Assembly: GCF_006345805.1 (NCBI RefSeq)
Contig: NC_042997.1
Coordinates: forward strand, 119,908,001 to 119,972,000
DNA length: 64,000 bases
Direction of reading: 5' to 3'
DNA from: Octopus sinensis
Taxonomy: Eukaryota
A program made the position numbers and the translations under genes. The notes beneath the pieces were generated by a model, which was not told where the DNA came from, made no database searches, and was given only the letters and a program-made list of their open reading frames with translations. Positions within the stretch are counted from its first letter, which is position 1. Each line of letters opens with the position of its first letter. This document shows, in pieces, positions 1-64,000 of this stretch.

Positions 1-241
1 TCTGCCGTTTACAAAACACAATTCCCAGTACTAGGTGCAGAAAGTTTGCTGAGATTTTACTTGAGAACACATCCTTCGTGTTAATGGTGATGGGACGTCT
101 ATGTTTAGCATATAGGCTGTCCAGTTTTAGGGGTCAGTCCTCTAAATTTTGTATGTAAAATAAATTATAATCTTCGGAATTTTTTTAAATATGCTAAGCC
201 ACTGGTTTTAATTGATTAATATCAATTTCTACCCATATTTA

Positions 242-246
<5 letters not shown>

Positions 247-288
<42 letters not shown>

Positions 289-368
289 TATATATGTGTT
301 GTATGAAAAATATATATGTATATGTTCATATATATAAATTTATATATATATAAATGTATATATATATA

Positions 369-428
<60 letters not shown>

Positions 429-434
429 ATATAT
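247..434. repeat. (TA)n microsatellite, imperfect
   Basis: Long alternating AT tract visible directly. Confidence 0.95.
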
Positions 435-655
435 AATTCATAAATAAGGGCAAATCACTGACGAAGGGAGGGTTGTTATAAGCTAACCCTGAAATCGGTC
501 CGATATGGTAATAATGGAATTTTTAGAAATGTCTGTCCAACTTTTTTAGAGTAGCGTGCGTATTGTGAAAACATTATATGGTTAATGGACAATATGTCCA
601 ATTTTTCTGCATATTTGGCATTAGAAAGTTTTTCGTTTGCCCTTATTTATGAATT
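435..655 (+). mobile_element. Short element bounded by a 20-bp inverted repeat and carrying a hammerhead motif (Penelope pseudo-LTR-like end or MITE-like)
   Basis: AATTCATAAATAAGGGCAAA (435-454) is the exact reverse complement of TTTGCCCTTATTTATGAATT (636-655); abuts (TA)n. Confidence 0.55.
454..509 (+). ncRNA. Minimal type I hammerhead ribozyme motif
   Basis: Stem I ATCA/TGGT; core CTGACGA 458-464; stem II AGGG/CCCT; GAAA 491-494; stem III ATCG/CGAT with 3-nt loop; predicted cleavage after A505 (AUA). Confidence 0.65.
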
Positions 656-754
656 GTTTATAATTTTAACCTTTAAAGGTACTTTTAATATGCTGGCCAT
701 TGATAACATTTATTTTGGAAAAGAATTTTTTTCGAAAAAATATTTATCCTAATT

Positions 755-786
<32 letters not shown>

Positions 787-789
<3 letters not shown>

Positions 790-814
790 ATTATTATTAT
801 TATTTTTGTTATTA

Positions 815-896
<82 letters not shown>

Positions 897-925
897 CATT
901 AGTATTATTACTATTATTATCATCA
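787..925. repeat. (ATT)n microsatellite
   Basis: Direct inspection; source of the poly-N ORF 685..990. Confidence 0.95.
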
Positions 926-1998
926 TTTATATGATTGAAGCCACGCATCCATTTCGAAGTAAGTTTATCGGAAAACTTTTGATGTGACACTGTATAGTTT
1001 TGTCTCTTCTTCCACCCTGGTTAACGCAAAACGGAACATCTTGCTAGTTCTTGATATACGCAAAACTGCTTATAACATTTTCGCTGAATCCAAAGTGCAA
1101 ATTCTTCACACATTTTGCTAAAAAAAATTCCACAAGTAATCATAGATATCTCACACAATTCAAATTAAATGTTATTTATGATATGCAGCCTCTTGTACGA
1201 TATGTCAGTTATGATTCGACTAGTCGCTATTCAGTTATTCAATCCTCCTTCAGATATCATACAGCAAAATCTTACGCATAGCCCGCATGAGTTAACTGTA
1301 GTTATTGAATTGAAAATATGTGACGAATTTCCATTCAATTCGTCGTCCCATTATACATCCAATTGCTCAATCACCATCTCACTCACTCCATTTCACTATC
1401 ACATTTCCCTCCTTCCCTCTCTCTCTCATGCTCTTGCTGTCTTTGTATTCAATCATCACCCAATGCCGAATTCAATGTGGGAAGGAAGTTGATGTTGCAA
1501 TTTGTGTAAGAATACAAACGTTCTTGCAGTTTGTGTAGCACGCTGAATCACATTCCTTTCTCAATGACCATAAGTACCTTTCTTCAGAACCTAAGCCAAC
1601 TGTAGACTTACTATACAATCCTACGTCAGTTGCCAGTGGACGCAGGTATTAGGGATATTCCGTAAAAAATCAATTGTGTTGCTATACATGCAATCTTTCT
1701 GAAATAAACATCTCGAGAAAGGCCACAAACACAGTCCAGGATGCAGCCCATATGTGAGATTCTCTTTGAAGTTGGCTGATATTTTCCATACACCACTCAG
1801 CCTTTCCGAATTAACCTTTATTTCTTCCACGTGTAACACTCATTTTATCAAATTCATACAAAGATTTACTCCTTGAACTTTTCTAACCAGAATATCTGTT
1901 GTTGTCACCTTCTACCCGACTGACCTTTCCCGCAATTGGTCGATATTTGATCAGGATATTAACTGCTTCAATCTCACCGGTCGCAGAATGAAAGGACT

Positions 1999-2393
1999 AC
2001 TTGAGCTTACAGATTAGTAAATATAAAGACCTGCTAATAGAAATTGAAAAAATGTGGCATCACAAGGCGACTACGGTGCCAGTGATTGTAGGATCTTTAG
2101 GAATGCTAAAAAAAAAAGTTACTGAGACCTATTTGTACATGATACCAGGCTTACCATCCCTACAGATAGTGCAAAAATCGTATTAATTGGAACGACTCAT
2201 GTACTGAGAAAAGCATTATCGCTGTGAAAACAACATCCATTCATGAATTTATTTATTTATTAATTTTTTAAATACATACTTTACCTGTGAATTTGCGTGT
2301 GTAATCAGCGAATGCATACAATGAGCTTCTCTGCCCTAGGTGCATGGAAAACACTCGGCGAGAAACGGAAGAAAATTTGAAATAAAGAAGAAA
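1999..2393 (+). mobile_element. R4/Dong-clade non-LTR retrotransposon, 3' fragment (RLE C-terminus plus 3'UTR)
   Basis: Translation SKYKDLLIEIEKMW...VPVIVGSLGM matches the C-terminus of the long copy at 8267-8953; 3'UTR ends in (AAT)n. Confidence 0.85.
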
Positions 2394-2413
2394 TAATAAT
2401 AATAATAATAATA

Positions 2414-2464
<51 letters not shown>

Positions 2465-2466
2465 TA

Positions 2467-2924
<458 letters not shown>

Positions 2925-2960
2925 TAATAATATATAATAATAATAATAATAATAACAATA

Positions 2961-2999
<39 letters not shown>

Positions 3000-3019
3000 T
3001 AATAATAATAATAATAATA

Positions 3020-3438
<419 letters not shown>

Positions 3439-3462
3439 TGATGATAATGATGATGATGATGA

Positions 3463-4142
3463 TGTGCGTGACATGGTGATCTCATATCAAGCTAAACAGC
3501 ACATGACCTTGCAGGTGGGGCCCAGTTAGAATTTTCTTCTGAGCGAGGAACCCATCCCGCTCAAAACGTCCCTGAATAAAGGTTGTTTAAGGATGTTGAA
3601 CGAAACACCCATGTTTCCAAATGTGAATTATTAAAACCCCAAAGAATCCCTCTCAACACGTGGCTATGATGCTCCCCCACTACTTCTACTCGTGATCAGA
3701 GTTGCACATGCTGTAAGCCACAGAGGGACGTGCTCAACTGGTTAAGGTCAAACAACTGACAAACAATTCTGTGATATTGAGCAGAATATTTGCTGTAGCC
3801 CACCTTTTATACCTACAGCAAATATTCTGCTCAATACCACAGATTTGGTGTTTTAATAATTCACCCCTGGAAACATGGGTGTTTCGTTCAACAGCCTTAA
3901 ACAACCCTTATTCAGGGACCTTTTGAGCGGGATGTGATTCTCGACAGAAGAAAATTCTAACTGGGCCCCACCTGCAAGGTCAAGTGCTGTTTATCTAGAT
4001 ATGAGATCACCATGTCACGCACATATGGTTTCGATGCATGTGCCTAGTGTACGCTTATCAGACGTGTAGTCAGAGATAGGTACACTGGGCTTTGTATAGC
4101 TTACCCCAGTGTCAATTTGATGGCATGCACTGCACTCTCAGT
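3463..4142. mobile_element. Inverted pair of the ~550-bp (TAA)n-associated non-autonomous element (reverse copy about 3463-3812, forward copy about 3813-4142)
   Basis: Both halves match 17289-17843; GAGCAGAATATTTGCTGTAG and CTACAGCAAATATTCTGCTC form a perfect 20-bp inverted repeat near the centre. Confidence 0.85.
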
Positions 4143-4172
4143 CAATAATAATAATAATGTTAATAATAATAA

Positions 4173-4225
<53 letters not shown>

Positions 4226-4229
4226 ATAT

Positions 4230-4260
<31 letters not shown>

Positions 4261-4316
4261 AATAATAATAATGATATAATAATAATAATAATAATAATAA
4301 TAAAATAATAATAATA

Positions 4317-4371
<55 letters not shown>

Positions 4372-4377
<6 letters not shown>

Positions 4378-4418
4378 CGGCAAGAAATGGAAGCAAATTT
4401 GAAAGAAGAAAAAAAAAG
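4372..4418 (+). mobile_element. Extreme 3' tip of R4/Dong family A inside (AAT)n
   Basis: ACACTCGGCAAGAAATGGAAGCAAATTTGAAAGAAG(A)nG matches the end of the 5157-9126 element. Confidence 0.8.
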
Positions 4419-4441
4419 TAATAATAATAATAATAATAATA

Positions 4442-4486
<45 letters not shown>

Positions 4487-4932
4487 TAATAATAATAATA
4501 ACTGGACATACAAACATCTCTAGAAAAGTTAACTTCAACCTCCACAATATTACCTTACAGGAAATATACAAACACTTTTTATTGCAATAACACAAACGCA
4601 CATGGAAAAAAACAAAAAAAAATGATGATGCTAAGATTCTCTCTGGTCGAACACAACTTCTCTATTCACAAACAATACAGAACAGCCCTTCCTTTATTTT
4701 TCTTAAGCCTAATAGTAGTAGACATCTGAACTTTCTTTGACCGATAGGACCCCACCTAAAAAAAAAAAAAATATCACTGATGGTGATGGTGATGATGGTG
4801 ATGAGGATAATAATGATAGTAATAGTGCTGATAATCTATCTATCTATCTACACACACACACACTCAAAGAGTTCAACCAACACAAAGAAAGTATTATTTG
4901 ACAGGCAAGAACTCTGGTGTTGAAGACAGTCA

Positions 4933-4990
4933 GCCAGCCAACCACCAAGCCAGCCAACCACCAAGCCAGCCAACCACCAAGCCAGCCAAC
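4933..4990. repeat. 16-bp minisatellite GCCAGCCAACCACCAA x3.6
   Basis: Copies at 4933, 4949, 4965 and a partial copy at 4981. Confidence 0.9.
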
Positions 4991-5156
4991 GAGACAGACA
5001 GATACTACTGTGATGGTGATAATGATAAAAAAAAACAAAAATAACAATAATAAGATACTGCTGTGACTACACATAAAACAATATCATTGATGATGATGGT
5101 AATGGTGGTGATAATGATGATAGTGATGGTAATGGTGATGATAATAACAATAATAA

Positions 5157-8100
5157 GCCGACTGCGGCTGCTATAATGGTACGATTATAATTGTAACGGC
5201 AATGATGGCCGTCTCCCCACGAGCCAATCAAAGCTGAAAAATGATAACATTATCGTAGCACCAAAATGTTTTTGGAAACTAAAAGGAAAACTAAATCAGT
5301 ATACCAAATCGCTTGTCCTATGGTTAATCTGGAAGCGCGTCCCCCAGGGAAGAGCCAGCCTGGGATCGAAAAGTCATCAACTGGCAGAAACTCTTCTCCG
5401 AATACGGACTTGGATGGTCACTTGAACGGGAAATCCCCCAACTCGAGCCCTCCAAGTTCACCACCACAACCACAACAGAAAGAAAAATGTAAGCGGAACA
5501 AATGGACCCGAGAGGAGTATAAAGAAGTAATATACGCTTATTACTATGCATTAGGTAGGCCATCTCAAGAGAGACACACCGCAAACTCTTACAGTATATG
5601 GAGAACACGGAATCAAGACAGTAGGCCCTATTTGGACGAGAACAAATTAGCAAATGTGAGGAGGGATATCCTTAGAAATAACAGACTCACAGACAGTGAA
5701 AGAAGCGCGATCAAGCACGCAACGGAAAATGACATAAATATAAGACACAAAGGAAATGAAGAATCAGATGAACAGTATAGCCCGCCACGAGGCTTAATTG
5801 AAAGACTGCCATCTGACCAAAGTACGCAAAGGCCTGAAGATACAAGAAATTCTATTGTACCTGTTAAAGATAGCCAGGAAAACGAAAAAACAACAGTAAC
5901 TGAAGGTCTCGCATTTGCTGAAGAACACAGAGAGTCTATGGCAGAAATGAGGCAGAAAATCCTGAATACGCTTGAAGTTGTAAGACATACAAGTATGAAT
6001 GATAGAGAACCACTTCATAAACTCTCAAATACAAACCAAAATAAAAAACAAATCCAAATTGGCAACTATGTAACAAATGAAATAATACGAGAATTAAACC
6101 TGATTTTACTGAGTTAAATGAAATTATTTACGCTTCTGCTAGAGCAATTGAAACCAGCTGTATGCCCCCGAAAAAACAAAGAAAACAAAACCTGGGAAGA
6201 AATCAAACCTGGAGAAGTAAAATTGAAAAAGAGATTGAATTTATGAGAGGGGAAATATCAATATTAAATGAACTAATATGTGGAAATGATGTAAGATCCA
6301 GAACAGGAAGAAAGATGAAGAGAAAATTTGGATCCTCACCAAGAGAAGAACTGATATCAATAAAAGAAACGCTGAAACAAAAAGTCCAAGCAAAAGCCCA
6401 AAGAATACGAAGATTTCAGAAGAGAAACAAGTTTTACAAGCAAAATAAGCTGTTCACATCCAATGCCAAAAACTTCTACAGAGAAATAGGGAAGGAGAAA
6501 GTAACCGTTAAAGACCCCCCTGCCATAGAAGAAGTTCAAAACTTTTGGAAAAGGATTTGGAGTGACAAGAAGACGTACAACATAAATGCAGACTGGATTA
6601 TACAAACTGAAGGATCCTACCAAAATTTACAACAACAAGCATGGGAAGACATCACAATAGCAGACCTAAGAAAGGCACTCACGAAGGCCCATAATTGGAA
6701 ATCCCCCGGTAAAGATAGGGTGCCGAATTTCTGGCTCGCATCGCTCCCATGCGCACACGGTAAGCTAGTTTAGTTGCTCAATGGAATTATGAGAGACCCA
6801 AAGAAAACACCTGAATGGTTAGCAAGTGGCATTACTTACCTACTCCCAAAGAATAACGAAACCAACCTTCCAAAAAACTATCGGCCTATAACCTGTCTAT
6901 CCACCACGTATAAAATCCTAACATCTATCCTGGCGGAGAAAACATATGCATTCATGGAGAAGAACGATATTTTCCCCATTGAACAAAAAGGGTGCCGCCG
7001 AGGCTCTTACGGATGCAAAGATCAACTGCTAATCAATCGTATGATCCTTGAGAACTGTCACAACAAGCGCAGAAATCTCAGCACCGCATGGATTGACTAC
7101 AAAAAGGCCTTCGACAGTATACCGCATCCATGGATCTTGAGATCGCTGGACATCTTCAAAATTTCCCCTGTGATCTCAAACTTCCTGAAGCACAATATGT
7201 CGTTGTGGAATACGAATCTCCAATTATACCACTCTAATGGAGTACTTGCCTCAGAAAATATAAACATCAACTGAGGAATTTTTCAAGGTGACTCACTTTC
7301 ACCTTTAATATTCTGCATAGCCCTAATACCCCTTACAAGTGAATTAAACAGAACAGGGTATGGGTATAAAATTGCCAATAAAAAAATAAGCCATCTATTT
7401 TATATGGATGACTTAAAACTTTATGGTAAAGACAATAATGAACTTGAAGGCCTATTGCGCACCGTGAAAGCATTCAGCGATGACATCGGGATGGAGTTTG
7501 GACTTGAGAAGTGTGCCAAGGCCACTTTCCAGAAAGGGAAAGTGAAGACCACAAATTCAGTCGTGTTAGATGTTGACACAGTCATAAGAGAGCTTGAGCA
7601 AGAACAAACATACAAATAGTTAGGGATAAATGAAGGCTCTGGTATTCAGCATGCAAGCATGAAAGAGAAAATCAGGAAGGAATGTTATAGGAGAGTTCGT
7701 GCAGTCCTGAAATCTGAACTAAATGCACGTAACAAGGTGTTAGCTATAAATTCCTTAGCAGTTCCAGTTGTTACTTATAGCTACAATGTGTTGAACTGGA
7801 ATATGAGTGAAGTAAAGAATATAGATAGAAAAATACGCAAGCTGCTGAGTTGTAATAGGATGCACCACCCAAAGGCAGACGTAGATCGCCTTTACCTTCC
7901 CAGAGCCCAAGGAGGTCGAGGCCTGATCCAATTTGAACTAGCTTACAAAACAACCACAATTGGACTGGCCAAATATCTCGAAATATCGAATGACTGGATG
8001 CTAAAGCTCGTGGAAAATCACGAGAGACGAAAGAAGCTTCATTCTATCATAAAGGAAACCAAAAAAATTTGCTATTGATCTCGTGCAGGATACCCAAACT

Positions 8101-9126
8101 GAACAACCCGAGGGAAGTACGGCAACTATTGTTGCAAAAAGGTGAAAATGATGGCAATGAAGAAAGCGCACGAGCAATTGGCTGATAGGTGGGAGGAGAA
8201 ACCTCTGCACGGCAAATATGTGACCCGCAGCAAACAAGCTGATGTTGACCAGAAGCAAACCCATCAGTGGCTACGGAGCTCAGGGCTAAAAGCAGAGAGC
8301 GAAGGTTTCATCCTGGCTGCTCAAGATCAAAGCCTATTACCCGGAACTACCAGGCCAATGTGATGAAAAATGGAGCAGACCCAAAATGCCGATTCCGCAA
8401 CGACATGATTGAAACAGTGGACCACCTAATCTCTGGATGTAAAGTCTTAGCACCAGTGGAGTATAAATTAAGACATGACAGAGTTGGCCAATATCTCCAC
8501 TGGCTAATAAGTCGGCATTACAATATCAAAACTGCCGACAAGTGGTATAATCACCACCCTGAGGCTGTAACTGAAGGAGAAAATGTAACCATTCTGTGGG
8601 ACTTTCCAGTACATACAGACCGAACCATCAAGGCCAATAAACCAGATATTGTTGTGAAAGACCAAAACAATAAAGTTTGCTTATTGATCGACATGAGCAT
8701 CCCCTGTGATCATAATATCTCAGCGAAAGAGTTTGACAAGCTCAGAAAATATAAAGACCTACTCATTGAAATTGAGAAAATGTGGCATCTCAAGGCGGTT
8801 ACAATACCAGTGATCGTAGGAGCACTAGGAATGATCAAGAAGGGAACCGAAACTTATATGAGAATGATCTCTTGCTTACCATCCCTGCAAGAAGTGCAAA
8901 AGATTGTCTTAACTCGTACATCACACGTGTTGAGAAGAGCATTGTCGATGTGAGAACTGTTGCTGCTCATGTATTTTAATTTAACTTAAAAAAAAAAAAA
9001 AAAAAATGAACGAACTTCTGAGTTTGGTTTAATGGCCTACCAATGAATACTATGAGTTTCTTTGCCCTACGAGTCGGGAAGACACTCGGCAAGAAATGGA
9101 AGCAAATTTGAAAGAAGAAAAAAAAG
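5157..9126 (+). mobile_element. Near-full-length R4/Dong-clade non-LTR retrotransposon (RT, CCHC knuckle, RLE), ORF 5266-8953 disrupted
   Basis: RT motifs [31 protein letters not shown]; knuckle CRF(R)N..ETVDHLISGC; RLE motifs RHD, KPDIVV, IDMSIP, KLRKY; in-frame stops at 6771, 7272 and 7617 plus frameshifts; ends in A-tract, G, then (TAA)n. 5' end approximate. Confidence 0.9.
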
Positions 9127-9143
9127 TAATAATAATAATAATA

Positions 9144-9198
<55 letters not shown>

Positions 9199-11340
9199 TC
9201 CCTAATGAACAGAAAGGTTGTAAACCTGGATCCTATGGTTGTAAAGATCAACTACTCATCAATAAGATGATCTTAGAAGATTGTCACAAACGACACAAAA
9301 ACTTGTCAATAACCTGGATAGACTATAAAAAGGCTTTTGATAGCCTACCACATAGCTGGATTAAGAAATGCCTGAAAATGTATAAAATAGCACCTACTCT
9401 GCGAAACTTTTTGTCAGTAAGCATGAGATCATAGAGAACCACATTAATTTTAACAGCGACAATGAATCTCTAAATGCTGGTAATGAAGAATTTCATGTGG
9501 CATTTTCCAGGGTGACGCACTATCACCACTCCTCTTTTGTTTAGCCTTAATACCTCTCTTAAAACTGCTCAATGACGCGCAGTACGGATATAAAATGTTT
9601 GATAAAAATATAAATCATCACATTTACATGGGTGATTTAAAGCTCTTTGCAAAAAATGACCAACAACTCAAGGGCTTACTAGCGATTCTTAAACAATTCA
9701 GTGATGACATCAGAATGCAATTTGGCCTCGATAAATGTGCAAAAGCTACATTTATCAAAGGAAAAATGACAGAAGCATCTAACGTTAACCTTGACCAGCA
9801 GATTGTCATAAAGGAACTTGACCCAGCAGAGAGCTACAAGTACCTAGGGGTAATTGAAGGGGACGGAATAAGGCATTCAGTGATGGAGGAAAGGATCAGG
9901 AGAGAATGTTATCGCAGAATGCGAGAAAGAGGCCCGAAGCGATCAATGCTTTAGCCATACCAGTCGTGACTTACAGTTTCAATATCGTTAACTGGTCAAT
10001 TACTGAAATATGTAATCTTGACAGAAAAATACGAAACCTGTTGACAATGCATAGAATGCACCACTCTAAGGCAGATATAGAACGACATTATCTGCCAAGA
10101 AAAGAGGGAGACCGTGGTCTTTTGCAACTGGCAATAACAATGAAGATTGCTACAATTGGCCTAGACACCTACCTGAAAAACTCTGAGGACTGGATGTTAA
10201 AACTTGTCTCAAAACATGAAAACAAGAAAGCATCATACTCAGTCACAAAACAGGCAAAGGAATATCTAAGTGAATTCCGAATACAACAAATTTCGGAATT
10301 AGACATACAAGAAACAAGCATAGAAAAAGCTAGGCGCATGAAAACCCGTGCTAAAACTGCTGCCTTAGATATTCTGAATGATAAATGGCAAGAAAAACCT
10401 CACTATGGCAAATACCCAAAGAGAGCGAATAATGCAGATGTTGACAAAGCCCTGACCCATCAATGGCTAATGGCCTCTGGTTTAGAATCTGAAACAGAAA
10501 GGTTTATCATAGCAGCTCAAGATCAATGCCTACCAACAAGGAACTACCAGGCCAACATATTAAAGATCGGCAGTAACCCAACATGTCGTGTATGTCAACA
10601 ACAAAATGAATCCATTGATCATGTTGTCTCCAAGTGCTGTCTTCTAGCGCCTACAGAGTATCTCAACAGGCATGATAGTGCTGCACAATATATTGACTGG
10701 GTAATCTGCAAAAACCTGGATTTGCCCCATGAAATAACTGGTGGAAACACAAACAACCTCCAGTTCTTCAAAATGATCACATCTCACTCCTCTGGAAATT
10801 CCCCATTCAAACTGACAGAAAGATAGCTGCAAGTAGCCTAGACATCATATAGAAAGAGTTCAAACAAAGAACATGCATCCTCATGGATATGACTGTCCCA
10901 ATCGGTATAAACGTATCTGTCAAGACCTACCAAAACTGAGCAAATATAAAGATCTTGAAATAGAAATCAGCAAAATGTAGAACCTGAAGACTAAAACATT
11001 ATCTGTTGTCATAGGTGCCCTGGGAATGATAACAAAATGGGCTGATCGCTACCTAACTCATATACCAGGAAACCTCCAAATGGCAGAAATTCAAAAGATA
11101 GTGCTCATAGGAAGTGCTCATATCCTACGCAAAATACTTTCTATATAATCTCAAGTTTTAAAACAAACATAATTTTCGTTTATTTTGTTAGACATTCACT
11201 AGTACAACACTAAATACAAAATCAAATATATGGCACACTAGACATAAAAACAACACGAACTTCCAACCTGTTGTCTCTTGAGGTCTCTGGGTGAGACTTG
11301 GAGCCAACTTGTACAAATATAAAGCAAAAGTCAAACATAG
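9199..11340 (+). mobile_element. R4/Dong family B, 5'-truncated and degenerate
   Basis: [37 protein letters not shown]...[18 protein letters not shown]; (AAT)n on both flanks. Confidence 0.88.
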
Positions 11341-11371
11341 AATAATAATAATGATAATGATAATAATAATG

Positions 11372-11413
<42 letters not shown>

Positions 11414-11454
11414 GTAGTAATAATAATAATAATAATTATAATAATAATAATAAT

Positions 11455-11539
<85 letters not shown>

Positions 11540-11540
11540 G

Positions 11541-12033
11541 TAACTGATTGGAAGTCTTATCATGTACATTGTTTTGTCTTGGTATAAATGATGGGCTACA
11601 GCAAATATTCTGCTCAATACCACAGATCTGCTTGTCAGTTGGTTGACTTTAACCCGTTGCTGATGATATGTGCATCTCTGATCACGAGCAGAAGTAGCGG
11701 GGGAGCATCATAGCCGTGCGTTGAAAGGAATTCTTGGAGATTTGGATAATTCACCTTTGGAAACATTGGTGCTTCCTTTAACATCCTTAAACAACCTTTA
11801 TTCAAGGATCTTTTAAGCGATATGGTCTATTCGACCAGCCGAAAATTGTAACTGGGCCCCACCTGCAAGGTCATGCGCTCTTTATCCTGATATATTATCA
11901 CCTTGTCGTGCACATATGGTTTTGAGGCATGTGCATAGTGTACCCTTATCAGACGGGTAGTCATGATGGATATACTGGGCTTCGTATATGTTTCCCCAGA
12001 GTCACTTTGATGGCATGCACTGCTTTCTTACTC
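11541..12033 (+). mobile_element. (TAA)n-associated non-autonomous element, 5'-truncated
   Basis: Homologous to 17289-17843; same 3' end ...CTC then (AAT)n. Confidence 0.85.
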
Positions 12034-12089
12034 AATAATAATAATAATGAAGAAAATTATGAAAATTATTTTTAAAATTATGAAGAAAA

Positions 12090-12254
12090 TTATAACTAGT
12101 CCCCACCTGAAAAACCAAGTGCTGCTTATCTTCATATGATTGTGATGCATTTGCCTGGTATACCCTTATCAGACGGGCAGTCATGATGTGTATACTGGGC
12201 TTAGGTATAATTTACCCCAGTGTCTGTTCGATGGCATACACTACCCTCTTTCTC

Positions 12255-12256
<2 letters not shown>
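12090..12256 (+). mobile_element. (TAA)n-associated non-autonomous element, 3' fragment
   Basis: CCCCACCTG...TACCCTTATCAGACGGG...GATGGCAT matches the 3' part of 17289-17843. Confidence 0.75.
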
Positions 12257-12297
<41 letters not shown>

Positions 12298-12298
12298 T

Positions 12299-13564
12299 TG
12301 AACTGACCAAAATGAACTGACCAAAATAGATAGGAAAACAAGAAAAATAATGACAGGATCTAGGATGCATCACCCAAAATCTGACATAGAAAGACTATAT
12401 ATACAACGTATAGAAGGTGGTAGAGGCCTTATACAGCTGGAAAACTACTATAAAATAACCACCACAGGACTGCAAAAATATCTCCTTCAGAAGGAAGGAA
12501 AACTGATCCAGATAGCGGCAAAACACGAGCAAAACAAAAAAACTGTTCTCAGTATTTAAGGAAGCTGACAAATACAAACAAGAAATCATACCACCTAATA
12601 AACATGAAGAAGAAGAAGAAGATGAAGAAACAACAAAAGCTATAAAACAAATGAAATCCAAACTAAAAATAGAACAGCAACGAACCATGATAAAACGATG
12701 GCAAGAAAAGCCCCTTCATGGTAAATACTGCACTAAACTAAACGCAAAAGAAATAGACAAAGAAAAATCCCAGCAATGGTTGAGAAGCTCAGGACTCAAA
12801 GCAGAAACAGAGGGATTTTTAATTGCAGCACAAGACCAAAGCCTCCCCACCAGAAATTACCAAAAACATGTAATGAAAAGAAATATTACAAGTAACTGCA
12901 GAATATGTGGAGATGGACAAGAAACAATAAATCATATTATCTCTAGCTGCCCAGTCTTGGCTAAGAAGGAATATATTCACAGACATGACAGAGTTGGAAC
13001 CTACATACATTGGAAGCTATGCCAACATTATGGAATAACAACAGAAAAAAGATGGTATAGGCACACACCAGAAAAGGTCACAGAAAACGAGAAAGCAACC
13101 ATACTCTGGGATATGCCGATACACACAGATAGAGAAATTAAGGCCAACAGACCAGATATAGTTGTCAGAGATCATGAAGAAAAAAAATGCTTTCTAATTG
13201 ATGTATCAATACCGGCTGATGACAACGTGTCTCTAAAAGAAATGGAGAAACTCTCAAAATACAAAGACCTGGAAATAGAGGTAACTAGAATGTGGAATCT
13301 GAAAACAGAAACAATTCCTATCATAGTAGGTGCAGTAGGCATGATAAAAAAATATTCAGACAAATACATAACAAAAACACCAGGACTTACAAACACATAT
13401 AACATACAGAAAATTGCACTACTAGGCACTGCACACATCTTACGCAGAACACTTTCCATAAAATAACCATCAGAGCATCACAACAAATCACAGCACATAC
13501 CCAAGGCACACAGAGCTGTGCTCGGTAGTGAAGTGAAAGCACACTATAAAAATAAAACTACTGG
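12299..13564 (+). mobile_element. R4/Dong family C, 5'-truncated (knuckle, RLE, 3'UTR)
   Basis: ORF 12651-13466: CRICGDGQETINHIISSC, RHD, RPDIVV, IDVSIP, KLSKY; flanked by (AAT)n. Confidence 0.9.
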
Positions 13565-13619
<55 letters not shown>

Positions 13620-13726
13620 TAATAATAATAATAATAATAATAATAATTACAATAATAATAATAAATAATAATAATAATAATAATATTAATTATAATAATA
13701 ATAATAATATAATAATAATAATAAAA

Positions 13727-13813
13727 GCATATGTCTGGTGTTATGATGGGTATATTGGGCTTTGTATATTTTACCCCAGTGTCACTTTGATGGCATGCAC
13801 TGCTCTCTCACTC
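13727..13813 (+). mobile_element. (TAA)n-associated non-autonomous element, 3' tip
   Basis: Matches the last ~90 nt of 17289-17843; between (AAT)n tracts. Confidence 0.75.
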
Positions 13814-13859
<46 letters not shown>

Positions 13860-13945
13860 TGTCACTATCATCTGTGATATTCCAGTCAATAACGACAGAG
13901 CGATCAGGCTAATCGGCAGACATTATCATTAAATACAGAAAAATA
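13860..13945 (+). mobile_element. R4/Dong RLE remnant
   Basis: VTIICDIPVNNDRAIR...DIIIK resembles VTILWDFPVHTDRTIKANKPDIVVK in the long copy. Confidence 0.5.
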
Positions 13946-15199
13946 ATAATAGTAGAGCAAAATACCTGTAAAAGAGATAACGAAAGTGTTTATCAAAACA
14001 TATATGGCAACTATAAGACACAGAATCAACCCCTTTCAAAAGTTCAGTGTTATATCGTAGAAAAATCAAGGACATTTAGGAATGGATCATGCTCCTCTTC
14101 TGTAAAATGCCTGTTGTTCTTAACTGAGATATTATTCATTCTGGTTCAAGAGCACTCTTTCTTGAACCAAACATTTGAAAGTTAAGGAGTTATGGGAACT
14201 GTGCGAGGTTTCTAATTTTAATGCTTTTCCTACTGAACGATTAATCATATTAACGTAACCGTCACCACTTCTTTCCATTCCATCTGCCTATTTTTTGCAT
14301 AAGGTATTGTAAATTATCGGGTAGTAATTTGTACTTTTGTATTCCTAAACATAACTTTCCGATTGTCGTGTTAAATCATTATGCTCGCATTTACTGGTGT
14401 TTAAATTTATCAGCTCCTTAATAGATAAGTTTATCGATCATGAGATAATTTCTACACATGTTGTTGAGCTATTTTCGTTACTAAGATTTAGAATTATCAC
14501 ACCTAGTTTCTATGGATTGTTATTTATTTACTTAGTCCTATTCATATATATTTGCGTTATGTCATTTCCTATTTCCAAACTGACTTTATTTCAATTGATT
14601 TCTTTTGTGGTTGAGTGTTCTTAGTTTGTTTTTTCATGAACTAAACTCTGTGTCAATTTTATGGATCAACTGTATGTTTTTTAATCGGCTCCGGTTCTCT
14701 TCTCTGCATTTGTTTAAGAGTTTTCCGTATTGACCTTAGTATTTTTTAATTAGGTTGAAATTCTTTCCTTTAAAATTAAATTATTTTTTCTTTCACTTGT
14801 TCTCTCCATGTCATTCCTTCTCACCCCTTCTTCTTCTTTCTCATGTTTTTTGTAGATTCTATGCGCTTGTTTGTAATCATTATTCGTCTACGATTGGTAC
14901 GACCACATTTACAGTAAAGTCACTTCTTAAGATTTTACTTAGAAATTATTTTCGCCTTAGTGAGATACTTAATTTTAATTTTTATCGCTTACAATATTTT
15001 TCAGATAATGAATTCGAGAATGCGTCTTTACATTCGCTCTATATATTATGAAGCCTAAAATTACTGAAGTCGCCAGTGTACAATCCAATCTACATCAAAC
15101 CATCTCCGTCTCTAACCACCCAACCCAAAAGAACAGTGAAAAATAAATTAAATAATACCTGTATTAATGAGCCCAAGGATAAAAACCAGTAGTACGTAA

Positions 15200-17257
15200 T
15201 TAAAACTTGTTACACAAAAAGTACGATAATCTACACGTTCCAAACCATTTAATACCAGAAATGAACAGACCGGTACCCTACGAAAATGATGACAATTAAA
15301 ATAAAGGGCCGGACGTTATTCCTGATGTCCTGCAAATAAAATTTAAAAAAAACATCAATGGACAACTGAAGAATATATTTTAATCCTACAGGCTTACCCA
15401 CAGTATGAAAACTCAAGAAAATATACATATAAAACATGGAGAAGCACACTGACTTTGAACAGTAACGATGAATCTGTCAGCGATGAAGATGTAAGGATTT
15501 CATGTTGAATTTTCTAGGGTGACACTCTATCACCAATCCTCTTTCTCTAGCCGTAATATCTCTCTCGAAATTGCTCGATGATGTATAATATGGCAATAAC
15601 ATATTTGATAAAAATATAAATCACCTTTTTTACATGGATGACTTAAAGCTCTTTGCAAAAAATACTAACAAATACAGGGTGTACTAGGAAATGTTAAACG
15701 ATTCAGTGATGACATCAGCATGAAATTTGGCCTCGATAAATGTGCAAAAACTACATTCATCAAAGGAAAAATGACAGAAACAGCCGACGTTAATCCTGAC
15801 CAGCAGAATGTCATAAATATGTTAGAACCAGAGGAGAGCTACAAATACCTGGGGGTATTTGAAAGTGATAGAATCAAATATTCAATGATGAAGGAAAGGA
15901 TCAGATGAGAATGTTATCGCAGGTTAAGAGCAATACTCAAGAGAGAGCTGAATGCAAGAAACAGGATCGAAGCTATCAATACTTTAGCCAAACCGCGCGT
16001 GACTTACATTTTCAATATGACTAATTGGTCTGAAATATGCAATCTTGACAGTAAAATGCGAAAATTGTTGACAATGCATAGAATGCACCACCCTAAGGCA
16101 GATATAGTACGACATTATCTTTTAGGAAAAGAGGGTGGCTGTGGACTTTTACAACTGAAGTTAATAATGAAGGTTGACACAGTTGGCGTGAAGACCATCT
16201 GCAAACTCTAATTACTGGATGATAAATCTTGTCTTAAAGCATGAAAACAGGCAAAGGAATATATAAGTGAGTTCCAAATACAACAAATCCAGAATTAGAC
16301 ATACTAGAACCAAGCACAGAAAAAGCTAAGCATATGAAGACTCGTGCTAAAATTGCTGCCGTAGATACTCTTACTGATGAATGGTAAGAAAAACTTCTCA
16401 ATGGCAAATATCCAAAGAGAGCTAATAATGCAGATGTTGACAAAGCCCTTACGCATCAATGGTTAATGGCGTCTGGCTTAAAATTAGAAACAGAAGTGTT
16501 TATCACAGTGGTCCAAGATCAATGCCTACCTGCAATAAACTACTAGGCCAACCTATTAAAGTACGGCAGCTATCGTGTATGTCAACAACAAAATGAAGCC
16601 ATCGATCATGTTGCCTCAGAGTATCTCAACAGCCATGATAGAGCAATTCAGTATATTCACTGGGTAATTTATGATAACCTGGACACGCCCCTTGATAAAA
16701 ACTGGTGGAACACAAACCACCTACAGTACTTGAAAATGATCACATCTCACTCCTCTGGACTTCACCGTTCAAACTGACAGAATGATAGATCTGAATAGGC
16801 CAAACATGGTACTGAAAGACTTCAGAAGAAAATCATGCCTCCACATTTATATGACTGTCCCAATCGAAATAAATGTCATCGGGACATTCAAAATCTGAGC
16901 AAGTATAAAAATTTTGAAATACAAATTGGCAATATGTGGAACCTCAAGACTAAAGCAATACCTATTGTCTATAGGTGTCTTAGGAATAGTAGGAAAAGGA
17001 GATGATTCCTACCTAACTCAGATTCAAGAAATTTAGAAGATAGTGCTCATGGGAACTGCCTATATCCTACATAAAAAAAATTAAACCGATTTATATTTTT
17101 CATATGTTTTCTTTAAAATTCCCTAGAACAATTCTATATGCAAAACCAAATATATGACAAACTAGGCATAAAACTAACATGAACTTCTAACTTGTCTGTT
17201 AAGGTCTTTGGGTGACACTTGGAGTCAACTTGTAGAAATACAAAGCAAAATCAAACA
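15200..17257 (+). mobile_element. R4/Dong family B, degenerate, with a large internal deletion
   Basis: N-terminal QWTTEEYILILQAY resembles KWTREEYKEVIYAY; then YMDDLKL and MKFGLDKCAK; 3'UTR similar to about 11150-11340; ends in (AAT)n. 5' end approximate. Confidence 0.8.
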
Positions 17258-17288
17258 TAATAATAATAATATTAATAATAATAATAAT

Positions 17289-17843
17289 TGCCCTGATGCA
17301 GTACCAGGCAGTGGCTCTCATGGCTTCTGATCTTAACTGATTGGAAGTGTTATCATGTACATTGTTTTGTCTTGGTATAAAAGATGGGCTACAGCAAATA
17401 TTCTGCTCAATAACACAGATTTGCTTGTCAGTTGTTTGACCATAACCAGTTGAGCATGTCTCTTAGTGGCTGACGATATGTGCATCTCTGATCACGAGCA
17501 GAAGTAGTGGGGGAGCATCATAGCCATGTGTTGAGAAGGATTATTTGGGGTTTGAATAATTGACCTCTGGAAACATGGGTGTTTCGTTCAACGTCCTTAA
17601 ACAACCCTTATTCAGGGACCTTTTGAGCGGGATGGGTTACTCGATCTGAAGAAAATTCTAACTGGGCTCCACCTGCAAGGTCATGTGCTGTTTATCTTGA
17701 TATGAGATCACCATGTCGCGCACATATGGTTGTGATGCATGTGCCTGGTGTACCCTTATCAGACGGGTAGTCATGATGGGTATACTGGGCTTCGTATATT
17801 TTACCCCTGTGTCACTTTGATGGCATGCTCTGCTCGCTCACTC
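17289..17843 (+). mobile_element. Apparently full-length ~550-bp non-autonomous retroelement between (TAA)n tracts
   Basis: Longest of six related copies; the forward copies share a fixed 3' end and have variable 5' ends; no coding frame and no clear tRNA A/B box. Confidence 0.8.
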
Positions 17844-17893
17844 AATAATAATAATAATAATAACAATAATAATAATAATAATAATAATAATAA

Positions 17894-18105
17894 TCCTTTC
17901 TACTACACACACATGGCGTGAAATTTGGTGGGGAGGACTTAAATTGATTACATCAACCCCATCGTTTCACTGATACTTACGTTATCGACCCTGATAGATC
18001 AAAGGCAGATTCGACCTCGGCGGCATTTGAAATCAGAACGTAGCTGCAGACGAAATATTGTTAATATATCGCCTAGCGTGCTAACGATTCTGCCAGTTCG
18101 CCTCC
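17894..18105 (-). mobile_element. tRNA-derived SINE, same family as 36338-36573
   Basis: Reverse complement reads GGAGGCGAACTGGCAGAATCGTTAGCACGC...CCGCCGAGGTCGAATCTGCC, matching the 36338 copy. Confidence 0.75.
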
Positions 18106-18240
18106 GTAATAATACTAATAATAATAATAGCCTCAACAACACAATCTAAACACACGGTCTGCAATATTTCTATACTAAGACTGCATAACTATGAGTCAAA
18201 TTTTAATTACATGTTCAACCATATTTATACAAGTCTTCCA

Positions 18241-18686
18241 GGCGTAGGAGTGACTGTGTGGTTAGTAACTTGCTTAGTCCACACATAGTTCCGTGTTCAG
18301 TTCCACTGCGTGGCACCTTGGGCAAGTGTCTTCTACTATAGCCTCGGGCCAACCAAAGCCTTGTGAGTAGATTTGGTAGACGGAAACTGAAAGAAGCCCG
18401 TCGTAAATATATATATATATATATGTGTGTATGTATGTGTCTGTGTGTATGCGTGCGTATCTGTGTGTCTGTGTGTTTGTGTGTCTGTGTTTGTCCCCCC
18501 CAAATCAATTGACAATTGATGGTGGTGTGTTTACGTCCCCGTAACTTAGCAGTTCGGCAAAAGAGACCGATAGAATAAGTACCAGGCTCACAAAGAATAA
18601 GTGCTGGGGTCGATTTGCTCGACTAAAAGGCGGTGCTCCAGCATGGCCACGGTCAAATGACTGAAACAAGTAAAAGAGTAAAGAGT
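18241..18686 (+). mobile_element. tRNA-derived SINE with internal (TA)/(TG) microsatellite and LINE-like 3' tail
   Basis: A-box-like GTGACTGTGTGGTTAG and B-box-like GTTCAGTTCC; tail GGCGGTGCTCCAGCATGGCCAC...CTGAAACAAG. Confidence 0.75.
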
Positions 18687-18962
18687 ATATATACACATTG
18701 CTGTTTCTTCTCGGTCTCTCGCCTATACATCAATTATAAATCAAGAAAAAAGAACGTCGACACTTGTCCATCGGCGGTGTTCTGTCAGAATTATACGAAT
18801 TAAAAAGGGAGTCATAAAACCAACCAAAATAAAAGAAGAAAAGAACGATGGACAGATAACTATGAGTACTATGAAATTGTTGATTTCTGTTTTACACATA
18901 TACTATGGAACACTTCTCCAAAAACATACAGGGAAAAGCTCATTCAGCAAGTACGCAATACA

Positions 18963-19557
18963 ATGAACAAAATCTCCACATATCAAGTCAAGTTGATCAC
19001 AGAACTTGAGGCGATCCAACGAAGCTACACGAAGAAGATAGCCTCTGTGCAGCATATAAGCTACTGGGAAAGACTCAAGAGATTAAAACTCTATTCCTTG
19101 GAGCGTAGGCGAGAAAGATATGCCATAATATACATCTGGAAGGACTTGTCCCAAACTTTGGCATCGAGAGTTACACAAATGCCAGAACTGGGCGCCACTG
19201 CGTGGTACCAAGGACTCCAAATTTGCCATCAAGATGTAGGACAAGATACTGTGATAGCCTGGGCTTCAGAGGCCCACAGCTCTTCAATATCCTCCCGAAG
19301 AACCTGAGGGACCTGCATGAGGTGGATGCGGATGTCTTTAAAGTAGGATTGGATCTCTTCCTGTCAGGTGTCCCGGATGAACCAATTTCACGGCAAGAGG
19401 TGCAGATGAGGGCAGCTGCATCGAACTCTCTCATGCACCAAATGACAGTTGCTAAAAAGCATTCGTGAAGTAAAATCATGTAGCAACACCAAATGGCGGT
19501 GCCCCAGCATGGCCACAGCTCGTGAGCTGAAACTAGATAAAATAAAATAAAATAAAA
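18963..19557 (+). mobile_element. CR1/L2-group (APE-type) LINE 3' fragment
   Basis: ELEAIQRSYTKKI...SYWERLKRLKLYSLERRRERY and GPQLFNILP...VPDEP...AASNSL; 3'UTR ends in (TAAAA)n. Confidence 0.75.
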
Positions 19558-19699
19558 AATATGCCATAGAAGTGCGATGCCCAACAGAAAAGTACAACCT
19601 GCATTACACAAAAAACACACAATACAAAATGTAATACAACAGATGATCCAAACCAAACATCATAACGAAACCTAATGATGTAAGACAATAGAAAATGGA

Positions 19700-22330
19700 T
19701 GCTAACACTTTCGATAGAGAAGAGTTTGTTCAAAGTGACTGAGTAGAGACAGGTATATCAGGCTAATGCTATTAGGAGAAGAATGACAGAATTGGGGGTG
19801 GAAGAGACGACAAGAGAACTGGAAAAAAAGACCGGTCAGTAGGAATGACGAACAATAACGTAAGAGATACAGCTCAAACTAAAGAAGAACTCAAACGAAA
19901 AAATAATAAGAGGACTAACAATCACGAAGTAACAAAGGGGAGCAGCAATTTAAGCGATATAGCTGAGGAAGACGAGAAGAGTTTAGATATGTTCCAGTGA
20001 ATAACGAATAAAGAAGTAAGAAAAATATTGCCAGCATTAAAAGGTACCAAGAGAAGGAACCTTCTAGATATGACTAGGAAAGTTGATTCTATTGTCAGAA
20101 GAATAGATACAGTTCTATTATTTTAATTTCATCCCACAGGGGAAGGTGGTCTCCATTTTTTCCATACACAACCAGCTATACCCGATTTATCAATATCTCA
20201 TCATGTCACAGTTTTACGATGTTCCTTAACTTTTATTTTGAAGGGGCGTTATGGTTCGCGCCTTTGTATATCATATCACAGCTGCATGGGATGGGGTACA
20301 CGCAGTTTTTGGTCATATTCACTTCTATTGGTGGTTTTACTCGAAGTAGACATTTGCGAAGTGTTGTATTACTCTTGAATACTGTCCTGATGTCATATGG
20401 GCCGCATACAATTTTTTCGCATACAATCGTTTCGGCGAGGTCTTTCACTTGGGGTAGACAGACTGTAGACAGTTTATTGGTTATTGGCTTCATCCTCTTT
20501 TCTTCATAATTGGAATGGATAGTATGTTTTTGGAGTAGTTGTTGATTAATAGATTGTTATTGGGCTTGGTCATTCCTTTGTGGTGGGTATCACGATAGCT
20601 ACTTATATTCTTTGCCCGATGTCTTAGGCACTGAGCAGTCCCTCTCTTTACACTGTATGGATGGGCGAAATTGAAGTTTAGGTATCTTCTAGTGACGGTC
20701 GGCTTGCAGTATACAGATGTCCTGAATCCATACTTGGTGCGTGTTATTAATACGCCCAGGAATGCTAGCTGATTGCCTTTTTCCTTTTCCATTGTGAACT
20801 GTATGGATGGCTTTATGGATGGCTTTATTGAGTTCACATGATCTAACAGCAGTTGGACATCTTCCTGGTGGGGCCAGAGTATAAAAGGTATCATCAACAT
20901 ATCACAGTTATAGGGTTGGTTTTAGTGGTGTTGATCCTAAAGTCAAATTCTCAAAGTATTCCATGTATGCATTGGCTATTATCAGTGATAATAGCGAATC
21001 CATAGCTAAACCCTCTTGTCAATATATATCAGTGTCCATCCTGAAGTAGGTGGTTTTTACACAGAATTTCAACATTTCCATCAAGTTTCTTATTGGTATA
21101 CAAGTGCGTTATTTTAGATGTGTGTCCGTTACTAGTTTTTCTTGAATCACCGATAGTGCTTCACCAGTTCGAACTTTGGTGAACTGATTTATCACATCTT
21201 GACACGCCATCTAGTTGGATTCAATGTGGTAATTCTTGATCCATTCTGTGAAGTAGGTGGAATTCTTCACGTACGATGTTGACTTTCATACTGGAAAGAT
21301 TTCTTTGATGGAAGAATAATGCCAGACTAGATGACTAGTGGGAAGACAATACTCATGAAAGATAAATCACGGGTAAACAGCTATCAATTATTGACTAATC
21401 ACTTGTTTAACATTAGTTTTGAGGCTTTTAATAGGATTGCTTTCAGAAAGCTTTTAGAAGCAAATTGACTGCCAGAATCTACTGCCAGAAGAAGAAAGAG
21501 ATTACAAGAAGAAGGCTAGAGGAAAGTATGATCTATTATATATAGAAAAGCCAGGTCTAAATGAATTAAGACCGAGAATCAAAGGCTAAGATTAGCATGG
21601 ATAGATTATAAAAACGCCTATGACATGATCCCACACTCATGGATAAGTGACTCTTTGAGTAAATTCAGTATAGCAGACAATATAAGAGAGTTAATTAGCT
21701 TTAGTGGGAAGAAATAAAAAGATCTCTACTCATGTGACATTGTCTTAAAGAAAGTTAATATAAAGAGAGGAAGTCTCCAAGATGTCTCGTTATCCCCTTT
21801 ATTATTTTCTCTATGTTCGATACCCACAGTTTAATAATAAGGATTTCAAAGGCGGTTTAGTATAAAGGAAGACAGAAATACTAAGGGAAAAATTACATAT
21901 TTGCTCTACATGGATGATGTGAAGCTTTTTAGTAGGAATGAATATGTGATAGATTCCTCAATACAAACTGTAAGACTCTTCTGCAAAAATATAGGCATGC
22001 AATGTGGCATATATATGTGTGCAGTATTAATCATGAGAGGGGACAGGTAGTCATCAGCGAATGCATCCAATTACCAGATGGGCAGACATTAAAATCATTG
22101 CCAGAAGAAGAGATTTAAAACTGTCTAGGAGTATTAGAATCTGAATGTGTACTAACTATAGAAATGAAAACGAAAATTGAGCGAGAGTACATCAGAATGG
22201 TGAGGAATCTAATGAAGTCAAAGCTAAATGATCCGAATCAAGTGAAGGTTGTAAATACTTCGGCGGTATGATTACTTAGATGATGAGCAGTATTTGTAGA
22301 TTGGACAAGAACTGAATTAGCATATCTATG
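19700..22330 (+). mobile_element. Degenerate R4/Dong element interrupted by a Penelope-like fragment
   Basis: QANAIRRRMTEL near 19760; after about 21340, AWIDYKNAYDMIPHSW, VNIKRG..SLSP and LLYMDDVKL. Boundaries approximate. Confidence 0.65.
20120..21340 (-). mobile_element. Penelope-like element (Penelope/Poseidon-type) fragment: RT plus GIY-YIG
   Basis: YVDD-type motif, IQFTMEKEKGNQLAFL, VYCKPT..RYLNF..HP, NCVYPIPCSCDMIYKG. Confidence 0.8.
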
Positions 22331-22799
22331 TCGGTTATGAAAATCAAAAGAGGAAATGTTCCTCATATAGAAAGTGAATGTAGCATGCTGGCGCGGAAAG
22401 AATACAACAAAAAATAAAAATCTAAGGCGAGTAATCTCCTCGGAGTTATGTAGAAAACTGGGACTTTATCCTATTGATAGATAAATGATATGAACGTGAA
22501 CATCGTCGTCGGCTCTAGCTCGTATCCGAACATTGGGTTCGTCATTCCCAATCCAGTCTGCTCGGCAGATGTTTGTGACTTTGGTGTGTAATGTGACTTT
22601 GGTGTGTAAGTCGGTGATGAAAGAGTCGTGGGCAGAATTCGAACAGGATGGTCGATACAGGTCGGGGACGTTGAAAATGCTCCTTTTCTCCTGCGTTTTA
22701 ACTCCTCATTTCTCCTGCGTTTTAACGACTGCGTTTTAACTCCTCATTACACAGGGAAATAAAAAAAATAGGGACCAAACTCAAAGTTCTACAACATCA

Positions 22800-24170
22800 A
22801 GAAGCACTCTCCCAAAATAGAGGTATACAACTCAGTAATGAAAGAAATACAGATCGAAAATTATAAGGCTCTCACAACTATAAATAACATATTATTCTCA
22901 AAAAATAAGCTCTGAACGTGCAAATCGGTCTAAAGTTAATTCAAGGAAAATATACTAATCAATTAAACAGTGAGCAGTTAAGCTACAAGATGAAATAGAA
23001 TGTCAAAGTGTAGAACTCTCAGTTGTTGAAAAATTATCAAATCTGAATGGGAACTGAAAAGGAAATATCAAATTACTAATGAGGATGCTCTCCTTATTAT
23101 CAAGGCTGACAAGTAGCAGCGAATTCAAATGACATCACATGTTAAAAGATAACAGAAGTAAGTATTAGAAAGAAGCGTGTTCTATTTCTGCAGAGAAGTA
23201 GGGAAACAACAAGTAGATGTAAAGAAACTACTAAACAGAATAATCAGGGAAATCCCGGAATTTTATTTGTAGACAACAAGTGAAGACATTGAGGAAGCAT
23301 CCTGAATCAACAGACGATATAAAAGACCGAAGCCAGTTGAACAACAAGGATTGGAATCCACTGAGACTATCAAACTTTAAGCCGGCTCTCACTCAAAAAT
23401 CCTATCCAGAATAGAGCAACTATCAAATTACTAGTTACAAGCGTTCCCGCGATGCAAAGTCGCTTATAAAGCTTATTATAATCGTTATTAAAAAACGTAA
23501 TAAAGCTCTAAAATGCTCGTTTAAAGGAATCATTAATCTCGTTCCCCATACAAAATGGAAATAAAACCCAAAGGACTGTACTCACATGAACCAACTTTTC
23601 GAAGAAAGGACGATCTTGACACGAGGATAAATGTGATAATAGAAAACAATCCATTTGTAAAGATCACTTACGAATTAATAAGATGCGGCTTGTAAACTAT
23701 CTCAAAAAAGAATAAGAATTTTCGCACAGTAGGGCTCAACAACGAGATAGCATTTTACAGTGCAACTCATGGATGCATACTGAAAGCTTTAGACTTATGC
23801 AAAATCATTCCAGACACCTCAGATTTTTCTCCCATTTCAAATGACATTGTGGTAGACATGGCCTTCACTTAACCCAACAACAGAGTCATAAAATCTAGCA
23901 CAATAAAAATAAACTCTGCACTTTTCGATTATAACAACGTCTTATCACTCTTGTTCTGTATTGAAATCTTTATTAATTTCAAATGAAATAAACAACACGA
24001 AGTATGCATATAAAAGCATTCAGTAGTGTGATTAACCACTATATGAACGATTAAAGGCTTTATAACTAGAATGACCAATAATTAAAAGCACTTATATGAA
24101 TGGTAAAGCAGATGAGTAATGGTATGGCTAAGTATCTGTTCCTAATAAATGAGCAAAAACATCTTTGAGA
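22800..24170 (+). mobile_element. Highly degenerate R4/Dong remnant
   Basis: CKDHLRINKM...HGCILKALDLCKI resembles [10 protein letters not shown]...HPWILRSLDIFKI; many stops. Confidence 0.5.
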
Positions 24171-24251
24171 TGGAAAATATGTCAATAGCATCGTGCATTC
24201 ATTTTGATCTCAAATTCACATCATGATTTACACGCACTAACGCACGAACGT

Positions 24252-24254
<3 letters not shown>

Positions 24255-24306
<52 letters not shown>

Positions 24307-24325
24307 CACACACAAACACACACAA
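24255..24325. repeat. (CA)n microsatellite
   Basis: Direct inspection. Confidence 0.95.
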
Positions 24326-25101
24326 GCGCTACGAATTGTGCATACTTAATTAATTATAACATGAAGTGTCATGCGAAGCCTCAATTACAATAGGTGCTTC
24401 AAAGTCTAATCTTTTCCAGTACATGAAAAGTGGTATTGGTGTCAAGTTTTAGAAAATTACTAAAAGCTACTTAGCCAGACATACGTCACTTAAACAATCG
24501 TAATTTTAAATTATAACAACAATTAGACAGAAATCTTTGGGATTGAAATAACTGATTTATTCAAAATTACGGTGATGAAAAAGACGAAAATCTACCAATG
24601 ATATTTCAATAATTGTAAGATAATCTTCTCAAAGAAATACCAGCAAAACGTCCTATACCCAGGTATACTACGGTTGAAAACTACAGCATTCTGGGTGTGA
24701 ACAATGGTGTTTCCAAATAAGGATTTCTAGACTCTTCCACATTGTACTGTTAAGTAAACTCTGTATTAATGATGGCAACAACTTTGTAGAGATTGTACAT
24801 AATGTAACTGTATTTATATAAATGCGACTTTTATGCAAATCCACACACACACGTGAATATATATGTAGGAATAATACACATATATACCATTATACCTATG
24901 AAACGGATTTATGAACTCAACAACCATACATATCTTACATCTATTTTCTTTCCTCCACCTCACTTTCTATTTATATCACATCGAAACTATTTCCCTGCTT
25001 GTAAACTTTATTCCTATTCACCTCTTGCACCATATTTCTCCGCTTTTAATCTGCTAATTTCTTTCTCCCTCCTTCTCCTTTATAAATTGACTTTGACGTC
25101 G

Positions 25102-25999
25102 TCTATATATATGAAACTCAGAATGTGTGTCTTTCTCTCTGTCTGCCCACAGCAATATCATATCTCCTCCACTATTTCAGTATTACGTGTCAAAAGTGAA
25201 ACAAAAACATCTCTCTATTGTAATGTCAGATGCTTTCACTTTAACAGGTTCACTTTAATACCGAAACTATTAAACTGAAACTATTATATAAAAGGGATGA
25301 TCTGTTAGTGGACATCCATTTTGCTAGAAGAAGATCCGCTATGGTCTTACCACTAACAAAGGAATGGTAAGACCAAAGTGGATCTTCTAGCATAATGGAT
25401 GTGCACTTACAATTGGGTCACGCTGTTCCAATTGCTATAGATTCGTAATGCATCTTACGGCGGTGCCTGTCACCTGCATGGTGAGGAATACTACATTGGG
25501 AGTAGTAACGACTAGGTAACTGTAGCTGTCTGCTTATTGTGATCATTCGTCTTTTGGTTTCATGTAGCTTTGCTCTCTTTTACAAACCCAGTTAACATAT
25601 ATATTTCCTATTTCAAAGAAATTCAAACAAGAGATATAAGACCAAAGTTAAAAAGATTCTCACCAATTCAACTTCTCTGGTTGACATTAAGATGCCCACC
25701 CCCAATTGGGGCGTTAACCCTCACATTTAGAGCTCCATGACCTCTATTTTTCAGGGCAAAATCCTTTTAACAGGGTCTATCAGACTGGAATTTTGGAATA
25801 AGCGCATAAAAATCAGTGGTATGGGATACATGTGGCACGATTACAATTTTACTAGGGGGTGTAAAGCGGGAAAAAACCCTCATCTGCAATTTTGATGAAA
25901 TTCGAAGCATAGGTATTCCAGTTAATTATAGAAAATATAACAGAAAAGTCTAATTATTCAAATGTATGTAACAGAGGAAACGCCGGGTAAGTGTGCTAG
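25102..25999 (+). mobile_element. Non-autonomous Helitron-like insertion
   Basis: Begins TC, ends CTAG followed by T, GC-rich subterminal motif ACGCCGGG, no target-site duplication; the flanks join as an empty A|T site in the paralogous flanks (41257/41258 and 61128/61129). Confidence 0.7.
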
Positions 26000-26871
26000 T
26001 ATATTTTAACGGTTTTTTAAAAATAAATTTCCAGCGTTCCCTTCATCTAATATCATGTAATAACATTCAGTTAAAATGTCCAGTTGCTGGGTTACGTTTC
26101 AGTCTTTTCCCCTGATTTGTTTACATATTTTCATTCCTTCTCGAATAATACCAATGTTTTCTCCGGAATATATTTCGGAAGTATAAAGATTTGAATAGCA
26201 ACAGCGTTTAATACCATTCACTTATGTAGCTATTTTAATCAAGAACATTTCGCCAAAACCTAGAATTTCTATCTGTATAAGTAGGCTGTTACATCGTTGG
26301 TACATGTGTGAAATTTTGCTAACCCGGTAACTGTTTATATAATTTTCCATGTTATTTGTAAACTTCGAAACTACACGCACACACAAATATATATGTATGT
26401 ATGTATGTATCTGTATCCACCTACTGACATATAAAGTATATCTCATTTGGGGAAAACCATGTATTTTCCGTAAATATTAATTAACCAATCCAATGTAAAT
26501 TTGTAAATTATCTTAATCACTAAACTTACCCCTTCTTACACTGCCCATAAACCCTCTTTCCTCATTATTATATTCAACTTATTATAAATAATCTTTACTT
26601 ATACTCGGTGAGCATGCAAAATCATTAGCCCGTGATGCGAATACGCTATACGGCATTTTGTCCGTTTTTAGGTCTGGGTTCAAATTCTGCTATAATTTGA
26701 GTATCTATTGAAATAATAAAACATGAAGCCCTAGGATCGATATCATCAACTAACACCCTGCTACTAAATTTCATGTATTGTTCCTGAAATTGGTACTAAT
26801 CTTGTGTATTAATAATTGTTTCTCACGTGGTCTATAAGAAATAAAATTTTCAACGAAATGCAGAAGTTTCG

Positions 26872-28053
26872 TTATTTCAAAACTTTTCTCGTTGCAATGG
26901 AGTGATTCATGCGTTCATTTAAATCGTTCCACAGTTTGTACATAATTTCGGTTTCAGGTAGATGGTGAATAATTCTCTTTCTTATGATGTCCTTCGAAAT
27001 CTCATGCAAAGAATCCTCCCTAACACCAAATATATAGGCCGAACCATAGTTGGTATGTTTTATACCTAATGCATTGACTAGCATACCAGTTACATAAACA
27101 TCATCGACCCAAAAACGCGGAACTTTTAACGAAATTTTGAGTAAACGGACAGGCATGTCAGGGCTCAAGATATAAGCAGATCCCGAGCAATAAACTTCAA
27201 AAGTTTTATTCGGATATTCTTCAGGTGAAACATACCACTTACTCTCTTTGTTTCTGAGGACTGGCATTCCTTCCCATACATTACACAATATAAATTTTTC
27301 CCGAGCGTATTCGTACTGTTGTAGATATCTCAAATGTTTTACCACTTGAAAAATGTCGACTAATATATCATCATCTGTTTTCATTATATATGAGATATTG
27401 TGGCAGTTTGTTGCAATCCAGCGCAACGCTGCCATTGCTTTGGAATTTAAGTTCCGATACGTATCGTTGAATTCAGTCTGTAATATGTCATTGTAACGGG
27501 CAGATTCTACTTTAACCATATCCATAACATGACGGTTGTTGACGACACCCATCACAAATAGTAACTTGGTTTTAAATTTACCCAACACTTTCTTGTCGCC
27601 CCATGTTTGCCGTATTGCCATTCGTCGCTTAGAGTTCTCTGGTGCTGCGTGAATATAAACAATCATAAAATCATCAGGTACACATAATAAAGGAGGCTTA
27701 ATTATGTGATGTGTGTAATAAGGCAGCTCTTTTTCTGGCAACAACGACCATGAGGAGCTGTTCCTAAGTGAATTTTGAACTTTCAGAACCTCATTTCCTT
27801 TTGATTGTAAACCACCATAGACTGTTAATGATAAAACATGTACTAATGAACTATCAGTTTCCTTCTTATGTATATTTTCATCAATCGTGATATTGTTATC
27901 TCTGGCATTATCCCTCATTTTACGCATTTCAATCTCTTGCCGTGAAATCTTAAGTCGTTCCTTCGTAGAATGTACGTGAAGAAGAAGGTAAATTGAAGAG
28001 ATGATTAGCAAGAGGAGAAGCATGCGGAATCTTCTGGATCGGCGCAGCAACAT
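26872..28053 (-). CDS. Beta-1,3-galactosyltransferase-like GT31 glycosyltransferase, type II membrane protein, 393 aa, paralog 1
   Basis: Intact single-exon ORF; N-terminal hydrophobic anchor; RRxAIRxTWG, LLFVMG, DILQxEFxDTYxNL, KTDDD (DxD), YCSGSAY, VDDVYVTG. Exact B3GALT/B3GNT orthology cannot be determined here. Confidence 0.92.
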   Translation of the reverse strand: MLLRRSRRFRMLLLLLIISSIYLLLHVHSTKERLKISRQEIEMRKMRDNARDNNITIDENIHKKETDSSLVHVLSLTVYGGLQSKGNEVLKVQNSLRNSSSWSLLPEKELPYYTHHIIKPPLLCVPDDFMIVYIHAAPENSKRRMAIRQTWGDKKVLGKFKTKLLFVMGVVNNRHVMDMVKVESARYNDILQTEFNDTYRNLNSKAMAALRWIATNCHNISYIMKTDDDILVDIFQVVKHLRYLQQYEYAREKFILCNVWEGMPVLRNKESKWYVSPEEYPNKTFEVYCSGSAYILSPDMPVRLLKISLKVPRFWVDDVYVTGMLVNALGIKHTNYGSAYIFGVREDSLHEISKDIIRKRIIHHLPETEIMYKLWNDLNERMNHSIATRKVLK

Positions 28054-28120
28054 TACTGCCGTATTTCATTATATGTAGAGCCTTTTGCTTTAGAAAATTC
28101 ACTTCAAATACCAATTTGAA

Positions 28121-28135
28121 CTGTAATAAGAAAAT
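28121..28135 (-). promoter_or_regulatory. Putative 3' splice acceptor 67 nt upstream of the paralog 1 ATG
   Basis: Minus strand reads TTTTCTTATTACAG; conserved at 43926 and 63795; implies an unlocated upstream non-coding exon. Confidence 0.5.
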
Positions 28136-28499
28136 GAAAAGAATTTTTAGTGAAACAAATCAAATTAATATTCGTGATTATAGGTATAAATACATATATG
28201 CTTATATATTCACATATATATGCATACACACATACATGCATACACACATACAGGTATACATATATATTTTTATAACTTGGTGCATGCTCGATGTCGCTCT
28301 CAACCACATTTTTACTTTCAAACAATATATATATGTGTATATATGTATGTGTATGTGTGTGTATATGTGTGCATGAAGATATGTATGCATACGTATGGTA
28401 CCAATGATAGAAAATGTATTCCATTCAAAGAGAGATACATACTACACTGCGGAAGAATTTCCATTTTTGTCTATTGATTTAAATTTAACAGCTAATTCG

Positions 28500-29760
28500 A
28501 GGTAATTCGTATGCGCATGCTCTCTCAGTTCCTGATTTTGTTTAAATACACATTGTATCGAGATCCCAGATTTCGACACTGCGACGACATCTGCGGCATT
28601 CATGTGAAATCCCTATTCCGCATGCCACTTGTAGAGGTAGATCAAGATATTTCAGAGAATGTTGTTATGATCTCTGAGACGTGTGACACTGATTTTGATC
28701 TGAGCGGGTTTGAAAATCAAAATGATCCGCAAAAGCCTAACTACGCAGTGTTGAATGATCTTCTAAAGGATCTAGATTTTCTAAAAAAGCTGCGGTAATT
28801 TTAGCTTCAAAATTTAGAGAGAAAAATGTGCTTAATTCAAACATATACATTACGTTTTATTGAAAAATTATTAAGAGTTAAATAAAAATCATCTTTGTTT
28901 GGTAGTATATATATATATATACACAGTAGGAGATATATTGAATAGTTTACAAATAATAGTTTCGTACAGAGGAGAGTTTCGTATATTGCGACAAAGTACC
29001 TGGTTTGTTACTGGAGATGGGGGTTGAGTCTTACGATACAAATGAGGGCATCTGTTTGTAAAGGAAAACAATTCTGAAGTGTGCATTACTGCATAATGGC
29101 AATCTATATGGCTCGTTACCGATTGGGTACTCAAAAAATATTAGAGAAAATTATTCACATACAGAGAAGTTTTTAAATCTTATTAAATATATGACCGGAT
29201 CGCATGTGTTCAATTAAAAATTGTTAGTTTTCTGCTCGGACAAAAGCAGTGTACATTAAATATCCCTGTTTCCTTTGCTTATGGGTCAGCGGAGCCAAGG
29301 AAGACTATTATTTCTAACAAATCTGACCAGCAGAAACATCGCTTACTCTCGTAGAAAGAAAAAAAGAGTACAATATGTAAAAGCTTTTGATACGATCGGC
29401 TTGTGTTTCAAATTCTTATGGTATCAAAGAAAGGTTGCGATTTTCCTAATGTCATGAATGAATGCGAACAAAATTCATGGAATTGATAGAAAACTTTAGA
29501 GGGAAATCAAAGGGCAGATAACTACAAAGTAATCATGAAAATAAACGAAATCACTTTTTAAATTACTACAGAGAGTTAGGGTGCAATATATTTTAGATAG
29601 TCTTCTTGACGAATTCCCAAGTAATATAAGCTCTGTAAATGACGGACAACTGGAAAGATTCCACCAAGATATGAGAATTGTGGAGTAACAGTATAAAGGA
29701 TACTGGGATTCCAGCATGATGGCTGATTACTGTTTCATTAGTATGTTTGGTTAGATTGCT
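28500..29760 (+). mobile_element. Degenerate DNA transposase, probably Chapaev-3-like (CMC superfamily)
   Basis: LNDLLKDLDF.KKAAVILASK, ALLHNGNLYGSLPIG, VSFLLGQ..YIKYPCFLCLW, ERFHQD, MMADYC; family assignment from memory. Confidence 0.65.
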
Positions 29761-30366
29761 TGATAAGTGAGCTGCCATCAACAATCACATGCGCTAGAAA
29801 GTTTTATGAAAGAAAATTTTCAGCAGAGTGAAAGCTGGATGCTGACATATTTTTCCACTTTGTATGAATATTTTATCCCGTTTCTGCTGTTCTATCCGCA
29901 TTTGTGCATTTGAAATATATTATTATCTTATTTTTAACTCACAATAAATACTTCAGCGCTTCAAAGGCGAACGTGCTTTCTATGTAATGTCCCAACAATG
30001 TTTTTTACCTCATCATACCTTCTATCATATAATTTTTATATATATTTTATGTATATTTTTTATATATTTTTTTATGTATTTTTATATAACTTTTTATGGC
30101 GAAAAATGCGAGTGAAGATGTGTACGTTTACATAGCGATGTAGTTACAACACAGTAATCTCCCTTTGTATAACGGTTTTTTTCATAGCGTTTTCAAATAG
30201 CCAGATAACCGAAGAGATGGCGTTGTGGATTCCCACTTCGGCATCTGAAACTCAAAGTTTTATCTTGACTATCGAGTAATGTAACATATTATTTTATAGA
30301 TAAATTTCCTCTATTTACATAATATTGAGGTCTCTCTCTTTCTTTTCTTATCTTACCGTTTTACCA

Positions 30367-30430
<64 letters not shown>

Positions 30431-30614
30431 CATTATTTACATAATTTACATTTGACGGATGTTTGTACTTATCTTGTCTCATGTTAACACAAATTTGCGA
30501 CTGATACGGCTGATATATCCTCGAGGCTTCGTCAGGTGTCTTGCGGAAATTTCGAACACTGGTTCTCATACATAATGTATTTTTCGATGTTATAACATAA
30601 TAATAATAATAATG

Positions 30615-30685
<71 letters not shown>

Positions 30686-30686
<1 letters not shown>

Positions 30687-31179
30687 GAAAAGGTCACAGA
30701 AAACGAGAAAGCAACCATACTCTGGGATATGCCGATACACACAGATAGAGAAATTAAGGCCAACAGACCAGATATAATTGTCAGAGATCATGAAGATAAA
30801 AAATGCTTTCTAATTGATGTATCAATACCGGCAGATGACAACGTGTCCCTAAAAGAAATGGAGAAACTCTCAAAATACAAAGACCTGGAAATAGAGGTAA
30901 CTAGAATGTGGAACCTGAAAACAGAAACAATTCCTATCATAGTAGGTGCAGTAGGCATGGTAAAAAAATATTCAGACAAATACATAACAAAAACACCAGG
31001 ACTTACAAACACATATAACATACAGAAAATTGCACTACTAGGCACTGCACACATCCTACGCAGAACACCTTCCATACAATAACCATCAGAGCATCACCAC
31101 AAATCACAGCACATACCCAAGGCACACAGAGCTGCGCTCGGTAGTGAAGTGAAAGCACGCTATAAAAATAAAACTACTG
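30686..31179 (+). mobile_element. R4/Dong family C 3' fragment within (AAT)n
   Basis: Near-identical to about 13072-13564. Confidence 0.9.
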
Positions 31180-31211
31180 AATAATAATAATAATAATATA
31201 ATAATATAATA

Positions 31212-31248
<37 letters not shown>

Positions 31249-31397
31249 TAATAATAATAATTTTAATAGAACTAGTAATTCGAAATTTTCCCAAGACCCC
31301 TGAATGCTGGAATGTATTTCAGGATAGGGATAAATATACTTTAAATGTAAAGAATGTAAACAATGTACCTAATTCCTCATCTCTTAAATATAGATCT

Positions 31398-31457
<60 letters not shown>

Positions 31458-31806
31458 ACCTTTTATATCCAAGACCGGAACATGCAGTTAAATTATGATA
31501 GAAACACTCAAATGCCAGCACATTCGAAATCAGGAAAAATATATATATATATAAACTCCAGCGTAGTTTAAAATAACAGTTCACAATATATAAATATCTG
31601 ATAACGGCAATTGACTTTACCCTCTAAACTACACATAAACTTAAGAACACAAAAATCTACTAACTTCTAAGGACAACAGTGTTAGCTAATTAAAATATAA
31701 AAGAATTAAAAACCAATATACAATCCCCTAAAACTAATATGGCTCACAATATCAGATAAATTTCAATGAAGCCTCTAAAGATATGTAAAAATTAAAATTT
31801 AAATTA

Positions 31807-31840
31807 CCCTAACACTAACCCTAACACTAACCCTAACCCT
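31807..31840. repeat. Short (CCCTAA)n-like repeat
   Basis: CCCTAA CACTAA CCCTAA CACTAA CCCTAA CCCT; copy at about 47635-47673. Confidence 0.7.
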
Positions 31841-32482
31841 TCTTCAATTGTCCCTGTTTCATCTACTCCACGTTCGAAGGTAAGGACAAGAAGCGACTTC
31901 TTTGAAACAGTCCTTCCCGCAAAGCAAATTGAATAATATTTGGGACTTTTTGCGAAGGGGTAAAAGTGGTAACAAGAACAGGAGAGTAAGAAAAAAAACA
32001 AGACGGTAAAAACAATAAAAGTAAAAACAGTAAAAGTCAGAACAAAGAGAATAACACTGTGTCAACTCCAGCATCGGGACCAACTTCAAGCGACTATTAA
32101 GGCACGCTAGAAAACACTGCTCCTCTAAAGGGAAATCTTACCTGTCATTGAGGTTTGTCAGACAAAGACAAGCAGTTGGCCACTCTAGAAAGCACACAGT
32201 AAATGCTCCACAAGCATCCAAACAGAATCAGTCCTCAATTCCTTTCATATGGTAAAACGTTTTCAAGGCACCAGCACGCCAGAAGAAACACATTCGTGTC
32301 CATAGAACATGAATAAGGCTTTATTTTACCTAACCCTCATTTGTCTTTCACGAGATGAGAATCCATCATATATATATATATACATTTCAGCATTTCAGCA
32401 TGTGTACCTCGTAAACACCTGTCGCGTTTTTTTTCCCTCTTTCGCCCACATCGGGACCTTTCTTCTTTCTTCCTTCTCTTAT

Positions 32483-32517
32483 GTTTCCGCCGAAGAGCAC
32501 CGCTCGAAACGTCATAC
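32483..32517 (+). ncRNA. Degenerate minimal hammerhead motif
   Basis: CCGCCGA (two changes from CTGACGA), A, GAGC-ACC-GCTC, GAAA, CGT, C; stem I GTTT/ATAC has one mismatch; probably inactive. Confidence 0.4.
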
Positions 32518-32612
32518 CTTCCTTCTTCCATTTTCCTGAGCGCCTAATAATAATAATACTGTAATTGTTTCACGTGTTGTGTTTTTTTCTGTTTTCCCGT
32601 TTGGATTAACCT

Positions 32613-32644
<32 letters not shown>

Positions 32645-32711
32645 ATAAAGTTAATCCAAACAAGAAAATACAAAAAAGAGAAAAAAACACAGCAACGCAG
32701 GACGTGGAACA

Positions 32712-32762
<51 letters not shown>

Positions 32763-32906
32763 CGTGATATATAAATATATACATATATACATACATATAT
32801 GTACATACATACATGTATGTTATTATTAAGTAGGTATGTATATATATGTATGTATATAAGCATATATTTATATATTATATGATCGAACGCCACGCATCCT
32901 TTTCCA

Positions 32907-32993
<87 letters not shown>

Positions 32994-33040
32994 ATGTGTG
33001 AGTGTGTGTGTGCGTGTGTGTATATGTTTGTCTCTATGTA

Positions 33041-33076
<36 letters not shown>

Positions 33077-33414
33077 TATATATGCAAAGATATATATCGA
33101 CCTGTACATTACATTTACAAAGAAACGTATCATCGCAGGCAGGCATTGGCGTTGAGATTCATTAGAGAGAGATAAAATTAGAAACTGAATCGATGAACTA
33201 GAGGAAGGCGGGATTTTAGCATACAAGTAGATGTTGAGTGACCAGAACTAGGCATTAAATAGATCTGATTTACATTTATTTTTTCTTAATAAGTAATTAT
33301 TGTAACTCTCCATTGTCAGCAATTTTAATTATTCTTCCGGTTTAATGACTCCGACAAACCTTTGATTCAAAACATCGTAAGTTCCCAACAGTGTCTGATC
33401 ATGTGTGTGTGTGT

Positions 33415-33450
<36 letters not shown>

Positions 33451-34556
33451 AATGTTCAAAATGAACACACGAGTTGATATATATGGAAAAATGTCAAGAT
33501 AGAAAATACTAACATAATTTTGTAAAACATTTCAGTACCGGTTTCAGTCATTGAGACCTTTTTAACTGTAAGTATGGAAAACAAATAAATTTTATAATAC
33601 AGAATTAAAATGTTGATGACCTACAATATATTTTTCCCATGTTTATAATTCAATACAGTATTCTACTGTATTAGCATTCCTGTTACATCATTTGTTACGT
33701 ATACTATTACAGATTTTCTATAGAAACCATAGCCAACGCAGATTTTGTTACGACCAACCATATCAGGGCTTTCGTACACGACTCGTAGCAACAAAGTCGG
33801 TGTTGGCTGAAGAAAATATGTGAAAATACGTTAACAAACAATAAAAGAAAACCTCTATTAATAATGGTCACAAACAAATAAAACTGCTTGAGTTTCATAC
33901 ACAACGTTCATATATATAATATTATACATGTATATAAACTTTTCAGATGATGAAAATATCTTATAAAAAGGAAATAACATTGGGGATAATAATGATAAAT
34001 ATCATAAAGAGTGACTTACATTTGAAAAAGAAATTCAAGCATTGGCATTGCGGATCACAAATTTCCTGTTGAAGTTCATTCTGCTATATTTTGCTACGTT
34101 TTATTTTGTGGGGCTGTTTATTTTTCACGGATAGAGATGAATGAAGAAGTGCATTCCCCAATAACGAAATCTAAATAACTTGATATAGGCTGGTGTTATT
34201 GTGATCGGAACAATACAAGCTGAATAATATTCATAGAAAGATTTATGTGCGGCAAAACCCGTAACTTGCTCTCTGTTTAATATGTGCGTAAATGTAGAGA
34301 TCGCTTTCTTGAACACCCAACATACTGTCTGAAATATTCGCTATAACACATCACCTTATAAATATAACCAGCTGTTTCGCCAATAAAATTTTCGTTTTAT
34401 GTAATATTTCATAATAAGTTTAAAAATTGGAGCAAATATATAAAAGAAAAATAAACAAAATCTGTTACCCATGTTTAAATGCTTTAACTGACCAATGAAA
34501 CAATTATGTGATAATTGTAAACGTGGTAGGAAATTTTATAAAAGGCACCCGTTTAC

Positions 34557-34690
34557 AATTTGTAAGCAAAACATTATTATTTATCCTCCACGATGCTGTG
34601 TGGTAAGACGCTTGCTTCTCAAACGCATGATTCGAGGTTCAATCCCATTTCGTAGCACCTTTGGCAAGCGTTTTCTACTGAAAGAAGCCT
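34557..34690 (+). mobile_element. tRNA-derived SINE remnant (18241 family, internally deleted); copy at about 54552-54650
   Basis: GCTGTGTGGTAAG...GGTTCAATCCC...GCACCTTTGGCAAG...CTGAAAGAAGCC. Confidence 0.6.
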
Positions 34691-34703
34691 GCCATATATA
34701 TAG

Positions 34704-34751
<48 letters not shown>

Positions 34752-34777
34752 GTGTGTGTTTTTCCCTCTCTTGCGCC

Positions 34778-35290
34778 ATAACGTGCTTTCACTTCACTAC
34801 CGAGGGTAGATCTGTGTGCCTCGGGTATGGGCTGTGATTTGTTGTGATGCTCTGATGTTTACTGTATTGAAAGTGTTCTGCCTAGGATGTGTGCAGTTCC
34901 TAGTAGTGCAATTTTCTGTATGTTATATGTGTTTGTAAGTCCTGGTGTTTTTGTTATGTATTTGTCTGAATATTTTTTAACATGCCTAATGCACCTACTA
35001 TGATAGAGATTGTTTCTGCTTTTAGATTCCACATTCTAGTTACCTCTATTTCCAGGTCTTTGTATTTTGAGAGTTTCTCCATTTCTTTTAGAGGCACGTT
35101 GTAATCTGCTGGTATTGATACATTTGATACATCAATTAGAAAGCATTTTTTTCTTCATGATCTCTGACAACTATATCTGGTCTGTTGGCTTTAATTTCTC
35201 TATCTGTGCGTATCGCCATATCCCAGAGTATGGTTGCTTTCTCGTTTTTTCTGAGCTTTTCTGGTGTGTGCCTATACCATCTTTTTTCTG

Positions 35291-35293
<3 letters not shown>
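34778..35293 (-). mobile_element. R4/Dong family C 3' fragment on the minus strand
   Basis: Reverse complement matches about 13050-13545; adjoins (TTA)n at 35294-35370. Confidence 0.85.
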
Positions 35294-35370
<77 letters not shown>

Positions 35371-35371
<1 letters not shown>

Positions 35372-35830
35372 GTTATTCTGAGAGACTCTCGGATAGTTCT
35401 TAATTACCGGTTATTCTTTACGTGAAAGCATGAATGACAAATCACCAAATGTTTCAAGTCGTGTCTTCTCCTGTGACTGAAACAGACAATACACTCCTTA
35501 GAATGCGAACTATACCGAACGTTACCGTCTTCTTGATCACTTCGAGCCTGATAGCAACTTCAATATTCTTAATTTTTTATCAAAGCCCTTAGAAACTGCT
35601 CTGAATTCTCCAATTACCACTTGTATGACCATTATTTTTCATCATGCTCCATAACTTCCTATCTAATTCCGCAGAGGCTGGTATTACTCAATCGTTTCTG
35701 TTTTCTTGCATTTCACCCACGAAACGGCTGGTATTGTAAAATCCATTATCTTTTATTCTTATTCATCTTTTTGGATGAGCACGATATCTGGTCGTGTCGC
35801 ACTGCATGTTAAAATCCCAGAGTATTTTGC
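35371..35830 (-). mobile_element. Degenerate R4/Dong 3' fragment of another family
   Basis: Minus strand RPDIVL...IMDFTIPA...VIQVVIG resembles RLE; its 3' end joins (TAA)n on the minus strand. Confidence 0.55.
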
Positions 35831-36337
35831 AATGTTTGTTTTTCGTTACTCCCTCTGGTTTTGTTCGTAGCATTTTTCGGCTCCCCGAGCTTTGCTTTAC
35901 CACACAACAGCCAGGAGACATAAAACCACACTAAAACTACAACCACGTCATCAACTATATCAGCAACAGCATCAGAAATCTCCCAAATAACCAGAAACAT
36001 TTTAACACAAAACACCTCCCCAAGATATAACCGTCCCCTCTTCGGATACTTCAGGCATGTCTATTAATGAAGGGGGCTGTGAGAAGCTTCAATGACACAC
36101 GGTTTTCGGGGCCAAGAAATGTGGAACAAAAACACCTCAACGCCAACAAGAATAACCGGCAGATACGAACACAAGAATGATATAACTTAGAGCAACAACG
36201 CACAAATATTACCCCAACAACAGCTACATTAACATTGAACTTTGGAAATAAGGAGCACGAGTTGGTATAGACGATGCTGAGCTGTGAAGTTTGAGGGACG
36301 GGAATTAGGGAACAAGAGAATGAGGGGTATCAGAGAA

Positions 36338-36573
36338 GGCGGCGAGCTGGCAGAAACGTTAGCACGCCGGGCGAAATGCTTAGCAGTATTTCGTCTGCCG
36401 TTACGTTCTGAGTTAATATTCCGCCGAGGTCGACTTTGCCTTTCATCCTTTCGGGGTCGATTAAATAAGTACCAGTTACGCACTGGGGTCGATATAATCG
36501 ACTTAATCCGTATGTCCGTCCTTGTTTGTCCTCTCTGTGTTTAGCCCCTTGTGGGTAGTAAAGAAATAGGTAT
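36338..36573 (+). mobile_element. tRNA-derived SINE; copy at 56217-56452
   Basis: A-box-like GAGCTGGCAGAAACGTTAGC, B-box-like GAGTTAATATTCC, body GGTCGACTTTGCCTTTCATCC. Confidence 0.8.
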
Positions 36574-36879
36574 CGTTGTCGGGGGTATCTACTTTACTTC
36601 GATTCGCCCTCGATTCACTTTCCCTGTCAGCTCTACAGCATGCGACCAGAGGTAGGACTTGATTATTTGTCCATCTTGGATGCGTAAATCCTTCTCTCCC
36701 ATCTGTTTTCTCATCTTCAGTTTCGATATCATGTTTCTCCGACGAATTATCTCTCTCAGAGTGAGTATTCCTCTCGAAACTCCCAGGCATGCTTCTGAGC
36801 TCTGTTCAGGAAGGTTGAAGCCTCCTGATCAGAAGAAAAGATTACTCTTCAAAATGAAGAAGAGGCAGAACGGTTACAA

Positions 36880-37700
36880 ACCTGGCGGGAAAGTTATGAC
36901 CACAAAAATTTCAGACAAGGGGTTCCCATTTCACCTGAATTATTCACATCTCTATGAGAAAAGGTTGTTACAAACTTATAGTTGTCAGATAAACGAATAA
37001 ACAAAACGGATGCGTGTTAGATGATCTCAAATTGACTAATGTTATTCTAAACATTTCCAGGAGCATTAAAGTATCAATAGAAATACTCAGGGTAATAAAA
37101 GAAGTAAGCAAACTATGTAGACTCAGAACTAGTATTATCCAAACGAAGCTAATCTCCAATCATCTAATCGCAGTCGGAAATGTGATAGATGATGCAATAC
37201 ATCATTATAGCAACTAATACACCTATCTTCGAACTATAGTCTGCTTGAAGGAGAAAAATCGAACCAAAGACTTTGAACGACAGATAGAGTTTGTATGGGC
37301 AGACTTTGGTAAATCGAATCACGTAACGAACAATGATTTGATCATGTGTTTCAAAAAGAAAGATTTTCAACTTGTGTGTGCTGCTTACCATTACGTATTC
37401 ATCATAAGCATGGACTACAAAGAACAATATTGAAAATTAATTAAGAGCAGTGCAAAGAGCAATGGAGTGGAGAATGGCGAAGATTAACAAAACTGATGAG
37501 TGGAGAGACAGCATAAAAATAAGTGTGGTAACACGTTGATCGGTATTCTCTGAAATAGATTTTCATGGGACATGTGCTTAGAATAAAGGAGGAAAATGGA
37601 ATGGCAAATATACAGACTGGATCATACATCGTAGAAAAGGAGAGGGAAAGACCATGTAGATGTTGAAATGAAAACGTTTTTAAATTATTCGCACCCAAAT
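36880..37700 (+). mobile_element. Degenerate RTE-clade LINE RT fragment; copy at about 56760-57580
   Basis: FRQGVPISPELFT, INKNGCVLDDLKL, YTYL, RQIEFVWADFGK resemble RTE motifs VRQGDTISPKLFT, INGEYLSHLRFADD, RRIRLGWAAFGK. Confidence 0.6.
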
Positions 37701-38301
37701 TTGAATAAGAAAATCACATCAGGCCGTGTTTGGTGGAGACACCATAGTACAGCATTCGTCCAGGAGTGGACCGAAATATGTGCAAATATGATAACAGACA
37801 AAATATAAATAAAATCTTCCAAATTAGGGAGTGAATTATTCTGTGCAAGTCTTTCTTCCTCCCCTTTTTCCTTGTCATTAGTTTAATATTTTTAGATTTT
37901 ATTTTCTCTATTTGTATCAGAGTTTCTGTAGTCTGTAATGTCTTATCAGCTTTACACACACATTTGAATTGTTTAAATATATATAATAATAACAAATAAA
38001 TCCGTTCTCGAATTATTTTTATCTCATTAGAATCACTTGTGAACAGCGTATCTAGAAATCCGCTTCACATACACTGATGTTGCTACAACAGCTAAAAATA
38101 GAAAAACAATAGGAACAAGAGCCTAAAAATAGCGCTGAACTCATTGACACCGGCACTATACATCCCACAACTAGTAGTGGAGTACAAGCCCCCACACAAC
38201 GCACAAAGCACGTTCATTTCCATGGTAGCTGAACTGATTTACTCATCATCTCTAGTATAGTTATCGCGATTGTTACACTGATTATCATGATCATTCCTAT
38301 T

Positions 38302-38302
<1 letters not shown>

Positions 38303-38355
<53 letters not shown>

Positions 38356-38508
38356 AACTACTACTACTACTACATCTGCTACTGCTGCTGCTGCTGCTAC
38401 TGCTGCTGCAACTACAACTACTACTAGTAGTAGTAATAGTAGTAGTAATGCGGCTACTGTTACTACTACTACCACACCACCACCACCACCACCACCACCA
38501 CCACCACC

Positions 38509-38552
<44 letters not shown>
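38303..38552. repeat. Compound (TAC)n-(TGC)n-(CAC)n microsatellite; variant copy at about 58180-58420
   Basis: Direct inspection; source of poly-V/S/H/P ORFs. Confidence 0.9.
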
Positions 38553-39149
38553 CATCACACCAAACCACAAACAGTACAAAACCAACAACCACTTCCTGTA
38601 AGGCGAAATACACTTTGTTCCTTCACTTTCTCATTGCAGCAATACCGCTATTAACATCATCTCCACCTTATAGTAGACACCATGACATCATCATCAATTC
38701 ACAATTTACTCATTCCCACGAAAACAACTCAACCCAAATCATTTAACTCTCGCATCTGAAAAGTTTCCAGGAAGATTTGCTCTGCATCCAGACTTGGGGT
38801 TAAAGTGAAGCTTAGGAATATGCCGCTTTACTTCGCGCAAAACAACTATAACTGCAACGTAAATGTACATTCACGACTTTCCGATATGGACACATAAATA
38901 TACCCTACCTTTAGTATTAAATACTAAAACCTATATGAAACGCTACACATAGATTTTAAAAAATGGAATATGTGAAACTAGCTCACTTCTCTCTCATTGC
39001 ACATGAACTCTAAATTTTACTAAACAAGTGTGTTCCGCTCTACACACGTCAAGAATCACGAACACATCTTGAGGTGGGGTAAAACATAACAATTGCGAGC
39101 TATTTCGTCGGTGCAATCTCATTAAGGGGGCCTTCCGACAGGGGTTACA

Positions 39150-39300
39150 CTTTTACTCTTTCATTATTTTACTTGTTTCAGTTATTTGACTGTTGACATG
39201 CTGAGGCACCGCCTTCAGTCGAGCAAATCGACCCCAGGACTTATTCTTTGTAAGCCTAGTAATTATTCGATCTGTCTTTGTAAGCCTACTACTTATTCTA
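39150..39300 (-). mobile_element. SINE 3' tail fragment (18241 family); copy at about 59020-59160
   Basis: Reverse complement GGGGTCGATTTGCTCGACTGAAGGCGGTGCCTCAGCATG...CTGAAACAAGTAAA. Confidence 0.7.
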
Positions 39301-39344
39301 TAGATTGTGTATTTCTATAAATCATCATCATGGAATTTGAGTGT

Positions 39345-39620
39345 TTCCTTGGAGATACCGCATGCGATAAATATGTATTCCATCTTGTGTGTCATGGTGC
39401 AAGGTCCTCTTGTCAGACATAGAGTCTTCCAGTACCAAACCTCTTAACCCATGGCAGCATTACCTCTTCAAGGTATTTGATCAATGCCTCTATTTTGAGT
39501 CTGAGTACGCGTGGGAAGGTGAATGGAGGCATAACGTCTACGTAACTACTGACCACTCCAAAAACCATGATATTGATTGGATGTTTGATGTTTATCCCTT
39601 ACCCCATAGATGCTGGTGGC
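39345..39620 (-). mobile_element. Tc1/mariner-superfamily transposase fragment; copy at about 59210-59480
   Basis: Minus strand KHPINIMVFGVVSS..DVMPPFTFP..L...YLEEVMLPWV...V*QEDLAP*H matches the DD(x)D catalytic region. Confidence 0.7.
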
Positions 39621-39879
39621 ATATATAAAAGTACCCTTTAAGAACTGTATACTTGAAAAGTATACAACTATATCATTACACTAAAATTTGAGAAACAAAC
39701 ACTTTTTTTTTTTAAAACTTCTTTGTATGAGATTCATACCATGAAATTTCTGGAACTGAGCTCAAATACTTAAGCTTAATTAAAATATAGTTTCTTTTTT
39801 AAATAAACAATATTCATTAAGTGAATTTGTATTTAACAGCTTATTATTATGCAAAGATGATTTGTGAAAGGTAAAAAAA

Positions 39880-41060
39880 ACGGGAAACTTATACAGAGTT
39901 ATCAAGGCTTATTACCTAGAATTCCTTAGATAAAAAATACAAAAGCACTATAGGATTACCGGTAAAAGTGCAATCAGGACCGCCAACCCTGAGACTAATA
40001 AAATTATGGAGAAATATGTCTTACAGATGAAGATAAAATCACTTGGTCCCAACAAGCTCCTTTCATTATAAAGGCTCACAAATCAAAATTATGAATTCAA
40101 TGTCCTTCTAGATCTGATATCAATATATTTAGCAAAAATATTCTAGATAATTATATACCTACCTTAATTAAAAAAGTTAAAGCGTAATTTATGGTCTAAT
40201 TCGTTTTAAATGGTCGTCATGTCAATTCTATCGATAAAAAGAAGCGCACTAGCTTCATCCAGTTTGACATTTCTAGTTTCTGTTCCTCTATTAACCCAAC
40301 TGTACTGAACAAGGCACTCTGACTTTCACACAAGAAAGCAGGTCTCACCAGAGATGAATTCAATGTCGTGTTAGCTGCCAGAAAATATATTCTTAAATTT
40401 CATAACAAGCTGTGCGTCCGTAAAGATACGTCGGACTCTTTGATGTCACGATGGAAAGTTCTCATTCAGCATGAATCGCTGTAGAAAAGAATTTTTCCCA
40501 GAATTCAAGATACTATTCGATTATTCGTTCACACCGAATCGGGATAGGGCTTTCTAACGCCTACTCTTTTAATACGTGATAAACGTAGGGACATTCATAT
40601 TTTTAATACCAACCATTCTTTAAATATTAATAGCCTCATTGTTAGTGTTTCGGATGTGGATTCCAATCGCATTCGATTCCTTGTCAATAATCTTAAGATT
40701 AGAAATTCTATTTATGAATGTAAAATTACTTCCGGTTCTGACGTCTGTTTTTATATTGGTAGTTCATCATCTCAGTTGTCCAAAATAATATTTATTCATT
40801 ACCCTACATTTATACATATCAATTATCGTGACAATACTGGGTTGAGAGCTTAGTAAATTCGTTTAGTCTCTAAAGGATCATAGTAAAGTATATGATTTGG
40901 AATGGAATATTCTATCTAAATCATTTCCGTATGATAAAAGTAAATATATTTGTTCTAGTAATGATGAAATGTCTTTCCTCCTGTTCTTAGAGAATCATCT
41001 TGTAAACAAGTTAAAAGAACGCGCTTTTCGTTGCAATCAATGGTAAAGACATACCTTTAG
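39880..41060 (+). mobile_element. Degenerate Penelope-like element (RT plus C-terminal GIY-YIG), internally deleted; copy at about 59745-60940
   Basis: SFIQFDISSF, ARKYILKF, FDVTM, SIYECKIT...FYIGS, YDLEWNIL; same type as 48241-52100. Confidence 0.7.
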
Positions 41061-41666
41061 TTCATATAAGTGATTTCTACCATTCTATAAAAATCGACAT
41101 TTAACTGTCTTTTTACATTTCAATGCCACTAATTATATTTGTTTTCATGCATGTAAAATTTATTCCTATTTACCTCTCGCACTATATTTCAACACTTTTA
41201 ATCTTCTGTTAATTTCTTTCTTCCTCCTACTCTTTCTGTAAATTTCCTTTGGCGTTATATATATTAACGGTTTTTTTTTAAATAACTTTCCAGCGTCCCC
41301 TTCATTTTATATGCTGTAATCACATTCGGTTAAAATGTCTTATTAATGAGTTTGTTTTCTTTTGTTTCCTGATGAGGAGACTGATTTGTTTTACATCATT
41401 TTATTCCTTCTGGAATAATACCATAAAACATATGTCGGAAGTATAAAGATTTGAATAACACATACATTTAACACAATTTATTTTTTAAACTATTTTAATC
41501 AAAAACATTTCACCAAAACCTGGATTTTTTATCTTTATTAGTGGGCGGTTACAGCCTTGGTACTTGTGTGAATTTTTGCTACCCTGGCAGCTATTTATTT
41601 ATCTTTTTCTCTGTTATTTGCAAGCTTTGAAATATACACATAAATTCATATGCATACATATCTATC

Positions 41667-41744
<78 letters not shown>

Positions 41745-41751
41745 CTATCTA

Positions 41752-41828
<77 letters not shown>

Positions 41829-41924
41829 TTATATATATCGCCATGTTGATTCGCTAGCCTCTGCACGCATCTTTTCTCACCTTTTTTTCTCTCCTTGTTT
41901 CTTTCTGTGTTTCTTTTCTGTATA

Positions 41925-41962
41925 TCTTTCTGTTGAAGAGCGTAGGCTCGAAACGTAAAAGA
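41925..41962 (+). ncRNA. Minimal type I hammerhead-like motif in a short (TA)n-associated repeat
   Basis: Stem I TCTTT/AAAGA, core CTGTTGA (A6 to U) plus A, stem II GAGC-GTAG-GCTC, GAAA, palindromic ACGT stem III, GUA cleavage site. Confidence 0.55.
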
Positions 41963-42058
41963 CTTGTTTTATTTATATTCCTGAGCGCCATACTAATACA
42001 ATTATTTGTTTGTATTCCACCTGCCTACGTCTTTTGATTATTTTCATAAAGCTTCCCG

Positions 42059-42133
<75 letters not shown>

Positions 42134-42675
42134 TGTATGTCTGTATATATGCATGAATTTATGTATGTATGTGTGTATGTATTTGCATCCATCTAATGAC
42201 AAGCATAATTAATAATACTATAACGTATAAAATCTTTTTTAGGAAAAACCATGTAGAATTTCATCAACCAATACAATGTAAATTCGTAAATTATGCTTAT
42301 CAATTATCTTACTTCTTTTCACACTGCTTTAACACCCTCTTTCCTCATTATTATATTCAAACTTTTATTAATAATCTTTACGTATACTCGGTGAGCATGC
42401 AAAATCATTTGCTCGTGATGCAAATACGCTATGCAGTATTTCTACTGACATTACGCTCTGTGTTCAACTTCTCCCATGATCTGATTTGCTTGCACATCTC
42501 TTGAGGATCTATTCAAATAATTAAACATGAAGACTTGGGATCGATATTATCAACTAACAGCCTGCCACTAAATTTCATGTATTGTTCCTGAAATTGGTAC
42601 TAATCTTGTGTATTAATAATTGTGTCTCACTTGGTCTATAAAAAATAAAGTTTTCAACGGAATTCAGAAGTTTCG

Positions 42676-43853
42676 TTATTTCAAAACTTTTCTCGTTGCA
42701 ATGGGGTGATTCATGCGTTTATTTAAATCGTTCCACAGTTTGTACATAATTTCGGTTTGAGGTACATGGTAAATAGCAATCTTTCTTTTGATCTCCTTCG
42801 AAATTTCATGCAAGGAATTACTAACACCAAATATATAGGCCGAATCATAGTTGGTATGTTTTATACCTAATGCATTGACTAGCATACCAGTTACATAAAC
42901 ATCATCGACCCAAAAACGCGGAACTTTTAACGAAATTTTGAGTAAACGGACAGGCATGTCAGGGCTCAAGATATAAGCAGATCCTGAGCAATAAACTTCA
43001 AAAGTTTTATTCGGATATTCTTCAGGTGAAACATACCACTTACTCTCTTTGTTTCTGAGGACTGGCATTCCTTCCCATACATTACACAATATAAATTTTT
43101 TCCGAGCGTATTCGTACTGTTGTAGATATCTCAAATGTTTTACCACTTGAAAAATGTCGATTAATATATCATCATCTGTTTTCATTATATATGAGATATT
43201 GTGGCAGTTTGTTGCAATCCAGCGCAACGCTGTCATTGCTTTGGAATTTAAGTTCCGATACGTGTCGTTGAATTCAGTCTGTAATATGTCATTGTAACGG
43301 GCAGATTCTACTTTGACCATATCCATAACATGACGGTTGTTGACGACACCCATCACAAATAGTAACTTGGTTTTAAATTTACCCAACACTTTCTTGTCGC
43401 CCCATGTTTGCCGTATTGCCATTCGTCGCTTAGAGTTTCTGGTGCTGCGTGAATATAAACAATCATAAAATCATCAGGTACACATAATAAAGAAGGCTTA
43501 ATTATGTGATGTGTGTAATAAGGCAGCTCTTTTTCTGGCAACAACGACCATGAGGAGCTGTTCCTAAGTGAATTTTGAACTTTCAGAACCTCATTTCCTT
43601 TTGACTGTAAACCACCATAGACTGTTAATGATAAAACACGTACTAATGAACTATCAGTTTTCTTCTTATGTATATTTTCATCAATCGTGATATTGTTATC
43701 TCTGGCATTATCCCTCATTTTACGCATTTCAATCTCTTGCCGTGAAATCTTAAGTCGTTCCTTTGTAGAATTTACATGAAGAAGAAGGTAAATTGAAGAG
43801 ATGATTAGCAAGAGGAGAAGCATGTGGAATCTTCTGGATCGGCGCAGCAACAT
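42676..43853 (-). pseudogene. GT31 galactosyltransferase paralog 2; 1-nt deletion at about 43437/43438 (pseudogene or sequencing error); chimeric
   Basis: ORFs 43353-43853 and 42676-43422 join into a full protein if one C is restored (TAGAGTTCTCTGG in paralogs 1 and 3, TAGAGTTTCTGG here). Confidence 0.8.
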
Positions 43854-44309
43854 TACTGCCGTATTTCATTATATGTAGAGCCTTTTGCTTTAGAAAATTC
43901 ACTTCAAATTCAATACCAATTTGAACTGTAATAAGAAAATGAAAAGAATTTTGTGAAACAAATCAAATTAATATTCGTGATTATAGGTATAAATACATAT
44001 ATGCTTATATATTCACATATATATGCATACACACATACATGCATACACACATACAGGTATACATATATATTTTTATAACTTGGTGCATGCTCGATGTCGC
44101 TCTCAACCACATTTTTACTTTCAAACAATATATATATGTGTATATATGTATGTGTATGTGTGTGTATATGTGTGCATGAAGATATGTATGCATACGTATG
44201 GTACCAATGATAGAAAATGTATTCCATTCAAAGAGAGATATACATACTACACTGCGGAAGAATTTCCATTTTTGTCTATTGATTTAAATTTAACAGCTAA
44301 TTCGAGGTA

Positions 44310-45580
44310 ATTCGTATGCGCATGCTCTCTCAGTTCCTGATTTTGTTTAAATACACATTGTATCGAGATCCCAGATTTCGACACTGCGACGACATCTGCG
44401 GCATTCATGTGAAATCCCTATTCCGCATGCCACTTGTAGAGGTAGATCAAGATATTTCAGAGAATGTTGTTATGATCTCTGAGACGTGTGACACTGATTT
44501 TGATCTGAGCGGTTTGAAAATCAAAATGATCCGCAAAAGCCTAACTACGCAGTGTTGAATGATCTTCTAAAGGATCTAGATTTTCTAAAAAAGCTGCGGT
44601 AATTTTAGCTTCAAAATTTAGAGAGAAAAAATGCTTAATTAATCAAACATATACATTACATTGTTTTATTGAAAAATTATTAAGAGTTAAATAAAAATCA
44701 TCTTTGTTTGGTAGTATATATATATACACACAGTAGGAGATATATTGAATAGTTTACAAATAATAGTTTCGTACAGAGGAGAGTTTCGTATATTGCGACA
44801 AAGTACCTGGTTTGTTACTGGAGATGGGGGTTGAGTCTTACGATACAAATGAGGGCATCTGTTTTAAAGGAAAACAATTCTGAAGTGTGCATTACTGCAT
44901 AATGGCAATCTATATGGCTCGTTACCGATTGGGTACTCAAAAAATATTAGAGAAAATTATTCACATACAGAGAAGTTTTTAAATCTTATTAATATATGAC
45001 CGGATCGCATGTGTTCAATTAAAATTGTTAGTTTTCTGCTCGGACAAAAGCAGTGTACATTAAATATCCCTGTTTCCTTTGCTTATGGGTCAGCGGAGCC
45101 AAGGAAGACTATTATTTCTAACAAATCTGACCAGCAGAAACATCGCTTACTCTCGTAGAAAGAAAAAAAGAGTACAATATGTAAAAGCTTTTGATACGAT
45201 CGGCTTGTGTTTCAAATTCTTATGGTATCAAAGAAAGGTTGCGATTTTCCTAATGTCATGAATGAATGCGAACAAAATGCCTGGTTCTTATTCATGGAAT
45301 TGATAGAAAACTTTAGAGGGAAATCAAAGGGCAGATAACTACGAAGTAATCATGAAAATAAACGAAATCACTTTTTAAATTACTACACAGAGTTAGGGTG
45401 CAATATATTTTAGATAGTCTTCTTGACGAATTCCCAAGTAATATAAGCTCTGTAAATGACGGACAACTGGAAAGATTCCACCAAGATATGAGAATTGTGG
45501 AGTAACAGTATAAAGGATACTGGGATTCCAGCATGATGGCTGATTACTGTTTCATTAGTATGTTTGGTTAGATTGCTTGA
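44310..45580 (+). mobile_element. Chapaev-3-like transposase remnant, duplicated copy
   Basis: Near-identical to 28500-29760. Confidence 0.65.
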
Positions 45581-46182
45581 TAAGTGAGCTGCCATCAACA
45601 ATCACATGCGCTAGAAAGTTTTATGAAAGAAAAGTTTCAGCAGAGTGAAAGCTGGATGCTGACATATTTTTCCACTTTGTATGAATATTTTATCCCGTTT
45701 CTGCTGTTCTATCCGCATTTGTGCATTTGAAATATATTATTATCTTATTTTTAACTCACAATAAATACTTCAGCGCTTCAAAGGCGAACGTGCTTTCTAT
45801 GTAATGTCCCAACAATGTTTTTTACCTCATCATACCTTCTATCATATAATTTTTATATATATTTTATGTATATTTTTTATATATTTTTTTATGTATTTTT
45901 ATATAACTTTTTATGGCGAAAAATGCGAGTGAAGATGTGTACGTTTACATAGCGATGTAGTTACAACACACAGTAATCTCCCTTTGTATAACGGTTTTTT
46001 TCATAGCGTTTTCAAATAGCCAGATAACCGAAGAGATGGCGTTGTGGATTCCCACTTCGGCATCTGAAACTCAAAGTTTTATCTTGACTATCGAGTAATG
46101 TAACATATTATTTTATAGATAAATTTCCTCTATTTACATAATATTGAGGTCTCTCTCTTTCTTTTCTTATCTTACCGTTTTA

Positions 46183-46248
<66 letters not shown>

Positions 46249-46434
46249 CATTATTTACATAATTTACATTTGATTGACGGATGTTTGTACTTATCTTGTC
46301 TCATGTTAACACAAATTTGCGACTGATACGGCTGATATATCCTCGAGGCTTCGTCAGGTGTCTTGCGGAAATTTCGAACACTGGTTCTCATACATAATGT
46401 ATTTTTCGATGTTATAACATAATAATAATAATAA

Positions 46435-46509
<75 letters not shown>

Positions 46510-46510
<1 letters not shown>

Positions 46511-47002
46511 GAAAAGGTCACAGAAAACGAGAAAGCAACCATACTCTGGGATATGCCGACACACAGATAGAGAAATTAAGGCCAACAGACCAGATATAAT
46601 TGTCAGAGATCATGAAGATAAAAAATGCTTTCTAATTGATGTATCAATACCGGCAGATGACAACGTGTCCTCTAAAGAAATGGAGAAACTCTCAAAATAC
46701 AAAGACCTGGAAATAGAGGTAACTAGAATGTGGAACCTGAAAACAGAAACAATTCCTATCATAGTAGGTGCAGTAGGCATGGTAAAAAAATATTCAGACA
46801 AATACATAACAAAAACACAGGACTTACAAACACATATAACATACAGAAAATTGCACTACTAGGCACTGCACACATCCTACGCAGAACACCTTCCATACAA
46901 TAACCATCAGAGCATCACCACCACAATCACAGCACATACCCAAGGCACACAGAGCTGCGCTCGGTAGTGAAGTGAAAGCACGCTATAAAAATAAAACTAC
47001 TG
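46510..47002 (+). mobile_element. R4/Dong family C 3' fragment, duplicated copy
   Basis: Near-identical to 30686-31179, with small deletions. Confidence 0.88.
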
Positions 47003-47021
47003 AATAATAATAATAATAATA

Positions 47022-47062
<41 letters not shown>

Positions 47063-47224
47063 TAATAATAATAATAATAATAATAATGTTAATAGAACTA
47101 GTAATTCGAAATTTTCCCAAGACCCCTGAATGCTGGATGTATTTCAGGATAGGGATAAATATACTTTAAATGTAAAGAATGTAAACAATGTACCTAATTC
47201 CTCATCTCTAAATATAGATCTGTG

Positions 47225-47284
<60 letters not shown>

Positions 47285-48193
47285 ACCTTAATATCCAAGA
47301 CCGGCACATGCAGTTAAATTATGATAGAAACACTCAAATGCCAGCACATTCGAAATCAGGAAAAATATATATATATATATAAACTCCAGCGTAGTTTAAA
47401 ATAACAGTTCACAATATATAAATATCTGATAACGGCAATTGACTTTACCCTCTAAACTACACATAAACTTAAGAACACAAAAATCTACTAACTTCTAAGG
47501 ACAACAGTGTTAGCTAATTAAAATATAAAAGAATTAAAAACCAATATACAATCCCCTAAAACTAATATGGCTCACAATATCAGATAAATTTCAATGAAGC
47601 CTCTAAAGATATGTCAAAATTAAAATTAAAATTACCCTAACACTACCCTAACACTAACCCTAACCCTAACCCTTCTTCATTGTCCCTGTTTCATCTACTC
47701 CACGTTCGAAGGTAAGGACAAGAAGCGACTTCTTTGAAACAGTCCTTCCCGCAAAGCAAATTGAATAATATTTGGGACTTTTTGCGAAGGGGTAAAAGTG
47801 GTAACAAGAACAGAGTAAGAAAAAAAAAAACAAGACGGTAAAAACAATAAAAGTAAAAACAGTAAAAGTCAGAACAAAGAGAATAACACTGTGTCAACTC
47901 CAGCATCGGGACCAACTTCAAGCGACTATTAAGGCACGCTAGAAAACACTGCTCCTCTAAAGGAAATCTTACCTGTCATTGAGGTTTGTCAGACAAAGAC
48001 AAGCAGTTGGCCACTCTAGAAAGCACACAGTAAATGCTCCACAAGCATCCAAACAGAATCAGTCCTCAATTCCTTTCATATGGTAAAACGTTTTCAAGGC
48101 ACCAGCACGCCAGAAGAAACACATTCGTGTCCATAGAACATGAATAAGGCTTTATTTTACCTAACCCTCATTTGTCTTTCACGAGATGAGAAT

Positions 48194-48240
<47 letters not shown>

Positions 48241-48241
<1 letters not shown>

Positions 48242-51200
48242 CTTTTCAGCAAGAATGGAAAAAAAATAAACTTCGAGTTTTCCCCTAAAGACTTCCCCCT
48301 CCATAGTAAAGATGAGTATTATTGGCTACTCATTCACAGGATAAACGATTTCATTAGAAGGATTAGATGGAGAACATACCACTTCGATATCAAACATAGA
48401 AGAATACGAAACGAAGGATTACTAATAAGAAGTTCGACGGAATATTTAGAAGCAGGAGAGCCCACCTCCAAATCCACTCCTTGATAATTTTGAAAAAGAC
48501 CTACTCAACCTCATAGAAAGAATTAAATTCAAGGATCACCCGTTAAGATATAATCACCACCTCAAGCATCTCAGTAAATTTATAAAATCAACTCGAAACA
48601 AGAAAGGAATTTTAGTACCAGCTGACAAAACGGGCAATTTTTATAGAGTAGACTATTCACTCTACAGCATTCTAATTAACAAGGAGCTTAACTCCAAATA
48701 CAAAACTACTACCAAAGGAAAGTTGAAGGAAACTAACTTAGAAATGAAAGCTATTATGGAAAAATATGATCTAGCAGACAGAACTGAACCAATTGTACCA
48801 TGCGAACCTAGGATTAATCTTAAGGACCATAAAAAGAATTTTCTGGAAAACCCGTCGGTAAGACTTATTTGCCCAACTAAGTCGGATATTGGCCGACTTA
48901 GTAAATCTATCCTAGATAATATCTTACCCCAAATAACCCCACTTCTTCCCTTAAGCCTGTGGATAAATACCGATGAGGTCCTTAAATGGTTTAATTCCCT
49001 AACTAATACGAATAATTTAGCCTTCATTCAATTCGATATAAATAACTACTACTCTAGCATTTCCCCTATCCTACTAAATAAATCGCTTATATTCGCGATG
49101 AATCGCTCCCTCATATCTAGAGAAGAAATAGACATTATACTTTTAGCTAGAAAAACATTTATTGAATTTGAGGGAAAATTATGAGCCAGAGCTGATACCC
49201 CTAACTTTTTCGATATTCCTATGGGCTCAAGTGATTCGGCTGAGGTAACCAATTTAGTAGGAGCATATCTACTGAAATGCATTAATAAAGAGATCCCTGA
49301 ATTGCAAGGTGGTCTATATAGAGATGATGCTTTGTTTGTTGTAAATACCAATAATAAATCACACATAGAAAGAATTAAAAAGAAGATTAATAGGTTCTTT
49401 AAAGATTTCAACCTTAGCATAACCTATGAACCAAACATTAAAATAGCTAATTTTCTAGATATTACTTTAGACCTTAACTCCAAACTACATTATCCATTTA
49501 GAAAGGAAGGGGAAATCACTAGTTACGTAAATAAATTATCTAATCATCCCCCAAATATAATAAATTCCTTAGATAGAAATATTTCCATAAGAATATCCAA
49601 ATTATCATCTAATTTTAATATATTTAACTCACACTCAGGACATTACAATGAGGCGTTATCTAGAGCAGGATATAACCAGAAAATTACTTTTGAAGATAAG
49701 GAAAAACTAGGAACTCATCATAATAATTTAAGTAAATTAAACAGCAATAACCACATAAATAACAAAAATGATCAAGTCGAAAAGATACATAGATGTGGAT
49801 CTAATACAACATCTAATCGTAATGATAAGTATAAGGATAAATACATAGACCATAACACAGATAGCCCTGATAAGGCAACCTTAAATAAAATAAAAATTAA
49901 GAAACACACTATTAGTAACATAGACAACAACAATGACCATACCAGAAAGGATAGTAGAAATAGATTTACAACGGCAAGTACCCTAATGATATTAAGAATA
50001 TTAATAAAAACATAACAGAGAGATACTTATAATAAGGGTAAAATAAACTTGGATAAAACTAGCAAACATGCTAACAGGAACATTAATAAGTACAAAGAAT
50101 CTGATGATGGGACGATTAATTCTAATAACCCTAACTCTAGTGGGAAAAATTCTAGCAGCCCTAACTCTAATTCTAAGAAATTTAATAAGAAAACATAATA
50201 TGGCTAAACATCCCTTTTAACTGTGCGGTTTCATCAGATATTCAGGGTAGATTCAAAACAATTCTAGAAAATAATTTCCCATCCTCTCATAGATATCATA
50301 AAATTATTTCTAAAAAAACAGTCAGAATTTCTTATTCAACTCTCCCAAATATGTCCACTTTAATAGCTAAGATCAATAATAATAACATAAAACTAGCCAG
50401 AAATAATTTAATAAATAAAAATAAAAATACAACGGAAAATTGTAATAACAGTACGAAAAGTAATAATTGCAACAATAATAATAATAACAATAATGAATGT
50501 CATAAAATAAATATAACCAAAAGCCATGGAATTGTTAATAACAATAATAACATAAATAGGAATGATTATGTTAGTAATAGGAATAATACCATGAATGTAA
50601 GTACAGTGAATGAGAGTAACAACATTATCAGCAACAACACTACACATCTGGATAACAATATCGACAACAATACTAATAGCATCAACAATATCAGCAATGA
50701 TAGTAGAGTTATAGAACCAAACGATAGTGTAGGAATACCGACAAATGATAATACTACTTTAGAAGATAACATCAACTGCAATAATGATAACATTATTTTA
50801 GATAGCAGCACCAGCACACAATAATAATAATAATAATAAAGTAGGGCTTTAGAACCAAATGAAAATGTAGGAATACCTATAAATGATAATACTGTTTTAG
50901 ATAATAATATTAACTACAATAATGATAGAGTTCTTTAGATAATAACAATAATCAAAATCATGATAAATTTACCCGCTCTGCTTCGAGCAACAGTAATATA
51001 AGACTTCAATCCTCAAGGTATTCCACCTCTAATTATAATGCCCCTAGATGTAACTGCAGAATTAAATCAAAATGCCCGGCCCCTGATTTATGCGGGTTAA
51101 TTAACATAATCTATAAGTGCTCCGTAACCACAGATAATAATAAGTTCTCTTATGTTGGATGCACTGTAAATTTTAAACAGAGATTGAATAACCATCTCTC

Positions 51201-52100
51201 ATCTTTTAAATTACGTCATAAGGCTGATAGCACTACTCTTTCTAGTAAAATTTGGGAACTAAAAAACAATAATATCAAATATAACCTTAATGGGAATTAG
51301 TCAGAAGAGCAAAACCCTATAAATAGCAGAGTAGGCTGCCAACTTTGCTCCATGGAAGCATTTGAAATACTAATGTATAAAAATAATGGAGAAATTCAAT
51401 TAAACAGCAGAATTGAACTTGGAAATTCTTGTATACATGCTCGGTTTAAGACTCTTAAATATTTTAAATGATATTTTAAATCATATCTCAATTGATAACT
51501 GTATACTGGAATCATTTTACATAAAATTCATTTTGACTTACATATCACTCCTACATAGTATATTATATATTTAAATATATTTAACTGGAAAGATAAGTTC
51601 TAACTAGCTATGATTATAATTTCTTCTCTCTCTGATGGTACTATTTAATACTTATTGACTTAAATTATTTGATTTATTTCTATTGGACCATATTATTAAT
51701 AAATTAAATTTTGCTCTATTTTTATCTCCATTTCTTAGTCTATTTTTTATCCCATTACAAATATTAGTTAGTTAATTCTCTTAATTTCTTTTAAACTTTA
51801 AAAATTAATTCTGCTAATACCAGACCTATCGTAGTGTATTGTGATGTGATATAATATATCAAAATAATATAATATAATATAGTGTAGTGTATTATAGTTT
51901 AGTATAATAATAATATAATTGTTTAATTTCATTTAAAAACATTATGTATGTATTATAGTTTAGTATAATAATAATATAATAGTTTAATTTCATTTAAAAA
52001 CAACCCCATTTTTCTTTCCTTTCTAATGACCTCTTTGTAACCTGACAATCTATTAATAGTAACATAAACGGAGTTTATGATTCATGTGTGAGTGTGTGTT
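48241..52100 (+). mobile_element. Near-full-length Penelope-like element (RT plus C-terminal GIY-YIG; resembles the Hydra clade), ORF about 48255-51471 with frame disruptions
   Basis: VPADKTGNFY, LKDHKKNFLENPSVRLICPTKSDIG, IQFDINNYY, MGSSDSAEVTNLVG, LYRDD, FLDITL, IWLNIPF, ISYSTLPNM, IIYKC..YVGCT..FKQRLNNH, CQLC; follows (TA)n; 3' end approximate. Confidence 0.88.
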
Positions 52101-52107
52101 CTTGATA

Positions 52108-52590
52108 CTCGTTTAGAACAAGTAGTTTTACACCAATTACACTATTTTTTCTTAGTTTAAAGGCCGTGGACTGAAGATGTGAAATTTCCGAAGCCTCTCC
52201 CCCACCCCCTTTCGCGAGCGCGCATTTTTTCATGATAGTCGTTTAGAGCAAGTTGTTTTACACCTATTACGCTGTTTTTGTTTTTGTTTTTGTGCCCGGT
52301 TCAGACGCTTTCGGAAATTCCCGATATAAATATTCCGAGGCCTCTCCCCCACCCCTCTTTCTCGAGAGCGCATTTTTTTTTTCATATTCGTTTAGAGCAA
52401 GTTGTTTTACACATATTACACTATTTTGTTTTGTTTTGGTGCCCGGGTCAGCCCCTCAGACGCTTTCGGAACTTCCCGATGTGATTTTTCCGAGGCCTCT
52501 CCCCAACCCCCCTTTCGCGTGCGCGAATTTGTTTTTCATATTCGTTCATAGGAAGTTGTTTTACACCTATTACACACATTTTTTTTTTGA
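52108..52590. repeat. Imperfect ~150-bp tandem repeat (three copies plus a partial copy)
   Basis: Units start at about 52176, 52323 and 52478 (TTCCGAGGCCTCTCCCC...TCGTTTAGAGCAAGTTGTTTTACAC); absent from the first duplicated unit. Confidence 0.85.
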
Positions 52591-52627
52591 TTTTCTGATA
52601 TTTGTTACGCCCTATATTAACCCGTGG

Positions 52628-52663
<36 letters not shown>

Positions 52664-52865
52664 CGTAATATATAAATATATACATATATACATACATATA
52701 TGTACATACATACATGTATATTATTATTAGAAGTAGGTATGTATATATATGTATGTACATAAGCATATATTTATATTATATATGATCGAATGCCACGCAT
52801 CCTTTTCCATATCTATCTATCTATCATCTATCTATCTATCTATCATCTATCTATCTATCTATCTA

Positions 52866-52930
<65 letters not shown>

Positions 52931-52988
52931 ATGTGTGAGTGTGTGTGTGCGTGTGTGTATATGTTTGTCTCTGTGTATGCATATATAT

Positions 52989-53040
<52 letters not shown>

Positions 53041-54699
53041 TATATATGCAAAGATATATATCGACCTGTACATTACATTTACAAAGAAACGTATCATCGC
53101 AGGCAGGCATTGGCGTTGAGATTCATTAGAGAGAGATAAAATTAGAAACCGAATCGATGAACTAGAGGAAGGCGGGCTTTTAGCATACAGGTAGATGTTG
53201 AGTGACCAGAACCAGGCATTAAATAGATCTGATTTACATTTATTTTTTTCTTAATAAGTAATTATTGTAACTCTCCATTGTCAGCAATTTTAATTATTCT
53301 TCCGGTATAATGACTCTGACAAACCTTTGATTCAAAACATCGTAAGTTCCCAACAGTGTCTGATCATGTGTGTGTGTGTGTATGTGTGTGTGTGTGTGTG
53401 TGTACAATGTTCAAAATGAACACACGAGTTGATATATATGGAAAAATGTCAAGGTAGAAAATACTAACATAATTTTGTGAAACATTTCAGTACCGGTTTC
53501 AGTCATTGAGACCTTTTAAACTGTAAGTATGGAAAACAAATAAATTTTATAATACAGAATTAAAATGTTGATGACCTACAATATATTTTTCCCATGTTTA
53601 TAATTCAATACAGTATTCTACTGTATTAGCATTCCTGTTACATCATTTGTTACGTATACTATTACAGATTTTCTATAGAAACCATAGCCAACGCAGATTT
53701 TGTTACGACCAACCATATCAGGGCTTTCGTACACGACTCGTAGCAACAAAGTCGGTGTTGGCTGAAGAAAATATGTGAAAATAAGTTAACAAACAAATAA
53801 AAGAAAACCTCTATTAATAATGGTCACAAACAAATAAAACTGCTTGAGTTTCATACACAACGTTCATATATATAATATTATACATGTATATAAACTTTTC
53901 AGATGATGAAAATATCTTATAAAAAGGAAATAACATTGGGGATAATAATGATAAATATCATAAAGAGTGACTTACATTTGAAAAAGAAATTCAAGCATTG
54001 GCATTGCGGATCACAAATTTCCTGTTGAAGTTCAATCTGCTATATTTTGCTACGTTTTATTTTGTGGGGCTGTTTATTTTTCACGGATAGAGATGAATGA
54101 AGAAGTGCATTCCCCAATAACGAAATCTAAATAACTTGATATAGGCTGGTGTTATTGTGATCGGAACGATACAAGCTGAATAATATTCATAGAAAGATTT
54201 ATGTGCGGCAAAACTTGTAACTTGCTCTCTGTTTAATATGTGCGTAAATGTAGAGATCGCTTTCTTGAACACCCAACATACTGTCTGAAATATTCGCTAT
54301 AACACATCACCTTATAAATATAACCAGCTGTTTCGCCAATAAAATTTTCGTTTTATGTAATATTTCATAATAAGTTTAAAAATTGGAGCAAATATATAAC
54401 AGAAAAATAAACAAAATCTGTTACCCATGTTTAAATGCTTTAACTGACCAATGAAACAAATATGTGATAATTGTAAACGTGGTAGGAAATTTTACAAAAG
54501 GCACCCGTTTACAATTTGTAAGCAAAACATTATTATTTATCCTCCACGATGCTGTGTGGTAAGACGCTTGCTTCTCAAACGCATGATTCGAGGTTCAATC
54601 CCATTTCGTAGCACCTTTGGCAAGCGTTTTCTACTGAAAGAAGCCTGCCATATATATAGATATATATATATGTGTGTGTGTGTGTGTTTGTCCCTCCCT

Positions 54700-55218
54700 T
54701 GCGCCATAACGTGCTTTCACTTCACTACCGAGGGTAGATCTGTGTGCCTTGGGTATGGGCTGTGATTTGTTGTGATGCTCTGATGTTTACTGTATTGAAA
54801 GTGTTCTGCCTAGGATGTGTGCAGTTCCTAGTAGTGCAATTTTCTGTATGTTATATGTGTTTGTAAGTCCTGGTGTTTTTGTTATGTATTTGTCTGAATA
54901 TTTTTTAACATGCCTAATGCACCTACTATGATAGAGATTGTTTCTGCTTTTAGATTCCACATTCTAGTTACCTCTATTTCCAGGTCTTTGTATTTTGAGA
55001 ATTTCTCCATTCCTTTTAGAGGCACGTTGTAATCTGCTGGTATTGATACATTTGATACATCAATTAGAAAGCATTTTTTTCTTCATGATCTCTGACAACT
55101 ATATCTGGTCTGTTGGCTTTAATTTCTCTATCTGTGCGTATCGGCATATCCCAGAGTATGGTTGCTTTCTCGTTTTTTCTGAGCTTTTCTGGTGTGTGCC
55201 TATACCATCTTTTTTCTG

Positions 55219-55222
<4 letters not shown>
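54700..55222 (-). mobile_element. R4/Dong family C 3' fragment, duplicated copy
   Basis: Near-identical to 34778-35293. Confidence 0.85.
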
Positions 55223-55251
<29 letters not shown>

Positions 55252-58180
55252 GTTATTCTGAGAGACTCTCGGATAGTTCTTAATTACCGGTTATTCTTTA
55301 CGTGAAAGCATGAATGACAAATCACCAAATGTTTCAAGTCGTGTCTTCTCCTGTGACTGAAACAGACAATACACTCCTTAGAATGCGAACTATACCGAAC
55401 GTTACCGTCTTCTTGATCACTTCGAGCCTGATAGCAACTTCAATATTCTTAATTTTTTTTTAAAGCCCTTAGAAACTGCTCTGAATTCTCCAATTACCAC
55501 TTGTATGACCATTATTTTTCATCATGCCCCATAACTTCCTATCTAATTCCGCAGAGGCTGGTATTACTCAATCGTTTCTGTTTTCTTGCATTTCACCCAC
55601 GAAACGGCTGGTATTGTAACATCCATTATCTTTTATTCTTATTCATCTTTTTGGATGAGCACGATATCTGGTCGTGTCGCACTGCATGTTAAAATCCCAG
55701 AGTATTTTGCAATGTTTGTTTTTCGTTACTCCCTCTGGTTTTGTTCGTTACATTTTTCGGCTCCCCGAGGTTTGCTTTACCACACAACAGCCAGGAGACA
55801 TAAAACCACACTAAAACTACAACCGCGTCATCAACTATATCAGCAACAGCATCAGAAATCTCCCAAATAACCAGAAACATTTTAACACAAAACACATCCC
55901 CAAGATATAACCGTCCCCTCTTCGGATACTTCAGACATGTCTATTAATGAAGGGGGCTGTGAGAAGCTTCAATGACACACGGTTTTCGAGGCCAAGAAAT
56001 GTGGAACAAAAACACCTCAACGCCAACAAGAATAACCGGCAGATACGAACACAAGAATGATATAACTTAGAGCAACAACGCACAAATATTACCCCAACAA
56101 CAGCTACATTAACATTGAATTTGGAAATAAGGAGCACGAGTTGGTATAGACGATGCTGAGCTGTGAAGTTTGAGGGACGGGAATTAGGGAACAAGAGAAT
56201 AAGGGGTATCAGAAAAGGCGGCGAGCTGGCAGAAACGTTAGCACGCCGGGCGAAATGCTTAGCAGTATTTCGTCTGCCGTTACGTTCTGAGTTAATATTC
56301 CGCCGAGGTCGACTTTGCCTTTCATCCTTTCGGGGTCGATTAAATAAGTACCAGTTACGCACTGGGGTCGATATAATCGACTTAATCCGTATGTCTGTCC
56401 TTGTTTGTCCTCTCTGTGTTTAGCCCCTTGTGGGTAGTAAAGAATTAGGTATCGTTGTCGGGGGTATCTACTTTACTTCGATTCGCCCTCGATTCACTTT
56501 CCCTGTCAGCTCTACAGCATGCGACCAGAGGTAGGACTTGATTATTTGTCCATCTTGGATGCGTAAATCCTTCTCTCCCATCTGTTTTCTCATCTTCATT
56601 TTCGATATCATGTTTCTCCGACGAATTATCTCTCTCAGAGTGAGTATTCCTCTGGAAACTCCCAGGCATCCTTCTGAGCTCTGTTCAGGAAGGTTGAAGC
56701 CTCCTGATCAGAAGAAAAGATTACTCTTCAAAATGAAGAAGAGGCAGAACGGTTACAAACCTGGCGGGAAAGTTATGACCACAAAAATTTCAGACAAGGG
56801 GTTCCCATTTCACCTGAATTATTCACATCTCTATGAGAAAAGGTTGTTACAAACTTATAGTTGTCAGATAAACGAATAAACAAAAACGGATGCGTGTTAG
56901 ATGATCTCAAATTGACTAATGTTATTCTAAACATTTCCAGGAGCATTAAAGTATCAATAGAAATACTCAGGGTAATAAAAGAAGTAAGCAAACTATGTAG
57001 ACTCAGAACTAGTATTATCCAAACGAAGCTAATCTCCAATCATCTAATCGCAGTCGGAAATGTGATAGATGATGCAATACATCATTATAGCAACTAATAC
57101 ACCTATCTTCGAACTATAGTCTGCTTGAAGGAGAAAAATCGAACCAAAGACTTTGAACGACAGATAGAGTTTGTATGGGCAGACTTTGGTAAATCGAATC
57201 ACGTAACGAACAATGATTTGATCATGTGTTTCAAAAAGAAAGATTTTCAACTTGTGTGTGCTGCTTACCATTACGTATTCATCATAAGCATGGACTACAA
57301 AGAACAATATTGAAAATTAATTAAGAGCAGTGCAAAGAGCAATGGAGTGGAGAATGGCGAAGATTAACAAAACTGATGAGTGGAGAGACAGCATAAAAAT
57401 AAGTGTGGTAACACGTTGATCGGTATTCTCTGAAATAGATTTTCATGGGACATGTGCTTAGAATAAAGGAGGAAAATGGAATGGCAAATATACAGACTGG
57501 ATCATACATCGTAGAAAAGGAGAGGGAAAGACCATGTAGATGTTGAAATGAAAACGTTTTTAAATTATTCGCACCCAAATTTGAATAAGAAAATCACATC
57601 AGGCCGTGTTTGGTGGAGACACCATAGTACAGCATTCGTCCAGGAGTGGACCGAAATATGTGCAAATATGATAACAGACAAAATATAAATAAAATCTTCC
57701 AAATTAGGGAGTGAATTATTCTGTGCAAGTCTTTCTTCCTCCCCTTTTTCCTTGTCATTAGTTTAATATTTTTAGATTTTATTTTCTCTATTTGTATCAG
57801 AGTTTCTGTAGTCTGTAATGTCTTATCAGCTTTACACACACATTTGAATTGTTTAAATTATATAATAATAACAAATAAATCCGTTCTCGAATTATTTTTA
57901 TCTCATTAGAATCACTTGTGAACAGCGTATCTAGAAATCCGCTTCACATACACTGATGTTGCTACAACAGCTAAAAATAGAAAAACAATAGGAACAAGAG
58001 CCTAAAAATAGCGCTGAACTCATTGACACCGGCACTATACATCCCACAACTAGTAGTGGAGTACAAGCCCCCACACAACGCACAAAGCACGTTCATTTCC
58101 ATGGTAGCTGAACTGATTTACTCATCATCTCTAGTATAGTCATCGCGATTGTTACTCTGATTATCATGATCATTCCTATT

Positions 58181-58231
<51 letters not shown>

Positions 58232-58379
58232 AACTACTACTACTACTACATCTGCTACTGCTGCTGCTGCTGCTACTGCTGCTGCAACTACAACTACTAC
58301 TAGTAGTAGTAATAGTAGTAGTAATGCGGCTACTGTTACTACTACTACCACCACCACCACCACCACCACCAACACCACC

Positions 58380-58417
<38 letters not shown>

Positions 58418-61400
58418 CATCACCAAAACCACTAAAAACAGTAGCAACAACCACTTCCTGTAAGGCGAAATACACTTTGTTCCTTCACTTTCTCATTGCA
58501 GCAATACCGCTATTAACATCATCTCCACCTTATAGTAGACACCATGACATCATCATCAATTCACAATTTACTCATTCCCACGAAAACAACTCAACCCAAA
58601 TCATTTAACTCTCGCATCTGAAAAGTTTCCAGGAAGATTTGCTCTGCATCCAGACTTGGGGGTTAAAGTGAAGCTTAGGAATATGCCGCTTTACTTCGCG
58701 CAAAACAACTATAACTGCAACGTAAATGTACATTCACGACTTTCCGATATGGACACATAAATATACCCTACCTTTAGTATTAAATACTAAAACCTATATG
58801 AAACGCTACACATAGATTTTAAAAAATGGAAATATGTGAAACTAGCTCACTTCTCTCATTGCACATGAACTCTAAATTTTACTAAACAAGTGTGTTCCGC
58901 TCTACACACGTCAAGAATCACGAAACACATCTTGAGGTGGGGTAAAACATAACAATTGCGAGCTATTTCGTCGGTGCAATCTCATTAAGGGGGCCTTCCG
59001 ACAGGGGTTACACTTTTACTCTTTCATTATTTTACTTGTTTCAGTTATTTGACTGTTGACATGCTGAGGCACCGCCTTCAGTCGAGCAAATCGACCCCAG
59101 GACTTATTCTTTGTAAGCCTAGTAATTATTCGATCTGTCTTTGTAAGCCTACTACTTATTCTATAGATTGTGTATTTCTATAAATCATCATCATGGAATT
59201 TGAGTGTTTCCTTGGAGATACCGCATGCGATAAATATGTATTCCATCTTGTGTGTCATGGTGCAAGGTCCTCTTGTCAGACATAGAGTCTTCCAGTACCA
59301 AACCTCTTAACCCATGGCAGCATTACCTCTTCAAGGTATTTGATCAATGCCTCTATTTTGAGTCTGAGTACGCGTGGGAAGGTGAATGGAGGCATAACGT
59401 CTACGTAACTACTGACCACTCCAAAAACCATGATATTGATTGGATGTTTGATGTTTATCCCTTACCCCATAGATGCTGGTGGCATATATTAAAAGTACCC
59501 TTTAAGAACTGTATACTTGAAAAGTATACAACTATATCATTACACTAAAATTTGAGAAACAAACACTTTTTTCTTTTAAAACTTCTTTGTATGAGATTCA
59601 TACCATGAAATTTCTGGAACTGAGCTCAAATACTTAAGCTTAATTAAAATATAGTTTCTTTTTAAAATAAACAATGTTCATTAAGTGAATTTGTATTTAA
59701 CAGCTTATTATTATGCAAAGAGATGATTTGTGAAAGGTAAAAAAAACGGGAAACTTATACAGAGTTATCAAGGCTTATTACCTAGAATTCCTTAGATAAA
59801 AAATACAAAAGCACTATAGGATTACCGGTAAAAGTGCAATCAGGACCGCCAACCCTGAGACTAATAAAATTATGGAGAAATATGTCTTACAGATGAAGAT
59901 AAAATCACTTGGTCCCAAACAAGCTCCTTTCATTATAAAGGCTCACAAATCAAAATTATGAATTCAATGTCCTTCTAGATCTGATATCAATATATTTAGC
60001 AAAAATATTCTAGATAATTATATACCTACCTTAATTAAAAAAGTTAAAGCGTAATTTATGGTCTAATTCGTTTTAAATGGTCGTCATGTCAAATTCTATC
60101 GATAAAAAGAAGCGCACTAGCTTCATCCAGTTTGACATTTCTAGTTTCTGTTCCTCTATTAACCCAACTGTACTGAACAAGGCACTCTGACTTTCACACA
60201 AGAAAGCAGGTCTCACCAGAGATGAATTCAATGTCGTGTTAGCTGCCAGAAAATATATTCTTAAATTTCATAACAAGCTGTGCGTCCGTAAAGATACGTC
60301 GGACTCTTTGATGTCACGATGGAAAGTTCTCATTCAGCATGAATCGCTGTAGAAAAGAATTTTCCCCAGAATTCAAGATACTATTCGATTATTCGTTCAC
60401 ACCGAATCAGGATAGGGCTTTCTAACGCCTACTCTTTTAATACGTGATAAACGTAGGGACATTCATACTTTTAATACCAACCATTCTTTAAATATTAATA
60501 GCCTCATTGTTAGTGTTTCGGATGTGGATTCCAATCGCATTCGATTCCTTGTCAATAATCTTAAGATTAGAAATTCTATTTATGAATGTAAAATTACTTC
60601 CGGTTCTGACGTCTGTTTTTATATTGGTAGTTCAACATCTCAGTTGTCCAAAATAATATTTATTCATTACCCTACATTTATACATATCAATTATCGTGAC
60701 AATACTGGGTTGAGAGCTTAGTAAATTCGTTTAGTCTCTAAAGGATCATAGTAAAGTATATGATTTGGAATGGAATATTCTATCTAAATCATTTCCGTAT
60801 GATAAAAGTAAATATATTTGTTCTCCTAGTAATGATGAAATGTCTTTCCTCCTGTTCTTAGAGAATCATCTTGTAAACAAGTTAAAAGAACGCGCTTTTC
60901 GTTGCAATCATTGGTAAAGACATACCTTTAGTTCATATAAGTGATTTCTACCATTCTATAAAAATCGACATTTAACTGTCTTTTTACATTTCAATGCCAC
61001 TAATTATATTTGTTTTCATGCATGTAAAATTTATTCCTATTTACCTCTCGCACTATATTTCAACACTTTTAATCTTCTGTTAATTTCTTTCTTCCTCCTA
61101 CTCTTTCTGTAAATTTCCTTTGGCGTTATATATATTAACGGTTATTTTTTTTTAAATAACTTTCCAGCGTCCCCTTCATTTTATATGCTGTAATCACATT
61201 CGGTTAAAATGTCTTATTAATGAGTTTTGTTTCTTTTGTTTCCTGATGAGGAGACTGATTTGTTTTACATCATTTTATTCCTTCTGGAATAATACCATAA
61301 AACATATGTCGGAAGTATAAAGATTTGAATAACACATACATTTAACACAATTTATTTTTTAAACTATTTTAATCAAAAACATTTCACCAAAACCTGGATT

Positions 61401-61532
61401 TTTTATCTTTATTAGTGGGCGGTTACAGCCTTGGTACTTGTGTGAATTTTTGCTACCCTGGCAGCTATTTATTTATCTTTTTCTCTGTTATTTGCAAACT
61501 TTGAAATATACACATAAATTCATATGCATACA

Positions 61533-61660
<128 letters not shown>

Positions 61661-61775
61661 GTATATATTTATATATATCGCCATGTTGATTCGCTAGCCT
61701 CTGCACGCATTTTTTCTCTCCTTTTTTCTCTCCTTTTTTCTCTCCTTGTTTCTTTCTGTGTTTCTTTTCTGTGTA

Positions 61776-61813
61776 TCTTTCTGTTGAAGAGCGTAGGCTC
61801 GAAACGTAAAAGA
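61776..61813 (+). ncRNA. Minimal hammerhead-like motif, duplicated copy
   Basis: Identical motif to 41925-41962. Confidence 0.55.
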
Positions 61814-61909
61814 CTTGTTTTATTTATATTCCTGAGCGCCATACTAATACAATTATTTGTTTGTATTCCACCTGCCTACGTCTTTTGATTATTTTCATAA
61901 AGCTTCCCG

Positions 61910-62015
<106 letters not shown>

Positions 62016-62557
62016 TGTATGTATATATGCATGAATGTATGTATGTATGTGTGTATGTATGTATTTGCATCCATCTAATGACAAGCATAATTAATAATAC
62101 TATAACGTATAAAATCTTATTTAGGAAAAACCATGTAGAATTTCATCAACCAATACAATGTAAATTCGTAAATTATGCTTATCAATTATCTTACTTCTTT
62201 TCACACTGTTTTAACACCCTCTTTCCTCATTATTATATTCAAACTTTTATTAATAATCTTTACGTATACTCGGTGAGCATGCAAAATCATTTGCTCGTGA
62301 TGCAAATACGCTATGCAGTATTTCTACTGACATTACGCTCTGTGTTCAAATTCTCCCATGATCTGATTTGCTTGCACATCTCTTGAGGATCTATTCAAAT
62401 AATTAAACATGAAGACTTGGGATCGATATTATCAACTAACAGCCTGCCACTAAATTTCATGTATTGTTCCTGAAATTGGTACTAATCTTGTGTATTAATA
62501 ATTGTGTCTCACTTGGTCTATAAAAAATAAAGTTTTCAACGGAATGCAGAAGTTTCG

Positions 62558-63727
62558 TTATTTCAAAACTTTTCTCGTTGCAACGGGGTGATTCATGCGT
62601 TCATTTAATTTGTTCCACAGTTTGTACATAATTTCGGTTTGAGGTACATGGTAAATAGCAATCTTTCTTTTGATGTCCTTCGAAATCTCATGCAAGGAAT
62701 TACTAACACCAAATATATAGGCCGAATCATAGTTGGTATGTTTTATACCTAATGCATTGACTAGCATACCAGTTACATAAACATCATCGACCCAAAGACG
62801 CGGAACTTTTAACGAAATTTTGAGTAAACGGACAGGCATGTCAGGGCTCAAGATATAAGCAGATCCCGAGCAATAAACTTCGAAAGTGCTATTAGGATAT
62901 TCTTCAGTTGAAACATACCACTTACTCTTTTTGTTTCTGAGGACTGGCATTCCTTCCCATACATTACACAATATAAAATTTTGCCGAGCGTATTCGTACT
63001 GTTGTAGATATCTCAAATGTTTTACCACTTGAAAAATGTCGACTAATATATCATCATCTGTTTTCATTATATATGAGATATTGTGGCAGTTTGTTGCAAT
63101 CCAGCGCAACGCTGCCATTGCTTTGGAATTTAAGTTCCGATACGTGTCGTTGAATTCAGTCTGTAATATGTCATTGTAACGGGCAGATTCTATTTTGACC
63201 ATATCCATAACATGACGGTTGTTGACGACACCCATCACAAATAGTAACTTGGTTTTAAATTTACCCAACACTTTCTTGTCGCCCCATGTTTGCCGTATAG
63301 CCATTCGTCGCTTAGAGTTCTCTGGTGCTGAGTGAATATAAACAATCATAAAATCATCAGGTACACATAACAAAGAAGGGTTAATTATGTGATGTGTGTA
63401 ATAAGGCAGCTTTTCAGGCAACAACGACAATGAGGAGCTGTTCCTAAGTGAATCTTGAACTTTCAGAACCTCATTTCGTTTTGACTGTAAACCACTATTG
63501 AATGTTAATGATAAAACACGTACTAATGAACTATCAGTTTTGTTCTTATGTATATTTTCGTCGATCGTGATATTGTTATCTCTGGCATTATTCCTCATTT
63601 TACGCATTTCAATCTCTTGCCGTGGAAGTCGTTCCTTCGTAGAAATTACTTGAAGAAGAATGTAAATTGAAGAGATGGTTAGCAAGAGGAGAAGTATGCG
63701 GAATATTCTGGATCGGCGCAGCAACAT
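62558..63727 (-). CDS. Beta-1,3-galactosyltransferase-like GT31 glycosyltransferase, 389 aa, paralog 3
   Basis: Intact ORF with the same GT31 motifs; stem and C-terminus diverged from paralog 1. Confidence 0.92.
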   Translation of the reverse strand: MLLRRSRIFRILLLLLTISSIYILLQVISTKERLPRQEIEMRKMRNNARDNNITIDENIHKNKTDSSLVRVLSLTFNSGLQSKRNEVLKVQDSLRNSSSLSLLPEKLPYYTHHIINPSLLCVPDDFMIVYIHSAPENSKRRMAIRQTWGDKKVLGKFKTKLLFVMGVVNNRHVMDMVKIESARYNDILQTEFNDTYRNLNSKAMAALRWIATNCHNISYIMKTDDDILVDIFQVVKHLRYLQQYEYARQNFILCNVWEGMPVLRNKKSKWYVSTEEYPNSTFEVYCSGSAYILSPDMPVRLLKISLKVPRLWVDDVYVTGMLVNALGIKHTNYDSAYIFGVSNSLHEISKDIKRKIAIYHVPQTEIMYKLWNKLNERMNHPVATRKVLK

Positions 63728-64000
63728 TATTGCCGTATTTCATTATATGTAGAGCCTTTTGTTTTAGAAAATTCACTTCAAATACCAATTTGAACTGTAA
63801 TAAGAAAATGTAAGAAATTTTAGCGAAACCAAAATCAAATTTATATTCGGGATTATAGATATAAATGCATATATGCTTATATATTGAAATATATGTGCAT
63901 ATGCCCGTACAGGCATATACATATTTTTAAAACTTGGCGCAAGTTCGAAGTCGCTCTCAAACATATTTTTACTTTCAAACAATATATATATATATATGTA

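What the first reader, a model, noticed from the sequence alone, without database searches (positions are those of the whole stretch)
42676..43853. Middle galactosyltransferase gene is a chimera with a switch point in a 69-bp interval
Seen: paralog 2 follows paralog 1 in its upstream flank and through VPRFW (A at 42915, as at 27114; paralog 3 has G at 62797). It follows paralog 3 from NYDSAY onward (T at 42845, as at 62727; paralog 1 has C at 27044) and in its downstream flank. A few upstream sites match paralog 3, so the mosaic may be more complex. Inference: unequal crossover between ancestral paralogs 1 and 3 duplicated the ~16-kb spacer and created a new hybrid enzyme. Alternative: the assembler placed two haplotypes in tandem.
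Basis: partly seen in the sequence, partly recalled or inferred. Interest (0 to 1): 0.7.

Follow-up and report, generated by a model that had tools for sequence, protein, structure and literature searches.

The report
Hybrid octopus galactosyltransferase gene from unequal crossover
The middle of three tandem octopus beta-1,3-galactosyltransferase genes really is a hybrid of its two neighbours, made by an old unequal crossover that a sister species also carries, but this is a textbook way of making gene copies and in this assembly the hybrid has a frameshift.

Summary
The window is Octopus sinensis chromosome CM016859.1. It holds three single-exon GT31 (PF01762) genes on the minus strand: G1 26872-28053, G2 42676-43853 and G3 62558-63727. 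A three-way alignment gives one breakpoint, between 42845 and 42915. To its left, 72 of 76 informative sites have G2 matching G3. To its right, 59 of 66 have G2 matching G1 (maximum chi-square 101; 0 of 10,000 permutations reach it). The few discordant sites are later private mutations in G1 or G3, not extra mosaicism. High identity runs on from the switch point through the whole 15.8/19.9-kb units, which is the signature of unequal homologous crossover between G1 and G3. The independent Octopus vulgaris assembly has the same three genes, the same switch interval and the same 4.4-kb unit-B-specific segment. The event is therefore real and predates the species split (~2.5 Mya), and the haplotype-misassembly alternative is rejected. 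G2 in this assembly has a private 1-bp deletion at codon 139, just before catalytic motif I, so it encodes no full enzyme here. The O. vulgaris hybrid ORF is intact (392 aa). The deletion may be real or an assembly error. This is an ordinary mechanism and a new example of a known kind.

The parts
26872..28053 (-). G1, parental paralog 1: intact single-exon GT31 beta-1,3-galactosyltransferase-like gene, 393 aa
   Evidence: ORF. PF01762 E = 6e-50. The exact protein is on record in O. sinensis GCA_006345805.1 CM016859.1.
42676..43853 (-). G2, the hybrid gene. Codons 1 to about 314-336 are G1-type (cytoplasmic tail, membrane anchor, stem, GT31 motifs I-IV). About the last 57 codons are G3-type. 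In this assembly it is split by a frameshift into ORFs 43353-43853 (166 aa) and 42676-43422 (248 aa).
   Evidence: The 248-aa piece is the protein annotated at NCBI (P0004).
42846..42914 (.). Switch interval: 69 bp identical in all copies, encoding W-VDDVYVTGMLVNALGIKHTNY, which includes GT31 motif V
   Evidence: Site patterns. Maximum chi-square breakpoint. Motif V definition from PMC8022947.
43437..43438 (-). Site of the G2-private 1-bp deletion (codon 139, GAG to GA-), immediately 5' of motif I RRMAIRQTW. It is absent from G1, G3 and all O. vulgaris copies.
62558..63727 (-). G3, parental paralog 3: intact GT31 gene, 389 aa
   Evidence: ORF. PF01762 E = 4e-49. Exact protein on record.
27114..42914 (.). 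Duplicated unit A (15.8 kb): 5' four-fifths of G1, spacer, and 3' fifth of the hybrid
   Evidence: Self-comparison. Four-way alignment with O. vulgaris.
42915..62796 (.). Duplicated unit B (19.9 kb): 5' four-fifths of the hybrid, spacer, and 3' fifth of G3
48212..52632 (.). Unit-B-specific segment of about 4.4 kb; unit A has about 345 bp here (32385-32730). The same A/B difference is present in O. vulgaris.
   Evidence: Window 48212-52065 is 98.5% identical to L003:33476-29633.
43926..43945 (-). Candidate 3' splice site (polypyrimidine tract plus AG at 43927-43926), 72 nt upstream of the ATG. It suggests an upstream non-coding exon.
   Evidence: Read directly from the sequence. This is inference only.

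Best explanation
In an ancestor of O. sinensis and O. vulgaris, two tandem GT31 paralogs lay about 16 kb apart in the same orientation. These were G1 and G3, about 4% diverged in the 5' coding region and about 9-10% in the 3' end and flanks. They mispaired, and a crossover occurred inside a stretch of identical coding sequence that includes catalytic motif V. The duplication product carries G1, the spacer, a hybrid gene, a second copy of the spacer, and G3. The hybrid has G1's upstream flank and first ~314-336 codons, and G3's last ~57 codons and downstream flank. It is the same kind of product as an anti-Lepore haemoglobin gene. The junction is in frame with no indel, so the event yielded a full-length hybrid GT31 protein. 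That protein is still an intact 392-aa ORF in O. vulgaris. The two units later acquired a 4.4-kb difference, before speciation, and kept exchanging sequence within each species. In the O. sinensis assembly the hybrid carries a private 1-bp deletion that would truncate the protein before the catalytic domain. Shown here: the hybrid structure, the single breakpoint, the duplicated units, presence in two species, and the frameshift as assembled. Inferred: crossover as the mechanism, the order of later events, and the functional state.
For: Self-comparison: units are 96.7-97.0% identical (gaps counted) against 90.4% for G1 versus G3. There is a single breakpoint with chi-square 101 and 0 of 10,000 permutations reaching it. 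Segment trees: on the left, G2 and G3 of both species form a 100% clade that excludes G1. On the right, G1 and G2 form a 100% clade that excludes G3. O. vulgaris locus L003 has G3v (389 aa), G2v (392 aa, intact, same switch interval) and G1v. G2-lineage substitutions are shared by both species at 43101, 43161, 43233 and 43764, and G1-lineage ones at 43493 and 43661. The unit-B-specific 4.4 kb is shared by both species. The O. vulgaris assembly is independent: ONT plus 10x plus Hi-C, with purge_dups applied. The species split is dated about 2.5 Mya (PMC10700109). GT31 identity: PF01762, motifs I, II and IV present and the invertebrate form of motif V, and human B3GALT5 8zwp as closest solved structure at E = 2.5e-30.
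Against: No read-level or depth data for O. sinensis could be reached, so this assembly's own copy number and the frameshift are unverified. Outside the indel zone, informative spacer sites group the two units within species (55) more often than by unit across species (17). Within O. sinensis the units differ by only 0.73% in substitutions, against about 1.4% between species. This means later homogenisation has overwritten much of the original signal, and the present switch point need not be the original crossover point. The 3' half of O. vulgaris G1 lay outside the fetched locus, so left-side G1 markers rest on O. sinensis alone. Whether O. bimaculoides lacks the middle copy could not be settled, because 11 kb between its two copies was not seen.
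Confidence: 0.85

Rival explanations
1. Older three-gene array plus gene conversion. Three full paralogs already existed, and long conversion tracts later overwrote G2's 5' part from G1 and its 3' part from G3. On this reading the switch is a conversion boundary, not a crossover junction.
For: Exchange between the units is evidently ongoing. Fifty-five sites are shared by both units within a species, against 17 shared by a unit across species. As-Bs divergence is 0.73%, below the orthologous divergence of 1.36-1.47%. O. bimaculoides copies also cluster within their species although P0002 is the positional ortholog of G1.
Against: Near-identity extends without a break from the switch through 5.9 kb on one side and 8.8 kb on the other, covering the whole unit. 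Conversion tracts of that length amount to an unequal exchange. No remnant of a third, older sequence type is seen in G2. All 14 G2-private sites are single changes, 4 of them shared with O. vulgaris.
Confidence: 0.1
2. Assembly artefact. The assembler laid two haplotypes of one G1-spacer-G3 locus in tandem and joined them across the homologous genes.
For: Units A and B differ by only 0.73% in substitutions in O. sinensis, which is within the range of heterozygosity. The O. sinensis assembly has a raised BUSCO duplicate fraction of 5.2% (PMC10700109).
Against: The same three-gene, two-unit structure is present in the independent O. vulgaris assembly. It has the same switch interval, the same 4.4-kb unit-B-specific segment and shared G2-specific substitutions. 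That assembly came from a different species, specimen and sequencing technology, and had purge_dups applied. There are no N gaps in the window or in L003.
Confidence: 0.02
3. Independent, parallel unequal crossovers in O. sinensis and O. vulgaris after they split.
For: Most informative spacer sites group the two units within a species. In the left segment G2v groups weakly (67%) with G3v.
Against: It would require the same 69-bp switch interval, the same 4.4-kb insertion in unit B only, and the same G2-specific substitutions (43101, 43161, 43233, 43764) to arise twice.
Confidence: 0.02

Closest known systems
Anti-Lepore haemoglobin genes (beta-delta fusion flanked by intact delta and beta), the duplication product of unequal crossover (my own knowledge)
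   Same: Two tandem, same-orientation paralogs mispair. The duplication product keeps both parents and places an in-frame hybrid between them, with the intervening spacer duplicated. There is a single switch point inside shared sequence.
   Different: Here the product appears fixed, or at least shared, in two species and is at least about 2.5 My old, rather than being a rare human allele. The spacer is 16 kb, and later homogenisation between units is seen.
Hybrid genes in other tandem arrays made by non-allelic homologous recombination: red/green opsin hybrids, CYP11B1/CYP11B2, glycophorin GYPA/GYPB hybrids (my own knowledge)
   Same: Hybrid coding sequences arise by exchange within highly similar tandem paralogs. 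Array copy number changes by whole units.
   Different: Those examples are known through phenotypes. Here no function or expression has been shown, and one of the two species' copies is frameshifted as assembled.
Animal GT31 B3GALT-related enzymes (B3GALT1/2/5 group; closest solved structure human B3GALT5, PDB 8zwp)
   Same: PF01762 domain, single coding exon, N-terminal hydrophobic anchor, motif I RRMAIRQTW, DxD (KTDDD) and motif IV GSAYILS.
   Different: Motif V is DDVYVTGML, one residue longer than the vertebrate (E/D)DVxxGx(W/C) form and lacking the final C/W. Many invertebrate homologues share this form. Donor and acceptor specificity are unknown.

Membership tests
GT31 beta-1,3-glycosyltransferase (Pfam PF01762 Galactosyl_T) | Significant match to the family profile above the curated cut-off | tested here: met
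   G1 170 bits, G3 168 bits and the G2 248-aa piece 165 bits, against a cut-off of 23. The G2 N-terminal 166-aa piece has no match.
GT31 beta-1,3-glycosyltransferase (Pfam PF01762 Galactosyl_T) | Motif I (R/A/L)(R/A)xx(I/V/A)xx(T/S)W, DxD motif II and motif IV GxxYxxS (PMC8022947) | tested here: met
   RRMAIRQTW, KTDDD and GSAYILS are present in G1, G3 and O. vulgaris G2. In O. sinensis G2 the frameshift falls 3 codons before motif I, so no single reading frame joins the membrane anchor to the motifs.
GT31 beta-1,3-glycosyltransferase (Pfam PF01762 Galactosyl_T) | Motif V (E/D)DVxxGx(W/C) | tested here: inconclusive
   The sequence is DDVYVTGML: one extra residue before G, and L in place of W/C. 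The same form occurs in many mollusc and arthropod homologues. It is probably a lineage variant, but activity is untested.
GT31 beta-1,3-glycosyltransferase (Pfam PF01762 Galactosyl_T) | Galactosyltransferase activity and beta-1,3 linkage | not testable with these tools
   This needs an enzyme assay. The database names ('beta-1,3-galactosyltransferase 1-like') are by homology only.
Hybrid gene from unequal (non-allelic homologous) crossover, duplication product | Hybrid matches one parent on one side of a single point and the other parent on the other side, flanks included | tested here: met
Hybrid gene from unequal (non-allelic homologous) crossover, duplication product | Both parental genes retained, in direct orientation, with the whole intervening segment duplicated head to tail | tested here: met
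   G1 and G3 are intact. Units 27114-42914 and 42915-62796 are collinear.
Hybrid gene from unequal (non-allelic homologous) crossover, duplication product | Junction lies in sequence shared by the parents, at homologous positions, with no gain or loss of bases | tested here: met
   A 69-bp identical interval with no indel at the junction. The only G2 indel in the coding sequence is 520 bp away and private to O. sinensis.
Hybrid gene from unequal (non-allelic homologous) crossover, duplication product | Pre-duplication state (two genes, one spacer) or the reciprocal deletion found in relatives or in the population | tested here: inconclusive
   O. bimaculoides shows two copies beyond G0, but 11 kb between them was not retrievable.
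False duplication (haplotypes assembled in tandem) | The structure is absent from independent assemblies or individuals | tested here: not met
   The structure is present in O. vulgaris GCA_951406725.2, with the same junction and the same unit-specific insertion.
False duplication (haplotypes assembled in tandem) | Half read depth over both copies, and no read spanning the junction | not testable with these tools
   No reads are available. No near-identical proteins from read-level (Logan) assemblies are in the collection.

The most novel reading that the evidence does not exclude
The hybrid is a working enzyme in O. vulgaris, and in O. sinensis too if the 1-bp deletion is an assembly error. 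It would combine G1's stem and most of its catalytic domain with the ancestral-type C-terminal 57 residues that G1 itself has since changed heavily. It would then be a recombination-made glycosyltransferase variant retained for over 2.5 My in an array that may be transcribed from a shared upstream exon.
Probability: 0.3. Interest if true: 0.4.

Novelty: new member of a known kind. Interest (0 to 1): 0.27.

Why it matters
This is a clean, dated example of unequal crossover expanding a glycosyltransferase array in a cephalopod. Both parents, the hybrid and the duplicated spacer are all preserved, and a sister species carries the same structure. It is useful as an annotation correction. The O. 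sinensis middle gene is annotated as a 248-aa protein. The O. vulgaris models fuse neighbouring copies. It also flags that tandem GT31 copies in octopus undergo concerted evolution, which confounds orthology calls. It does not change how new genes are understood to arise.

Tried and rejected
1. Independent read-level evidence. Exact-sequence and cluster look-ups of G1, G3, the G2 pieces and the O. vulgaris ORFs found only the two reference assemblies and no contigs from sequencing runs.

2. Dating the duplication from the cluster of 91 'unit-specific' sites at 32054-33054. I rejected this because the sites come from aligning non-homologous sequence across the 345-bp versus 4.4-kb replaced segment.

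3. Using O. bimaculoides as the pre-duplication state. This was inconclusive. Its two copies are 31 kb apart with 11 kb unseen. The L006 copy has an X/Y-like upstream flank and a Z-like downstream flank, so it cannot be assigned to G2 or G3.

4. Recovering the 3' half of O. vulgaris G1. It lies just past the end of L003 and has no gene model to look it up by.

5. Pfam on ORFs of the unit-B-specific segment and other spacer ORFs. Nothing was found except weak zf-RVT hits far from the genes.

6. A more complex mosaic. I rejected this because secondary breakpoints are not significant and the discordant sites are private mutations.

Full report
**What the window is.** The exact proteins of the two flanking genes are on record on chromosome CM016859.1 of assembly GCA_006345805.1. 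Another protein from the same 213,406,131-bp contig is named Octopus sinensis by its source, and PMC10700109 gives GCA_006345805.1 as the O. sinensis assembly. The spacing of the two genes in the record equals that in the window. The window is therefore about CM016859.1:119,908,001-119,972,000, plus strand. It is AT-rich, full of microsatellites, and has no N.

**The three genes.** All are single open reading frames on the minus strand, and all match Pfam PF01762 (Galactosyl_T, CAZy family GT31) far above the cut-off.
- G1: 26872-28053, 393 aa.
- G3: 62558-63727, 389 aa.
- G2: 42676-43853, the middle gene.

They carry GT31 motif I (RRMAIRQTW), the DxD motif (KTDDD), motif IV (GSAYILS) and an invertebrate-type motif V (DDVYVTGML). 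The closest solved structure is human B3GALT5 (8zwp, E = 2.5e-30). Its alignment runs to residue 375, so the swapped C-terminal part belongs to the folded catalytic domain.

**Checking the observation.**
- *Repeat structure.* Self-comparison shows 26470-32382 matching 42253-48212 at 96.7%. It shows 35339-44137 matching 55219-63991 at 97.0%. G1 (26470-28334) matches G3 (62135-63991) at only 90.4%. G2 is therefore close to both neighbours, while the neighbours are not close to each other.
Of 142 substitution sites where G2 sides with one neighbour, 72 of the 76 left of 42845 are G3-like. Of the 66 right of 42915, 59 are G1-like.
- *Statistics.* A maximum chi-square scan puts the single best breakpoint between these two sites (chi-square 101.3). 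No permutation out of 10,000 exceeded 21.3. Neither side has a significant second breakpoint.
- *Trees.* Maximum-likelihood trees of the two segments are incongruent with 100% support each.
- *Verdict.* The 69-bp switch interval is real. It encodes W-VDDVYVTGMLVNALGIKHTNY, which includes motif V, and it is one of the longer stretches of G1/G3 identity.

**The discordant sites.** I polarised them with O. vulgaris.
- The four G1-like sites on the left (42327, 42702, 42727, 42729) are private to O. sinensis G3.
- The G3-like sites on the right are changes on the G1 lineage. Three are private to O. sinensis G1 (43315, 43605, 43772), and two are shared by G1 of both species (43493, 43661). Two more, 43264 and 43639, could not be polarised.
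- They are interleaved with concordant sites, and they are about as numerous as G2's own private changes. They are ordinary divergence after the event, not a finer mosaic.

**Is it an assembly artefact?** No. The protein search found O. vulgaris relatives. Their locus L003 (54 kb of OX597814.1, GCA_951406725.2) is collinear with the window and holds the same three genes and two units.
- The O. vulgaris middle gene has the same G3-like left side, the same G1-like right side and the same switch interval.
- It shares G2-specific substitutions at 43101, 43161, 43233 and 43764.
- Its unit B carries the same extra segment of about 4.4 kb (48212-52065 is 98.5% identical to L003:33476-29633).
- That assembly was made from a different species and specimen with nanopore, linked reads and Hi-C, and was collapsed with purge_dups (PMC10700109).
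- The event therefore predates the split of the two species, put at about 2.5 Mya in that paper.

**Mechanism.** Near-identity begins at the switch point and continues through the whole unit on both sides. The segment from inside G1 to the homologous point inside G3 (15.8 kb) is therefore what was duplicated. The junction falls at homologous positions with no base gained or lost. This is what unequal homologous crossover between G1 and G3 produces on the duplication chromosome: G1, spacer, hybrid, spacer, G3. The hybrid has G1's upstream flank and its first ~314-336 codons, and G3's last ~57 codons and downstream flank.

**Later history.** Outside the replaced segment, 55 informative spacer sites group units A and B within a species, 17 group a unit across species, and none support the third arrangement. 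Substitution distances are:

| Pair | Distance |
|---|---|
| A-B within O. sinensis | 0.73% |
| A-B within O. vulgaris | 1.49% |
| Orthologous units between species | 1.36-1.47% |

. The units have therefore kept exchanging sequence since speciation, most strongly in O. sinensis, unless short-read polishing blurred the copies. O. bimaculoides copies also cluster within their own species, even though P0002 shares unique downstream sequence with G1. Concerted evolution thus looks like a long-term habit of this array. As a result, the present switch point may not be the exact original crossover point.

**The hybrid 'enzyme'.** G2 in this assembly lacks one base that all other copies have. On the coding strand CCAGAGAAC has become CCAGAAAC, at codon 139, three codons before motif I.
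- The frame from the start codon ends after 166 residues, with no Pfam match.
- The 248-aa downstream ORF, which NCBI annotates, lacks the membrane anchor. A product without the anchor would not enter the secretory pathway (inference).
- O. vulgaris G2 is an intact 392-aa ORF with all motifs.
- Changes on the G2 lineage are 3 nonsynonymous to 1 synonymous before speciation. They are 3 to 3 in O. sinensis and 6 to 1-2 in O. vulgaris, so no purifying selection is evident.
- The deleted base is not in a homopolymer. However, the O. sinensis units carry 20 private 1-bp deletions against 6 in O. vulgaris over the same alignment. A residual consensus error is therefore a live possibility, and I put real versus error at about even.

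**Comparison with what is known.** This is the duplication-side product of non-allelic homologous recombination, like anti-Lepore haemoglobin and the hybrid opsin, CYP11B or glycophorin genes (my own knowledge). A literature search for octopus, galactosyltransferase and tandem found no description of this locus. It is a new example of a known kind.

Noticed in passing
window 28054-42675 versus 43854-62557, with L003: Units A and B share 55 species-specific substitutions, against 17 unit-specific ones. They are only 0.73% diverged within O. sinensis, against about 1.4% between species. This points to ongoing gene conversion between the units after speciation, or to cross-polishing of repeats in the assembly.
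   Followed up: partly
window 62558-63727 (G3): O. sinensis G3 has about 10 private nonsynonymous changes and 1 synonymous change relative to O. vulgaris G3. O. vulgaris G3 shows the reverse, about 1-2 to 5-6. This could be relaxed or positive selection on G3 in O. sinensis.
   Followed up: no
window 26872-27045 (G1 codons 337-393): G1's C-terminal tail carries a dense cluster of derived amino-acid changes (DIIRKRIIHHLPETE versus DIKRKIAIYHVPQTE, plus a one-codon insertion). G2, G3, the older paralog G0 and O. bimaculoides mostly keep the other form. The hybrid therefore restores an ancestral-type tail on a G1 body.
   Followed up: partly
window 48212-52632: A unit-B-specific 4.4-kb segment with three plus-strand ORFs (48723-49184, 49221-50015, 50351-50824) and no Pfam hit. 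One ORF contains LYRDDALFV, which resembles a reverse-transcriptase YxDD motif. It is possibly a decayed retroelement inserted after the duplication and before speciation. O. vulgaris unit B is about 8 kb longer again at the same place.
   Followed up: partly
window 43926-43945 (-), and the same position upstream of G1 and G3: A polypyrimidine tract plus AG lies 72 nt upstream of the ATG. NCBI's O. bimaculoides names treat two paralogs 37 kb apart (P0003, P0002) as isoforms X1 and X2 of one gene. An O. vulgaris model (P0001) runs from G3 into G2. The array may be transcribed from a shared upstream exon with alternative terminal coding exons.
   Followed up: no
L003:10001-44207 and L004:10001-26331 (O. 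vulgaris): The deposited O. vulgaris gene models are faulty. P0001 fuses most of G3 with a fragment of G2. P0008 truncates the older paralog G0. The genomic ORFs are intact (389, 392 and 404 aa).
   Followed up: yes
L006:13069-14238 (O. bimaculoides): The second O. bimaculoides copy has an in-frame stop at about codon 107 (DSSS*EELPYY). The annotated 299-aa protein P0005 avoids it with an intron. It is probably a pseudogene or a mis-modelled gene.
   Followed up: partly
L004:9827-11041 (O. vulgaris), about 54 kb beyond G1, outside the window: A fourth, older paralog (G0, 404 aa, about 13% nucleotide divergence from G1-G3). It is orthologous to O. bimaculoides P0003. The GT31 array is therefore larger than the window shows.
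   Followed up: partly
window 13034-13648, 30597-31262, 46419-47084; inverted at 34778-35360 and 54706-55257: A dispersed repeat of about 570 bp (88-97% identity) sits in both orientations inside each unit. It overlaps an ORF with a weak zf-RVT match (12651-13466), so it is a retroelement fragment. The inverted pairs within a unit could promote rearrangement.
   Followed up: no
window units A and B versus L003: Private 1-bp deletions are three times as frequent in the O. sinensis copies as in the O. vulgaris copies (20 versus 6). This suggests residual indel errors in the O. sinensis assembly and calls for caution about single-base frameshifts in its annotation.
   Followed up: partly
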